A DNA stretch of 63,389 bases, counting the filler, from Licmophora abbreviata (taxonomy: Eukaryota): the NCBI GenBank assembly GCA_900291995.1. It is 20 parts of 20 records of this genome, joined end to end, with 100 filler letters (N's around TTAATTAATTAA, not from the genome) between each part and the next. Parts side by side here need not be neighbours in the genome. Positions count along the whole stretch, not along the records: positions 41,061 to 44,589 come from OLMU01002904.1; 19 more parts are not named here. One strand, given 5' to 3'. Below the pieces are notes generated by a model. The model worked only from the letters and a program-made list of their open reading frames with translations, was not told the origin of the DNA and searched no databases. Positions within the stretch are counted from its first letter, which is position 1. Every line of letters begins with the position of its first letter. The position numbers were made by a program, and so were the translations under genes. This document shows positions 1-63,389 of the stretch, in pieces.

Positions 1-1
1 G

Positions 2-870
2 ACCCATTCGAACGACACCACCGGCAAGGACCGCCGTGCAAACGGGTTCCGCCACTTCTTCAACTCCTACATGTCGGGCGCAGCCCTCGCACCGGTGCTG
101 GCGAATGCCTACGGCACGGACCGCAAGGCCTATCACCTGACCGCCGACTACAACTGGGGTTACACCACCGAAGAAGCCATCCGGACCTCGACCGAGGCCA
201 TGGGCTGGGAAACCGTCGGCACCGTGCTGACCCCGCTGACGCAGACCGATTTCTCGTCCTACATCGCGCCTGTTCTGCAGTCCGATGCAGACGTGCTCGT
301 GCTGAACCACTACGGCGGCAACATGGTCAACTCGCTGACCAACGCCGTTCAGTTCGGCCTGCGCGACCGTATCGCCAACGGCAAGAACTTCGAGATCATC
401 GTTCCGCTCTACTCGCGCCTGATGGCCAAGGGCGCCGGCGCCAACGTGAAGGGCATCTTCGGCTCGACCAACTGGCACTGGTCGCTGACAGACGAAGGCT
501 CCAAGGCGTTCGTCAAGTCGTTCGGTGAGAAGTACGGCTTCCCGCCCAGCCAGGCTGCGCATACCTGCTACGTTCAGGCGATCCTTTATGCGGATGCCGT
601 GCAGCGTGCCGGCAGCTTCCAGCCTTGTGCAGTCGTCGAGGCCCTGAAGGCTTCGAATTCGACGGCATGGGCAACGGCCCGACCCTCTACCGTGCCGAAG
701 ACCACCAGTGCTTCAAGGATGTGCTTGTGGTGAAAGGTAAGGAAAACCCGACCAGCGAATTCGACCTTCTGGAAGTCGTCGAAGTCACCCCGGTCGAGCA
801 GGTCACCTATCCCCACGACCACCCGCAGTTCGCGGGCGGCTCGCTTGGGTCCTGCAACAACGGCGCTTAA
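2..870 (+). CDS. ABC transporter periplasmic substrate-binding protein (LivJ/K-like), 5'-partial, with apparent single-base frameshift near 645
   Basis: Open frame from base 2 (THSNDTTGKD...) through ORF 71..733. The plausible C-terminus (EGFEFDGMGNGPTLYRAEDHQCFKD) is in ORF 625..870. Lies directly upstream of Liv-type permeases. Confidence 0.85.
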
Positions 871-977
871 GCCAGTCACTGCCGGCCGCGCGCACTTGCT
901 GCGCGGCCGGATTTGATAAGCGTGCCCTGCCCCTTGCGGCGGGCACGCCCCAATCCCTCTGAATCGCGAAGGATGGA

Positions 978-2012
978 ATGATGGACGCAATCATCCTCCA
1001 AGTCCTGAATGGGCTCGACAAGGGCTCGGCCTATGCGCTTATCGCGCTCGGTCTGACACTTATCTTCGGCACCCTCGGTGTGGTGAACTTCGCGCATGGC
1101 GCGCTGTTCATGATCGGCGCCTTCTGCGCCGTCACTTTGTCACGCATACTGACCCTCAGTCACCAGGTGATCGACGAAACCCGCACCGACTTTCTCGGCA
1201 ATCCGCTCAAGGTGGATGTCCCCTATGTCTATGATATCTTCGGGCAGGCCACGGGCGACGCGATCATCGACTGGGCGGTGCCGCTGTCGATCTTCTTCGC
1301 GATTCCGGTGATGATCCTGATCGGCGTGGTCATGGAGCGCGGCCTGATCAAGCACTTTTACAAGCGCCCCCATGCAGACCAGATCCTCGTGACTTTCGGT
1401 CTGGCGATCGTGCTTCAGGAAATCGTCAAATACTATTATGGCGCCAACCCGATCCCGACCCCCGCACCGGCGGCCTTCACCGGCAGCTTCGATTTCGGCG
1501 CGCTGATCGGCATGGAAGCCAGTAACATCATCTATCCCTACTGGCGCCTCGTCTATTTCGGGTTCGCCGCAATCGTGATCGGGGCCGTCTTCGCGTTCCT
1601 GCAATTCACCACCTTCGGGATGGTGGTGCGCGCGGGCATGGCCGACCGTGAGACGGTGGGCCTTCTGGGCATCAACATCGACCGCCGCTTCACCATCATG
1701 TTCGGCATTGCCGCCGCCGTGGCCGGGCTTGCAGGGGTGATGTACACCCCCATCAACTCGCCGAACTACCACATGGGCATGGACTTCCTTGTTCTCAGCT
1801 TCGTGGTGGTGGTCGTAGGCGGCATGGGCTCTCTGCCCGGCGCCGTGCTTGCGGGCTTCCTGCTGGGTATCCTCGAAAGCTTCGCCTCGATGCGCGAAGT
1901 GATCAACATCCTTCCCGGCATCAACCAGATCATCATCTACCTGGTTGCCATTATCATTCTGCTGACACGTCCGCGGGGCCTGATGGGCCGCAAGGGCGTG
2001 ATGGAGGACTAA
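978..2012 (+). CDS. Branched-chain amino acid-type ABC transporter permease (LivH-like)
   Basis: ALGLTLIFG-VVNFAHG and VVVGGMGSLPGA motifs; hydrophobic; operon context. Confidence 0.92.
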   Translation: MMDAIILQVLNGLDKGSAYALIALGLTLIFGTLGVVNFAHGALFMIGAFCAVTLSRILTLSHQVIDETRTDFLGNPLKVDVPYVYDIFGQATGDAIIDWAVPLSIFFAIPVMILIGVVMERGLIKHFYKRPHADQILVTFGLAIVLQEIVKYYYGANPIPTPAPAAFTGSFDFGALIGMEASNIIYPYWRLVYFGFAAIVIGAVFAFLQFTTFGMVVRAGMADRETVGLLGINIDRRFTIMFGIAAAVAGLAGVMYTPINSPNYHMGMDFLVLSFVVVVVGGMGSLPGAVLAGFLLGILESFASMREVINILPGINQIIIYLVAIIILLTRPRGLMGRKGVMED

Positions 2013-2015
2013 GCC

Positions 2016-3260
2016 ATGTTAGGCCTGGACAAGAAAGACACCTCGCTGCTCATCCTCGTCGCGATCCTGACGATGCTGGCACCCTTCATATTGAACCCCT
2101 TCCCCGCAAGCTCCGGCATGGCGCAGTTCAACGCGGGCTACCCCGACCTGATGCAGCGCTTCGTGATCTTCGGGATCTTCGCCATCGGCTTCAACATCCT
2201 GTTCGGCCTGACCGGCTATCTCAGCTTCGGTCACGCCGCCTTCATCGGTGTCGGCTCCTACGCGGCAATGTGGATGTTCAAGCTGGTTGGCATGAACGTG
2301 CTGCCGGCGCTGGCCCTGTCGATCGTGATGTCCGGCCTGTTCGCGGTGGTCATCGGATATGTCAGCCTCAGGCGCTCCGGTATCTACTTCTCGATCCTCA
2401 CGCTGGCCTTCGCGATGATGTCTTATGCCCTCGCCTATTCGGTGCTGGCGACGGACATGGACGGCCCCGACAAGCAGGGCCTGCTGCAAAAAGGTCTGAC
2501 CGGTGGCGAAACAGGCCTGCAACTAACGCTGCAGGATCCCCGGATCCTTGGCCAACAAAGCACGGTTGATGGCAACCTCCCGGTGCCCAGCCTCTTCGGT
2601 CTCGAAATGCGCAGCTCCACGGAACTTGCCATGGGTGACTGGGTCTTCACCTTCTCGACCGGCTATTACTTCTGTGCCGTCGTGATGCTGCTCGCCTTCT
2701 ATCTGTCGATCCGGATTTTCCGGTCACCCTTCGGCATGATGTTGCGGGCGATCAAATCCAACCAGCAGCGGATCAACTATACCGGCCTGAACGCCAAGCC
2801 CTACATGCTCGCGGCTTTCGTGATCTCGGGCATGTATGCCGGACTGGCCGGCGGCCTGATGGCCGCAATGGATCCTCTTGCCGGACCGGAGCGGATGTTC
2901 TGGACCGCCTCGGGCGAGGTGGTTTTGATGACCATCCTCGGTGGCGTCGGCACGCTGATCGGCCCGGTTCTGGGCGCGGGTCTTATCAAGTACATGGAAA
3001 ACATCCTGTCCAAGATCAACGCAGACATCCTGCACACATGGTTCGCGTTCCTGCCTGATGGACTCGAGGATTTCGTGGTCAGCATGGTCTATCCCTTCAT
3101 CGGCAAGGGCTGGCACCTGACACTGGGTCTGATGTTCATGGCCGTCGTGATCTTCCTGCCCGGTGGGCTGGTCGAAGCAGGCCAACGGATTTCCCGCCTT
3201 CTCAAGGGCCGCAAGGTCCAGGATGGCGCCAAGAAATCCACAACCGAACCCGCCGAATAA
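2016..3260 (+). CDS. Branched-chain amino acid-type ABC transporter permease (LivM-like)
   Basis: [22 protein letters not shown] and [15 protein letters not shown] motifs. Confidence 0.92.
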
Positions 3261-3273
3261 GGAGAGCCGAACA

Positions 3274-4029
3274 ATGGGCATTCTTGAAGTCAAGGACGTG
3301 AACAAGCGCTTCGGCGGTCTCCAGGCACTGGGCAACGTCAACCTCAGCGTGGCGGAGAACTCCTGCCACGCGATCATCGGGCCGAACGGCGCGGGCAAAT
3401 CCACCCTGCTCAACGTGCTGATCGGCAAGCTGATCCCCGATACAGGCAGCGTCATGTTCGATGGCCAGTCGGTGCTGGGGCGCAAACCCTATGAGATCAA
3501 CCAGATGGGCATTTCCCGGGTGTTCCAGACACCCGAGATCTTCGGCGACCTGACGGTGCTGGAAAACATGCTGATCCCGATTTTCGCCAGCCGCGACGGT
3601 GCCTTCCGCATGCATGCAATCGAAAACACCGCAAGCGAGAAAGAGGTCATCGAAGAGGCCGAACACATGCTGGAAGAGCTTGGCATGGCGGACAAACTCC
3701 ATTTCCACTCGGCCTCGATGAGCCGCGGTGACAAGCGGCGTCTGGAAATCGGCATGTGCCTGGCGCAAAAGCCGCGCCTTTTGCTGCTGGACGAGCCCAC
3801 CGCCGGCATGGCGCGGGCGGACACCAACAACACCATCGACCTGCTCAAGCAGATCAAGGAAGAGCGCGACATCACCATCGCGATCATCGAACATGACATG
3901 CATGTGGTGTTCAGCCTTGCCGAACGCATAACCGTTCTGGCGCAAGGCTCCCCGCTCGTCGAGGATACGCCGGAAAAGATCAAGGGCCATCCCAAGGTGC
4001 GCGAAGCCTATCTTGGCGAAACGGCTTAA
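3274..4029 (+). CDS. ABC transporter ATP-binding protein (LivG-like)
   Basis: Walker A GPNGAGKST, LLLLDEP, IEHDM, terminal VREAYLG; RBS aggag before ATG 3274. Confidence 0.93.
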   Translation: MGILEVKDVNKRFGGLQALGNVNLSVAENSCHAIIGPNGAGKSTLLNVLIGKLIPDTGSVMFDGQSVLGRKPYEINQMGISRVFQTPEIFGDLTVLENMLIPIFASRDGAFRMHAIENTASEKEVIEEAEHMLEELGMADKLHFHSASMSRGDKRRLEIGMCLAQKPRLLLLDEPTAGMARADTNNTIDLLKQIKEERDITIAIIEHDMHVVFSLAERITVLAQGSPLVEDTPEKIKGHPKVREAYLGETA

Positions 4030-4044
4030 AAAGGAGATCACGAG

Positions 4045-4872
4045 ATGAACGTCAAACCGGAATTCTCAAAGGGCAAGAACTACGCCGAAAGCGCTCCGGC
4101 TTTCCTGTCGGTCTGGGAGATGCAGGCCTATTACGGCGAAAGCTACATCGTCCAGAACATCAGCTTCAACGTCCACGAAGGCGAGATTCTGGCGCTGCTC
4201 GGTCGCAACGGCGCGGGCAAGACCACCACGCTGCGCGCCATCGCGCGGATGGACAGTCCGGAGGTCAACCATGGTGAGATCTGGCTCGACCATAAGCCGC
4301 TCCACTCCATGAAAAGCCATGAGGCGGCGGTGTCGGGCATCGGACTGGTGCCCGAAGACCGGCGCATCATCNNNNNNNNNNNNNNNNNNNNNNNNNNNNN
4401 NNNNNNNNNNNNNNNTTAATTAATTAANNNNNNNNNNNNNNNNNNNNNNNNNNNNNNNNNNNNNNNNNNNNAGCTTGCACAAATCACCCCGCCGATCGGC
4501 TGGTCGCTCGATCGCCTCTACGAGCTCTTCCCGCGTCTCGCCGAACGGCGCAAGCAGGAAGGCACCACCCTGTCGGGTGGCGAACAGCAGATGCTGGCGG
4601 TGGCCCGCGCTCTTGCGCGTGACATCAAGGTTCTGCTGCTCGATGAACCCTACGAGGGGCTGGCCCCGGTGATCGTGGACGAGATCGAAAAGACTCTCCG
4701 CATCATCAAGGAACAGGGCATGACGACGATCCTCGTGGAACAGAACGCCGTGCGCGCTCTGGAACTCGCCGACCGTGCGATCATTCTCGACACCGGCTCG
4801 ATCGTGTTCGACGGGTCTGCCAAGGAAGTTCTTGAAAACGAGTCGCTGCGCGCGGAATATCTCGCGATCTGA
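4045..4872 (+). CDS. ABC transporter ATP-binding protein (LivF-like), split by assembly linker 4372-4471
   Basis: GRNGAGKTT before the gap; [16 protein letters not shown] and VEQN after it. Confidence 0.9.
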
Positions 4873-4964
4873 ACCCGTCGCACTCTCGGCCCGCCGGCGT
4901 GGTTGCACACGGATCGGCGGGCCCTTACCATTCCGCCCGGAATAGAAGAAAGAAAAGGTCAGAT

Positions 4965-6914
4965 ATGTCCGATAAAACCTATCCGCCCTCAGCCGATTTT
5001 GCTGCAAAGGCACATATCGACGCCGCGAAATACCAAGATCTCTACGCCGCTTCCATGGCCGATCCCGACGCCTTCTGGGCCGAACACGGCAAGCGCATCG
5101 ACTGGATCAAGCCCTTCTCCAAGGTTAATGACGTCAATTTCGACTTCGGGAACGTCTCGATCAAATGGTTCGAAGACGGCACCCTGAACGTTTCGGCCAA
5201 CTGCATCGACCGGCACCTCGCCACGCGCGGCGACCAGACCGCGATCATATGGGAGCCCGACGAGCCCGGCGATGACGCCCTGCATATCACCTATCGCGAA
5301 CTGCACGAGCATGTCTGCAAGATGGCGAACGTGCTCAAGAACCTTGGCATCTCCAAGGGCGACCGCGTTGTGATCTACATGCCGATGATCCCCGAAGCGG
5401 CCTATGCCATGCTGGCCTGTGCCCGGATCGGCGCCATCCATTCTATCGTATTCGCGGGCTTCTCTCCGGATGCGCTTGGCGCCCGGGTCAATGGCTGCGA
5501 TGCCAAACTGGTCATCACGTCCGACACCGCCCCGCGCGGTGGCCGCAAGACCAAGCTCAAGGACAACGTCAATCAGGCCCTCCTGCATGACGTGGACGAC
5601 GTGAAATGCCTTGTGGTGCGCCGCACCGGCGACCAGATCGCGTGGCGCTCCAGCGGCGACTACTGGCTCCACGAAGAGCTCGAGAAGGTCGATGCCGACT
5701 GCCCGCCCGAGGAAATGAACGCCGAAGACCCGCTCTTCATCCTCTACACTTCCGGCTCGACCGGCCAGCCCAAGGGTGTGGTGCACACGCAGGGCGGCTA
5801 TCTGGTCTGGGCCTCGATGACCCATGAATACGTGTTCGACTATCACGAGGGCGATATCTTCTGGTGCACCGCCGATGTCGGCTGGGTCACCGGCCACAGC
5901 TATATCGTCTATGGTCCGCTGGCCAATGGCGCGACAACGCTGATGTTCGAAGGCGTGCCAACCTATCCCGATGCGGGCCGGTTCTGGGCCGTGTGCGAAA
6001 AGCACAAGGTCAATCAGTTCTACACCGCCCCCACCGCAATCCGGGCGCTGATGGGTCAGGGCAATGACTACGTGACGAAATACGACCTGTCGGACCTCAA
6101 GCTTCTGGGCACGGTGGGCGAGCCGATCAACCCCGAAGCCTGGAACTGGTACAACGAGGTGATCGGCAAAGGCCGATGCCCCATCGTCGACACCTGGTGG
6201 CAGACCGAAACCGGCGGCCACCTCATCACGCCCCTGCCGGGCGCCATCGCGACCAAACCCGGTTCCGCCACCGTGCCGTTCTTCGGCGTGCGGCCCATGG
6301 TTCTGGAAACCGAGTCCGGCAAAGAGATCGACAGCACCGAGGCCGAAGGCGTGCTTGCTATCAAGGACAGCTGGCCAGGTCAGATGCGCACCGTCTGGGG
6401 CGATCACGACCGGTTCGAGGCCACCTATTTCCAGCAATACAAGGGCTATTACTTCACCGGTGACGGGTGTCGGCGCGATGCAGACGGCTATTACTGGATC
6501 ACCGGGCGCGTCGACGACGTCATCAACGTCTCGGGGCACCGTATGGGCACCGCCGAGGTTGAATCCGCCCTTGTCGCCCATGCCAAGGTGGCCGAAGCCG
6601 CCGTGGTCGGCTACCCACATGACATCAAGGGACAAGGCATCTACGCCTATGTCACCCTGATGTCCGGCGAAGAGCCGACCGAAGAGCTCCGCAAGGAACT
6701 GGAAACCTGGGTGCGCTCGGAAATCGGCCCGATCGCCAAGCCTGACCTGATCCAGTGGGCGCCCGGCCTGCCCAAGACCCGGTCCGGCAAGATCATGCGC
6801 CGCATCCTGCGCAAGATCGCCGAGAACGAGTTTGACAATCTCGGCGACACCTCCACGCTGGCCGATCCGGGCGTGGTGGACGATCTGATCGAAAACCGCA
6901 TGAACCGCCACTGA
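4965..6914 (+). CDS. acs: Acetyl-CoA synthetase (acetate-CoA ligase)
   Basis: [14 protein letters not shown]-binding loop, [22 protein letters not shown]. Confidence 0.97.
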
Positions 6915-6983
6915 CACTGAAGCTGGTACTGGCGCGGCGCGGCGCGGGGTCACCCTGTCGGCCCGGCGGCATCACTGAAAACA

Positions 6984-7017
6984 CCCCCCGCAAGGCCCCT
7001 GCCTTGCGGGGGGTTTT
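6984..7017 (+). terminator. Intrinsic terminator after acs
   Basis: 13-bp stem ccccccgcaaggc/gccttgcgggggg followed by tttt. Confidence 0.85.
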
Positions 7018-7123
7018 ACGTTTGTCGCAAACGGGCGAGACCAAGGTCGTCTCTGCACTATCGTGACCGCGTGGCGCCAGCCGATCCGGTGCCCGCCCCT
7101 CGAACAACCCGGATGCCCCGCTC

Positions 7124-7451
7124 ATGTCGTTGCTGGCACCAGACAGCCCACGTCTGCCCTCCCGTGCCCTGCATGGCATTCTCTGCGTGGAAATCGGCAC
7201 GTTGTTATTCGTCGCTCAGGACGCGATGATGAAATCCATGCTGGCGATCTATCCGATCTGGACACTGATTTTCGTCCGATCAGTGATGTCGGTGTTGGTG
7301 CTTTTACCGCTGATCCTGCTGCTTGGCGCTCCGCATCGCCTGCTGACCCCGCTCTGGCCGCTGCATCTGGCGCGTGCGGCTCTGTTCACCATCGGATTTT
7401 CCCTGTTCTACGCGGCGTTCCCCTTCATGGGGCTGGCCGAGGTGACAACGA
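7124..7451 (+). CDS. DMT/EamA family transporter, 3'-truncated by linker
   Basis: Hydrophobic helices; QDAMMK...IFVRS...LAEVT pattern typical of EamA repeats. Confidence 0.75.
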
Positions 7452-7551
7452 NNNNNNNNNNNNNNNNNNNNNNNNNNNNNNNNNNNNNNNNNNNNTTAAT
7501 TAATTAANNNNNNNNNNNNNNNNNNNNNNNNNNNNNNNNNNNNNNNNNNNN

Positions 7552-7812
7552 CTCTTCCGCGTAATGCCCGTCCGGCACATCCAGATCATCGGTCAGCGCA
7601 GACCCCGTCAGCGCCGCCCCCACACCGCGCAGATCGACCACGCGATGCGCCACACCCAAGCGCTCCGCACAGCGCGCGGCAAAATCCAGCTCCTTGGCAT
7701 GACGCTGGCCATAATCGAACGACAAAAGTCCCGCCAGCTCATGTTCGGCGGCGACCTTATGGGCAAGCGATACCGAATCCAGCCCGCCCGAGCAGATGAC
7801 GATAGTCTTCAT
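7552..7812 (-). CDS. queC: 7-cyano-7-deazaguanine synthase, 3'-truncated by linker
   Basis: MKTIVICSGGLDS PP-loop, SFDYGQRH, SALT..VPDGHY. Confidence 0.93.
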
Positions 7813-7819
7813 TCCTGTG

Positions 7820-7851
7820 TCCTTGTTTTGAGCGGGTAGGCTGCGACCGCA
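7820..7851 (-). ncRNA. preQ1 class I riboswitch (type II-like) in the queC leader
   Basis: Minus strand reads UGCGGUCGCAGCCUACCCGCUCAAAACAAGGA: P1 stem GCGG/CCGC, loop UCGCAG and tail CAAAACAAG. These are the elements of the T. tengcongensis preQ1-I aptamer, and it ends 7 nt before the queC ATG. Confidence 0.82.
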
Positions 7852-7945
7852 TGGGGCGCATCTAATCTCTATGACCGCCGATGGCAAGAACGCCGCGCAC
7901 GCGATGCCCCTTGGAACCCCTCTCGGCACGGGCCATAGTCGCGCC

Positions 7946-8497
7946 ATGGACATCTCGGCCCTCGCCTTTCAGAACGCCCCCATCGGCCTTGCCGTGCTGG
8001 AAAACCGCGTGATCCGGCAGTGCAACGTGCAATTCGCCCGGACCTTCGGGGGGCCGACCGGCGATGTCTCCGATTTCACCGATGTTCCTCTGGCGCGCTA
8101 CTACCCCTCCATCGCGGATTACGCGCGCATCGGGGAACGCGCGCTTGCCGCCATGCGCGACACCGGGCGCTACTCGGATGAACGGGTGATGAAACGCGCC
8201 GATGGGACGCTCTTCTGGTGTCGTGCGCGGGGCCAGTCGGTCACCCCCGACGATCCTTTCCGGCGCGGCGTGTGGTCCTTCACCGATCTGTCCGAAGAAC
8301 GCCCCCTTGTGGCCCTGACCACGCGCGAGCGCGAAGTGGCGATTCTCACCTGCCGTGGCATGACCTCCAAGGAAATCGGGCTGGAACTGGGCCTCAGCTA
8401 CCGCACGATCGAGGTCTACCGCGCCCGCCTTCTCGAAAAATTCAATGCCCGCAAGCTGGCCGAACTGGTCGCCAAGCTTTCCGGGATGCCACTCTGA
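7946..8497 (+). CDS. PAS-domain LuxR-family transcriptional regulator
   Basis: N-terminal PAS-like segment (AFQNAPIG...RADGTLFW); C-terminal LuxR HTH LTTREREV..G.TSKEIG.ELGLSYRTIEVYR. Confidence 0.88.
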   Translation: MDISALAFQNAPIGLAVLENRVIRQCNVQFARTFGGPTGDVSDFTDVPLARYYPSIADYARIGERALAAMRDTGRYSDERVMKRADGTLFWCRARGQSVTPDDPFRRGVWSFTDLSEERPLVALTTREREVAILTCRGMTSKEIGLELGLSYRTIEVYRARLLEKFNARKLAELVAKLSGMPL

Positions 8498-8667
8498 TCC
8501 CGTCCCCGTGCGGCACTCTTGGCCGCAAACCTCGCAATCAGGCGCGCGAGTAACCATTTTGCAAGGGGAAATGCCCGCTTTTCTCAGGCCGCGCCATGCC
8601 CTATAAGCGGCAAAAATCGAAAAACGCGATGGCGCCGCGGCAGCCATCGAAAGCGTCGAGGAACCAG

Positions 8668-9165
8668 ATGCCGAACAAAACAAATGACGCAGACGTGGCC
8701 TTCATCAAGGCCCTGGCCGAGCTTCTGCATGAAAACGACCTGACCGAATTGCAGGTCAAACGCGAATACGGCGAGAATGACGCGCTCAACGTGCGCGTCA
8801 GCCGCCGGACCGAGATCGTGACCCATGTCGCCGCCCCCGCGGCCCCGGCCCCCGGCCCGGCGCATTCGGGCTATGCGCCCGCACCGGCCCCGGCCGCTGA
8901 TGCAGGCTCGGTCGAAGACCCCGCCAGCCATCCCGGCGCCGTCACCTCCCCGATGGTCGGCACCGTCTACACGCAGGCCGAACCGGGCGCGCCCTCCTTC
9001 GTCAGCGTCGGCGACAAGGTGGCCGAAGGCGACACGCTGCTGATCGTCGAGGCGATGAAAACCATGAACCATATCCCCGCCCCCCGTGGCGGCACCGTCA
9101 AGCGCATCCTCGTCGAGGATGGCGCGGCCGTCGAATACGGCGCGCCGCTGATGATCATCGAATAA
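8668..9165 (+). CDS. accB: Acetyl-CoA carboxylase biotin carboxyl carrier protein
   Basis: EAMKTMN biotinylation motif; Ala/Pro linker; SPMVGT. Confidence 0.96.
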
Positions 9166-9175
9166 GGGCACTCGC

Positions 9176-10547
9176 ATGTTCGACAAGATCCTGGTGGCAA
9201 ACCGCGGAGAGATCGCGCTTCGCGTGATCCGCGCCGCCCGCGAGATGGGCATTCACACGGTCGCTGTGCACTCGACCGCGGATGCCGACGCGATGCATGT
9301 GCGTATGGCCGACGAATCCGTCTGCATCGGCCCGCCCCCAAGCAGCGAAAGCTACCTGTCGATCCCGTCGATCATTGCCGCCTGCGAAGTGACAGGCGCC
9401 CAAGCGATCCATCCCGGATATGGCTTCCTGTCCGAAAACGCCAATTTCGTGCAGATCGTTGAAGACCACGGCCTGACCTTCATCGGCCCGACCTCCGAAC
9501 ATATCCGCATCATGGGCGACAAGATCACCGCCAAGGACACCATGAAAGCCCTGGGTGTGCCCTGCGTGCCCGGCTCGGACGGTGGCGTCGCCACATTGGC
9601 CGACGCCAAGCGCCTTGGCGAAGAGATCGGCTATCCGGTCATCATCAAGGCCACCGCCGGTGGCGGCGGACGCGGCATGAAAGTGGCAGAAACCGCTGCC
9701 GACATGGAACGCGCCTTCATGACCGCGCGCTCCGAAGGCAAGGCCGCCTTCGGCAATGACGAGGTCTATATCGAGAAATACCTCCAGACCCCGCGCCATA
9801 TCGAAATTCAGGTCTTCGGCGATGGCAAGGGCGGCGCGGTCCATCTGGGCGAGCGGGATTGCTCGCTGCAGCGCCGTCACCAGAAGGTCTTCGAAGAAGC
9901 CCCCGGACCCTGTATCAGCGCCGAAGAGCGCGCCCGCATCGGCAAGACCTGCGCCGACGCCGTGGCCGCGATCAACTATGCTGGCGCCGGCACGATCGAG
10001 TTTCTTTACGAACACGGCGAATTCTACTTCATTGAGATGAACACCCGCCTGCAGGTCGAACATCCCGTGACCGAGGCGATCTCCGGTGTCGATCTGGTGC
10101 AGGAACAGATCCGCGTCGCCGAAGGACACNNNNNNNNNNNNNNNNNNNNNNNNNNNNNNNNNNNNNNNNNNNNTTAATTAATTAANNNNNNNNNNNNNNN
10201 NNNNNNNNNNNNNNNNNNNNNNNNNNNNNGAGTTCTCGCCGCGCCCCGGACGTATCACCCAGTTTCATACACCCGGTGGTCTGGGCGTGCGGATGGATTC
10301 GGCGCTTTATGACGGTTACACGATCCCGCCCTATTACGATTCGCTGATCGGCAAGCTGATCGTGCATGGCCGCGACCGCAACGCCGCCCTGAACCGGCTC
10401 AACCGCGCCTTGGGCGAATTGATCGTCGATGGCGTCGATACCACCGTGCCGCTCTTTCACGCCCTCTTGCAGGAACCCGACATCCAGACCGGCAATTACA
10501 ACATCCATTGGCTGGAAAACTGGCTGCTCACGAACCTTCAGGGCTGA
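9176..10547 (+). CDS. accC: Biotin carboxylase, split by linker 10130-10229
   Basis: [43 protein letters not shown]-terminal [13 protein letters not shown] after the gap. Confidence 0.96.
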
Positions 10548-11178
10548 GGGCGGGAACAAGCGTAAAGCTCGCCCTGCATTTGGCGCCCGACTGGAAATAA
10601 TCCGACAGGCCAAGCCGCGCCTGCGCCTCCAGCATCGTCCAGTCGATCCAGTCAAGCTCGAACCCGGCAACCCGCGCCGAAAGCGCCACCGCTCCACGAC
10701 TGGGCAAGAGCCGCAGACCCGGCGCACCGCAGACAGGCCGCTTGATATGTTCCATCAGCAAGACGGGCGCTTCGCTGACCGCGAAAAGCCCGTCCACAAT
10801 GACCAGTCTGGGGCGAAGCCCGGCCACCATGCTCAACAGCCCCGGCAGATCCGCGCATCCCTCGAGCATGTCGAAAAGCGCGATCACATCATGGCGCTCT
10901 CCTGCCGCTGCCTCGGCGCGCAGGGCCTTTTGCGGATCAGCGCATCGCATCTCGATTCGGCTGCGCAGCCCCACCTCGGGCAAACGTCCGAACCGCGCCA
11001 CCTCGGCGCGCCGCGCCTCCACGCCGATCACCCGAAGCGCGCCCACCGCCGCATAGGCGTGACACCACCGGCCATCCCCGGCCCCAAGCAGCAAGACCGT
11101 CGAATCCGCGATCACATGCCGGAAGCCATCCACAAGCATCGCATGGCGCGCCTGCGTCCGATTGGCCGCCAAGGTCAC
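10528..11178 (-). CDS. Putative class I SAM-dependent methyltransferase-like protein
   Basis: VLLLGAGDGRW motif-I-like sequence followed by VIGVEAR; otherwise divergent. Confidence 0.6.
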   Translation of the reverse strand: MTLAANRTQARHAMLVDGFRHVIADSTVLLLGAGDGRWCHAYAAVGALRVIGVEARRAEVARFGRLPEVGLRSRIEMRCADPQKALRAEAAAGERHDVIALFDMLEGCADLPGLLSMVAGLRPRLVIVDGLFAVSEAPVLLMEHIKRPVCGAPGLRLLPSRGAVALSARVAGFELDWIDWTMLEAQARLGLSDYFQSGAKCRASFTLVPALSPEGS

Positions 11179-11440
11179 GTCATCGCCAAAAATCCCACTG
11201 ACGCCTCATCCAGACCTGTCATCAAGATCGCCTTTTCCAACCTGAAGCGTTTCGCGAAAAACTTGGACCACGGATTTTCGTGAAATGCAGTGCTGCGTTC
11301 CCTCGTTGCACGCAATCCGCCTTTGGCTGATGCCTCCGGATCAAGGCGGACCGCTTTATGCCCTTGCCGGTCTAGCACTGCAGAGGATACCAAAGCGTTA
11401 ATCCCGGTCCTGTTCTGTCCCGAAAGTGCCACAAAGCCTT

Positions 11441-12091
11441 ATGATCGACCCCGCCCTGCACCTGACGCCCGAGTTGCTGCTCAAGGCCTATGCGACCGGG
11501 ATCTTCCCGATGTCCGAAAACCGCAACGATCCCGAGATTTTCTGGGTCGATCCGCGCCGTCGCGGCGTCTTGCCTCTGAACGGGTTCCATATCTCGCGCT
11601 CGCTGGCGCGCCGGATGCGCCAAGCGGCCTATGGCGTGAGCATGGATGCCGATTTCGCCGGGGTCCTCAACGCCTGCGCGGATCGCGAGGAAACCTGGAT
11701 AAACGCCGAAATTCACCGCCTTTACATGGAATTGCACCACATGGGCACGGCCCATTCGCTGGAAATCTGGCAGGATGGCGCCTTGGCGGGCGGCGTCTAT
11801 GGCGTGGCGATTGGCGGGGCGTTTTTCGGCGAAAGCATGTTCTCTCGCCGCACCGACGCCTCCAAACTGGCACTCGCGCATCTCACCGATCATTTGCGGC
11901 GCTGCGGCTTCAGCCTGTTCGACACGCAATTCATCACGCCGCATCTGGCGTCACTGGGCGCCGTCGAAATCAGCCGCTCAGACTATCACGCCAGATTGCG
12001 CGAGGCTCTGGACTTGCCCGCTTCGATCACCGCGCAGCCGCTCTGTGCGTCGCCTCAGTCGGTCCTGCAGCGCAACACCCAGACGTCATAA
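11441..12091 (+). CDS. aat: Leucyl/phenylalanyl-tRNA-protein transferase
   Basis: AYATGIFPM, AHSLEIW, FFGESMFS, DASKLAL, FDTQFITPHLASLGA. Confidence 0.95.
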   Translation: MIDPALHLTPELLLKAYATGIFPMSENRNDPEIFWVDPRRRGVLPLNGFHISRSLARRMRQAAYGVSMDADFAGVLNACADREETWINAEIHRLYMELHHMGTAHSLEIWQDGALAGGVYGVAIGGAFFGESMFSRRTDASKLALAHLTDHLRRCGFSLFDTQFITPHLASLGAVEISRSDYHARLREALDLPASITAQPLCASPQSVLQRNTQTS

Positions 12092-12420
12092 CGCTGATGT
12101 TCCATCGCGTTCAACGCAGGGGATGAGGCGATCATCCAGCCTTCGAAAACCGGCTGACCGCTCCTTGGATCACGTACCGAGATATAGGCGAAGGCATCTG
12201 ACGCCGCGTCCCCCGCCGGATACCGGCACTCGCCAAGCGTGACCTCCAGATTGCCAAGCTCTGCGCTTTCGCCCGTGGCCAGCATCATGTCGACCGTATC
12301 GCCGTTGATCTTGTCCAGCCCCCGCAAGGCGGCCCCGGTTCCGATCTCCACATCCTGCGCACTTGCGACAAGCGGCGCCAGGCCAAGCGCCAGCCCCAAG
12401 GCCGCTGCCCTGAGGATCAT
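12055..12420 (-). CDS. DUF2155-like exported protein
   Basis: Signal peptide, LRGLDKI, FEGWMIASSPALNAMEHQRYDVWV; usual position between aat and mlaD. Confidence 0.85.
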   Translation of the reverse strand: MILRAAALGLALGLAPLVASAQDVEIGTGAALRGLDKINGDTVDMMLATGESAELGNLEVTLGECRYPAGDAASDAFAYISVRDPRSGQPVFEGWMIASSPALNAMEHQRYDVWVLRCRTD

Positions 12421-12875
12421 TGACCGTTGCCCTCTTCGTCACCGGCCACGAATTTCATCAGCAGGGACACAAGACTGACCGACCCTTGGGTAAATTCGAT
12501 CTCGTCGCCCGGCTCGAAGGTAAAGGGCGAGCCACCCGGCAGGATTTCCACGAAATTGCCACCCAGCAACCCTTCCGAGCTGATCGCCACGGCGCTGTCA
12601 TCGGGCACGGCGATCCCTTCGGTCACGGTGAATGTGGTCTTCGCACGATAAGTCTCGGGATCGAGCACGACCGCGGTGACGCGCCCCACCTTGACCCCGG
12701 CCATGCGCACATCCGTGCCCACATCGACCCCATCTGCACTGCGGAAACTGGCGCTCAGCGGGTATTCCGTGGCCGCCCCCGACACGCCCGTGACCTGACC
12801 GGCATAGACCAGGAATCCGACAGCCACGGCCAGAACCGCGCCGCCAACGATGACTTCCGTGGTGCTTTCCGACAT
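12417..12875 (-). CDS. mlaD: Outer-membrane lipid asymmetry protein MlaD (MCE domain)
   Basis: N-terminal TM, DVRMAGVKVGRV, SEGLLGGNFVEILPG. Confidence 0.88.
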   Translation of the reverse strand: MSESTTEVIVGGAVLAVAVGFLVYAGQVTGVSGAATEYPLSASFRSADGVDVGTDVRMAGVKVGRVTAVVLDPETYRAKTTFTVTEGIAVPDDSAVAISSEGLLGGNFVEILPGGSPFTFEPGDEIEFTQGSVSLVSLLMKFVAGDEEGNGQ

Positions 12876-12888
12876 GATCCGCTTGCCT

Positions 12889-13272
12889 TTATTCCGGGGT
12901 CCAGGGTTCGTAATCGCGACGTTCGACCGGGGCAGTCCGCCGGATCGACCCGGCCGGCGCATAGGCCAGCGCGGTCCCCGTCAGGTTTTCCTCATGCGGC
13001 TTTTCCCACGGCTTGCGCGCCAGCGGCTTTTCCGACGGCACCTCGTCGAACGTGTGATGCAGCCAGCCATGCCAATCCGGGCTCACGCGGCTCGCCTCGG
13101 CTTCGCCGTTGAAGATCACCCACCGTTTCTTGCCATCGCGCGAGACGTAGAAGCTGTTGCCCTGATCGTCCTCGCCCACCTTCACGCCCTTGCGCCAGGT
13201 GTAGAACTGCGTGTTGAGCGTCTGCCCGTTCCACCATGTGACCGATCGCAGAAGGGTGTTGAGAATGCCCAT
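12889..13272 (-). CDS. NADH:ubiquinone oxidoreductase subunit NDUFA12 family protein
   Basis: [46 protein letters not shown]. Confidence 0.92.
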
Positions 13273-13377
13273 GAAGACCTCCGATATACTGTCCCTGATA
13301 TGGCGCAATCGGCGCCAAAGGTCCAGTGCCGGTTGCATGCCCGGCCCGCGGCCGGCACGACCTTGCGGCGCCGCATG

Positions 13378-13410
13378 AAAAAGGCCCGCAAGGATGATCC
13401 CGCGGGCCTT
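13378..13410 (-). terminator. Intrinsic terminator after clpX
   Basis: Minus strand aaggcccgc...gcgggccttttt. Confidence 0.75.
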
Positions 13411-13434
13411 CATTATTGCACGGCGCGGTCCGGC

Positions 13435-14697
13435 TCAGCTGGCCGACGTCGCCTCTTTTTTCTGGTCGGCATAGATGATCAGCGGGGCGGCATCCGAATT
13501 CACCGCCTCTTCGTTGACCACGACTTCTTCGACCCCTTCCATACCCGGAAGCTCGAACATGGTGTTCAGCAGGATATCCTCGAGGATCGAGCGCAGCCCC
13601 CGCGCACCGGTTTTACGAGCAATGGCCCGACGCGCAATCGCCGTCAGCGCATCATCGGTAAAGGTCAGTTGCGCGTTTTCCAGCTCGAACAGACGCTGAT
13701 ATTGCTTGATCAGGGCGTTTTTCGGCTCGGTCAGGATGGTGACCAGCGCCTCCTCGTCCAGATCCTCAAGCGTGGCGATCACCGGCAGACGTCCGACAAA
13801 CTCCGGAATCAGACCGAATTTCAGCAGATCCTCAGGCTCGAGATCCTTGAACACCTCGCCGGTGTTGCGCGCATCCACGTCGCGCACATCGGCACCAAAG
13901 CCCATCGCGCTGCCCTTGCCGCGCTGCGAGATGATCCGGTCAAGCCCGGCGAACGCACCGCCGCAGATGAACAGGATGTTGGTCGTGTCCACCTGCAGGA
14001 ACTCCTGCTGGGGATGCTTGCGCCCGCCTTGCGGCGGTACGGCGGCCACGGTCCCTTCCATCAGCTTCAGAAGCGCCTGCTGCACCCCCTCACCCGACAC
14101 GTCGCGGGTGATCGACGGATTTTCCGACTTGCGGGTGATCTTGTCGACTTCGTCGATATAGACGATGCCGCGCTGCGCGCGCTCCACGTTGTATTCGCTC
14201 GACTGCAGCAGCTTGAGGATGATGTTCTCGACATCCTCGCCCACATAGCCCGCCTCGGTCAGCGTGGTCGCGTCGGCCATGGTAAAGGGCACATCCAGAA
14301 TCCGCGCCAGCGTCTGCGCCAGCAAGGTCTTGCCGCAGCCCGTCGGACCGATCAGCAGGATGTTGGATTTGCTCAGTTCGATATCGTTCTTGCCCGAGTG
14401 GTTAAGGCGTTTGTAGTGGTTGTGCACCGCTACCGACAGAACCCGCTTGGCCATCGACTGACCGATCACGTAATCATCCAGAACGGCGCAGATATCCTGC
14501 GGCGTCGGAACGCCATCGGTCGATTTCAGCCCGGCGCTCTTGGTTTCTTCGCGGATGATATCCATGCACAGCTCGACGCATTCGTCGCAGATGAACACGG
14601 TCGGCCCCGCGATCAGCTTGCGCACCTCATGCTGGCTCTTGCCGCAAAAGCTGCAATACAGGGTGTTCTTGCTGTCGCTGCCAGAGTTATTCGACAT
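13435..14697 (-). CDS. clpX: ATP-dependent Clp protease ATP-binding subunit
   Basis: CSFCGK zinc finger, [31 protein letters not shown]. Confidence 0.98.
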
Positions 14698-14838
14698 CGC
14701 GTACCTTTCGGGCCGTGCCCAGCAGTTTCCCGGCCCCTTCGGGCCGGTCTCCTCGTGTTTCCCGCCAGCTTAAGACAGGTGGTCATGCACCACAATGTCA
14801 AATTCGCTGGCCTTCCGGGAAGGCGACGCCGCCCCGGA

Positions 14839-15471
14839 TCAGCTCTTTTCGTCGTCCGTCTTGATGCGGCTTTCCACGATCTCGTCGATGAGACCCCAGT
14901 TTTTCGCTGCCTCGGGCGACATGAAATTATCCCGCTCCAGCGCATCCTCGACTTTCTTGAGGGTCTGGCCGGTATGCTTCACGTAAATCTGATTGAGCCG
15001 CTTCTTCAGCTTCAGCGTCTCTTCGGCGTGGATCATGATGTCTGTCGCCTGACCCTGATACCCGCCTGACGGCTGGTGGACCATGATTCGGCTGTTGGGC
15101 AACGAGAAGCGCATCCCCTTTTCGCCCGCCGTCAAAAGCAGCGACCCCATCGAAGCGGCCTGACCGATCACCAGCGTGCTCACCTTGGGCTTGATGTATT
15201 GCATCGTGTCGTAGATCGACAACCCGCTGGTCACCACCCCGCCGGGGCTGTTGATGTACATGCTGATTTCCTTCGACGGATTCTCCGCCTCCAGATGCAA
15301 CAACTGTGCCACGATCAGGCTCGACATGCCGTCATGCACCGGGCCGCTCACGAAGATGATCCGCTCCTTGAGCAGGCGCGAAAAGATGTCATAGGCCCGC
15401 TCGCCGCGGCTGGTCTGCTCGACCACCATCGGCACGAGGGTATTCATGTAGGTCTCATAAGGGTCTGTCAT
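14839..15471 (-). CDS. clpP: ATP-dependent Clp protease proteolytic subunit
   Basis: [35 protein letters not shown]. Confidence 0.98.
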
Positions 15472-15576
15472 GTCCGCCTGCCTGTCATAAAGATATGAGC
15501 TTTACCGCTCAGGTGCTAACGGAGTCTTAGTCCCGCGCCCCACACGCTGCAAGGGGCTGGCCCCGATTGTTTTGCG

Positions 15577-15604
15577 CTTGATCGCCTCAGCCACAGGGCT
15601 AGAT
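15577..15604 (+). promoter_or_regulatory. Candidate RpoH(II)-type promoter for the photolyase-like gene
   Basis: CTTG, 18 nt, CTAGAT, ending 8 nt before ATG 15613; matches the recalled Rhodobacter RpoHII consensus. Confidence 0.5.
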
Positions 15605-15612
15605 CGCGCCGC

Positions 15613-16110
15613 ATGGATGGATCGGCAACGCCCCAGAGTTTCGAACCCGCGCGCAACGCCGCGCTCGATCGGTTGCGTGTCTTCGCCCCGAAAGCCGGTG
15701 GCGATTACGCGCGGCTGCGTAATTATGATCTGGGTCCGGGCCGTCATGTGCATGTCTCGACCCTGTCTCCCTACCTGCGCCACAGGCTCATCACCGAGGA
15801 CGAGGTTCTGCGCACCGTGCTCGCCCGTCATTCGGCGCAGGCCGCCGAAAAATTCGTGCAAGAGGTGTTCTGGCGCAGCTATTGGAAAGGCTGGCTGGAA
15901 ATGCGCCCCGCCGTCTGGACCGCCTATCGCGCGGGGCTTGCCGCGGCACTCAACCGCAGCCGGGTCGAATCCGGTCTGCGACAGCGCTGGTCGGATGCCT
16001 GCAACGGTCAGACCGGCATCGACGGCTTCGATCACTGGGCGCATGAACTGATCCAGACGGGCTATCTGCACAACCATGCGCGCATGTGGTTCGCCTCGAT
16101 CTGGGTGTTC
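15613..16110 (+). CDS. Photolyase/cryptochrome FAD-binding domain protein, 3'-truncated
   Basis: STLSPYLRH, KFVQEVFWRSYWKG, TGYLHNHARMWFAS. Confidence 0.88.
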
Positions 16111-16210
16111 NNNNNNNNNNNNNNNNNNNNNNNNNNNNNNNNNNNNNNNNNNNNTTAATTAATTAANNNNNNNNNNNNNNNNNNNNNNNNNNNNNNNNNN
16201 NNNNNNNNNN

Positions 16211-16720
16211 CAGATCGCCCACGATCGCCTCGCCCACCGCCTGCTGCCACCAGCTTTCGGTCTGGCGGTCATACATGATCATGTCCGAATGGCGCAGCTT
16301 CCCCGACACCCCGAACTCCAGCAAGCGGTCCCCCGCCCGCCTGTCGAACACCAGCCCGGAATTGCACAGCGGACAGAACGTGACCGCCACCGGCACGCCC
16401 GCCACCTCATCATTGACGATCTCGTGCCATGTCAGATAGCGGATCGGATAGGCGCGCGGCACGGCACCTGCGATCTCAAGCGTGATGACCGGCTCGCGCC
16501 CGCCGATTCTCGTCTCCTCGGACGCCTCGATGACCTCCGGATCGCTCAGCGCGGGGATACCGTCCTTCGGCGGCCCGCCCGAGACGATCTCGACCCAGTT
16601 CTCGACGCTGGTGGTGGTGAAATCCGTGGTCGGCCATTCATGTTTCCAGAAGGCCGGATCGGCGGCAGCCATATGCGCGCTCACACCGAAGATCGCAAAG
16701 AAAACAGACAGACGAGGCAT
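16211..16720 (-). CDS. DUF3179-like exported protein, 3'-truncated
   Basis: Signal peptide, GGPPKDGIPAL, HEIVND, TFCPLCNS, FGVSGKL, MYDRQTESWW. Confidence 0.85.
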
Positions 16721-16840
16721 CGCGCAGAACTCCTTGCAGGACTGCCCGCAAGAATGCCCGGCCACGCGCCATCTGCACAGTAGGCCCCACGCAAACGTGA
16801 CGCGCCGTGTCATGCCCCCCCGCGCGCGACGCCGCGCCGA

Positions 16841-17650
16841 TTACCGCGCGCCCCCGTCCCTGTTCTTCATGTCCGAAATCGCCCGGTCCCACCGCCGATG
16901 CCGCAGCAACCGGCGAAAGGCGCGCTCCAGCTCAGCGGTGCCGCGCCGCTCATACCAGCGGCCATGCGCCAGGATCACCCGCTCGGGCGCCCATGCGATC
17001 ATCCGCTCCAGACTTTCGGCCAGCGCCGCCTTGTCGCGATACGCCCAACGCAATCGCGGCGGCATGCTGCCATCGCTGTCATCCACCCCCGCGATCCAGA
17101 TAATCGGCCGCGTCCAGACCGGCAGCTTCGCCGTCTCGAAAGCCTGAATGAGATCGGTCAGGATCAGCGTCCGGCTTGCGCGATGGAAAAACACCGCCTC
17201 TTGATGCAGCCTGCTGCCGCCCACGACCATCTGGTCGATCTGCCCGGCCCAGGGCGCCTCGGCCCCGTCGGCCTTCAATAGATGATCTATAACAAGCGCA
17301 TGGCCCGTCTGGGCAGCGTGCTCCGCCACCCCCGGCGCCGCCCAGCTTTGCGCGCGCGCAAACGCCTGCTGCCAATCGGGCATATGCGTATGATGCCAGC
17401 GGTTCGGCGCTATGAGATGCGCAACCGGCCCAAGCGCCTCGATCTGCGCGCGCAGCCCCGCGCTCAATCGCGTCGGCGAATGCACCCACAGATCGCCACT
17501 TTCCAGCCGGATCACCGTGGCCCTTGTGGGCACCGGCACCCCCCTGCAGCTCTGCGCCGGCCCATCAATCAGCCACAGCCCGTCCGCCACGGGCTTGAGC
17601 GTATCGAGCGGCTCATACCCCGTGGCGATATCCAAGGCGTCCGCCGGCAT
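16841..17650 (-). CDS. DUF4336-like protein (metallo-beta-lactamase-like fold)
   Basis: LWVHSP, IAPNRWHH, EAVFFH...TLILTDL, ILAHG. Confidence 0.8.
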   Translation of the reverse strand: MPADALDIATGYEPLDTLKPVADGLWLIDGPAQSCRGVPVPTRATVIRLESGDLWVHSPTRLSAGLRAQIEALGPVAHLIAPNRWHHTHMPDWQQAFARAQSWAAPGVAEHAAQTGHALVIDHLLKADGAEAPWAGQIDQMVVGGSRLHQEAVFFHRASRTLILTDLIQAFETAKLPVWTRPIIWIAGVDDSDGSMPPRLRWAYRDKAALAESLERMIAWAPERVILAHGRWYERRGTAELERAFRRLLRHRRWDRAISDMKNRDGGAR

Positions 17651-17654
17651 CGGC

Positions 17655-18203
17655 TCAGTCGGTGACCGTGACCGATTGCATCACGTCGGGCTGACCGACC
17701 ACCGCACCGTTCCGGCCCTTGCCGCGCTTGATCGCATCCACGACGTCCATGCCGCCCGTCACCTCGCCGACAACGGTATATTGCCCGTTGAGATGCGTGG
17801 CAGGCGCGAACATGATGAAGAATTGCGAATTGGCGCTGTCCGGGCTCTGGCTGCGGGCCATGCCCACCACGCCGCGCTCGAACGCCACATCCGAGAACTC
17901 GGCCTTCAGGTCAGGCCGGTCACTGCCGCCCATGCCGGCGCGGCCCATGTCGCCGCCCTCCAGCTTGCCGAACTGCACGTCGCCGGTCTGCGCCATGAAG
18001 CCCTCGATCACCCGGTGGAACACGACCCCGTCATAGGCGCCCGCCTCGGCCAGCGCAGTGATCTGCTCCACATGGCCCGGCGCCACATCCTCGAAAAGGT
18101 TGATCGTGACGGTGCCATTGGCCTCGCCCGCGATCTCGATCTGCAGGCCCGTGGCCAGCGCGGGGCTGGCCAGAAGGCTGAAAAGAACGGCCAGTTTACG
18201 CAT
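17655..18203 (-). CDS. Cyclophilin-type peptidyl-prolyl isomerase with signal peptide
   Basis: FHRVIEGFMAQTGD, MARSQSPDSANSQFFI. Confidence 0.95.
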   Translation of the reverse strand: MRKLAVLFSLLASPALATGLQIEIAGEANGTVTINLFEDVAPGHVEQITALAEAGAYDGVVFHRVIEGFMAQTGDVQFGKLEGGDMGRAGMGGSDRPDLKAEFSDVAFERGVVGMARSQSPDSANSQFFIMFAPATHLNGQYTVVGEVTGGMDVVDAIKRGKGRNGAVVGQPDVMQSVTVTD

Positions 18204-18702
18204 CTGCGGCCACCTTCACGCTGATCATCCGGTCCGGGTTCGCAGGCGGCTCGCCGCGGGTGATCGCATCGACATGCTCCATCCCCGAGATCACCCGGCC
18301 ATAGACCGTGTATTGCCCGTTGAGGAAATGGTTGTCGCTGAAATTGATGAAAAACTGGCTGTTCGCGCTGTCGGGGCTCTGGCTGCGGGCCGCGCCGATC
18401 GTGCCGCGATCATGCGGGATACGGCTGAACTCGGCCTTGAGATTGGGCAGATCGCTGCCCCCGGTGCCTGCGGCGCGCGGATTGTAATCCTTCTCCATAT
18501 TGGCATTCGCCACATCGCCGGTCTGGGCCATGAACCCGTCGATCACCCGGTGGAAGGCCACGTTGTCATACTGACCGCTGCGCGCCAGCTCCTTCATGCG
18601 CTCGCAATGGCCCGGCGCGATGTCGGGCAGCAGCTCGATCGTGACGGTGCCGTCCTTCAGCTCGATGAGGATGGTGTTCTCGGGATCCTTGATATCGGCC
18701 AT
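18196..18702 (-). CDS. Cyclophilin-type peptidyl-prolyl isomerase (cytoplasmic)
   Basis: FHRVIDGFMAQTGD, SANSQFFI, LNGQYTVYG. Confidence 0.95.
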   Translation of the reverse strand: MADIKDPENTILIELKDGTVTIELLPDIAPGHCERMKELARSGQYDNVAFHRVIDGFMAQTGDVANANMEKDYNPRAAGTGGSDLPNLKAEFSRIPHDRGTIGAARSQSPDSANSQFFINFSDNHFLNGQYTVYGRVISGMEHVDAITRGEPPANPDRMISVKVAADA

Positions 18703-18835
18703 CTGGCCCTCCTTGTCTGAGATGTCGCCAGATACCTAAGCCGTCGCCCCGCGATTGCCAAGCGCAGAGGTTGACGCCCTGCCCCCGACACGCCAATAGA
18801 GACCCCGTGTTTCGCACAGGCAGGAGGCCTCAGGC

Positions 18836-19641
18836 ATGAGCTGGAAAACCCTCGATGACATGGATCTGACCGGCAAGACCGTGCTGACCCGCGTGGATAT
18901 CAACGTGCCCATCGAGAACGGCCGCGTCACCGATGCCACCCGTATCACCCGCATCGTGCCCACGATCGAGGCCATTCTCGCCGCCGGTGGCACGCCGATG
19001 CTGATCGCCCATTTCGGCCGCCCCAAGGGCAAGGTGGTGGACGACATGTCGCTGCGCCCCGTGGTGCCCGCCCTCGAACAGGCGCTTGGCCGCAAGGTCA
19101 CCTTCATCGAAACGCTCGAGGGCGCCGAGAACCTCACCGACGAGGCCCGCGCCGCCGACGTGCTGCTCTTGGAAAACATCCGCTTCCACCCCGGCGAAGA
19201 AGCCAATGACCCCGACTTCGCCCGCCGCCTCGCAGGCCTCGGCGACATCTACTGCAACGATGCGTTTTCCGCCGCTCACCGTGCACACGCCTCGACCGAG
19301 GCGCTGGCCCACCTGATGCCCGCCTGCGCCGGTCGGCTGATGCAGGCCGAGCTTCAGGCGCTTCAGGCCGCCCTGGGCGCACCGCAGCGTCCGNNNNNNN
19401 NNNNNNNNNNNNNNNNNNNNNNNNNNNNNNNNNNNNNTTAATTAATTAANNNNNNNNNNNNNNNNNNNNNNNNNNNNNNNNNNNNNNNNNNNNCTCGGTC
19501 GCGGGTGGTGGCGATACCGTGGCCGCCTTGAACAAATCCGGCGCCGCTGCGGATTTCACCTATATCTCGACCGCCGGCGGCGCGTTTCTGGAATGGATGG
19601 AAGGCAAGGTGCTGCCCGGCGTCGCGGCCCTGGGCGGCTGA
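18836..19641 (+). CDS. pgk: Phosphoglycerate kinase, middle lost in gap 19394-19493
   Basis: [35 protein letters not shown]; after the gap [23 protein letters not shown]. Confidence 0.96.
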
Positions 19642-19801
19642 TCCCGGCCCGGTGCCCGGGGCGCGCGGCCCGGTGCCCCGCTGTTAGCGCGACCACGATT
19701 GCATCATCGCCGCCCCTCGCCTAGAACCACCGGAAATATGGTGGCGCACCACGATCTTACCGTCACCTTACCGTCACTTTTCAGTCCATGGGGATACGTT
19801 C

Positions 19802-20695
19802 ATGTCCAAGCACCGCCAGACCGAACAGGTCCGCACCGCACCCGGCTTCATCGCGGCCCTCGACCAGTCGGGCGGCTCCACCCCCAAGGCGCTGCGCCTG
19901 TACGGGATCGAGGAAGACCAATACGACAGCGAAGAACAGATGTTCGACCTCATCCACGAGATGCGCTCGCGCATCGCCCGCGCCCCCGCCTTCACCGGCG
20001 ACAAGGTGATCGGCGCGATCCTCTTCGAGATGACCATGGACCGGCAGATCGACGGCAAACCCTCGGCCACCTATCTTTGGGAAGACCGCGGCGTGGTCCC
20101 CTTCCTCAAGGTCGACAAGGGGCTGGCCGACGAACGCGATGGCGTGCAGCTGATGAAGCCGATGCCCGATCTCGACACGCTCCTCGCGCGCGCCGTCAAG
20201 GCCGGCATCTTCGGCACCAAGATGCGTTCGATCATCAACGCCGCCGATCCGGCGGGCATCAAAGCCGTGGTCGCCCAGCAATTCGAGATCGGCCGCCAGA
20301 TCCTCGGTCACGGGCTCGTGCCGATCATCGAACCCGAAGTCACCATCAGCATCACCGACAAGGCCGAGGCCGAAACGCTCCTGCGCGACGAGATCGCCGC
20401 CCATCTCGACGCCCTGCCCGACGACTGCCAGGTGATGCTCAAACTGACCCTGCCCGAAACCGACAACCTCTATGCCCCGCTGATCGCCCATCCGCGAGTG
20501 CTGCGCGTGGTGGCGCTCTCGGGCGGCTACAGCCGCGACGAGGCCAATGCCCGGCTGGCCCGCAACACAGGCATGATCGCAAGCTTCAGCCGCGCGCTCA
20601 CCGAAGGCCTGTCCGCCCAGCAATCCGACGCCGCGTTCAACGACACCATCGCGGCCTCGATCGACAGCATCCACCGCGCCTCGGTCCAGGGCTGA
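19802..20695 (+). CDS. fba: Fructose-bisphosphate aldolase class I (bacterial type)
   Basis: GFIAALDQSGGSTPKAL, FLKVDKGL, GTKMRS, PIIEPEV, ALSGGY, ASFSRAL. Confidence 0.95.
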   Translation: MSKHRQTEQVRTAPGFIAALDQSGGSTPKALRLYGIEEDQYDSEEQMFDLIHEMRSRIARAPAFTGDKVIGAILFEMTMDRQIDGKPSATYLWEDRGVVPFLKVDKGLADERDGVQLMKPMPDLDTLLARAVKAGIFGTKMRSIINAADPAGIKAVVAQQFEIGRQILGHGLVPIIEPEVTISITDKAEAETLLRDEIAAHLDALPDDCQVMLKLTLPETDNLYAPLIAHPRVLRVVALSGGYSRDEANARLARNTGMIASFSRALTEGLSAQQSDAAFNDTIAASIDSIHRASVQG

Positions 20696-20706
20696 GACCG
20701 GGCAAG

Positions 20707-20835
20707 AGGGGGCCCTGCCCCCGCCGTTGAAATCCCAAAAGGGGGATTTCAACGACTCCCCGGGATATTTACAGCCAGAAGAAACGCGCGCCGCCGCATG
20801 TTTCTTCTGGCCCCAAATATCCCCGCCGGAGGCCC
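20707..20835. repeat. REP/MITE-like intergenic double-hairpin element
   Basis: Stem cgttgaaatccc/gggatttcaacg (20725-20754) and stem gggatattt..gccagaagaaac/gtttcttctggc..aaatatccc (20762-20823). Confidence 0.7.
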
Positions 20836-20981
20836 CCGCCCGCCCCGGGCACGACGTCGGTCGGCCAGCGCCTTGCACACAGACAGAATACCGACGCGAT
20901 ACCGACGCTGATCGACCGCGGATTTTTTTGATCAAATTCTTATAGCATCCTTCCCCATGACGGATTAGCCTATACGCCGAC

Positions 20982-22108
20982 ATGTCAGGAGCCGCCCCGA
21001 TGGAGCTTGCGAACCACCCCACGATCCGTGTCGCCGCCTGCGATCTCAACGGCCAGATGCGCGGCAAGCGCGTGCCCGGCGGTTACGCCGCCAAGCTGGA
21101 TCAGGGCGCGATCCGCATGCCGCTATCGGTGCTCAACGTGGATATTTTCGGGGCCGATATCGACGGCTCTCCGCTGGTCTTCGCCTCGGGCGATGCCGAT
21201 GGCGTGCTGCATCCCACCGGGCGCGGGCCGGTACCGCTGCCCTGGCTGGACGCGCCGCAGCCGCTGGTGCCGATGGCGATGCATCATGATGACGGGCTGC
21301 CCTTCGAGGGCGATCCGCGGCACGCCCTGGTTGCGGTGCTGGACCGGTTCGGCGAGCGCGGCTGGCAGGTGATCGCCGCGACCGAGCTGGAATTCACCCT
21401 GGTCGATGACAGCGGCGAGACCCTGCACCGGGTGCGCGATCCGCGATCGGGCCGCAGGCTCGAGGCGCCGGGCATCCTGTCGATGACGCAGATGGATGCG
21501 TTCGATCCCTTCCTGACCGCTCTTTACGAGGCCTGCGCCGCCATGGGCATCCCCGCCCAGACCGCCACCAGCGAGGCCGGGATCGGCCAGTTCGAGGTGA
21601 CGCTCAACCATCAGGACGGCCTGCGCGCCGCCGATGACACATGGCTCTTCAAGACGCTCATCAAGGGGCTGGCGCATAAGCACGGCTTTTCCGCCACCTT
21701 CATGGCGAAGCCTTTCGCCAATGATGCCGGCAACGGGATGCATATGCATTTCTCGGTGATCGACGCCGAGGGGCGCAACCTCTTTGACGATGGCGGCGAG
21801 GCGGGCACTGATCTGCTGCGCGCCGCTGTCGCGGGCTGTCTGGCCGCCCTGCCCGGCTCCACGCTGGCCTTTGCNNNNNNNNNNNNNNNNNNNNNNNNNN
21901 NNNNNNNNNNNNNNNNNNTTAATTAATTAANNNNNNNNNNNNNNNNNNNNNNNNNNNNNNNNNNNNNNNNNNNNCCGATCCGATGGTCGCGCGCATCCTG
22001 CCCGAACAGCTGATCGCCAACCTCGTGATGACCAAACGGCAAGAGTTGCGCCTGATGCGCGACATCCCCACCGAAACCCAGTGGAAAACATATCTCGAGA
22101 CGGTGTAA
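20982..22108 (+). CDS. Glutamine synthetase-family protein (PuuA-like gamma-glutamyl-amine ligase), split by linker
   Basis: DLNGQMRGK, ATELEF, SEAGIGQFE, FMAKPF..AGNGMHMHFS; C-terminus ..YLETV* after the gap. Confidence 0.85.
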
Positions 22109-22206
22109 ACAGGTCGTCAGGCACACCATATCGCCTCGGGCATGCCGGGCCTTGCCCCGGCGTGTCGGCTGAGATAGCCTGAATTTGATCAAATTATGGG
22201 GTTCCC

Positions 22207-22884
22207 ATGAAAATCGGAATTCTGCAGACCGGACACGCCATCGACATCCTGCGCCGGGAACTGGGCGATTATGATGCGATGTTCGCGCGGCTGCTGGACG
22301 GGCACGGCTTCACGTTCGAGACATGGAACGTGGTGGATGAGGACTATCCCGACAGGCCGTCCGAGGCGGATGGCTGGCTGATCACCGGGTCCAAGCATGG
22401 CGCCTACGAGGATCACCCGTGGATCCCGCCTCTGGAGCAGTTCATCCGCGACGTATACGATGCAGGACGGCCCCTTGTGGGGGTGTGCTTCGGGCATCAG
22501 ATCATCGCGCAGGCGCTTGGCGGCAAGGTCGTCAAGTTTCCCGGCGGGTGGGCCATCGGGCGCACGGTCTATGACATCGAAGGCCAGAAGATCGCGCTGA
22601 ACGCCTGGCATCAGGATCAGGTCGTGAGCCTGCCCGAAGGCGCGCAGGTGATCGGCTCGAACGACTTTTGCGCCAATGCCGCCCTGCTTTATGGCAACCG
22701 GATCTACACAATTCAGCCACATCCCGAATTCGGCGCCCATATCATCGGCCAGCTGATCGAGCATCGTGGCCCCGGCGTGGTCCCCGACACCCAACTGTCA
22801 CAGGCGCAGACGCGCCTCGATGCGCCCGTCGCCAATGACGTGATCGGCCGCCGCATCGCCGAATTCTTCAAGCAGGAGCGCTGA
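22207..22884 (+). CDS. Type 1 glutamine amidotransferase
   Basis: ITGS, GVCFGHQ nucleophile elbow, HQDQV, QPHPEF. Confidence 0.92.
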   Translation: MKIGILQTGHAIDILRRELGDYDAMFARLLDGHGFTFETWNVVDEDYPDRPSEADGWLITGSKHGAYEDHPWIPPLEQFIRDVYDAGRPLVGVCFGHQIIAQALGGKVVKFPGGWAIGRTVYDIEGQKIALNAWHQDQVVSLPEGAQVIGSNDFCANAALLYGNRIYTIQPHPEFGAHIIGQLIEHRGPGVVPDTQLSQAQTRLDAPVANDVIGRRIAEFFKQER

Positions 22885-22886
22885 TC

Positions 22887-24248
22887 ATGGCGGATGACTG
22901 GACCGACTCACTGCCCGAAGCCGCCAAGGCCTATCTCGAAGGGCGCAGGCTCGACGAGGTGGAATGCGTGATCGCCGATCTTCCCGGCATCGCCCGGGGC
23001 AAGGCCGTGCCCGCCTCGAAATTCGCGCGGCAAAAGCATTTCCACCTGCCCGATTCGATCTTCTACCAGACCATCACCGGCGACTGGGGCGAGGCCGCGG
23101 GCGAGGAAGGTTTCATCGAACGCGACATGATCCTGCGCCCCGACATGTCCACCGCCACCGCCGCCCCCTGGACCGGGGACTGGACCCTTCAGGTGATCCA
23201 CGACGCCTATGACCGTGACGACAAGCCGATCCCCTTCGCGCCGCGCAACGTGCTCAAGCGGGTGGTCGCCCTCTATCACAAGCACGGCATGAAGCCGATC
23301 GTCGCCCCCGAGATGGAGTTCTTTCTCGTCGCCCGAAACCTCGATCCCGCCAAGGCGATCGAGCCGATGATGGGCCGCTCGGGCCGTCCTGCCGCCGCGC
23401 GTCAGGCCTATTCGATGACCGCCGTGGACGAGTTCGGTCCGGTGATCGACGACATCTACGACTTTGCCGAAGCGCAGGGCTTCGAGATCGACGGCATCAC
23501 CCAGGAAGGCGGCGCGGGACAGCTGGAAATCAACCTGCGCCACGGCGATCCGGTGAAGCTCGCCGACGAGGTGTTCTATTTCAAGCGCCTGATCCGCGAA
23601 GCCGCCCTCAAACATGATTGTTTCGCCACCTTCATGGCCAAACCGATCGAGGACGAGCCGGGCAGCTCCATGCATCTGCACCATTCGATCCTTGACCCCC
23701 AGACCGGCCGCAACCTCTTTGTCGGCCCGCAGGGCGGCGAAACGGACGCCTTCTATCACTTCATCGGCGGGCTGCAGAAACACCTGCCCGACGCGATCGC
23801 CGTGATGGCGCCCTACGTCAACTCCTACCGCCGCTACGTCAAGGATCACGCCGCCCCGATCAACCTCGCCTGGGCGCGCGACAACCGCACCACCGGCATC
23901 CGCGTGCCGCTCTCCCCGCCCGAGGCGCGCCGGATCGAAAACCGCATGGCCGGCATGGATTGCAACCCCTACCTGGGGATCGCGGTCAGCCTCGCCTGTG
24001 GCCTTCTGGGCATGCTCAACGAAACCCGCCCCGATCCGCAGTTCAAGGGTGACGCCTATGAGGGCGAGCCGGACATCCCCCGCGTTCTGGGCGAGGCGCT
24101 CGACATGTTCGAAGCGGCGACCGATCTGCACGAGATCCTCGGCCCCGACTTCGCGCGCGTGTATTCGATCATCAAACGCGCCGAATACGAGGAATTCCTG
24201 CAAGTCATCAGCCCGTGGGAGCGTGAACACCTGCTGATGAACGTCTGA
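22887..24248 (+). CDS. Glutamine synthetase-family protein (PuuA-like)
   Basis: DLPGIARGK, APEMEF, EGGAGQLEIN, FMAKP..PGSSMHLH, NSYRR, DNRT, RIENR, NPYL. Confidence 0.92.
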   Translation: MADDWTDSLPEAAKAYLEGRRLDEVECVIADLPGIARGKAVPASKFARQKHFHLPDSIFYQTITGDWGEAAGEEGFIERDMILRPDMSTATAAPWTGDWTLQVIHDAYDRDDKPIPFAPRNVLKRVVALYHKHGMKPIVAPEMEFFLVARNLDPAKAIEPMMGRSGRPAAARQAYSMTAVDEFGPVIDDIYDFAEAQGFEIDGITQEGGAGQLEINLRHGDPVKLADEVFYFKRLIREAALKHDCFATFMAKPIEDEPGSSMHLHHSILDPQTGRNLFVGPQGGETDAFYHFIGGLQKHLPDAIAVMAPYVNSYRRYVKDHAAPINLAWARDNRTTGIRVPLSPPEARRIENRMAGMDCNPYLGIAVSLACGLLGMLNETRPDPQFKGDAYEGEPDIPRVLGEALDMFEAATDLHEILGPDFARVYSIIKRAEYEEFLQVISPWEREHLLMNV

Positions 24249-24271
24249 TCCGCCATGCGCGCGCCTTCGCC

Positions 24272-25560
24272 ATGAACCTGCTCTTCGCCAATGACCGTCA
24301 GGGGCAGTACCCGTCCAGCTGGTATGCCGCCACCGCCACGCCGCTTGCGCCCTTCGATCCGCTGCGCGGTCAACTCAAGGCGGATGTCTGCATCATCGGT
24401 GCGGGCTATACCGGGCTGTCGGCGGCCCTGCATCTNNNNNNNNNNNNNNNNNNNNNNNNNNNNNNNNNNNNNNNNNNNNTTAATTAATTAANNNNNNNNN
24501 NNNNNNNNNNNNNNNNNNNNNNNNNNNNNNNNNNNCTCGAACGGCTGGTGGCAAGGACGACGCGGCGAAACTCTGGGATCTGGCCGAAGACGCCAAGGCG
24601 CTGGTCAAATCCCTGATTTCCCGGCACGGGATCGACTGCCATCTCAAACCCGGCATCGCGCATATGTGCTTTTCGGCCCGCGACGTGGCCGAGGAACACG
24701 CTTACGCCGATCATCTGGCTGCGCAGTACGGCTACACCGCTCTGGAAAAGCTGGATCGCGATGCGGCGCAGACGCTCTGCCCGTCGCCGCGATACATGGG
24801 CGGCACGCTCGATACGGGCGCCGCACATCTGCACCCGCTCTCTTATGCGCTCGGACTGGCGCGCGCGGCGCAAGCGGCCGGCGTTCGCATCCATGAGAAC
24901 ACGCTCGTCAGCCAGATCGACAGGGGCACCCCCGCCCGCGTGCAGACGGATCGCGGCGCGGTGACGGCAGATCACGTGATCCTTGCCTGCAACGGCTATC
25001 TCGGGGGCCTCGATGCCCGCGTGGCCGCGCGCGTCATGCCGATCAACAATTTCATCGCCGCCACCGAACCGCTCGGACCAGAGGCCGCCCGCGTCCTGAC
25101 CCGTGACATCGCCGTGGCCGATACGAAATTCGTGGTGAACTATTTCCGCCTGAGCCATGACAACCGGCTCTTGTTCGGCGGCGGCGAAAGCTATGGCTAC
25201 CGCTTTCCCGATATTGATGCCACCGTGCGCAAACCCATGTCCGAGATCTTCCCGCATCTGCGCGATATCCGCTTCGACTATACTTGGGGCGGCACCTTGG
25301 CGATCACCATGCGCCGGATGCCCTATCTTGCGCGGCTGGCACCCAACATCCTGTCCGCCTCGGGCTATTCGGGGCATGGCGTCGGCACCGCCACCCATGC
25401 CGGCAAGCTGATGGCCGACGCCATCGTCGGCCAATCCGCAGGGTTCGACACCCTTTGCCGTGTGCCTGCCCCGCGCTTTCCGGGCGGCTCTGCGCTGCGC
25501 GCACCACTGCTGGCGCTGGCGATGACATGGTATGCGACGCGCGACAGATTGGGCATCTGA
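24272..25560 (+). CDS. FAD-dependent oxidoreductase (PuuB/DAO family), split by linker
   Basis: DVCIIGAGYTGLSAA, LHPL.YALGLA, GYSGHGV, FPGG. Confidence 0.88.
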
Positions 25561-25924
25561 GCCTCCGCTCGCCCCACCAGATCCCCGGATCAACGCCGAA
25601 CGCGACGCCCCAAAATCCGAAAAAATCCGCTCACACGGACCTCATGCCGACGTGTCCAGGATGTGAACGATAGCCCCCATATCGCCCCGCAAGGGGCCGG
25701 GCACATGCCGCGCCACCGGGCGGCACCACCTGATGATCTCGTCATAGAAGGGACTTTCGCATAGCAGCTCCGATCACGAACGGATCGCACACCTCTCACA
25801 CCCCCGAGAGGCCGCCCCCGATCACGTGCCACCTCACCTGTCCGTGTTCAATTCGTGTTTTGCAACAACAGCTTAGCAAGCACATCTTCCGGTCATCGCA
25901 ACCGAAACCAAAAGGAAAAACGAC

Positions 25925-26287
25925 ATGACCAAGTTTGCAAACACACCCGCCCGCAGCGCCCTCGCCATCGTCCTCGGGGCCACCCTGACCGTGGCGGCCC
26001 TGCCCGCCGCCGCCAGCCAGATCACCGAGGTGGAGCGCCTGCCAATGCAGATCAGCAAAGCCGAGTTCCAGTCGCTCAGCGCGCCCGAACTCTACGAGAT
26101 CGACATCGCCCAAAAGCGCGGCCAGCGCGTCCAGATCGGTGATTACAGCCTGTCCCAAAGCCAGGCGGTCGTCGATGAAGCCCTGAACATCCAGAGCGGC
26201 GACACCGTCTCGCGCAACCGCGCAGACGCCTCGGGCAGCCGCACCGCTGCGCCGATCTTCCCCGAAACCGCCCCCAATCCGCGGTAA
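25925..26287 (+). CDS. Hypothetical secreted protein (120 aa)
   Basis: Strong RBS aaggaaa, host-like codon usage, signal peptide ending ALPAAA, downstream hairpin at 26324-26346. Confidence 0.75.
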   Translation: MTKFANTPARSALAIVLGATLTVAALPAAASQITEVERLPMQISKAEFQSLSAPELYEIDIAQKRGQRVQIGDYSLSQSQAVVDEALNIQSGDTVSRNRADASGSRTAAPIFPETAPNPR

Positions 26288-26459
26288 ACCCTGCACCCGC
26301 AGGACATCCCCCAACTCTCGGCGCGGGCGCCCCTTTCGGGCGCCCGTTGCCATGCCCGGCATGTCCCGGCCAAGAAACCCCTGTCACAGAAATTTCGCTT
26401 GGGCGGCACGGGCATTTGGTTTAGCTTTCCCGAAATCAAACTTCAGGAAAGCCGAACAT

Positions 26460-27671
26460 ATGTCGCTCACACCGAATGTCTACGATGCCGAGCCCATTCC
26501 CGATGCCGCCCGCGCCGAGATCGACCGCATGCTGCAATCGGGCGACCTTTTCCGCTACACCGCCCCCCACGACTCCCCCGTCGCCCTGCTCGAGCGTGAC
26601 TTCGCCCGGACCATGGGCAGCCGCTATGCGCTAGCGGTCTCGTCTTGTTCGGCCGCACTTTTCCTGTCGCTCAAGGCGCTTGGCCTGCCGCGCGATGCGC
26701 GGGTGCTGATCCCCGCCTTCACCTTCGCCGCGGTGCCCTCGTCGGTGGTCCATGCCGATTGCATCCCCGTGCTTTGCGACGTGGGCGACAATTACCGCAT
26801 CGACCTTGACGATTTCGAAGCCAAGCTCGATGGCGTGCAGGCAGTGCTCATCAGCCATATGCGCGGCCATACCAGCGACATGGACGCGATCATGGCACTG
26901 TGCGACGCGCGCGGCCTTCCGGTGATCGAGGATGCGGCCCATTCGCTCGGCACCACATGGTCCGGACGCAATATCGGCACGATCGGCCGCGTCGGCTGTT
27001 TCAGCTTCCAATCCTACAAGCTCGTCAATGCCGGCGAAGGCGGCATCATGATCACCCACGATCCCGATCTGGTGGCTCGCGCCGTCATCATGTCCGGCGC
27101 CTATGAGCATAACTGGGCCAAGCACATCACAACGCAGGACGACGCCCTGAGCGCCGCGTTCGAGACATGGCAGAACCGCCTGCCGCTCTACAATCTGCGC
27201 ATGAACAACCTGTCTGCGGCAATCATCCGCCCGCAACTGGCCGAAATTCCCCGCCGCGTTGTCGACGGGCGCGCCAATCACGATCATGTCGCGTCCCGCC
27301 TCAATGGCTGCCAATGGCTTCAGGTCCCCGCCAAGCTCGACAATGAGCAACGCGCCCCCGATTCCATCCAGTTCAATCTCGTGGGTCTGAGCGATGACGA
27401 AACCCGCGCCTTCGCCAGCGCCGCCGCGGCGCGCGGGGTCAAGGTGCAGATCTTCGGACTATCCACCGACAATGCGCGCGCCTTCTGGAACTGGCGCTTC
27501 CTGCCCGAGGCGCCGGGCGAGCTGCCGGGCACACGGGCGATGCTGATGCGCGCCTGCGACACGCGCCTGCCCGCCCGCCTGACCCGCCCCGAACTCGACG
27601 TGATCGCCGACGCGCTGATCGCAGCAGCGCATGACGTGATGGGCGCGGACGCGCTCGCCTACGGCACCTGA
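26460..27671 (+). CDS. DegT/DnrJ/EryC1/StrS family PLP aminotransferase
   Basis: VLIPAFTF, VIEDAAHSLG, FSFQSYK...GEGG. Confidence 0.92.
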   Translation: MSLTPNVYDAEPIPDAARAEIDRMLQSGDLFRYTAPHDSPVALLERDFARTMGSRYALAVSSCSAALFLSLKALGLPRDARVLIPAFTFAAVPSSVVHADCIPVLCDVGDNYRIDLDDFEAKLDGVQAVLISHMRGHTSDMDAIMALCDARGLPVIEDAAHSLGTTWSGRNIGTIGRVGCFSFQSYKLVNAGEGGIMITHDPDLVARAVIMSGAYEHNWAKHITTQDDALSAAFETWQNRLPLYNLRMNNLSAAIIRPQLAEIPRRVVDGRANHDHVASRLNGCQWLQVPAKLDNEQRAPDSIQFNLVGLSDDETRAFASAAAARGVKVQIFGLSTDNARAFWNWRFLPEAPGELPGTRAMLMRACDTRLPARLTRPELDVIADALIAAAHDVMGADALAYGT

Positions 27672-28731
27672 ACGCCCTGCAACACCGTCATGTGCCCTTC
27701 GAGGAACGGATATTCCGCAATCGCAGGCCCCACGATGCGCTCCTGCAGGATCGGGCGCAGCGTGGCGGCCACTTGCGCCGGCATCTCGCCCAGGATGTCC
27801 TTGCGCGCAGTCAGCGATATGGTGCGTGAAATCGGCTCGAATGGCAGTTCCAGGACGTCGATCTGATCGGCGAACCGCCGCGCCCGCATCAGTGCAAGCG
27901 GCGGCAGGATCGTCCAGCCCGCCCCCTGCCCGACCAGCGCAAGGATCGCATGATAGCTGTCGATCTCGAAGCGATGGCGCAGCGCAAGATTCTGTCGGAT
28001 CAGATGCGCGCTCACCAGCCGCCCCATGTAATGCCGCTGCGTGTATTGCACCAGCGGCATGCGCTTGAGTTGCCGCAAGCACATCCTTGTCCGCCCTGNN
28101 NNNNNNNNNNNNNNNNNNNNNNNNNNNNNNNNNNNNNNNNNNTTAATTAATTAANNNNNNNNNNNNNNNNNNNNNNNNNNNNNNNNNNNNNNNNNNNNGG
28201 CACCACCGCGACAAACCCCTCGCGCAGCACCGGGTGCACCTCGGCCCAGTCCCCGCCAGCCCCCAGATCCGCCGCCACGATCACATCCAGCGCCCGCTGA
28301 TCCAGCAGATCGAACAGCGCATGGCTGGCACCCGTCTCCAGCAGAAACTGGCAGCCCCTCAACTCTTCAGCCATATGGGTCAACAGCTGCGGGGTCACAT
28401 CGGCTTCGAAATCCTCGATCATGCCCAGCCGGAACCGCGTCAGCATCGACAGATCCGACATCGCCAGTTCCGCCCGCGCCTGCGCCGCCTCGTTCAGGAT
28501 CACCAGCGCGTGCCGCTTCATGATCTCGCCCGCAGGCGTCAGCCGCACGGGCCGCGCATTGCGCTGCAACAGCGTGGCCCCGACCGCGCTTTCCAGATTG
28601 GTCAATTGCTGGCTCACCGCCGAAGGGCTGGCCCCCAACCGCTTGGCCGCCGCCGAGATCGACCGCTCATCGGCCGCCGCCATGAACACCTCGATGCCCC
28701 ACAGGGTGATCCGGCCCGGACTGTCGACCAT
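27659..28731 (-). CDS. LysR-family transcriptional regulator, split by linker 28099-28198
   Basis: N-terminal HTH SISAAAKRLGASPSAVSQQLTNLE...LTPAG; C-terminal LALVGQGAGWTILP. Confidence 0.9.
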
Positions 28732-28744
28732 GCGCCGCCCCGCC

Positions 28745-29329
28745 CTATTTGTTGAGCTTCGACAGCTTGTCCTGCAGCTCTGATAATTGCTTGCGGATCT
28801 CGTCCAGATCCTCGCCCTTCTCAGGGGCAGCCGTCGGCTTGGGCGTGCCTTCGTCCTTGGCCACAGGCCCGGTGTTCATGCTGGACAGCCCGCCCATGCC
28901 GCCAGTCATCGCCTTCATGAAGGCTTCCTGCTGCGCGCGCATCGCCTCCATGCCGGGCATATTCGCGAGCGGGTTGGCCTTGGTCATGTTCTCCATCATC
29001 GCCGATTGCCCCTCGCGCAGCATCTCGAAGCTCGCGGCAAGGAATTCCGGCACAACGCTGGTGGCCTGCGTGGTATAGCTGCGCACAAGGTCGGTCAGCA
29101 CGCTGATCGGCAGCACGCTTTCGCCCTTGCTTTCGTGCTCGGCCACGATCTGCAGCAGATATTGCCGCGTCAGGTCGTCCCCGGATTTCAAATCGATGAT
29201 CTGCACTTCTCGCCCGTCGCGGATGAACTCCGCGATATCTTCCAGCGTCACGTAATCCGAAGTCTCGGTATTATAGAGCCGCCGGCTGGCGTAGCGTTTG
29301 ATCAGCAGAGGCTTGTCTGTCTCGGCCAC
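28745..29329 (-). CDS. phaR: Polyhydroxyalkanoate synthesis repressor
   Basis: IKRYASRRLYNTETSDYVTLEDI, DDLTRQYLLQI; pha cluster context. Confidence 0.95.
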   Translation of the reverse strand: MAETDKPLLIKRYASRRLYNTETSDYVTLEDIAEFIRDGREVQIIDLKSGDDLTRQYLLQIVAEHESKGESVLPISVLTDLVRSYTTQATSVVPEFLAASFEMLREGQSAMMENMTKANPLANMPGMEAMRAQQEAFMKAMTGGMGGLSSMNTGPVAKDEGTPKPTAAPEKGEDLDEIRKQLSELQDKLSKLNK

Positions 29330-29385
29330 GGCTCGGTCCTCCCGATGTTTTCAGCGCTGCAGCAAACCTTATGCGACCGCAGAAC

Positions 29386-29420
29386 AAAAAGAAAGGGCGA
29401 GCCGCACTGGGCTCACCCTT
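29386..29420 (-). terminator. Intrinsic terminator after phaP
   Basis: Minus strand aagggtgagcc...ggctcgccctttctttttg. Confidence 0.7.
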
Positions 29421-29475
29421 GTCATACAGACCCTTTCAGGGAGGGAGGATCGGGCCGTATGTTCCGTCCGCGCGC

Positions 29476-30041
29476 TTACTTGGCGGCGGTGGCTTTCTTG
29501 GCAGCCGATGTCACGNNNNNNNNNNNNNNNNNNNNNNNNNNNNNNNNNNNNNNNNNNNNTTAATTAATTAANNNNNNNNNNNNNNNNNNNNNNNNNNNNN
29601 NNNNNNNNNNNNNNNCTTGGCAGCCGATGTCACGTCATCGGTGGCTTTCTTGACGGCTTTGGCTGCATCTTCCTGCAGGTCCTTGCCGGCGGCCATCATC
29701 AGTTCGACGGTGTCCATCTGAACTTTCTTGGCGATTTCGGCGAAGGCGGCCATGTTCTCGGCGGCCACTTCGGCATTGGCCGATGCGAAATCGGTCATCG
29801 CCTTGGCGTAATCGGCAGGCTCGGCTTTCGCCTTGGTCATGTCCGACATCTTCGCGAGGGTCTCTTTGGTCCACTTGCTGGAGATCTCGGCCGACTTCTC
29901 GGCAGCTTCCAGAGCGACACCCGACAGCTTCTCGCTTAGAGCGGCTTGGTTCTTGAAGGCGTCTTCCATCGATTTGGTGTCGACGGGGAACGCGCCCATG
30001 ATGTCTTTCATCACGGTGCTGAAATCTTGTGTTTTAGCCAT
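29476..30041 (-). CDS. phaP: Phasin; linker inserted with a duplicated overlap
   Basis: Ala/Lys-rich helical protein between phaC and phaR. cttggcagccgatgtcacg occurs on both sides of the linker and merges to ..DVTSAAKKATAAK*. Confidence 0.88.
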
Positions 30042-30106
30042 GGTTTTGTCCTCAGGTCTGGATTGGAACGGGAACACCCCGTTTCTCTGCAACTGCAAAC
30101 AATATG

Positions 30107-30154
30107 AATGCTGCAGTGCAGAAAATCAACCCCTTATTGCTGCACTGCAGCATT
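30107..30154. promoter_or_regulatory. PhaR operator pair upstream of phaP
   Basis: Perfect 15-bp inverted repeat aatgctgcagtgcag / ctgcactgcagcatt; each arm contains CTGC-N3-GCAG. Confidence 0.78.
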
Positions 30155-30173
30155 TTCTGAGAACGCAATAAAA

Positions 30174-31982
30174 TCAAAGCTTTGCCTTCACCCGCACATA
30201 GGTACCCGGTGCCGACGCCAGCGGGGGATGCTCCGAATCGCCAGGTTCCCTTGCGTCAACCTTCTTGCCCGAGCGTGTGCTCAGCCAGGCGTCCCACCGT
30301 GGCCACCACGACCCTTCGTGAAACCGCGCGCCCTCCATCCAGTCCGCGGCCTGACCGCTCAGATCGTCATTCGTGTAATGGCCGTATTTCTTCTTGGTGG
30401 GCGGATTGACGATCCCTGCGATATGGCCCGATTGCGACACAAGGAAGGTCTTGTCCTTTGAACCGACCTTCTGAAACCCGCGATAACAGTCTTTCCAGGG
30501 TGCGATATGATCGGTCTCGCAGGTCACCGACATGACCGGCACCTTCACATCGCTGATCCGCAGCGTCTCGCCGCAGATCTCGTAGCCCTCATTGACGAAT
30601 TCGTTCTTCTGACACAGCCCGCGCAGATACTCGACCGTCATCCGCCCCGGCAGGTTCGCCCCGTCCCCGTTCCAATACAGCAGATCGAAGGCAGGCGGCG
30701 CCTCGCCCATCATGTATTTGCGCACCGCCGGCTGATAGATCAGGTCATTGGAGCGCAGGAAAGACATGGTCCGCGACATGATGAACGACCGCAAAACACC
30801 CTTTTCCGCGACCTCTTTCTCAATGCCGGTCACGAAATCATCCTGCAGAAAAGGCGTGAACTCGCCCTGTTCCGAAAAATCGGTCAGCGCGGTGAAGAAG
30901 GTCGCGGATTTCACCGATGTGTCGCCGCGCTTGGCCATCAGAGCCAGCGTCAGATGCAGCGTGGTGCCCGCGATGCAATAGCCCACGGCATTCACCTGTT
31001 TCGTGCCGCAGATCGCCTTGGCCTCGTGGATCGCGGTCAGGAACCCCTCCTCGATGTACTCCTCCAGACCCACATCGGCATAGCTTGCATCGGGATTGAT
31101 CCAGCTGACCACGAACAGCGTGTAGCCCTGTTCGGTGATCCACTTGATGAGACTGTTTTCCGGCTTCAGATCCAGCACGTAATACTTGTTGATCCAGGGC
31201 GGGAAGATCACCAGCGGGATCTCGTGCACCTTCTCCGTCGTGGGCGCATATTGGATGATCTCCATCATCCCGTTGCGATAGACCACCTCACCGGGGGTCG
31301 TGGCGATGTTGCCGCCCAGCTCGAACGCGCTTTCATCCGCCAGCCGAACCAGCATCTCGCCATTATTGGCCTCCAGATCGGCCACTAGGTTCTCAAGCCC
31401 GCGCACTAGGCTTTCGCCCTCGGTTTCCACCGCCTTTTCCAGCGCATCGGGATTGGTGCCCAGAAAATTCGTGGGGCTCATCATGTCGACGATCTGCCGC
31501 GCGAAATAGTTGAGCCGTTTCTTTTCCACCGGATCAAGATCATCGACCTCCTGCACCGCCTCCTCGATGGCGCGGGCATTGAGCGCATATTGATGCTTGA
31601 TGTAGTGAAAGAAAGGATGCGTGTTCCACAGCGGGTTGGCAAAGCGCTTGTCGCCCTTCAGCGGATCATCCCCCGCCTCGTCGGGGGCGTGCGGCCTGTG
31701 CCCCTGCACCAGTTGCTGCTGCGCCTCCATGAAGTGGCGCACCGACTGCCCCCAATATTCCAGCTGCCGCTCGTAAAGCTTGCCGGGATTTTCCACCATC
31801 TCCGCCCAATAGGACGCCGCCGCCTTGGCGAACAGCTCCTGTGAGGGCGAATCGAGCGTGGGATTCGCCGGATTTCGCGCCGAAAGCGCCGCGATGAGAC
31901 GCTGTGACAACTCTTCGACCCGTGCGAGATTCTCGGCCATTTTGTCGAGATTTTCGCCAGCGGTCTCCTCTTTCGTTGTCAT
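30174..31982 (-). CDS. phaC: Class I PHA synthase
   Basis: PPWINKYYVLDL, lipase box GYCIAG, DLLYWNGD, DHIAPW, SGHIAG, SWWPRW, APGTYV. Confidence 0.97.
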   Translation of the reverse strand: MTTKEETAGENLDKMAENLARVEELSQRLIAALSARNPANPTLDSPSQELFAKAAASYWAEMVENPGKLYERQLEYWGQSVRHFMEAQQQLVQGHRPHAPDEAGDDPLKGDKRFANPLWNTHPFFHYIKHQYALNARAIEEAVQEVDDLDPVEKKRLNYFARQIVDMMSPTNFLGTNPDALEKAVETEGESLVRGLENLVADLEANNGEMLVRLADESAFELGGNIATTPGEVVYRNGMMEIIQYAPTTEKVHEIPLVIFPPWINKYYVLDLKPENSLIKWITEQGYTLFVVSWINPDASYADVGLEEYIEEGFLTAIHEAKAICGTKQVNAVGYCIAGTTLHLTLALMAKRGDTSVKSATFFTALTDFSEQGEFTPFLQDDFVTGIEKEVAEKGVLRSFIMSRTMSFLRSNDLIYQPAVRKYMMGEAPPAFDLLYWNGDGANLPGRMTVEYLRGLCQKNEFVNEGYEICGETLRISDVKVPVMSVTCETDHIAPWKDCYRGFQKVGSKDKTFLVSQSGHIAGIVNPPTKKKYGHYTNDDLSGQAADWMEGARFHEGSWWPRWDAWLSTRSGKKVDAREPGDSEHPPLASAPGTYVRVKAKL

Positions 31983-32005
31983 ATGAATGGATTCCTTTTA
32001 GTTTT

Positions 32006-32016
32006 CTGCTATGCAG
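32006..32016. promoter_or_regulatory. Candidate PhaR box in the phaC/phaZ divergent region
   Basis: CTGC-tat-GCAG. Confidence 0.55.
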
Positions 32017-32084
32017 CATAGCGTCGGCTGTTCGGAGGGGACAGTGCGGCGAATGGAACCGGCACGCCCCGGCACAAGGAGACG

Positions 32085-32371
32085 ATGATGCGGTACATGA
32101 TCACCTACGATTGGATGGAAACCCTCCGAAATACAAATCAATGGTTGGGCGCAACGGCACTTTCCGTCGCATCCTACCCAATTTTCGCGATGACGCCAAA
32201 CCCTGCGCTGCAATGGATGGCCGCCTGGGGCGAGGTTACGGAACGCACATTCCAGCGAATCGTCACCAAGCCCGACTGGGGAATCGAATCGATCACCGGC
32301 GAGGATGGGCGCGACCACCTCATCAATGTCGAAACCGTCGTCGAACGCCCCTTCGGCAACCTGATCCACTT
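32085..32371 (+). CDS. phaZ: Intracellular PHA depolymerase, 3'-truncated
   Basis: Divergent from phaC; KPDWGI...VERPFGNLIH N-terminal pattern. Confidence 0.85.
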
Positions 32372-32471
32372 NNNNNNNNNNNNNNNNNNNNNNNNNNNNN
32401 NNNNNNNNNNNNNNNTTAATTAATTAANNNNNNNNNNNNNNNNNNNNNNNNNNNNNNNNNNNNNNNNNNNN

Positions 32472-33169
32472 GGCTGCTCCAGCCATGCCCGCAGCGCGCC
32501 CGTCGTCGCCTCGGGCTGTTCCAGCTGCGGCAGATGCCCCGCGCCCGCAATCACCTCGAGCCTCGCATAGGGGATCAGCCCGGCCATGAACTCATGGCGT
32601 TTGGGCGGCATCAGCAGATCCTCGGCACCGCACATGACAAGGGTCGGCACCTTGCAGCGCCGGAGTGTCAGCTGATAATCGCGCCGCCGCTGCATGGACC
32701 GAAGCTGCCGGATGATCCCGCCCTCGCCCACCCGCTCGGCCATCGCCAGAAGCTGCGCCCGCACTGTCGACCGCCCTGCCCCGGAAGCCAGCGATGCCGA
32801 CGGCACCAGCGCCTCCACCGCCTCCTGCAGGCGCCCGGATTTCAGCTTGATGATCGCAGGCTCGTAATCCGCCGCCGCCTGCGGCGTCTCGGCCAGAGGG
32901 CTTGTGTCCATCAACGCGATCCGGCTCACCCGTTCGGGCGCGCGGCGCAGGATCTCCATCGCGACCATGCCCCCCATCGAATGACCCACCAGCGCAAAGC
33001 GCGGCGGCAGCACATGCATCAGCGCCGAGGCGACCTCTTCAAGCCGCTCCCCATGACTGACCGGCACCACGCAAACCGGATAATCCGGGCTGAACGCGGC
33101 AATCTGGCCTGCGAACACCTCGGCATCGCACATCAAGCCCGGCAAGAACACCAACGGGTCACGCATCAC
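32472..33169 (-). CDS. Alpha/beta fold hydrolase, 3' end at linker
   Basis: FLPGLMCD, GHSMGG, CGAED, GAGHL. Confidence 0.88.
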
Positions 33170-33255
33170 ATCCGGTCCTTTTCAAAACTGTGCCTGTCCG
33201 CTCACCTTGCCACAGGGCCACGCCGGGTCAAGCGCTGCGGATCACCACGGCGCGC

Positions 33256-33957
33256 TCATGCCGACCCGGCCCGCTCCAGCACCTCCTCGACCGACCTTTC
33301 GATCAGCCTCAGGCAATCGGGATCGGAAAACCGGTGATCGGCCCCGTCCACCAGCGTGAGCCGCATATCCGGCCCTGTCGCGTGCTCCAGAAGCCGCAGC
33401 GCCACGCTCACCGCCACATCCTCATCCGCCGTGCCCTGCAGGAACCGCACCGCAAACGGCAGGGGCAGCGGATCGCGCAGCACCAGATGCGCGCGCCCAT
33501 CCTCGATCAGGCGTCGGGTGATGATATAAGGCTCGCCATAATCGCTCGGCAGCGCCACCTGCCCCTTGGCCGCAAGCTCTGCGCGCTGCTCCGCGTCGAA
33601 CCCCTCCCACATCGCGTCTTCCGTGAAATCTGGTGCCGCCGCGATCGTCACAAGCCCCGCAAGGCGCTCAGGCATCGCCCGCGCACACAAAAGCGCGATC
33701 CAGCCGCCCATGCTCGACCCCACCAGCACCTGCGGCCCGTCGGTCAGCTTGGTGATCGCCGCCATCGCATCCTCGGCCCAATCCCCGATACAGCCCTCGG
33801 TGAACGCGCCAGACGATTGGCCATGCCCGGAATAGTCGAACCTCAGGAACGCCCGGCCCGTGGCCTGCGCCCAGGCCTCCAGATGCACGGCCTTGGTGCC
33901 CTCCATGTCGGATTTGAACCCGCCCAGAAACACCACACCCGGCCCCTTGCCCGGCCC
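33256..33957 (-). CDS. Alpha/beta hydrolase, 5'-truncated
   Basis: GGFKSDMEGTKA, RFDYSGHG, GSSMGG, DHRFS. Confidence 0.9.
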   Translation of the reverse strand, partial: GPGKGPGVVFLGGFKSDMEGTKAVHLEAWAQATGRAFLRFDYSGHGQSSGAFTEGCIGDWAEDAMAAITKLTDGPQVLVGSSMGGWIALLCARAMPERLAGLVTIAAAPDFTEDAMWEGFDAEQRAELAAKGQVALPSDYGEPYIITRRLIEDGRAHLVLRDPLPLPFAVRFLQGTADEDVAVSVALRLLEHATGPDMRLTLVDGADHRFSDPDCLRLIERSVEEVLERAGSA

Positions 33958-34209
33958 NNNNNNNNNNNNNNNNNNNNNNNNNNNNNNNNNNNNNNNNNNN
34001 NTTAATTAATTAANNNNNNNNNNNNNNNNNNNNNNNNNNNNNNNNNNNNNNNNNNNNACTGCGGTGATACGCAAGCCTGCGCCCCTGCGGTGACGTGAAA
34101 TACTCGGTCTGCGTCATGTGCATCCTGCCCCTTGCTGCCTGTCGCGACGCAAAGGTGGACGAAACCGGGGGCCGGATGCAAGCCGCCTTACCGTGACGCA
34201 GTCACCCCG

Positions 34210-34398
34210 TCAGGCGATAGAGCCGACCCGCCGTTCGATCCTACGCAGCGACCATTCCGCTTCCGCCTGATCCTTCGGCGTGCCCCGAGCGGGCGCCTCC
34301 TCTGTCTGCGGGGATCTGTCCGCGATCTGCCGCGGAGAGGTTTTCGTCAGTTCCACATACTGCCGGAACAACCTGAAGTCCTTATCGTGACTGGCCAT
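34210..34398 (-). CDS. Small hypothetical protein
   Basis: Short ORF (MASHDKDFRLFRQY...) behind an AT-rich intergenic region; start uncertain. Confidence 0.45.
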   Translation of the reverse strand: MASHDKDFRLFRQYVELTKTSPRQIADRSPQTEEAPARGTPKDQAEAEWSLRRIERRVGSIA

Positions 34399-34524
34399 AT
34401 CGAACACCCAGAGCCTTTTTTGCTTCGCATCGACATCACGCGGCAGCGAACGTGTTACCCAATCGTTACAAAGTTGCTCGAATAAATAAAATATCTTTTT
34501 ATGTCAGACTGTTACAGTAAACAA

Positions 34525-34553
34525 TCGCACACCTTCGCACACCTTCGCACACC
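34525..34553. repeat. 10-bp tandem repeat (tcgcacacct, ~3 copies)
   Basis: tcgcacacct-tcgcacacct-tcgcacacc seen directly. Confidence 0.85.
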
Positions 34554-34588
34554 GGCGCATACCCCGGTCCACAGTGCAACCAGACAGC

Positions 34589-34617
34589 AAAAAACGGGGG
34601 CCGTTTCCGACCCCCGT
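34589..34617 (-). terminator. Intrinsic terminator
   Basis: Minus strand acggggg..cccccgtttttt. Confidence 0.75.
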
Positions 34618-34646
34618 CATCAAGACGTCTCGCGTGATCCGTCCCG

Positions 34647-34883
34647 TCAGCCGCTGATATAGGGCTGACTGCGCGGGCGGTAGAACACTTTCTGATTATG
34701 CAGGCGCCCCAGAAGCTCATGGATGCGGCGCACCGAGTGGTCGATCGCGTCGATCTGCTCGGGCTGCTCATCTGCGGGCGCGACCAGCTTTCCGGCCAGC
34801 TCGCTCTTGGTCTGGCGCAGGGCGGCTTCGATCAGTTCCATGTCCTCGACAGACAGTTCAAAATTCACGTTGTAACGCGCCAT
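34647..34883 (-). CDS. Small hypothetical protein (78 aa)
   Basis: MARYNVNFELSVEDMELIE...LLGRLHNQKVFYRP; host codon usage; followed by a terminator. Confidence 0.75.
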   Translation of the reverse strand: MARYNVNFELSVEDMELIEAALRQTKSELAGKLVAPADEQPEQIDAIDHSVRRIHELLGRLHNQKVFYRPRSQPYISG

Positions 34884-35142
34884 TCTGTATTCCCCGGTTC
34901 TGCGTGAGTCGGCAAAAGTTTCCGATAGTGGATAAACGGCAATATAGGGATCATTACCGACAAGGCCAGAGAAAATATCCATATCCGTCAAGAAGTTACG
35001 AATCCCACGGTATGCGCTTGCACACATATCCAGCGTGCCATTGCACACCGTCGCCGAAACCGCCATGCACGCCAATGACTTGGGCTTTCCAGACCGCTTG
35101 GCGCGGCCCGCGCGGCGCGGTATCCGGGCCGGATTTTGCGAT

Positions 35143-35222
35143 TTGTGTACAGGATGGACACAAAACCCGGCGCAAGCCCCCGGTTTCGTCCTGAACGCGT
35201 GTAGGTTTCGTACAAACCGTAC
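35143..35222 (+). repeat. Dispersed ~80-bp intergenic repeat, copy 1
   Basis: ttgtgtacaggatggacacaaa...gtcctgaacgcgtgtaggtttcgtacaaaccgtac is homologous to the reverse complement of 41220-41299. Confidence 0.85.
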
Positions 35223-35353
35223 ACATCGGCCCGGGCCGCGACGCGCTTGACTTNNNNNNNNNNNNNNNNNNNNNNNNNNNNNNNNNNNNNNNNNNNNTTA
35301 ATTAATTAANNNNNNNNNNNNNNNNNNNNNNNNNNNNNNNNNNNNNNNNNNNN

Positions 35354-36979
35354 GACTTCGACCGCAAGGAACCCTTCACACCCGAAGACCTTGGCGTGAT
35401 CGAAAAAAAGATGAAGGAAATCATCAACCTACGCGATTCCGTCCGCACCGAGATCTGGGACCGCGCCCGCGCCATCAAGCACTATGAGGACAGCGGCGAA
35501 CCCTTCAAGGTCGAACTGATCGAGGCCATTCCCGGCACCGAACCCCTGCGCATGTACTGGCACGGCCACTGGCAAGACCTCTGCCGCGGCCCCCACCTTC
35601 AGAACACCGGCCAAGTCCCTGCAGACGCTTTCAAATTGATGTCCGTGGCCGGCGCCTATTGGCGCGGCGACTCCAATCGCCAGATGTTGCAGCGCATCTA
35701 TGGCGTGGCCTTCCTCAATCGCGAAAAACTCAAGGATTACCTCACCTTCCTCGAAGAAGCTGAGAAACGGGACCACCGCAAGCTCGGTCGCGAGATGGAC
35801 CTCTTCCACATGCAGGAAGAAGCCCCCGGTCAGATCTTCTGGCACCCCAACGGCTGGACGATCTACACCACCCTGCAAGATTACATGCGCCGCCAACAAC
35901 GCCGCGGCGGCTATGTCGAGGTAAACACACCACAAGTTGTCGATCGCAAGCTTTGGGAAGCCTCGGGGCACTGGGACAAATATCAGGAACACATGTTCAT
36001 CGTCGAAGTCGACGAAGACCACGCCCGCGAGAAATCCATCAATGCTCTCAAGCCGATGAACTGCCCTTGCCATGTGCAGATCTTCAATCGCGGGCTGAAA
36101 TCCTACCGCGATCTGCCCTTGCGCATGGCGGAATTCGGCAGCTGCAACCGCTACGAACCCTCAGGCGCCTTGCACGGCATCATGCGGGTGCGCGGCTTCA
36201 CTCAGGATGACGCGCATATCTTCTGCCGCGAAGATCAGATCGAGGCGGAAACCAAGAAATTCATTGGGTTTTTGTCCGAAATCTACCGCGATCTCGGCTT
36301 TGCGGACTTCAAGGTAAAGTTTTCGGATCGCCCGGAAAAACGCGCCGGAAGCGATGACGTCTGGGACAAATCGGAAAGCGCCCTGAAGGCCGCAACAGCC
36401 GCCGCCGGAGCCGATTTCGAACTGAACCCCGGAGAAGGCGCATTTTATGGCCCGAAGCTGGAATTCGTGCTGACCGATGCAATCGGACGGGACTGGCAAT
36501 GCGGCACCCTGCAGGTGGATTTCGTGCTGCCCGAGCGGCTGGACGCCACCTATATCGCCGAGGACGGCGCCAAGCACCGACCGGTCATGCTGCACCGAGC
36601 CGTTCTTGGGAGTTTCGAGCGTTTCATCGGCATTCTGATCGAGGAACATGCCGGCAAGCTGCCCTTCTGGATGGCACCGCGCCAAGTTGTTGTGGCCTCA
36701 ATCGTATCCGAGGCGAACGCCTATGTTCAGGATGTGGTCGCCCGGCTAGTCGCCGCAGGCGTCCGGGCCGAAGCCGATATCCGCAACGAGAAGATCAATT
36801 ACAAGGTCCGTGAACATTCCGTCGGCAAGGTGCCCGTTATCCTGGCCTGCGGCATGAAGGAGGTCGAGGACGGCACGGTGTCGCTGCGCCGCCTAGGTGA
36901 GAAGCAGAGCACGGTTCAGCCTCTCGCGGATGTCACAGAGGCGTTGAAACGCGAGGCGACCCCCCCGGATCTTCTGTAA
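35354..36979 (+). CDS. thrS: Threonine-tRNA ligase, 5'-truncated
   Basis: [57 protein letters not shown]. Confidence 0.98.
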
Positions 36980-37229
36980 CAATCGCACGAATGGCCGGGC
37001 GAGACAGCGTCACAAACGATGACGCCCGGACAAAAAATCCAGAAAAATACCTTGTTTTCAATGGGCGGCCCCTAGCGGGCCGCTCACTTATTTTGACGCA
37101 TCCGTGTCTGACGTGCTCGTGAATGGTTGTGCGAGGCCAGATCAGCTTAACGTCAAATTGTCGCAGCGCTTGCATCGATCCGGTGCGCCGATGCCGCGAC
37201 ATGCCATGCAAACCTTAGGGAGACATGTA

Positions 37230-37532
37230 ATGTCGAAATCCATGAAGACACTTGCCATTGCCGGCGCCATGACCGCCGCTCTGGCTGCACACACCATACC
37301 TGCCGCTGCCGAAACCAAAGAGAAATGCTACGGCGTATCGCTTGCAGGCCAGAACGACTGCAAGGCCGGCGCCGGCACGACCTGCGCCGGAAGCTCGACG
37401 GCTGACTATCAGGGCAACGCCTGGACCCTCGTCGACAAGGGCACCTGCACCGAGATCGACCTGCCCGAGATGGCAGACGGCACCGAGCGCAAAGGGTCTC
37501 TGGAACCGCTGGAGCGCGATCTGCCCGCCTGA
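37230..37532 (+). CDS. bufA1: Bufferin-type (DUF2282/BufA1) RiPP precursor, periplasmic
   Basis: Signal peptide plus [22 protein letters not shown]...W..V.KGTC four-Cys pattern; RBS gggag; directly upstream of an MNIO gene. Confidence 0.9.
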
Positions 37533-37546
37533 TCGGCACATCATGC

Positions 37547-37581
37547 AGGGATACGTGGGCGCACGCGCCCCGCGTATCCCT
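37547..37581 (+). terminator. Stem-loop between precursor and MNIO genes (attenuator or mRNA-stabilising hairpin)
   Basis: agggatacgtgggcgc / gcgccccgcgtatccct inverted repeat with no U-tract. Confidence 0.55.
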
Positions 37582-37610
37582 CAATTGCACGCACCAGACC
37601 GAGATCCGTC

Positions 37611-38468
37611 ATGCTTGATACCTCCGGCCACCCCATGCATCTGCCCACAGCCCCCGGCGTCGGCTACAAACCCCAGCATTTTCAATCCATCATGGATGAT
37701 CCCACCCCGGTAGCATGGCTTGAAATTCATGCCGAAAACTATATGGGCGATGGCGGCCGACCGCTGGCGCAACTCAGACATCTTGCCGAACGGTTTCCGA
37801 TCTCGGTGCATGGTGTCGGGCTGAGCATCGGCGGCGAGGCGCGGCTTGATCCCGAGCATCTTGCGCGGCTCAAGGCACTGTGCGGATGGCTGCAACCCGT
37901 CAGCTTTTCCGAACATCTGGCGTGGTCCACCCATGACAGCCACTTCATGAACGATCTCCTGCCGCTGCCTTATACCGCCACCACCCTTGGGCGGGTGACC
38001 GATCACATCGACGAGCTGCAAGAGGCGCTTGGCCACAGGATGCTTCTGGAAAACCCCTCGAGCTATCTCGCCTTTGCCGAAAGCACCTTCTCCGAGACGG
38101 ATTTCCTGACCGAGATCGCGCGCCACACCGGCTGTGGCCTGCTGCTGGATGTGAACAACGTGTTCGTTTCCGCCGTCAATCTTGCGCTTGACCCCCGGGC
38201 GTATATCGATGCGTTCCCCTTGGCGCATGTGGGCGAAATCCACCTCGGCGGCCATGACGAGGATAAGGACGACCACGGCGCACCGCTGCTGATCGACAGC
38301 CATGGGCGCGCGGTGGCCGATCCAGTTTGGGCGCTTCTGGACCATACCCTTCAAAGGTCAGGTCCACGCCCGCTTTTGATCGAATGGGACGCCAATGTGC
38401 CGGACTGGCCCGTGCTTGCGCAAGAGGCGCGCCGCGCCGCCCGCGCCCTTGAAAAGGTGGCGGCATGA
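37611..38468 (+). CDS. bufB: Multinuclear non-heme iron oxidase (MNIO, DUF692)
   Basis: [53 protein letters not shown]. Confidence 0.95.
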
Positions 38469-39358
38469 CGATCAGTCAAACAAGTTTTCACGATGCGCTT
38501 TTCGATCGCGCGACACCGGTGCCGATGGGCCTTCAGGATGGACAAGGCCGGCCCGCCGGGCGCCGGTTCAACATCTATCGCAATAACGTTGCGGTTTCCC
38601 TGACCGAGGCGCTGGAGCTTGGGTTTCCTGCGGTCAAATCGCTGATTGGCGACGCAAATTTCAGGAAAGTATCTGGCCTTTTCCTGCGCCAAACACCGCC
38701 ATCNNNNNNNNNNNNNNNNNNNNNNNNNNNNNNNNNNNNNNNNNNNNTTAATTAATTAANNNNNNNNNNNNNNNNNNNNNNNNNNNNNNNNNNNNNNNNN
38801 NNNAAAGTATCTGGCCTTTTCCTGCGCCAAACACCGCCATCGGCGCCCATGATGATGCTTTATGGCAAGGAATTTCCGGACTTCCTCGAGAGTTTCGCGC
38901 CCTTGTCGGATATCCGGTATCTGGGGGATGTCGCCCGCCTCGAGCAAGCGCAGCGCGAGACGTATCATGCCGCCGACGCACACGCCCTTGCCCCCGAGGC
39001 CCTGGCGCAGCTCCCGCCCGACACGCTGGCGCAGTCCCGGTTCCGCCTTGCCCCGGCGATACGGTTGATCCGCTCGGTCTGGCCCGTTCATGACATCTGG
39101 CGGTTCGCGATCATGGATGGCGCACCGAAACCCACTGCTCAGGCGCAAGATGTTATGGTCACGCGCCCAGAATATGATCCCGAGTTGCTTGTCCTGCCTC
39201 AGGGCGGGGCGGCTTTTGTCGCCGCAATTCTGGCGGGGGCCACACTCACCCAGGCCTGCGAGGCAGGCGAAATCGACGCAAAGGCTTTCGATCTTGCCGC
39301 AATGCTTGGCCTGCTGTTGCAGAGCGGCGCGATAATCGCCGTGGAACCCGAGGTTTGA
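38465..39358 (+). CDS. bufC: MNIO partner protein (DUF2063/HvfC-BufC like); linker inserted with a duplicated overlap
   Basis: [31 protein letters not shown]; a 38-nt overlap on both sides of the linker joins the halves. Confidence 0.88.
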
Positions 39359-39361
39359 GAG

Positions 39362-39910
39362 ATGACCATCAGCGCAGCCTACACCACCGTCACAGCCCCT
39401 CTGACCCGGTCGGACTGGCTTTTGTCAATCATGGCCAGATTTCTGTTTGCGGCACTTTTCCTGATGTATTTCTGGGTGTCCGGCCTGACCAAGCTCGGCG
39501 ATGGCGTGCTTGGGATCTTTTCGCCATCCGTCGGCGCCTATGCCCAGATCTTCCCCCGGGCGATGGAGGCCGTGGGGTATGACGCGAGCCAGTTGAGCCT
39601 GTTTCATACACTCGTCGTTCTAGCAGGAACCTGGGCCGAGTTCGTTCTTCCCCTGATGATCGTGATCGGTCTTCTGACCCGGCTGGCAGCCCTTGGGATG
39701 ATCGGTTTTGTCGTGGTGCAGACCTTCACCGACCTTTACGGGCATGGCGCGATCAGCGAGCCGGCGACGGTTGGCGCCTGGTTCGATAAGGCCCCGGATT
39801 CACTGATCCTGGATCAACGGGCTCTGTGGGTGTTCCTGTTGGTGACGCTTGTGGTGAAGGGGGCGGGGCCGTTGTCGCTGGACCGTGTTCTGTTTGGCGA
39901 CAGGGCATGA
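39362..39910 (+). CDS. DoxX family membrane protein (BufD-like)
   Basis: FWVSGLTK, EFVLP...GLLTRLAA, GAGPLSLD. Confidence 0.9.
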   Translation: MTISAAYTTVTAPLTRSDWLLSIMARFLFAALFLMYFWVSGLTKLGDGVLGIFSPSVGAYAQIFPRAMEAVGYDASQLSLFHTLVVLAGTWAEFVLPLMIVIGLLTRLAALGMIGFVVVQTFTDLYGHGAISEPATVGAWFDKAPDSLILDQRALWVFLLVTLVVKGAGPLSLDRVLFGDRA

Positions 39911-39952
39911 CCCGGGCCCGGCGCATGAGACGTGACGCGACCCGCAAAGGGT

Positions 39953-40267
39953 TCAGCCCAACAGCGCCTTTTGCACATCCCGGCCCCAGCCCAGATACAG
40001 CTTGCCATTGGCATCGATCAGGGGGCGCTTCATCAGGGTCGGATGATCTGCCAGCAATTCCAAGGGGTTGCGCTGACGCTCTACCTCATTTAGCTGACGC
40101 CATGTGGTCGAGCGGGTGTTGAGCAACGCCTCGCCGAAGGTGGCATGAGCGGATTTCAGCAGATCGACCGGCACACCTTCGTCCCGGACATCGACGAAGC
40201 GGGCATCCGCCAAGGATTTCAAAGCCTTGCGGCACGTATCGCAGGTTTTCAAGCCATACAGTATCAT
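39953..40267 (-). CDS. ArsC/Spx/YffB family thioredoxin-fold protein
   Basis: YGLKTCDTCRKA, LLN..STTWR, HPTLMKRPLI. Confidence 0.9.
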   Translation of the reverse strand: MILYGLKTCDTCRKALKSLADARFVDVRDEGVPVDLLKSAHATFGEALLNTRSTTWRQLNEVERQRNPLELLADHPTLMKRPLIDANGKLYLGWGRDVQKALLG

Positions 40268-40281
40268 CGCAACCCCCATGT

Positions 40282-40297
40282 TTAATGCCTGTTTAAC
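40282..40297 (+). promoter_or_regulatory. CtrA-box-like site
   Basis: TTAA-tgcctgt-TTAAC is an exact TTAA-N7-TTAAC match in the arsC-like/cspA divergent region. Confidence 0.55.
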
Positions 40298-40453
40298 GGG
40301 CATTTGATTCGAGGTCACGTGTGTTTTGCTTGCATTTTACATGACCCGTGTAATCATCTTCCGCGTGGCATTTGGTGTTGCTGTTGCGATTTTTTCCAAC
40401 GGTAGCAGGCAGATGCGGCGGGAAGATGAAGCGACTCAGCAAGGAGAGACGGA

Positions 40454-40660
40454 ATGCCCACAGGCACCGTTAAGTGGTTCAATACGACCAAGGGTTACGG
40501 GTTTATCGCACCGGATGAAGGCGGCAAGGACGTGTTCGTTCACATTTCGGCGGTCGAGAGATCGGGGCTCACGGGGCTCGCGGACAACCAGAAAGTTGGC
40601 TACGATTTGCAGGATGGCCGCGACGGCCGGCAAATGGCGACTGACCTCAAGCTATTGTAA
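40454..40660 (+). CDS. cspA: Cold-shock protein (CspA family)
   Basis: GTVKWFN..KGYGFI, DVFVHISA; RBS aaggag. Confidence 0.95.
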   Translation: MPTGTVKWFNTTKGYGFIAPDEGGKDVFVHISAVERSGLTGLADNQKVGYDLQDGRDGRQMATDLKLL

Positions 40661-40737
40661 TCCATAGCATTTCCGTCATGCTCAGGTGCGGCGGCGCCCA
40701 TCCAGCGCCGCCCGTTCCATGCTGTGCGATCACGCCG

Positions 40738-41123
40738 TCAGAAACAGCCCTTCACGCCTTCGGGGCAGGTGCGGGCCTGTTTCACCGTGCGGTGCGAATA
40801 ATGTTTGGCAACGGGATGGCGCTTGGCCTGCTGATAGGTCTGGTGCTGATTGGGCACGCCGCAGCAAACGGCGCCGGCGACAGACACCGGCTGCAACCCG
40901 GCGGGGCAGAAATTGTGTTTGGATTCAAAGGCATAGACCGGAGTTTGGGCCAATGCAGGGNNNNNNNNNNNNNNNNNNNNNNNNNNNNNNNNNNNNNNNN
41001 NNNNTTAATTAATTAANNNNNNNNNNNNNNNNNNNNNNNNNNNNNNNNNNNNNNNNNNNNTTGGGCCAATGCAGGGGCGGCCAGACAGGCAAGACCTGCG
41101 GCAAGGGTCAGGGACAGACGCAT
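40738..41123 (-). CDS. Small secreted Cys-rich protein (~89 aa once the linker is removed)
   Basis: Overlap ttgggccaatgcagggg on both sides of linker 40961-41060 joins signal peptide MRLSLTLAAGLACLAAPALA to QTPVYAF..NFCPAGLQP..CCG..CPEGVKGCF; RBS gagg. Confidence 0.78.
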
Positions 41124-41219
41124 GGGCACCTCGTTAACTGTTGATCGTGAACGGCTTTCTTGCAGGGTCAGCCTAGCCGCTGGTCAAGGATCGGTCAAAC
41201 CTTGCCTGCGCCCGCTTTG

Positions 41220-41299
41220 GTACGACCCGTACGAAACCGACACGCGTTCAGGACCAAATCCGAGGTCAAACCCGGAATTTGTGTCCATCCCGTACACAA
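41220..41299 (-). repeat. Dispersed ~80-bp intergenic repeat, copy 2 (inverted relative to copy 1)
   Basis: Reverse complement ttgtgtacgggatggacacaaa...gtcctgaacgcgtgtcggtttcgtacgggtcgtac. Confidence 0.85.
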
Positions 41300-41300
41300 C

Positions 41301-41717
41301 TCAGCCCGCGACCTGCCATCCGAGCGTCCGCGCCGCCATCACCCCGGCCCAGGCCGACACACCGGTCAGGACAGCACCCCATGTCACATCCGCGATCACC
41401 ATCCGCCACGACCAGCCGCGCAGGGTGGCGAGGTTGGTGAACTCGTAGGTGCCGTAGGCCAGCACCCCGAGGGCCGCGCCGGTCAGGAGGGCTGTGCCCG
41501 GCGCATCGGCGCGCAGCGCCGGGAGCGAGACGAACCACAACACGCCCGCGACATAGACGAGATAGAAGAGGGCCGCAGGCCCGAGGCGCAGCTCATCAGC
41601 CATCAGATCGCCGATATGGGACTCGAAGAGCGGCTTCATGATGGTCGACAACATAATCGCATCGAGGATCAGAAACACCCCGGCCGTCACGAGGTAGAGA
41701 AGGAGAAGATGCAGCAT
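41301..41717 (-). CDS. DUF2177-like membrane protein
   Basis: FLILDAI.L, AALFYLVY, GVLAYGTYEFTNLATL.GW...DVTWG. Confidence 0.88.
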   Translation of the reverse strand: MLHLLLLYLVTAGVFLILDAIMLSTIMKPLFESHIGDLMADELRLGPAALFYLVYVAGVLWFVSLPALRADAPGTALLTGAALGVLAYGTYEFTNLATLRGWSWRMVIADVTWGAVLTGVSAWAGVMAARTLGWQVAG

Positions 41718-41752
41718 GACGGCCCTTTCGGCGCTTGGGGTATTATTGGGGG

Positions 41753-41780
41753 ATACGGGCGCCGGGGGTGGGGTGGATCG
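41753..41780 (-). promoter_or_regulatory. Candidate RpoE(ChrR)-type ECF promoter for the DUF2177-like gene
   Basis: Minus strand cGATCC, 17 nt, CGTAT; close to the recalled TGATCC-N16-CGTA consensus, with spacing one base long. Confidence 0.4.
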
Positions 41781-41838
41781 GTTTTAGGGGTGGTGGGAAT
41801 GTCACTTCGAATAATCTCACCACAACAACTTTTAAAAA

Positions 41839-43482
41839 TTATTCGTAAATCTCTTGTTCCAGTGCCTCAAAGAATGACGCCACCTCTGACCAAGCCATAG
41901 TTTCACTGGATTCTTCGAAAACACCGTCCTTTAGGTTCCAGCCTGGGAAAGCAGAGACTTGGAAACTACTTTTCTCAGGGCGGTAAAATTCAACGCCGTG
42001 AGACAAAAATGACGAAAAGCATTTATGTGCGTCTTTTCCTGTGCCAATTTTGCTGAAGGCCGGTGACGTATCCCAACCCCGTTTTTCAACTTCATACAAT
42101 AAGATAGCATCCCGGCTCATAAAGTCCGACTCTCTGTAGCGCCGCCGGAATTCACTCAAAGAAATAGAAACTAGACCGCGCTGTTTTCCATCAATTAGCA
42201 TCAGGTCAATAAGAGGGTTCCCTAGTGCAAAACACCTTTCGGATAATTCTTTGCCGAATTTGATGTTTAGATAAAAAGCCGCATATAAAAACCACAACAA
42301 AGACCCAATGTCTGCTCTTCTGACACAAACGTCGGCTCCCCATCTTACGACGCGCTTCTGGTTTACTTCTATGCTGCTAAATCGTTCGCAGATCCCTAAA
42401 TAAATTGGAAAAATCCATCTAGCATTATGCGGTGCCGCAAATATTAACCGTTGCAGGTATTCAAGAACAAGTTCGCGATGCGCGTTTGAAGCGAGTTGCC
42501 TACCAAACTTTTTAAGCGAATATCCGACCACGTTCGAGTTCGGGTGATCAGACATGCATCTATATAATTGATCAAAGAATGCTTCGACTGCACGCGTACC
42601 ACTCAACCTTGAAACAAAATCAAAAGATCTTTGCCAATTTGAAGGGGCAAAATCTAACCCACCATCGAGCCGAGTTTTATAGTCATTAAGACGCAACTCC
42701 ATTCGTTGTATGGCCCAAACAAATTTGCTCTGTGCTAACTCTGCCTCTTCAATGCGAAATATTCCAAACTGGTAATCATCTATATTGTGGAAGAAAGCTG
42801 AAGGATTGATCTCACTATGATTTTTTACCATGTCGTAATCAATTCTAGAGAGAATTAGTTCTGATATTATACGCGACGTATCTGGCCCAATTGGTATTCC
42901 CACTGTCTGCTTTGCATTGCAATTTCGTGTGAGGGTATCCAACTCATCACTCCAATGACTCTTCAAAGATTTATTATGAAATCGCTTCTTAGCCTCGGTT
43001 TTACCAAGTACAGCCCACGGAATTGAGTGGGTATAGATCGTTCCATAAAAGCGATTAATATCTAGGGTCAGCACTTTGGGAAACGATCCAGCCATATGCT
43101 TTAAGTTCTGGCGCTTTGTAGCCAATGAAGCTGTATGAATGGCTCGACCAGAGGCTGTTTTATTTGGAAACGTGGGGCGCGAACCCGAGCTTGAAGAAAG
43201 CTTGTAGACCCTTTGAAAGTTACTCCACTGCGCGGCTATAAACTCCGACAATATACAATAATTAACTGGATTTATAATTCCGAAAGTTCTCAAATTTCCT
43301 TGATAAGTTGAACCGTCAAAGTTCAGCATCACGCTATCATGCTTGGTTCTTTGATTACTCAAATTCGCCAAAATAGAACTGGCCGCACTGGAATAGTTCC
43401 TCGTCGCAAACACGGGAGGCAACTCCACAGGGTAAAACCCTCTGTCTAGGAGACGGACAAGTCTGGTGCGCTTGGAACTCAT
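41839..43482 (-). CDS. Abi/DRT-like (putatively anti-phage) reverse transcriptase with alpha-helical C-terminal domain
   Basis: LDINRFYGTIYTHSIPWA (D141), QTVGIPIGPDTSRIISEL, HNIDDY (D235/D236), LRLNDYKT; N-terminal LL.RGFYP.ELPP.F. Much more AT-rich than its neighbours. Confidence 0.9.
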   Translation of the reverse strand: MSSKRTRLVRLLDRGFYPVELPPVFATRNYSSAASSILANLSNQRTKHDSVMLNFDGSTYQGNLRTFGIINPVNYCILSEFIAAQWSNFQRVYKLSSSSGSRPTFPNKTASGRAIHTASLATKRQNLKHMAGSFPKVLTLDINRFYGTIYTHSIPWAVLGKTEAKKRFHNKSLKSHWSDELDTLTRNCNAKQTVGIPIGPDTSRIISELILSRIDYDMVKNHSEINPSAFFHNIDDYQFGIFRIEEAELAQSKFVWAIQRMELRLNDYKTRLDGGLDFAPSNWQRSFDFVSRLSGTRAVEAFFDQLYRCMSDHPNSNVVGYSLKKFGRQLASNAHRELVLEYLQRLIFAAPHNARWIFPIYLGICERFSSIEVNQKRVVRWGADVCVRRADIGSLLWFLYAAFYLNIKFGKELSERCFALGNPLIDLMLIDGKQRGLVSISLSEFRRRYRESDFMSRDAILLYEVEKRGWDTSPAFSKIGTGKDAHKCFSSFLSHGVEFYRPEKSSFQVSAFPGWNLKDGVFEESSETMAWSEVASFFEALEQEIYE

Positions 43483-43529
43483 AATCGGACTTCACCCTAC
43501 TTCCAAAATACAATCAATAGAAGAATGCG

Positions 43530-43685
43530 GCCCCAGACGCGCCCGGCCCGAGGGTGGGCGCCTGAAACGGTGGGTAGAAGCCACTGGATTGCAGCGAGGC
43601 TGCCGGGTCTTTCCATTCGTGACGGTGCAGACGCGCCCGCCCATGGGGGCGGGTCGGGCGCGGCCCGGCGGTGCCGCCGGGCGGG
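43530..43685. repeat. GC-rich multi-hairpin element upstream of the RT (REP/MITE-like or ncRNA)
   Basis: Direct repeat cagacgcgccc (43534, 43628), each copy opening a hairpin (43539-43561, 43633-43661), plus hairpin gcccggcgg/ccgccgggc (43663-43682). Confidence 0.65.
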
Positions 43686-43710
43686 ACGTCGAGCAAGGGT
43701 CTGCGCCCCC

Positions 43711-44589
43711 CTACCCCTCGATAACCCCCTGAAACTCCCGCCATTCGCCCTTGGACATGCCTGAGGTTTCCTGCGTGACCTCTTCACCTTTCAACATCCG
43801 GCGCACACACTCAAGGGCTGTGGACGAGAGCGTAGCGCCGCCCATGCGGTAATCCTCGAAGGCGCGGTAGGCGGCGGGGACCCAATCGGCGACGATGGCG
43901 CAGATCGCGTCGGCATAGACGCGGATCTCGTACTGGGCATGGGCATCGGCGCGCAGGCGCAGGAAATGCAGCAGGTTGTGCAGATCGACCTTCCAGTACC
44001 ATTGCGTATAGATATTGGCGGGCAGGTTCATGCGGGCCAGTTCGCGGGCCAGACCCTGCTGGCCCTCGTCCGAGATCATCGCCTCGTAATGGTCATAGCA
44101 GCGCATCGCGTCGTCGCGCAGGATGCGCAGGACACGCTCGGCCTCGTCGCCCGAAAGGGCCTCGCCCCGGCCCTGATTGTTGGTGGTGGATTGCGCGGCG
44201 AGCGCGTCGGGGGCGGGAATGTAGAATTCGCGGTCGAGGATCGAGTAGCGGGCGGAGTATTCATTGACGTTGGCGGTGCGGTGGCGGATCCACTGGCGGG
44301 CGACGAAGACGGGCAGTTTGACGTGGAGTTTGATCTCGCACATCTCGAACGGGGTGGAGTGCCAGTGGCGCATCAGGTAGCGGATCAGCCCCTCGTCATT
44401 GGAGACCGATTTGGTGCCCTTGCCATAGGAGACGCGGGCGGCCTGACAGATGGCGGCGTCGTCGCCCATGTAGTCGACCACCCGGACGAAGCCGTGATCG
44501 AGCACCGGGTGGGCGGTGTAGAGATGCGCCTCCATCCCCGGCGAGACGGCCCGGAGGGTCTGGGCCGGGGAGCTGCGGAGCGTGTCGAT
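43711..44589 (-). CDS. thyX: FAD-dependent thymidylate synthase, 5'-truncated
   Basis: [31 protein letters not shown] (ThyX motif), ARELAR..LP, HAQYEIR. Confidence 0.97.
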
Positions 44590-44689
44590 NNNNNNNNNNN
44601 NNNNNNNNNNNNNNNNNNNNNNNNNNNNNNNNNTTAATTAATTAANNNNNNNNNNNNNNNNNNNNNNNNNNNNNNNNNNNNNNNNNNNN
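44590..44689. other. Artificial contig linker marking the bacterium/eukaryote junction (one of 19 identical linkers)
   Basis: N44-TTAATTAATTAA-N44 puts stops in all six frames; base composition and gene structure change abruptly across it. Confidence 0.97.
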
Positions 44690-46953
44690 CCATCGGGGGG
44701 AGTCGTTGATCACGTGACCAAAGTGGCCTTTCATACTGCAACGAGTAGCAGCAGTCCAAGTGGACCGCGATGGACCAACGAGCCGGTGGCCAGTTCGCTT
44801 CGACTTTCAGCGCAGAGTTTGGTGGAGATATGGAGTCTTTCACAGCAGCAGGAACCATCCAAGATCTATTGGCCGCCATTTGTCGAAGCTGCCTGGAGAG
44901 CTTGTGTCGAGTCTAGTCTTGGCAGCGAAGATCTGCTCTCAGGTCTGCTGTTGTTGATATCGACATCGTCGTGTCGACTTGGCGTTCGAAGATGTCTGAA
45001 CTCTATTCTGCTTCCCACGAGTGACTCAACACAGCAATCTGACTCTTCGCTTGCTACCCTACTTCAAGGCTGTCGTGTGTTGATTGCGTCCTTGTTGAAT
45101 TACTGTCAGCACGTAAGTAGAAAAGCACGGACCAGATCAGATCGATTTGCTCGATCGATACGATGGTATCCTCTCACCCACTACTTTCCACTACCACTGT
45201 CCTTCTACACCAGAACAACTTGATGGTCGCCACCACTTCCGCGGCGCTCTTACACTCTCTTCTCAGTGACCGCCAAGATGTTGCGACGCACGACGAACTG
45301 TCACGTGCACTTTGGTCGGCCGTGTCCTCGTTTCCTTTGGAACGGTTGCTAGATGGCGTTGTCAAACTGTCGACATCGTCCCGTGCTTGTCAGCCTCTCT
45401 TGCTGCATATGATGGACACTGTTGATCTGATCATGTGCTACGCGGATGACAGTAGTGCGTTCTTTTCGAAAGTCGGAAGACAAAGAGTTGAATCGCTCAT
45501 TGGCGTAATGAGCAGCGCGGGAACGACGCCAGGAGTTTCTGCCAATGGAAATGCCAGGCAAGATGAGGATGAAACACCCCCTACCAACAACTTGTCGCGG
45601 CTTGGCGATAGTCAAACTTCTTCGTTCCTGCCTTACCAAGAATCGAGAGACTGTCATGGGCTCGACCGACAAATCAAAATGGCTGCCGCCACCTCTCTTG
45701 CTCGTATGGGGTATTCAGACAGCAGTACCGTCGACGACGAGAACTCCGAACTTCTTCGGTCACGCATCCGTTCTGCGTTGTATGACTATGTGGCTGGCCT
45801 CGGGATAGAAAGAACGGCTCATGAGACGTCGTACACTTACACATGTCGGTCGGTTCGACTGTACGCGCTGCTCGGGTCCTGTTCACGGGAAAATGAAGCA
45901 CTCATCGCTTCAGTTGTAGCAGAATCGAACGAAAGCTACAGAAAAGAGCTGAACGACCGTCGACAAGACTTGCGAAACCAAGAGCAGCAGTTGGAAAAAT
46001 CTCGTCAGCACGCTCAAGCTACTATCGCAGAGAAGAACAAATACAAGAGCGCCATACGATCGCAAGCTGTCGTGTTGGAACGAGACGCGAACCGTAGACA
46101 GAAACAAGTTACTACCAAAGTCGAGCAACTCGTACAACTACATGCTTCCGAACGTGCCAGGGCTGAGGCTCGACTCGAAAAAATTCTTTCACAGGCAAAA
46201 GAAGTTGAAGCCATGAGAGTCGAGTCGGTGCGTCAAGCAGAAGCATCACGAGCGGCCGAAGGGGACGCCAAGACGGAACTTCGCCAAACTGTGGCCAAGC
46301 TGGAAGCAGTCCAAAGCGAGTTGAACGAAGGAAAAGCATTAGAAGTGACTCGGCGGGCAGAGTGGGATCATGCCCAGCAAGAGCTTTGTACCGCTCGGGA
46401 CGCGCTTCAAGGCCTCGAGACCCGCTACGATGCCGGTTGCAAGGAGCTTCATACGACGCAACGAGACCTTTCTGAAATGAAGAACTCGTACGGACATCTC
46501 CAAGACGAACTAGAGGTTGTGTTCTCCAACCTGTCCGCTCTCGCACAGATCTACGAGGCCAAGGAGACAGAAGTCGCAACGATTGTCGAACTGAAGGACC
46601 GCGCCGTCCAAGAAGCTCGTCGACAGTCCGACGAAGAGATCCAGCGCAACGAGGAGCTTGCCGAGAATTTGACCCGCGTGGAGCTAGAAAATGATCGGCT
46701 CAAGAAGAAGCTCGCTCGGGCAAAAGAGAAGCTTGAAAGGGAACGTCAGGCTAGACAAGACGACGAGGCTCGACGAAAGCGTTCCGGGCCGATCTCTTAC
46801 ATCAATCAAATGCACAGCTCGAGGTCTTCAGAGCGATCAACTGATCGATCCGACAAGGATTCTCGATCGGAAAGAAAGGCACTGGCGGGAAAGGAAAACA
46901 GCCGCTCTCATTCTTCATCCTCAAGAGACTATTCACGATCGGCTCGCTCGTAG
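44690..46953 (+). CDS. Eukaryotic hypothetical protein with long C-terminal coiled coil; intron 45113-45213; probably 5'-partial
   Basis: A phase-0 GTAAGT...CAG intron joins ORF 44714 to ORF 45163 in frame; E/Q/R/K heptad-rich region. Confidence 0.7.
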
Positions 46954-47016
46954 CCCATTACACATACTTATAATGCATAAAAGGGATCCTTTACGCAGAA
47001 ATCATGTCGTTAGATA

Positions 47017-48889
47017 TCATTGTGTTCTTTTACTCTTAGCCTCCTCAACTTTCCTTGGCGATATTGGCCCGAAACGAGTTTGATGCAGCCACACGCCGGC
47101 CAATCGCAGCGTGTTGAAAACTCCGAATCCCATCCAAACACCGGCCAAACCGAACTTCTGCGGCAAGGTGTTCAGAGCCCAAAGGCATCCCGCGGTGGCG
47201 ACTACAGTGCTCAGCGACAGCTGCAAGAAGTTCCCGCAACCCACCATGACACCTTCACCAATGAAGACAAGCCCGTTTATTATCTGATAGATGCTGGCAA
47301 GATATGAAGGCATCAATGCAGCGTCTCGTACTTCCTGCAGTGGCGTCGACTTATGCAAAAAGGGAAGCAGGGCAATCTGAAGTCCTCCGAGCAAGATGCC
47401 TAAGATGAATCCCCAGCTCATAAGTCGGTTGACAGTGCGTTGCGCAGCCACGACGCCACCCGAAACGTGTCGCCCCCGTTTATCCTTCTTCTCCACTAGT
47501 TCATTAGGAACCACAGTCTGTGCCACCGTTGACAGAGCTAGCAACACAATTCCTCCAACTTGAAATACCTGAATTGCCATCGCGTGCGCTGCTGCCGCAA
47601 CACCCGTCTCGTCAATCGACTGTGTTACCCGCGTCACGGCGAGAAACGTCAAGTTGAGCGCGAAGTTTCGCAATTGCAGGGCCGCGCCTCCTTTGAGGAG
47701 GGGTTGCAATTTGGTCCAAGACGGAAGTCGGAAAACCTTTCGCCATCGAATCATTTGCTTCTTCCGGAGGAGTGTTAAATAGGTGACAGCCGAGACGATC
47801 TCAGCCGCCAAAGTCGCTAGTGCGGCGCCAGGAACCCCGAGGGCAAGGGAGAAAATAAGAATAGGATCGAGAACGGCGTTGAATATGTTCGCAAACAGAC
47901 TGATCTGAACTGGAGTAACGGTATCCAGCACCCCTACGTACACAGAAAAATCAATTCGAAATGAGCACGGGCGAGCACTCCAATAACGAGCGCGCGAGAG
48001 CGCTGGAGGAGTGACGTACCTCGAAACGCCGAAAACCCAATCAATGACATGAGCGATGGCAAGAACGCGAAGGATCGAATGAGAAGGTATGGCTTGGCGT
48101 ACTGTAATGCAGGAGCACCATCTACGAGAGAAGCAGGAGATGGGTCAAGGATGAGTCGGCTATAGGGGCAATGCGTCTCCTTCCCTACAGCACACGTTGC
48201 ATACCTTTCAGCACGGAGGATAGAACTTTCTCAGGATTGAGAAACAGAAGAGGACTGCCAATTAGAGCAATCAGAAGTCCTACCGCAAGAGCCTGGGAGA
48301 CTGCATCTTGCAGGCCCTCTTGATCACCCTTTGCATTCTCTTTGGAAACTAGCGTAGCAGTAACTGAGGGGAGAAAGGAAGCCAACCAGAAAGCGCTATT
48401 GAACACCTGGTTCGCAGCGGCCTGGCCAGCGACCGCCAGAGCGTTGCCCATTCGATTCACCCAAAAGAGGTCGACCGCTCCAATCAGCGGATTGATGGCA
48501 AAGTTTGCAATGCACGGCAACGCGATCTTAATAAGTCGCCGATCGAGTTCGTCCATCGAAGGCCAGAAGCTCACTTCTTCATCTGATCTCGAGCCTCCTC
48601 GCAATGCAGAAACTTCTTCCGACGGCTCTTGTTCGTCATCGTCGCTGTCGAGCACCTCCGCGTTCGACACTCCTAAGGGCGCAAGTACACACGCATGTTG
48701 CCTCGCTGCTCTCTGTTGGAGTGGTAGTGCGGGACCATTCTTCCGTACTTCTCGGTTCAGGCGACTGTCAGGACGATTCTGTGAAGTTCCGAGTGACGCA
48801 AAACACAACACTCCAAAGTTTTCCCCAACTCCCATCCAAGAGACCCAAAGCGCTACAAGCAAAGAGTACCTTGGACGCAGCATGGTCAA
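47017..48889 (-). CDS. MATE (DinF-like) transporter with N-terminal targeting presequence; introns 48122-48204 and 47934-48019
   Basis: IALP..ANFAINPL.GAVD; splicing restores FSAFRGVLDTVTP; NAVLDPILIF..LGVPGAALAT. Confidence 0.9.
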
Positions 48890-49290
48890 TTTCAGAATAT
48901 TCGATCTCGGGCCGGTATCGAGCGGCTTGGTTTCTGTTTCTGAGTCGGGACTAGAATTATCACTCCTGTTTTGGTTCCCCGCGAATGAAGCTGTCTCTGC
49001 TGTGTCGTCAAGTAAGATAGTTGCTGTTTCTTCTTTGCTACTGATGTGTTTGACACCCTCTCGTAGCGATTATCACGACGTGCTCTCTCTCGCATCGGCT
49101 TCGTCGTCAGTCGGCATCAGCGCACAGTCAGCGCACGAGCGCGCGTCTCGGATGACGTGCAGTCAGGGTCTGAAATGCTTCCACGTGGATCCAAGGAACA
49201 AACACTTTTGCCGCGCGAGTCGCGCGAGGCCTCCGCGGCACCGCACATTGTCTCTTTCATCTTTTTCATCGACATCAGGAGAGAGACACC

Positions 49291-50645
49291 ATGTGAGTGT
49301 GTTTTTGGCGTTAGTGGAGCTTGATGCATTCGTCAGGCTACACATTTTGCTTGACAGAGTCGAATGGAGATAACGGGTTGTCTCAGCTGATTGAAAACGC
49401 GAATGAACTGTCCGAATCTCGTGTTTTACCCCTCCGACCATGGCGGTATCCCTTTCGTCTCAATCCTTGTCGTAGAAGCTACGTGACTTTAGTACCACTC
49501 TCATTTTTACCGCTTACTAACCTTTTGCTGTTATCCCTGCCATCGCAGGTCCCATCGCAAGTTCGAAGCTCCCCGCCACGGCAGTTTGGGTTTCCTTCCC
49601 AAGAAGAGAACCAAGCACCACGCTGGTCGTGTTCGTTCCTTCCCTAAGGACTCGTCGGAGAATGAACCTCATCTCACGGCGTTCCGTGGCTACAAGGCCG
49701 GTATGACACACGTGGTGCGCGGTGTCGACCGTCCCGGTGCTCTCATGCACAAGCGTGAAGTCGTCGATGCCGTCACGATTCTCGAGACGCCTCCCATGGT
49801 GGTTGTCGGTGTGGTTGGCTACGTGGAGACCCCCCACGGTCTTCGCACTCTCACCACTGTTTTTGCAGAGCATTTGAGTGAGGAGTTCAAGCGTCGCGTG
49901 TACAAGAACTGGTACAAGAGCAAGAAAAAGGCTTACAACAAGTATGCTCTCAAGTACCAGACGGATGGAGGCAAGGACATTGAGCATGAGCTTGACCGCA
50001 TCGCCAAGTTCTGCTCGGTCGTCCGTGTGATTGCCCACACGCAGGTTAAGAAGCTGAACCTTCGCATCAAGAAGGCTCACATCATGGAGATTCAGATCAA
50101 TGGTGGCGCCGATGCCAAATCCAAGGTGGACTTTGCCAAATCTCTCTTTGAGAAGGAGATCACTGTCGACTCTGTCTTTGGACAGGACGAACAGGTCGAT
50201 GTCATGGGCGTTACCAGGGGACACGGATATGAGGGCGTCACGACTCGTTGGGGTGTTTCCCGCTTGCCGCGTAAGACCCACCGTGGTCTTCGCAAGGTTG
50301 CCTGTATTGGATCTTGGCATCCTGCTCGTGTCTCGACGACTNNNNNNNNNNNNNNNNNNNNNNNNNNNNNNNNNNNNNNNNNNNNTTAATTAATTAANNN
50401 NNNNNNNNNNNNNNNNNNNNNNNNNNNNNNNNNNNNNNNNNGTCATGCTCAAGGGAGCGGTTGTTGGTGTCAAGAAGCGCCCGCTAGTGATCCGCAAGTC
50501 GTTGATGAAGCACTCGTCGCGCAAGCATCTCGAAAAGATTGACCTCAAGTTCATCGACACCAGCTCCAAGCTTGGACATGGACGCTTCCAGACGGCCGAG
50601 GAGAAGGACAAGTTCCTTGGCCCGCTTGCTTCCAAGCAGAACTGA
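49291..50645 (+). CDS. RPL3: 60S ribosomal protein L3 (uL3); intron 49293-49548 splits the ATG; gap 50342-50441
   Basis: [59 protein letters not shown]. Confidence 0.97.
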
Positions 50646-50794
50646 GTAATGGATCGCGTGGCTTCTTCAGTAGTGGGTTATCTATCAAAATAGTAACACT
50701 TTGCGAGATATAGCGTACGCAGTTTCTAGGTTAGCGGAACTCTATTGAATGCCCACAATGGGAACGAGAAGGAGAGCATGCGACGCACCGTCGT

Positions 50795-51855
50795 TTACAT
50801 TTTAAACAAAGGTACTAAATGTGTCGGCGTTTGTCGGTGCCTTTCAAAGAGCGCTTCCGCGGCATCTCGCGTAGGCAGAGATCCAAGCTCCGCTCCAACT
50901 TCCTCACAGTGAACGCCACCTACCACAAACACACTATCTATACCCGTCGCGTTAGCTCCAGCGACATCGTGGTGCAAAGAATCTCCAACATGCGCCACTC
51001 GGTCCCTTGGGAGCCCCAAGTCTCGCAGACATGATTCGAAATGCGGCACATGGGGTTTACCGAAGGAGAGGCAGGACCCTCCCATCTCTTCATACAGCTG
51101 CGCGATCTTTCCTGCGGAACGTTGATATAGTATGAAACATTACTTAAGGTGAGTTTCTTTCTGTTCTCGAAGACAAGCATATGCGATTGGAGTCGACGAT
51201 TGAGGAATAACCTACCGGGCATATGGCCCTGAGTACCGTCATGCTTCACCATGACAAAGTCAGGATTCGCACAAACCATAGGAAGCTTTCGCTTCAAACA
51301 TGACTTCAGAAGTGGCTCTACTACCTCGGACAGATTTCCTGTAATTGGAAACGATCCCAATGAAGTTTCCTTGGCTTCCCCATCGGCGCCGGGCCCCCGC
51401 ACTACCTCAGCGCCATGCAACAAGACAAAATCGGCTTCGTCGACAGTTTCAGCTACCACAATATCACCACATTTGTTCAAAAAGTCGATTGGCGATGGCG
51501 TTTTCGGATATCTCCATGTGATCCAAAGTGCCTTCTTTGACGAGTACGCGCCTTTCACGTACTGACTGCACTCCTCGCCACTCGTAACAGCTCCGAGAAA
51601 CTTGGACGAGTCAAATCCTAGCAAGGGCAGTTTACGAATGGTCGCAGAGGCCGCGGACGATGAGTTGGACAAAATAATGAGTTTCTTTCCCTTGTCATGC
51701 AGTTCATTAACACAATCCACGGCTCCGTCCAATGCCGCGGTGCCATTGTGCAGGACGCCAAATTGGTCGAGAATAAAGCCATCGTAGAAGTCTGCAATTT
51801 CCGTAAAAGACGAACGCATCACAAAACCTTTATCAGTAGTGCTCTTGGCGGCCAT
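50795..51855 (-). CDS. HAD-superfamily hydrolase (subfamily IIA); intron 51112-51215
   Basis: ILDQFGVLHNG, ILSNSS, CANPD, FGKP, HVGDSLHHDVAGA. Confidence 0.9.
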
Positions 51856-52121
51856 GGTGGGGTGATGAAATGGATATATTATTGTTGCTATCTGAGTCGC
51901 CGGCGTAATTGGATGGATCGGCATTGTCGATGTGAGTCAGTCAGTGTGTGCGATGTGCTCTTTTCGAACGAAGATCAAAGAGTGACGACGTACGGACTGC
52001 AGAAGAGTACCCGGAAGTAATTTAGAAGAAGTCGGGACACGAGGCGCGCCAAAAATTTTGTACTGGTACCGGGTTTAGTAGGCGCAACACCACAAATCAA
52101 TCGCATCCGTCTTGCAAGGTC

Positions 52122-52621
52122 ATGTCCTCTGCTGCTGCAGGCACCGTTTCTCTCAGCGAGTACGAGAAGATTCGTGCTGGCAACATCGAGAGAAACAACG
52201 CTCGCTTGAGAGAGCTGGGATTGATCTCGGCGCTGGAACAGGAGCGGTCCAATGCTGCCGCGTGGGGGCGACCTGTACTCTTAGAGCAGGAAAGGAGTTC
52301 TTCGGATGAGGAACAGAGCGACGAAGAATGGTCTGACAATGATCAAGGTGACTCCAGTCCCCAGAGAAAACGCAAGCGGCGCAACAAGCTATCCACCTCT
52401 GACGGCAACCTGGCGCTACATCCGTCGTCTCCCAGCCGCAAGTCGCGACGACTGCAAGGACTTACGCCAGAAGCAGGAAATTTTGTTTCGAAAGAACTTA
52501 TGACAAAGGAAGACGTTCATCAGGAGCGACAAAATCGCGTTCAGGAGTGTCGTCTGGCTCGTTTGAAGGCTGCCAAGATAGTGGCCGATGCGACGGGGGG
52601 ATATCAAAAGGCTGCCACGGA
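52122..52621 (+). CDS. Hypothetical nuclear protein, 3'-truncated
   Basis: SEYEKIR..NIERN...L.ELGL N-terminus, acidic stretch, KRKRR NLS-like motif, RKSRRL. Confidence 0.6.
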
Positions 52622-52769
52622 NNNNNNNNNNNNNNNNNNNNNNNNNNNNNNNNNNNNNNNNNNNNTTAATTAATTAANNNNNNNNNNNNNNNNNNNNNNN
52701 NNNNNNNNNNNNNNNNNNNNNAAAGACGTGTTGAGAAAAGATATCAAGAAACAAGCCGCATGACACTTA

Positions 52770-53608
52770 CCAAGCTGAATCCGTATGCCCCCCAAGGCTC
52801 GTGTTCCTCGTCCGATTCGTACACCGCCATGAGACCCTTTCCACCACCAGAGTAGCCTGAAATAGCGTTGATAGTTAGAGGAGTACCCTCGGGAATAATT
52901 CCTGCATCCACCAGTGGACGAGTCAATCCAATGAAACCAGTAGGGTAGCAACCAGGGTTGGCGATCCGCTTGCTCTTGGTTAGCTTTTCTCTTTGTTCCT
53001 CGTTGAGTTCTAGGTCGAGGAAAGGCATGATAATACGCAAATTGTCAGTCCAAACAACAGAAAACCAAGTCTATGCACTAGTGAATGAAACAACATACCA
53101 GGAAAGCCATAGTCCCACTCTTCGTCGATTCGGAACGCGGTAGATGCATCAATGATGACCGTCCTGTCGTTGTCGGGCTCCACCCACGAAGCAGCCTCGA
53201 TCGACGCCTCATCTGGTAAGCCTATGGTTCACAAAGGGAGAACAAAGAGAGGTGGTGATCATATGAGAACAACTTCGACAGGACAGTAGTTCGACCTTTG
53301 TGCTCTAGCAGTTGTACCTCGCTCGACCACTTACAGAGGATGACCGCGTCAGCTTCGTTGATGTACTTCTTTCGTGTCTCTTCGTCTTTTCGCAAGTCAG
53401 ATGGCGGCGAGATGATTTCAAGATCGTCACGAGCTTCGATGCGACCTCGCACCTGCAAACCCGTGGTTCCAGCCTCTCCATCGATGAAGACCTTCTTCTT
53501 GGCCTGCAACCGTGTCAACTCTTGACGAGTCGTTGATGGGCTGGTGACGACGAACGCCGTGGATGTGGCAGCTGCACTCAGCAGCAACATCAAAAGAGGT
53601 CGGCTCAT
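52770..53608 (-). CDS. argC: N-acetyl-gamma-glutamyl-phosphate reductase (type 2), plastid-targeted; introns 53222-53334 and 53010-53098; 3'-truncated
   Basis: [51 protein letters not shown]; signal peptide ending TSTA-F. Confidence 0.92.
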
Positions 53609-54188
53609 TGTATTGGAGTGGGATGATCTAAAACACAGTCTGAACAGGATCGGCAACAGTCGCTTATCGATTGGGAAATCTTTGACGTTTGTTGTGTTGG
53701 CATCATCATCGGCGCCGCGGCGACACGGATTGAGATGAGAGTGCAAAAGATCGCGAATCGCGCTCGCGTATCTTTGAATTCGACGACTCGACTCACTCGA
53801 CTTCACGGCATTCCTACATGCGTATGTTCTACACAAAATTAAGGTAGAAAATCAAAACTTGCCACCGACGAGATTGCGGACGGCTAGCAGACCGCTTGAC
53901 GCCTTTTTGTTCTGTTTCAAACGAGAATCTCATCCACCGAGACACAAGGCACACAATGACGACGAGAGTTACTCAACTTGTACTGGTCNNNNNNNNNNNN
54001 NNNNNNNNNNNNNNNNNNNNNNNNNNNNNNNNTTAATTAATTAANNNNNNNNNNNNNNNNNNNNNNNNNNNNNNNNNNNNNNNNNNNNCATGCTCGTCGC
54101 CAAGACACAAGGCACACAAGGTGACGGACGAGAGTTACTCAACTTGTACTGGTCGCCAACGGCGTTGCTCCCCGGATACACATTTAGT

Positions 54189-55295
54189 ATGCACGCCATC
54201 ATCGTTGGAGGAGGTCCAGCAGGGCTGGCGGCGTCGCTTGGTCTAGCCAAGCTAGGCTACACAGTTGAAGTGCTCGAGAAGCATCGAGACTACGCCGTTC
54301 GTGGGTCCACCCTGGGACTCCAGCGCAATGGGATCATTGCACTACTTGAGTTCTGTTCCAAAGATCAAGTAGACGCATTGATCGAAAAAGGCGTCCAGCT
54401 ACCCTCTGGTGGTGTCATGCTGCCTTGGTGGACCATCCACGGGTTTCTGCTGGACCGCGTTAAGAAACAAGATAGCATTTCTATCCACATGGGAATGACT
54501 CTAGTCTCGATTGATGACACATCAGACGCGACTTGTATCAACGTTCACTGCCAAGAGGGCGACTTTCAGGGAGATTTCTTGCTTGGTGCTGATGGGGTCC
54601 ATTCTCAGATTCGTTCCCTACTAGGTTGTGCACCCGAAAAGTCGACTGGATTCAGTGTTTGGCGAGGTGGTGCGATCGCAGACGGGCCTCCACTGACGCC
54701 GTTGTTGGACCAAGGATTCCGCCCGCTACCGTCCGAAATATATGGCGTTACGACTTTTACAGTCTTCAACCACCACCCGAAAATCCCGAATCGTCTGAAC
54801 TGGGCAGTCAGCTCCCCTGACCCCAACATTGTGCCCGGCGAGACAACTCCTTGGGATCTAGTCGAGCCCCACACCCGAGGCCACAAGCATCGAGATATCA
54901 TCCGAGCACTACTTGACAAGTCTGATGCATATGCACTCACCGACTCGATGCGCAAGTCTACAATCGAGCTCCCAGAAGTCAGTACTGGCGGTTGGGGTGG
55001 GTCAGGTCGCGTCACGCTTATCGGCGACGCGGCTCATGCGATCCGACCAGCTGCCGGACAAGGCATTTCTTTGGCCTTCGAAGATGTCGTGGTAATTTGT
55101 CGCCATCTACAAAAACGTTCACCCAAGACACGTGAGGAATGGGAGAAGACCATTTTGGGCTTCGAGAACGAACGCCTTCCTCGTGTTAAGCGCATTTCAG
55201 AGGAGCAAGAACGGATCATGACGCAGCTGTACAGCGGAAACAAGGACTACTTGTCGCCTCAAGAGTATCTTGAATGGGTCGCGAATGGAGTTTAG
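54189..55295 (+). CDS. FAD-dependent monooxygenase
   Basis: IVGGGPAGL, LGADGVHS, LIGDAAHA..P..GQG...AFED. Confidence 0.92.
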   Translation: MHAIIVGGGPAGLAASLGLAKLGYTVEVLEKHRDYAVRGSTLGLQRNGIIALLEFCSKDQVDALIEKGVQLPSGGVMLPWWTIHGFLLDRVKKQDSISIHMGMTLVSIDDTSDATCINVHCQEGDFQGDFLLGADGVHSQIRSLLGCAPEKSTGFSVWRGGAIADGPPLTPLLDQGFRPLPSEIYGVTTFTVFNHHPKIPNRLNWAVSSPDPNIVPGETTPWDLVEPHTRGHKHRDIIRALLDKSDAYALTDSMRKSTIELPEVSTGGWGGSGRVTLIGDAAHAIRPAAGQGISLAFEDVVVICRHLQKRSPKTREEWEKTILGFENERLPRVKRISEEQERIMTQLYSGNKDYLSPQEYLEWVANGV

Positions 55296-55467
55296 TTATG
55301 CTACCACCGAAGAAATGTGCAAGCAAGATAGACCCTCAAAGGCTCGGATTATCTATGTATGCGCAAACAGCCCGGCTCAAATGCGAACAACATACCCGGC
55401 GGGGACAGTGCGAGCATCTCCAACAAAGCACTTGATGGTAACGAAATTCGAATTGCGCAAAAGTAGA

Positions 55468-55854
55468 TCATACTATGACACAATGGCGGCGAAGAATCAA
55501 TTTCTTTTGTCGAAGAGTTGACAAAAGGCGGTGTGCGTCTAAATCGTCGTCTGGTGGCATTCCGTCTTCAAGGACTTGCAGAGCAGCACCGTATGCCTCT
55601 TTGGCTTCGTCCCACCTCCCCTGTTTGCTATAAACGTCCCCAATGCGATGGATCGTCCCCGCTGCTGAGGCATGGTCAAAGCGTTCTGTCGCTTCTATCT
55701 GAATCTGAAGCGAGTTGTTGAAGGCGTGGAGGGCTTTCGGAAAGTCGCCTTCCTCAAAGCTCTCGGCTCCCATCCTATCGAACCTTTCAACAAGTGACAA
55801 CCGATGCTGTCTTCGTACGCTTCGTCTCTCCTCCCGGAACCTTAAAACGAACAA
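55468..55854 (-). CDS. TPR-containing protein, last exon (upstream exons unresolved)
   Basis: AGTIHRIGDVYSKQGRWDEAKEAYGAAL TPR pattern. Confidence 0.6.
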   Translation of the reverse strand: MFVLRFREERRSVRRQHRLSLVERFDRMGAESFEEGDFPKALHAFNNSLQIQIEATERFDHASAAGTIHRIGDVYSKQGRWDEAKEAYGAALQVLEDGMPPDDDLDAHRLLSTLRQKKLILRRHCVIV

Positions 55855-56701
55855 GGGCGAAACAAGTAAGCAAGCGGCTCACAGCTCAGGTTGCAGTTAC
55901 TTGATAACTTACTGTGCAATGTCCACGTGGCTGTAGAAGAGTTCGCCAATGGAATCTTCATCCTTGCGTGGTATCTCCCAAGCCTCTGTCACGAGAGGGT
56001 TCGCAAACGTCACTGAGCTCCCCGCTTCCTGGCTGGCGCCGTCCCATCTTGGACCTGGGACATGCTCGTGTCGGTATCGGACGTCTCCGAAGCAATGGTC
56101 CTCATATCAGGGGGTCCGGTGTCGTCAACCATTGGGCCATGCGGCTCTGTATAAGGCGACCCTTCCTTTCCCCATACCAAGGATTGGTCGAAGATGGAGG
56201 CAACTAGGGCGTCCATTGCCTACTACTACACGGTTTGAACGAGCAGCCAGCTTTTGGGTTGGATCTGTGAGATAGAGCGATGCACATAAGCTTGGCAAGA
56301 TTTTGTGAGACCGAGTGGAGCCAGCGGAGTTCCAATCCCGCGAAAACGTATTTGAAATGCGGCGCGCGATAAAGTACCGCCGGTTCACCCACGACTGATG
56401 TCCGACCGGCGTGTTGAAACAGAGCTGATTGTGGGTTCCCTCTGAAGACGGTTTGACGAAAACAGACTTTTGAAGCAGGACGGGGCAAGCGAGTTGTCGG
56501 CCTACGCCACTTCTATATTGCACTGAACAAAATAAGTAACAGCGTCGTGGCGCATGGGACGATGCAGGAGGGGGCCAGCATCGTTTTTCGAAGTTGTTTT
56601 ACTGATTGTAAATTCCGAAGCTTCGGGCATCATAAAGGCATAATGTTTACCAGAAAAAATCGCAATGGCGCGAACTTGTGGTGACATAGGTTGTTCGTAT
56701 C

Positions 56702-57652
56702 TCAAAAGATTCCACGTCTTCGTCGGTGCTTGAGGACCAAGATGATCAACAGTACTCCAATTGTGGACAAGAGACACATGATGCATTTCATGGGCCGGGC
56801 GCTCTTTTGGTGTTTCTCGGCACGCTCAAGCTGCTGGATTCCAGTCTTCGTGTGCTCGACAACCGCTTCCATGTTGTAGTCAATACGATCCAAGATGGTC
56901 CCTTGATCAATGACCAAGACCGCAAGTTCCTTGAAGATGGATCCAAGTTCCTCGATACTCTGTGCAATTTTGGAGATCTCCTGATCACGTGAATGCACCG
57001 CCTCCGTCAAGTCATCCACTACATCGAGCTGTTGTGTCGTGAAGAAGTCATCCCCTTGGTCGTTCAGGTCGATACCGAATTTACTGTCCGTCGACACGAG
57101 TCCTCCGCTCTTCTGTGCCTGCACATCGGCCAAGTACTTGCGCTGCGACTGCCTAAATTCCGCCGACAGCTCCTGGAGTCGCTTTGCTAAGCTCCTCTGC
57201 ACATTGGCTCCCACCGTTGCTTCTTCTCCACCCGCACGCCGCGTAGCCGCACCCACACGCTGCAAGAGCCGTTCCGCTGTCCGAAATCGATCCGTAATTT
57301 CCCTCGTCAGTCCCTCAATCTTGTCTTCCATGCCTTCCAGATCCTTCCCAAATACACTTCCGACACGACTCGCATGCATCGACTGCAACACCTGCATCGA
57401 TCTTACGATTTCCTGAAGTTCCGCATGCACGGCATCGACATCGTCGACCCACTGAGGCGGCAGAGCTCCGAGCGAGGTCATTTGAATGCCTCCTCCGCCC
57501 TCTTCCATCCAGTGTTCTGGAGACGGGTGGCCACCCGCGACCAGCTGTTTCTTTTTCGATGGTGATCCATCCCCACCATCACTGCGAGCGCGACGCAAAT
57601 TGGCAGTCGATCGGCGCTCCAGAAAGGAGGATGTTAAATCGCGAGTTGCCAT
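56702..57652 (-). CDS. Qa-SNARE syntaxin (syntaxin-16/Tlg2 type)
   Basis: N-peptide ATRDLT..F, LPPQWVD, SNARE motif LVIDQGTILDRIDYN, C-terminal TM. Confidence 0.92.
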   Translation of the reverse strand: MATRDLTSSFLERRSTANLRRARSDGGDGSPSKKKQLVAGGHPSPEHWMEEGGGGIQMTSLGALPPQWVDDVDAVHAELQEIVRSMQVLQSMHASRVGSVFGKDLEGMEDKIEGLTREITDRFRTAERLLQRVGAATRRAGGEEATVGANVQRSLAKRLQELSAEFRQSQRKYLADVQAQKSGGLVSTDSKFGIDLNDQGDDFFTTQQLDVVDDLTEAVHSRDQEISKIAQSIEELGSIFKELAVLVIDQGTILDRIDYNMEAVVEHTKTGIQQLERAEKHQKSARPMKCIMCLLSTIGVLLIILVLKHRRRRGIF

Positions 57653-57880
57653 GGTGGAGGATGATGATGACTTTGGGTCTTGTTGTCGCCGTGTCGTGTG
57701 ATCTGTTTGCCTTTTTTGTGCGTTGCGTTTTTGGTTTTTTTGCTTTTTTGTTTAAAAATAGCAAGAGCGCGCAATCTCTCGTCGCGTCGTCAACTCCCAC
57801 TGTCGTGCTCGAGAGAGTGCATCGCCACATGCATCGGCTCTCCTTTCCTTTCAAGACATCGCAGATTTCACCGTTCCAGT

Positions 57881-58072
57881 ATGGCAGAGGCCTGGCGAGA
57901 AAGAATTGCCTGGCTGGGTCGAATGCCAACGAGATATCGATTGCTGTTTGGAGGCCAAGCTCTCATCCTCATGGTGGCACTTCGCGTGCGGCTACGAGAC
58001 ATTGAACGAGCCCGTCAACGAGAGGAACATAGAATAGCTACTGTTGCTGAGGAAGGAAAGGAATCAGAATAA
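57881..58072 (+). CDS. Small single-TM hypothetical protein (63 aa)
   Basis: ATG divergent from syntaxin; one hydrophobic segment then a charged helix. Confidence 0.45.
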   Translation: MAEAWRERIAWLGRMPTRYRLLFGGQALILMVALRVRLRDIERARQREEHRIATVAEEGKESE

Positions 58073-58240
58073 TGCGTTGTGGGAGGGCAGGAATGAAATG
58101 ATCCTGCTTTACCACAAGGCCGAACTGCCTGTGTTACTATGCCTAGAACATTACAACGTCTACACGTCGTAGACGATACTGCCCTAGCGAAGCCTCCATT
58201 GACAGAACACGCCCATCCTAACGTCCCTGAGCAGTCAGAC

Positions 58241-59136
58241 CTACGAATTCTCCTTGTCCGCTTCTTGTACCGCCTGCATGTCATAATGCGCTCCAGGCAT
58301 CCACATCTTGCCAAGCGGCTTGTTGGTTTCTTGCACACGTCGGAGCGTACTCTCCACAATCTCATTGATTTCCGATTGAACTTCTTCAATCGTCTGCGCC
58401 GCATTCACGACATGCCATGGTACTGTCTTTTCCTCCTCGTCGAGAGCCTGCAATTCTGCGAATCGTTGACGAACACGAATCTGCATGTCCTTTTTCTCGT
58501 ATCGTTCTTCGCCGTATCTATATGCAGAACATGCGTCCACGAACGAGAGGAGCGAACACCAGCATGGGGTAAGAGAAGGTGTAGATCCAGGAAGATAGGA
58601 GTAACATCCCCTTCAGAACGAACGATCACTCACCCTCCTCGCTCTTGCGCCTGCTCTTGCGTCAAATCTAGAAAAATGACAGCGTCCGGCGCCGGCAGTC
58701 CGATATCAGGACTCTTGCACCATTCCATGGACAACAGGGGGGTCTTCGGAGCCACAGGATTCTGTTTGGCCGCACTGAATGCCACACCCGAATACGCATA
58801 CCGATCGCAAACAATCGTTTCACCGCCTCGGATCAGTTTGGACGTCAAATTCGGAACGGCTTCCCAGCGATTCGAGGAAAAGAGCAAGTGAACGGCGTGA
58901 TCTTCCATCTCACTCGTGGAAGCCAAGTATCCGTTAATCAATTGACCGATAGGGGTGGTCCGATCTGGGAATCTCAATGCGGCTGCCGCCACGCCCAGAC
59001 CCAGCAAGTGCTTGAGGAGGAGTGCGCATTGGGTCGTTTTGCCGCAGCGATCGACGCCTTCCAAAACTATAAAGGCGCCGCGGCGAGGAGTCAACGCGTT
59101 CGAAGAAGAAGAAGAAGTCGGCGGTGAGACAAGCAT
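58241..59136 (-). CDS. Thymidylate kinase; intron 58518-58633
   Basis: IVLEGVDRCGKTTQ, RFPDRTT, NRWE, DRYAYSG; splicing gives RGGYGEERYE. Confidence 0.95.
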
Positions 59137-59419
59137 GATGGGAGACTGCAAGGGAGATAGGTGGCTGGACGAGTCAATGAACACGACGAAAGCAATGCGA
59201 CGATGATGATGACGACGAGAGGTCTCATCCGTTCTCTTTCCGAAAAGAATGGCGCACCACGCGCAAAAGACATCACAGAGGTGCGCGACCATGCCATTTT
59301 ACTCAGAGCCGCCCTCAGCCCTCAGCATCACATCACAGCTCGTCCTCTTCCTGTGCCCTCTCTGAGCTCTGATGATGCACATGTCAAGCGGATGCACCTT
59401 TCTACTGGACTAAAACACG

Positions 59420-60856
59420 ATGGAAGAAGTCTATATGGTTCAGCTGATTAGTCCTACGACATGCTATTCGGCAGGATTGCGATGTAAAAGATTTGCGTCG
59501 GAGTCTCACGCGTTTCTACTCGAGACGAAGCATGAGAGAAGTGACAATGGCGATGATGATGATGACGATGTCGACGTGATTTCAGGACCCCTGCCGTCTG
59601 TTTCCAGTGGAGTATCTAGCAGCGCCGATGATCTGGGTCGCGTCATTTGCGTCGGACATGATGCATGCGGCGATGGCAGGGTTCATCCTCGCTGGGAACT
59701 CTTTGCCTTGATGGAACGCAACGAAGAGAACGAGCAGCAATCCACCATTATATCACCACAGGCAGCGGAAGCCCTTGCGCCTTCCGACACAGGAGCAGTG
59801 TTAGATGTGTCATCGTCAAGTTTGCATCTGTCGGACTCAGACTTGGCGGTGTCGGACTTAGTAGTAGGCGATGAGATTGGTGCCGCTTCTTCTACGACCA
59901 TTGGGGGCACTACTACCACGGGAGACGGAAGGAGTTCAGTCGCGAGCAGCAAGGCTTGGTTGATCCTACAGCGTCTAGACGGAGTTTCTCCACATTACAG
60001 CACACAACTGTCCTTTCGACCTCTAGCACCACATATCTGCTTGTTGGCGAACCATCCGCAACAGAGTCTTGTCTTTGTCGGAAGCGCGGACGACTCAACG
60101 CTGCGATGTTATCATTCCATGGCGGGGACTAGTAGCTTGACACCCATGGCACTGCCGTCTGATCAAGACGCGTTCTTGTTTACAAGTCCCATCATGGCAC
60201 TCGACACTTTGGTGATTGACACTACTGAGGAGACTTCTCGCGTGTACTTGGCGGTGGGATGTCAGGATGGGACGATTCGTTTGCTGACGCTGGACATTAC
60301 AGAGGGCAACTTTGCCAATGTCGCCGCGCACACGGTCATTGTGGACGGTCCCATCATGTCGCTGTCCATGGATCATGACAAGAATACAAACGAGCTTCAT
60401 GTTGCCGCAGGGTCCATGTGCGGGTTCGTGTGTCGATTGTTGTGCATCAGGACCGACGATACTACCATCAGCAACAACAAGTGGAAAGGACCGTCGATGG
60501 TGAAGGACGGACTTTGGGACGCGCGTCTGGACACGGAAGATGCCGTGCTCGCGGTACATGTTCAAAATGGTCGAATCGCCGCTGGAACGCAGTCGGGCCA
60601 GTGTTTTCTATGGGAACAATCGACGACTCGTGGTCCACTATCGTCCGAAAAGGGACCGTTGCGCCTGCAGTGGCACTGTCATCTTCTCTACCCGATTCAT
60701 GGAGTGTTGCTGCAGCCATCCGAAAAGTCGCTGCTGGTGGCCACGCGGCGAACAATACATGTATTTCGCGAAATACCACAGACTCAATATTCTGCCGACA
60801 CGGCCAAACGATATTTGCTGAAGCTCTTGAAGGAACGAGGGATAGAAGCGGAATGA
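59420..60856 (+). CDS. Beta-propeller (WD40-like) hypothetical protein
   Basis: VFVGSADDSTLR, LAVGCQDGTIRL, IAAGTQSGQCFLW blade-like repeats. Confidence 0.65.
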   Translation: MEEVYMVQLISPTTCYSAGLRCKRFASESHAFLLETKHERSDNGDDDDDDVDVISGPLPSVSSGVSSSADDLGRVICVGHDACGDGRVHPRWELFALMERNEENEQQSTIISPQAAEALAPSDTGAVLDVSSSSLHLSDSDLAVSDLVVGDEIGAASSTTIGGTTTTGDGRSSVASSKAWLILQRLDGVSPHYSTQLSFRPLAPHICLLANHPQQSLVFVGSADDSTLRCYHSMAGTSSLTPMALPSDQDAFLFTSPIMALDTLVIDTTEETSRVYLAVGCQDGTIRLLTLDITEGNFANVAAHTVIVDGPIMSLSMDHDKNTNELHVAAGSMCGFVCRLLCIRTDDTTISNNKWKGPSMVKDGLWDARLDTEDAVLAVHVQNGRIAAGTQSGQCFLWEQSTTRGPLSSEKGPLRLQWHCHLLYPIHGVLLQPSEKSLLVATRRTIHVFREIPQTQYSADTAKRYLLKLLKERGIEAE

Positions 60857-60902
60857 ATCTTCCTGACTGAGAGATTGTGTTTAGTATAGAGTGTATAGAT
60901 CA

Positions 60903-61406
60903 TCAGTTGATCAGGCCCGAAGCTAGACAAAATTTCAATAACTTGTCAGTGGTTCGATAAATGCGCATCGGCTGACCCGAATGAGACGCCCTAACTACCT
61001 CCAACCACTGCTGTTTGATGACTTTCGTAGTCTTTCTGGATTTCAGTGACGCCAGGAACCTCCCAACGTCCCCGTCTTTGGACCCGTGAAACGCGAGAAA
61101 CTCTTCGCCCAGAGGAGTGATTCGAAAGCCAAAGGGGTTCCAGCCAGCCGGTAGCACTGTCCACCCTCCTCGTGGCACCACTCGCAGCGGAAATGGTAAT
61201 TCCTCGTTCGATTGTATTATCAATGAGCGCCCAGCAGCAGCAGTAGTGGCAGAAATAGCGCTACATTCCGAACAACGAAACAGTGAGAGACGATGATCCC
61301 CGCAGCGTTTTGGAAGGCATTGAATTCGGGAACAGAGGGACAGAAGGACCACCAGCAATGCTGTCCATCGCCTAGGCCGGCGTGATGCGGTGGATTGCCA
61401 AAACAT
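60903..61406 (-). CDS. Hypothetical protein with signal peptide
   Basis: Hydrophobic N-terminus; PRGG motif followed by the PAGWNPFG segment. Confidence 0.55.
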   Translation of the reverse strand: MFWQSTASRRPRRWTALLVVLLSLCSRIQCLPKRCGDHRLSLFRCSECSAISATTAAAGRSLIIQSNEELPFPLRVVPRGGWTVLPAGWNPFGFRITPLGEEFLAFHGSKDGDVGRFLASLKSRKTTKVIKQQWLEVVRASHSGQPMRIYRTTDKLLKFCLASGLIN

Positions 61407-61791
61407 TGCCTGTGAAGCCTACGATATGTTGACTGCCAATGCCGCCACACCGCCTGCGCCACACACACATGACATTTAAAAAGGCCGAGAGCGAGACGAC
61501 GAGCGGATCAAGATCTTTTATGATACGCGCGCCGAAAAAGATACTCGAGCAATCTTTGGCGGGAAGTCTAGACGATTCCGTGTAGATCCAAATTGAGTAG
61601 GAATTCATACGCATCCAAAGGAATCCACGATTTCAGATTCTAAAGATACTGCTCAGGCATCCTTCTATTCTATTTCTCTGTTTGGAAGCAACCACCATGA
61701 TGCTCACAATTCAGACTTGGCGCATCCAACCAACATTATATTGCTTGCTCTTTTTCCTTTTCCACCACAAAACCATATTACCTTCTCTTTC

Positions 61792-62276
61792 ATGACGGAA
61801 CTGGACAAAAACCTTGACGAAATCGCCGACTCCTTTCGCAGAAATGTGCAGCTCGAGGACCGAAAGTACCACCTCAAGACCTACAAGCAGTGCTTCGTTG
61901 CCAGCGAAGCAGTCGACTTCCTTGTTCGCTCGGGCATGGCAGAGACTCGAGAGGATGCCGTCCAACTAGGAAAAACGCTCTCCAGTGAGTGTCACCTCTT
62001 TGAACATGTCACTCGTGATCACGAGTTTGCAGACGACTACCTCTTCTTTCGATTCGTTGCCGCAGATCAGAGAGGAACGTTCTCCATCAACGAAGCTACC
62101 GGTGAAAACGTGACCTGGTCTGACTTTCTTGCACCTTCTGCGAGCGGCGGTGCGGCAAAGTCGCTGCAGCCGCAGCTTCCGGTCGCTGACTTTGAAGCCA
62201 TCTCCAAGCGAGACGAACACGTTGTCCAGCACGTCTGGCCGCTGGACGACTACAACACGACCTTACTCAACCATGT
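61792..62276 (+). CDS. DEP-domain protein, 3'-truncated
   Basis: DRKYHLKTYKQCFVASEAVDFL...REDAVQLG..L....FEHV...HEF.D..LFFRF is a canonical DEP domain. Confidence 0.85.
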
Positions 62277-62485
62277 NNNNNNNNNNNNNNNNNNNNNNNN
62301 NNNNNNNNNNNNNNNNNNNNTTAATTAATTAANNNNNNNNNNNNNNNNNNNNNNNNNNNNNNNNNNNNNNNNNNNNCATGTCTAGTCCACAGGTGCAGCT
62401 TCTACCTGTGTCTAGTCGCGCAGTTTTGGACTCCTCCGACCCGTGAATCTCAATCACACTTCGGCACAATCTAGACGACGAGACC

Positions 62486-63262
62486 ATGATGAACGGCAGC
62501 ACCTCTGTCTCTACCTCCACAGCGTCCTTATGGGACAGTCGCCTACTTGATCCCACACAAGCATTCAGTCTGCTAGTTCTGGCCATTATGTCAGTGCGAT
62601 ATCTAGAAGCGCATGCTTGGAATGTCAGAATGCTAATGGATGGCCTGTTTCTGAACACATACGTCGTCGGCAGCTTTGGTCTCGGCATAGCGGTGTGGTG
62701 GTACGCGGGGGGTATCCAGAAGCTCTCGACGAGAGATCGTTGTACAGCTCAGTGGTATTGGTGGAACGCTGTGTGGTTTCACATGATTTTAGATGGCTTT
62801 ACGGGGAGCCTCTGGAAGGTCCCCGTTGTACTGCACCAGTATCGCGTCTACGATCGCAGATTCAGTACAGGACACGTAGTTCCGTTTACTGTGGGGATGA
62901 TTGAATTGCTATTCATGGGACCCATGTGTCTGGTGGTCTTTTACATGATCGTCCGGAATCATCCACTCCGATATCCCTGCGAACTTTCACTCTCCAGCGT
63001 ACAACTCATGGGCATGGTGATTTTTCTTGCCGCCGAACTATACGAAGATCAAGTCAATGTGCCGGCACTCGATCCTGTCGGGGTCGTAGGTAATGCGTGG
63101 GCTAACCTCAAGCTACTGGATGCCTACCATCTTACGTATTATTGGTTTGGATTCTGGTTTTGCAATCTTGTGTGGCTTTTTGTTCCTGGGTATCGCGTGT
63201 ATCGTGCGTTGCAGGAATGCCATCAACTGTTTAGACATGACTGGAAAAAGAAAGCGGTTTAA
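62486..63262 (+). CDS. EBP/EXPERA-domain membrane protein (sterol isomerase-like)
   Basis: WFHMILDG, YRVYDRRF, IELL..GP, YWFGFWFCNLVWLFVP; C-terminal KKxx ER-retrieval motif. Confidence 0.8.
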   Translation: MMNGSTSVSTSTASLWDSRLLDPTQAFSLLVLAIMSVRYLEAHAWNVRMLMDGLFLNTYVVGSFGLGIAVWWYAGGIQKLSTRDRCTAQWYWWNAVWFHMILDGFTGSLWKVPVVLHQYRVYDRRFSTGHVVPFTVGMIELLFMGPMCLVVFYMIVRNHPLRYPCELSLSSVQLMGMVIFLAAELYEDQVNVPALDPVGVVGNAWANLKLLDAYHLTYYWFGFWFCNLVWLFVPGYRVYRALQECHQLFRHDWKKKAV

Positions 63263-63389
63263 GAAACTTTTTATGTACGGAGTTGAAAGGATTAAACTAG
63301 TTCTAAATCGCGGTGGTACTGCTATCAACACCGCCGGGATTCCCTCCTTGTCGGCGTCCTGGTATTCTCACTGCAATCCAGGAGAGTAA

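Follow-up and report, generated by a model that had tools for sequence, protein, structure and literature searches.

Does a lone, AT-rich reverse transcriptase (RT) gene downstream of thyX represent a new anti-phage system, or does it belong to a family that is already known? A sequence-only reading had favored the former, proposing an Abi/DRT-like RT, horizontally acquired and possibly of an uncharacterized clade. We examined the gene within a stretch of 63,389 nucleotides (the window), in which 21 short contigs are chained by N spacers. The RT contig spans positions 41061..44589 only (3529 bp) and carries DUF2177, the RT and thyX (Table 1). We conclude that the gene probably encodes a stand-alone class 1 UG/Abi defense RT that belongs to DRT6 (UG12) and entered a variable slot just downstream of thyX by horizontal transfer.

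An intact gene of foreign composition

The RT is encoded by an intact 547-aa ORF with an ATG start, as had been proposed, and lies inside the interval first outlined for it (41790-43530). The reading frame is full length, and its start and end match those of its homologues. Among 8000 database proteins scored, 670 match the RT protein at E<=1e-3, the best with 93% identity, and 3137 cluster representatives match at the same threshold. Thus, the ORF is not a chance one. The gene has a GC content of 0.431 and a GC3 of 0.42, compared with GC3 values of 0.847 for thyX and 0.842 for DUF2177, so that the sharp AT-richness relative to both flanks is real.

The junctions between the RT and its flanks are also real, because contigs of public runs span them: one (X1) covers the entire stretch, and two others cover 41061-43929 (X2) and 41061-43521 (X6, not marked as a potential source). 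Several other contigs have loose ends at 43631-43676, within the spacer between thyX and the RT. The REP-like element of this spacer recurs in relatives, where many loci match it over short lengths at 79-95% identity.

Table 1 Features of the RT contig and of the RT protein, in window coordinates
Feature	Position	Strand	Basis
DRT6/UG12-type class 1 UG/Abi RT gene (protein P0001)	41839..43482	-	ORF and translation; PADLOC Drt6, PDB and Foldseek best matches
thyX, flavin-dependent thymidylate synthase; upstream neighbor, same strand as RT	43711..44535	-	Pfam Thy1, E 4.6e-56
DUF2177 membrane protein; downstream neighbor, same strand as RT	41301..41717	-	Pfam DUF2177, E 1.7e-41
Spacer from thyX stop to RT start; GC 0.68, multi-copy REP-like element at ~43620-43690	43483..43710	-	Repeat matches in relatives
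Segment differing from nearest relative: RT and spacer as cargo between thyX and DUF2177	41797..43720	.	Comparison with G001:C4
RT-like fingers/palm lobe, residues 1-282	42637..43482	-	Mixed strand/helix in AF2 model
Motif A Asp D141 (DINRFYG), then YTHSIPW with H152	43015..43062	-	Clade alignment, DRT4 alignment
HWSDELD, D182 aligned to DRT4 D192	42937..42957	-	Alignment to 9ltm
Catalytic motif C HNIDDYQ (D235, D236)	42769..42789	-	Clade alignment
C-terminal lobe of alpha-helical repeats (alphaRep-like), residues 283-535	41878..42636	-	AF2 model
Disordered acidic C-terminal tail ...EQEIYE, residues 536-547	41842..41877	-	pLDDT <50

A variable slot downstream of thyX

The sequences on either side of the RT (41061-41796 and 43721-44589) are 96% identical to contig C4 of the nearest compared genome, G001, and the contigs at 35354-40960, ahead of the RT contig, have the same gene order as G001. 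Where the RT contig has a 1924-bp segment with a GC content of 0.459, G001 lacks the RT and has 790 bp of other DNA. The post-thyX slot is variable and low in GC, and five syntenic relatives carry other cargo in it, comprising a GmrSD-like protein, an AAA ATPase, a trypsin-like protease and a small unknown protein.

A search of 41 relatives turned up no RT DNA. At the protein level, nine genomes among the 401 of the order yielded a homologue at E<=1e-20, and just three of these nine have one from the RT's own subclade (hereafter the near clade). The GC content of the RT gene is below that of its flanks in all 15 near-clade loci. The GC3 contrast, the G001 site, the negative search of 41 relatives and the patchy distribution together support the horizontal acquisition that had been suggested. 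Two of the three near-clade homologues from the order search have defense-type surroundings, with GajB and Mrr close to one (L020) and a type III REase-like gene close to another (L019). Around the third (L018), the neighbors are cobW and S1-domain genes.

Neither a target-site duplication nor terminal inverted repeats were found around the RT, only short chance-like repeats. Phage records searched by tblastn gave no match at E<=1e-10. Plasmid records gave ten matches, all at <=31% identity and of core DRT6 type (two of the ten were profiled). In agreement with the sequence-only reading, no integrase, cas or Avd gene occurs on the 3529-bp contig or in the 13 kb on each side of the site in G001, which contains housekeeping genes only.

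A single-gene layout

The gene had also been described as standing alone, and this description holds. Rfam returned no matches at E<=1 on the RT contig and thus gave neither an intron RNA nor an msr/msd or DGR RNA. The ~230-nt spacer between thyX and the RT folds no better than its shuffles (z = -1.04) and shows no sign of a DRT ncRNA. No neighbor family is common to more than three of the 15 near-clade loci, and the three concerned (L040-L042) have their upstream neighbors in common. We rejected the idea that the RT is functionally tied to thyX, because neither thyX nor DUF2177 adjoins the RT in any of the 88 other DRT6-like loci. Our scan of 41650-43800 for promoters and terminators found a single promoter-like site, on the plus strand, and a single terminator-like site, which lies within DUF2177. 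Shuffled sequences gave higher mean counts of each, so the scan is uninformative.

Profiles and structure point to DRT6

Pfam assigns no family to the RT protein at E<=0.1. Based on PADLOC, the best model is PDLC03748 (Drt6; E 1e-118, 395.5 bits), which aligns residues 7-519 with profile positions 3-496 of 511 and leads the next PADLOC model by 111 bits. Drt6 is also the best and a near full-length profile for five of five near-clade representatives and for three of three near-clade genome loci. Other PADLOC models score lower: 204.5 bits for UG15 (PDLC03752), 112-113 bits for AbiK (residues 43-299) and 89.5 bits for AbiP2 (residues 49-334). A phmmer search of the PDB gave the same order, with 157.8 bits for 9wy8_A (residues 7-506), ~99 bits for DRT4/UG15 chains, 63 bits for AbiK and 50 bits for Abi-P2. 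These alignments start within the fingers/palm lobe, at residue 7 for 9wy8 and residue 19 for 9ltm, and end at residues 503-506.

The AlphaFold2 model of the RT (mean pLDDT 89.6, pTM 0.91) is nearly all helix over residues ~283-541, consistent with the helical C-terminal region noticed in the sequence; the helices run from H283-292 to H531-541, mostly with pLDDT >90, and the lobe superposes on those of DRT6, DRT4 and AbiK. The first-ranked Foldseek match is 9wy8_A, the cryo-EM structure of a 'hexameric DRT6' from Sphingopyxis sp., the characterized example of the family (E 8.8e-25, TMq 0.78, TMt 0.86, rmsd 3.2). TMq values are 0.72-0.76 for DRT4/UG15, 0.61-0.67 for AbiK, 0.60 for Abi-P2 and <=0.36 for group II, retron and DGR RTs. 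The RT shares with DRT6 a length of ~540 aa, an RT lobe followed by a helical repeat lobe, a stand-alone gene, the catalytic DD, THSIPW and GPDTS. It differs in having HNIDD where DRT6 has R-Y-V-DD, and identity to 9wy8 in the structural alignment is 26%.

The assignment to class 1 UG/Abi RTs made from the sequence therefore stands, and the proposed kinship to AbiK and Abi-P2 holds at the level of the class, in the shared motif region and the helical C-terminal lobe. The full-length match to the Drt6 profile and the match to the 9wy8 structure do not support a 'new' system or an 'uncharacterized clade'; the original proposal had itself allowed that a close match to a characterized DRT would remove its novelty. 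As a probable member of the already characterized DRT6 family, the RT would not be a new kind of system.

Conserved active site and altered motif C

All RT motifs quoted for the gene were located in the 547-aa protein: DINRFYG at residues 141-147, YTHSIPW at 150-156, GPDTS at 199-203, HNIDDYQ at 232-238 and LNDYKT at 265-270. Clade members of 41-93% identity have 68 invariant columns, which include all the catalytic Asp residues. Across 41 aligned clade members R65, D141, Y150, H152, W156, D182, D235, D236 and Y237 are unchanged, as are W177, S178 and L181 across aligned members; Y546 in the tail is nearly invariant. The architecture of the RT is that of E. coli DRT4 (UG15; 9ltm, 9vdo, 9l9s, 21ou), and by alignment D235/D236 correspond to the DRT4 Asp pair D240/D241, H152 to H160, D182 to D192 and R65 to R75. 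The differences from DRT4 are at the priming Tyr125, which aligns with Ser119, and at the YxDD Tyr238, which aligns with Asn233. Asn233 thus takes the place of a tyrosine found in both DRT4 and DRT6.

The substitution is a feature of the near clade, for which 120 or more clusters (90% identity) are on record and which is ~26-30% identical to core DRT6. We surveyed motif C using a regular expression, leaving out the sequences in which it matched no motif (one from the near clade and 32 from the core). The residue two positions ahead of DD is N in 87, A in 13, S in 12, T in three, G in two, H in two and Q in one of 120 near-clade members, and never Y or F. Of 104 core DRT6-like sequences, 70 have Y or F there (H 18, L 6 and N 3 are among the others). 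The motif takes the form H-[NAS]-I-DD in 119-120 of the 120 near-clade members and R-[YFH]-x-DD in the core. A Tyr lies within the last three residues in 105/113 near-clade and 58/124 core sequences. Drt6 profile scores are 344-420 bits in the near clade vs 454-602 bits in 35 core representatives. All 15 near-clade genome loci have alphaproteobacterial titles, and core loci come from several phyla. In an unrooted tree of 55 rows (quick LG+G4 search, no outgroup and without the exact Sphingopyxis DRT6, which the set of 269 retrieved proteins does not include), a branch of ~1.0 substitutions per site (SH-aLRT 100) parts 15 near-clade rows from 40 core rows. Because this long branch lies in an unrooted tree, the near clade could be sister to core DRT6 rather than nested within it.

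Alternative explanations

Membership in DRT4 (UG15), AbiK or Abi-P2 rather than DRT6 would account for the class 1 fold and the motifs that the RT has in common with all three, and two PADLOC models named 'Drt4' score well (PDLC02179, 284 bits; PDLC02177, 265 bits). However, these two behave as models of UG12, as their best-scoring proteins match 9wy8 at 303-476 bits and UG15 at 93-120 bits. The NCBIfam Drt4 equivalog (NF041749) has a cut-off of 450 bits and scores only 168.8 bits, the AbiK and AbiP2 models (89-113 bits) cover residues 43-334 only, and the TM scores of DRT4, AbiK and Abi-P2 are below that of DRT6. Identity to AbiK and Abi-P2, polymerases of Lactococcus and of P2-like prophages (7r06, 7z0z, 7r08), is 16-17%. 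The sub-threshold equivalog, the partial Abi profiles and the lower TM scores contradict this membership, which we consider extremely unlikely. There is next to no chance that the gene encodes an RT of retron, group II intron or DGR type with an overlooked RNA or partner. The RT domain does match group_II_RT_mat (21.7 bits) and retron St85 (16.7 bits), but the cut-offs are far higher, at 300 and 235 bits. The structural scores for such RTs and the empty Rfam search contradict this identity as well. The thumb/maturase domain is missing, with the helical repeat lobe in its place, and neither the contig nor the syntenic G001 flanks hold an Avd or effector gene.

Two further explanations accept the kinship with DRT6 and differ on what the gene does. 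An uncharacterized sister type with the same fold and a meaningfully different DNA product, priming residue or phage trigger would fit the long, well-supported branch, the lower Drt6 scores, the form of motif C, the uniform acidic tail with its terminal Tyr and the alphaproteobacterial confinement of the near-clade loci, in contrast to the multi-phylum core. Yet DRT6 is by far the nearest family in both sequence profile and structure, the remaining catalytic and DNA-contact residues are conserved, the Tyr position varies in the core too, and a tree without an outgroup does not support sister placement. We therefore regard a separate type as improbable. Still less probable, and in our estimate very unlikely, is a hitch-hiker that is inactive or in decay, such as a polymerase disabled by loss of the YxDD Tyr, and that has no present defense role in its host. 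The stacking Tyr is indeed replaced by Asn, the simple scan found no promoter-like site on the RT strand, and the strongly foreign composition suggests that the gene may be poorly expressed. Against this, the frame is intact from start to end, the invariant columns persist at 41-93% identity, the Asn/Ala/Ser replacement runs through the whole clade and is no lesion peculiar to this gene, and a copy of 93% identity occurs elsewhere.

Proposed mode of action

With assignment to DRT6 as the preferred reading, a role of the RT in anti-phage defense would carry over from the characterized members of the family. DRT6 protects against T5 and ZL-19, and protection is abolished in an RT-motif mutant, as reported in PMC9226505. 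PMC12783706 describes a single-gene system that acts by abortive infection, is oligomeric, carries out template-independent protein-linked DNA synthesis, is triggered by T5 ORF55, is toxic with ORF55 and in an sbcB knockout, and has D223A/D224A as its inactive mutant. In these two sources, RT-motif-dependent abortive-infection protection is published for Sphingopyxis DRT6 only. For DRT4, H160 is the RNase catalytic His of an HD motif (H160/D192), and the YxDD tyrosine stacks on the 3' base of the primer (bioRxiv 10.64898/2026.10.21.760695).

Our working model follows the published DRT4 mechanism (protein-primed untemplated ssDNA, an SSB-type trigger and an RNase), and all its steps are drawn from the published work on DRT6 and DRT4. 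The RT protein would assemble into a hexamer of two trimers and constitutively make short untemplated ssDNA, with a side chain of the protein itself as primer. A host 3'-5' exonuclease of SbcB type would keep this DNA short in the uninfected cell. On infection, a phage SSB-like protein would bind the RT-made DNA, and arrest or death of the cell would follow ahead of phage release. The killing step may be the accumulation of ssDNA; alternatively, the conserved His152 and Asp182 may make up an RNase site within the protein that does the killing, as reported for DRT4.

A bolder reading, which we consider rather unlikely, is that the HNIDD clade is a functionally distinct DRT type with a changed DNA product and/or switch, and that the gene also marks a small, previously unremarked defense hotspot immediately after thyX in the genus. 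Under such a reading, replacement of the primer-stacking Tyr by Asn, Ala or Ser could alter how the untemplated DNA is composed or how long it is. By analogy with the C-terminal tail of SSB, the acidic tail (...W-E-N-Y-D/E) could be a docking tip for the host exonuclease or the phage SSB. If true, tail docking would provide an on/off switch unlike those of DRT4 and core DRT6.

Implications

Returning to the gene as a horizontally acquired DRT6 RT, its discovery value is small, given that defense-annotation profiles already call it DRT6 and that published protection, biochemical and structural data exist for the family. It is a clean example of one defense gene dropped into an interval between core genes, with a matched site in a relative of 96% identity. 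In the post-thyX interval, different low-GC cargo turns over in each syntenic relative. The near clade is a coherent DRT6-like subclade, marked by its altered catalytic box and by a conserved acidic tail that ends in Tyr. It is a natural comparison for studies of how untemplated class 1 RTs choose nucleotides and recognize their triggers.

The reverse transcriptase is of the DRT6 type

The 547-aa reverse transcriptase (RT; P0001) is a member of the DRT6-type class 1 group by both profile and fold. The RT motifs quoted in the sequence-only reading were all found in its translation: DINRFYG (residues 141–147), YTHSIPW (150–156), GPDTS (199–203), HNIDDYQ (232–238) and LNDYKT (265–270). No Pfam family matches the protein at E ≤ 0.1. 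The PADLOC model Drt6 (PDLC03748) aligns residues 7–519 to profile positions 3–496 of 511 (E = 1e-118, 395.5 bits), and this nearly full-length match contradicts the earlier proposal of a new anti-phage system. Lower scores were obtained with models named 'Drt4' (≤284 bits), RT_UG30 (171), RT_UG14 (130), AbiK (113) and AbiP2 (89.5); the true UG15 model, PDLC03752, gives only 204.5 bits. The top PDB sequence match is 9wy8_A, an MBP fusion (157.8 bits, residues 7–506), with weaker matches to DRT4/UG15 chains (~99 bits), AbiK (63) and Abi-P2 (50).

In an AlphaFold2 model built from 41 homologues (mean pLDDT 89.6, pTM 0.91), the N-terminal lobe mixes helices and strands, the lobe that starts near residue 283 is entirely helical, in agreement with the helical C-terminal region described from sequence, and residues 536–547 form a disordered tail. 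The leading structure in Foldseek is 9wy8_A, titled 'Cryo-EM structure of the hexameric DRT6' (E = 8.8e-25, TM 0.78/0.86, rmsd 3.2, 26% identity), followed by UG15/DRT4 (TMq 0.72–0.76), AbiK (0.61–0.67), Abi-P2 (0.60) and AbiA (0.43). The likeness to AbiK and AbiP2 noted earlier holds at the level of class.

Assignment to DRT4 (UG15), the runner-up in fold, was rejected based on the NCBIfam Drt4 equivalog (168.8 bits, cut-off 450). The NCBIfam models for group II intron RTs (21.7 bits, cut-off 300) and retron RTs (16.7 bits, cut-off 235) likewise reject the protein, and in Foldseek these two classes and the DGR, DRT2 and DRT9 RTs all have TMq ≤ 0.36. Grouping with retron, group II intron or DGR enzymes, the outcome that would have spoken against a defence RT, was thus not seen. 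On many relatives, PDLC02177 and PDLC02179, which PADLOC names Drt4, score nearly equal to Drt6. They behave as UG12 models, because three representatives of this sort (P0143, P0255 and P0134) have 9wy8 as their top PDB match (275–476 bits, versus 93–120 bits for UG15). The automatic labels 'DRT4' and 'DRT6' may be interchangeable for such UG12-type proteins.

The gene occupies a variable slot after thyX

The window consists of 21 short contigs chained by spacers (N44 + 12 nt + N44), across which adjacency is unproven. The RT contig (41061..44589, 3529 bp) carries three genes on one strand. Contigs assembled from public sequencing runs cross the junctions: X1 (12.8 kb) takes in the whole RT stretch, X2 covers 41061–43929, and X6, for which there is no possible-source flag, spans 41061–43521 with one mismatch. 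The thyX–RT–DUF2177 arrangement is therefore real and not an assembly chimera. Contigs across 35354–44589 keep the gene order of G001:C4, from the nearest relative's genome.

Beyond the RT contig, the contigs at 44690–63389 have a GC content of 0.50–0.525, compared with 0.58–0.68 in the contigs before it, and depart from the G001 gene order. One public run containing the sequence is labelled 'mixed culture metagenome'. The assembly may be mixed, with these contigs derived from another organism.

Features of the window and of the thyX–DUF2177 interval in relatives
Feature	Source	Coordinates	Strand	Support
thyX	window	43711..44535	-	Pfam Thy1, E 4.6e-56
REP-like element, ~50 nt, GC-rich	window	43620-43690		many loci in many relatives, 79-95% identity
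RT ORF, 547 aa	window	41839..43482	-	translated ORF
DUF2177 membrane protein	window	41301..41717	-	Pfam, E 1.7e-41
~95-nt element beside/just overlapping DUF2177 3' end	window	41213-41317		matches at 6 other G001 loci
596-aa ORF	window	45163-46953		no Pfam match
MatE-type ORF	window	48185-48889		
537-aa GmrSD_N protein	G002 slot			Pfam E 2.2e-32; PADLOC PDC-M55C E 9.5e-83
413-aa AAA ATPase	G022 slot			
265-aa trypsin-like protease	G015 slot			
178/211-aa protein	G001/G017 slot	L013:2356-2991, L015:1868-2404	-, +	53% identical between genomes
Y1-transposase-like ORF adjoining the 178/211-aa protein gene	G017 slot			Pfam Y1_Tnp, E 1.1e-4

The RT gene (GC 0.431, GC3 0.42) is more AT-rich than both flanking genes (GC3 0.847 and 0.842), as had been noticed, and RT GC is below that of the flanks in 15 of 15 near-clade loci (the near clade being the HNIDD subclade of the RT). 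The flanks at 41061–41796 and 43721–44589 align to G001 at 96% identity, and G001 has 790 bp of other DNA in place of the 1924 bp between them. RT-like DNA is absent in all 41 relatives examined. Across 401 genomes from the order, nine encode a protein homologue (E ≤ 1e-20): three homologues belong to the near clade (identities of 52, 42 and 40%), the other six to the core type, which comprises the remaining DRT6-like sequences; within the genus, one of 12 genomes has a homologue, of the core type. No target-site duplication or terminal repeats were found at the RT flanks.

Five relatives have thyX and DUF2177 on one contig (L013–L017, from G001, G002, G017, G015 and G022, respectively), and in all five the interval that begins at the thyX stop is low in GC and holds differing cargo, encoded in the same direction as thyX. 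In three of them (G002, G017 and G022) the start of the cargo gene and the stop of thyX overlap. In the proposed comparison for empty sites, the RT is absent in these relatives and other cargo fills the slot. No Pfam or PADLOC match was found for the 178/211-aa protein, whose N-terminus by eye is seemingly hydrophobic. For 13 kb on each side in G001 the genes are housekeeping (PhaC, ThrRS, MbnB-like, DUF2063, DoxX, ArsC, then thyX, two DUF1194, MarR, Sdh5 and UvrB). A small slot of variable content thus follows thyX directly, and the RT that sits in it is foreign in origin; the earlier claim of horizontal acquisition was right, given the GC3, the patchy distribution in the order and the difference from G001.

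A functional link between thyX and the RT was rejected: none of 88 other DRT6-like loci adjoins thyX or DUF2177, so the linkage is positional. The 228-bp, GC-rich thyX–RT spacer contains the multi-copy REP-like element and folds no better than shuffled sequences (z = -1.04); Rfam found nothing on the RT contig. Several other public contigs have loose ends at 43631–43676. Among the 15 near-clade loci, no neighbour family is common to more than three, and the upstream neighbours of those three (L040–L042) are the same. The RT has a single-gene layout. Two of the three near-clade homologues from the order search lie amid defence-type genes, one (L020) with GajB and Mrr around it and one (L019) near a gene resembling a type III REase, whereas cobW and an S1-domain gene neighbour the third (L018). 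On the Agrobacterium tumefaciens plasmid pAt1D1460 (L028, 1–4692), a core DRT6-like RT directly follows genes with the annotations AAA family ATPase and ATP-dependent helicase on the same strand, which may be a multi-gene variant or a plain defence island.

The near clade is divergent from core DRT6

In the 90%-clustered database one relative is 93% identical (P0002) and the others among the matches listed are ≤55%. In the 50%-clustered library, 3137 representatives pass E ≤ 1e-3, of which 323 also pass E ≤ 1e-30; a few are close (54, 42, 39 and 36% identity), after which values drop to ~30% and ≤183 bits. With the Drt6 profile, the near representatives (5/5) score 344–420 bits versus 454–602 bits for 35 core representatives, of which 29 score best with Drt6 and six with the UG12-like 'Drt4' models. 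A 55-row maximum-likelihood tree (LG+G4, quick search), unrooted and without an outgroup, separates the 15 near from the 40 core sequences by a branch of ~1.0 substitutions per site (SH-aLRT 100), so the near clade may be either nested in UG12 or its sister.

Motif residues differ in a census that left out one near and 32 core sequences lacking a regular-expression match. Two residues before DD, the near clade (n = 120) has N in 87, A in 13, S in 12, T in 3, G in 2, H in 2, Q in 1 and Y/F in none, versus Y in 50, F in 20, H in 18, L in 6, N in 3 and others singly in the core (n = 104). The residue three before DD is H in 119/120 near and R in 99/104 core sequences. The last 25 residues carry a mean net charge of +6.3 acidic in the near clade versus +2.7 in the core, and a Tyr lies within the final three residues in 105/113 versus 58/124 sequences. 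Many DRT6-like proteins combine a C-terminal acidic stretch with an aromatic residue; the core representative P0190 ends in ...DDDNIPF. Such an acidic-aromatic C-terminus could be a docking tip. Based on record titles in a species-level genome collection, all 15 near-clade loci are alphaproteobacterial, whereas core loci also occur in Bacteroidota, Gammaproteobacteria, Verrucomicrobiota, Cyanobacteria and others.

Catalytic residues and proposed mechanism

Published studies already describe DRT6 function, which, with 9wy8 as best PDB and Foldseek match, further removes the claim of a new system. Mestre et al. 2022 named UG12 'DRT type 6' and, upon heterologous expression in E. coli, observed moderate protection against T5 and ZL-19 that was lost in an RT-motif mutant (PMC9226505). 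Wang et al. described the Sphingopyxis sp. DRT6 as an oligomeric abortive-infection protein with template-free DNA synthesis, its product covalently linked to protein; it becomes toxic with co-expressed T5 DNA-binding protein ORF55 and, as a second condition, in sbcB-knockout cells, and its inactive mutant is D223A/D224A (PMC12783706). Two preprints cite the cryo-EM structure paper as BBRC 791:152955. In the sister family DRT4, priming occurs on Tyr125, the primer 3' base stacks on Tyr238 of YxDD, His160 and Asp192 form a guanosine-specific RNase site turned on by phage SSB plus dNTPs, and a flexible C-terminal subdomain has a part in trigger recognition, as recounted in a preprint (10.64898/2026.10.21.760695); DNA contacts given in a second preprint are Lys24, Arg75, Ser333, Lys336 and Tyr337 (10.64898/2026.10.27.754916).

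Residues were mapped by phmmer alignment to DRT4 chain 9ltm, whose numbering agrees with these papers. DRT4 D240/D241 correspond to D235/D236, H160 to H152 (within YTHSIPW), D192 to D182 (within HWSDELD) and R75 to R65. In contrast, the stacking Y238 is replaced by N233, and the priming Y125 aligns with S119. D141, H152, D182, D235, D236 and R65 are invariant in the RT and 40 homologues (41–93% identity), which shows that constraint acts on both the polymerase site and the His/Asp pair; judged by sequence, the polymerase residues are intact.

By analogy with the DRT6 and DRT4 papers, the protein would form a hexamer and constitutively make protein-primed, untemplated ssDNA that a host 3'-5' exonuclease would trim. 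A phage SSB-like protein might then activate it, and abortive infection could follow via ssDNA accumulation and/or the putative His152/Asp182 RNase site. The RT belongs to a known, experimentally characterised kind and sits in a divergent subclade.
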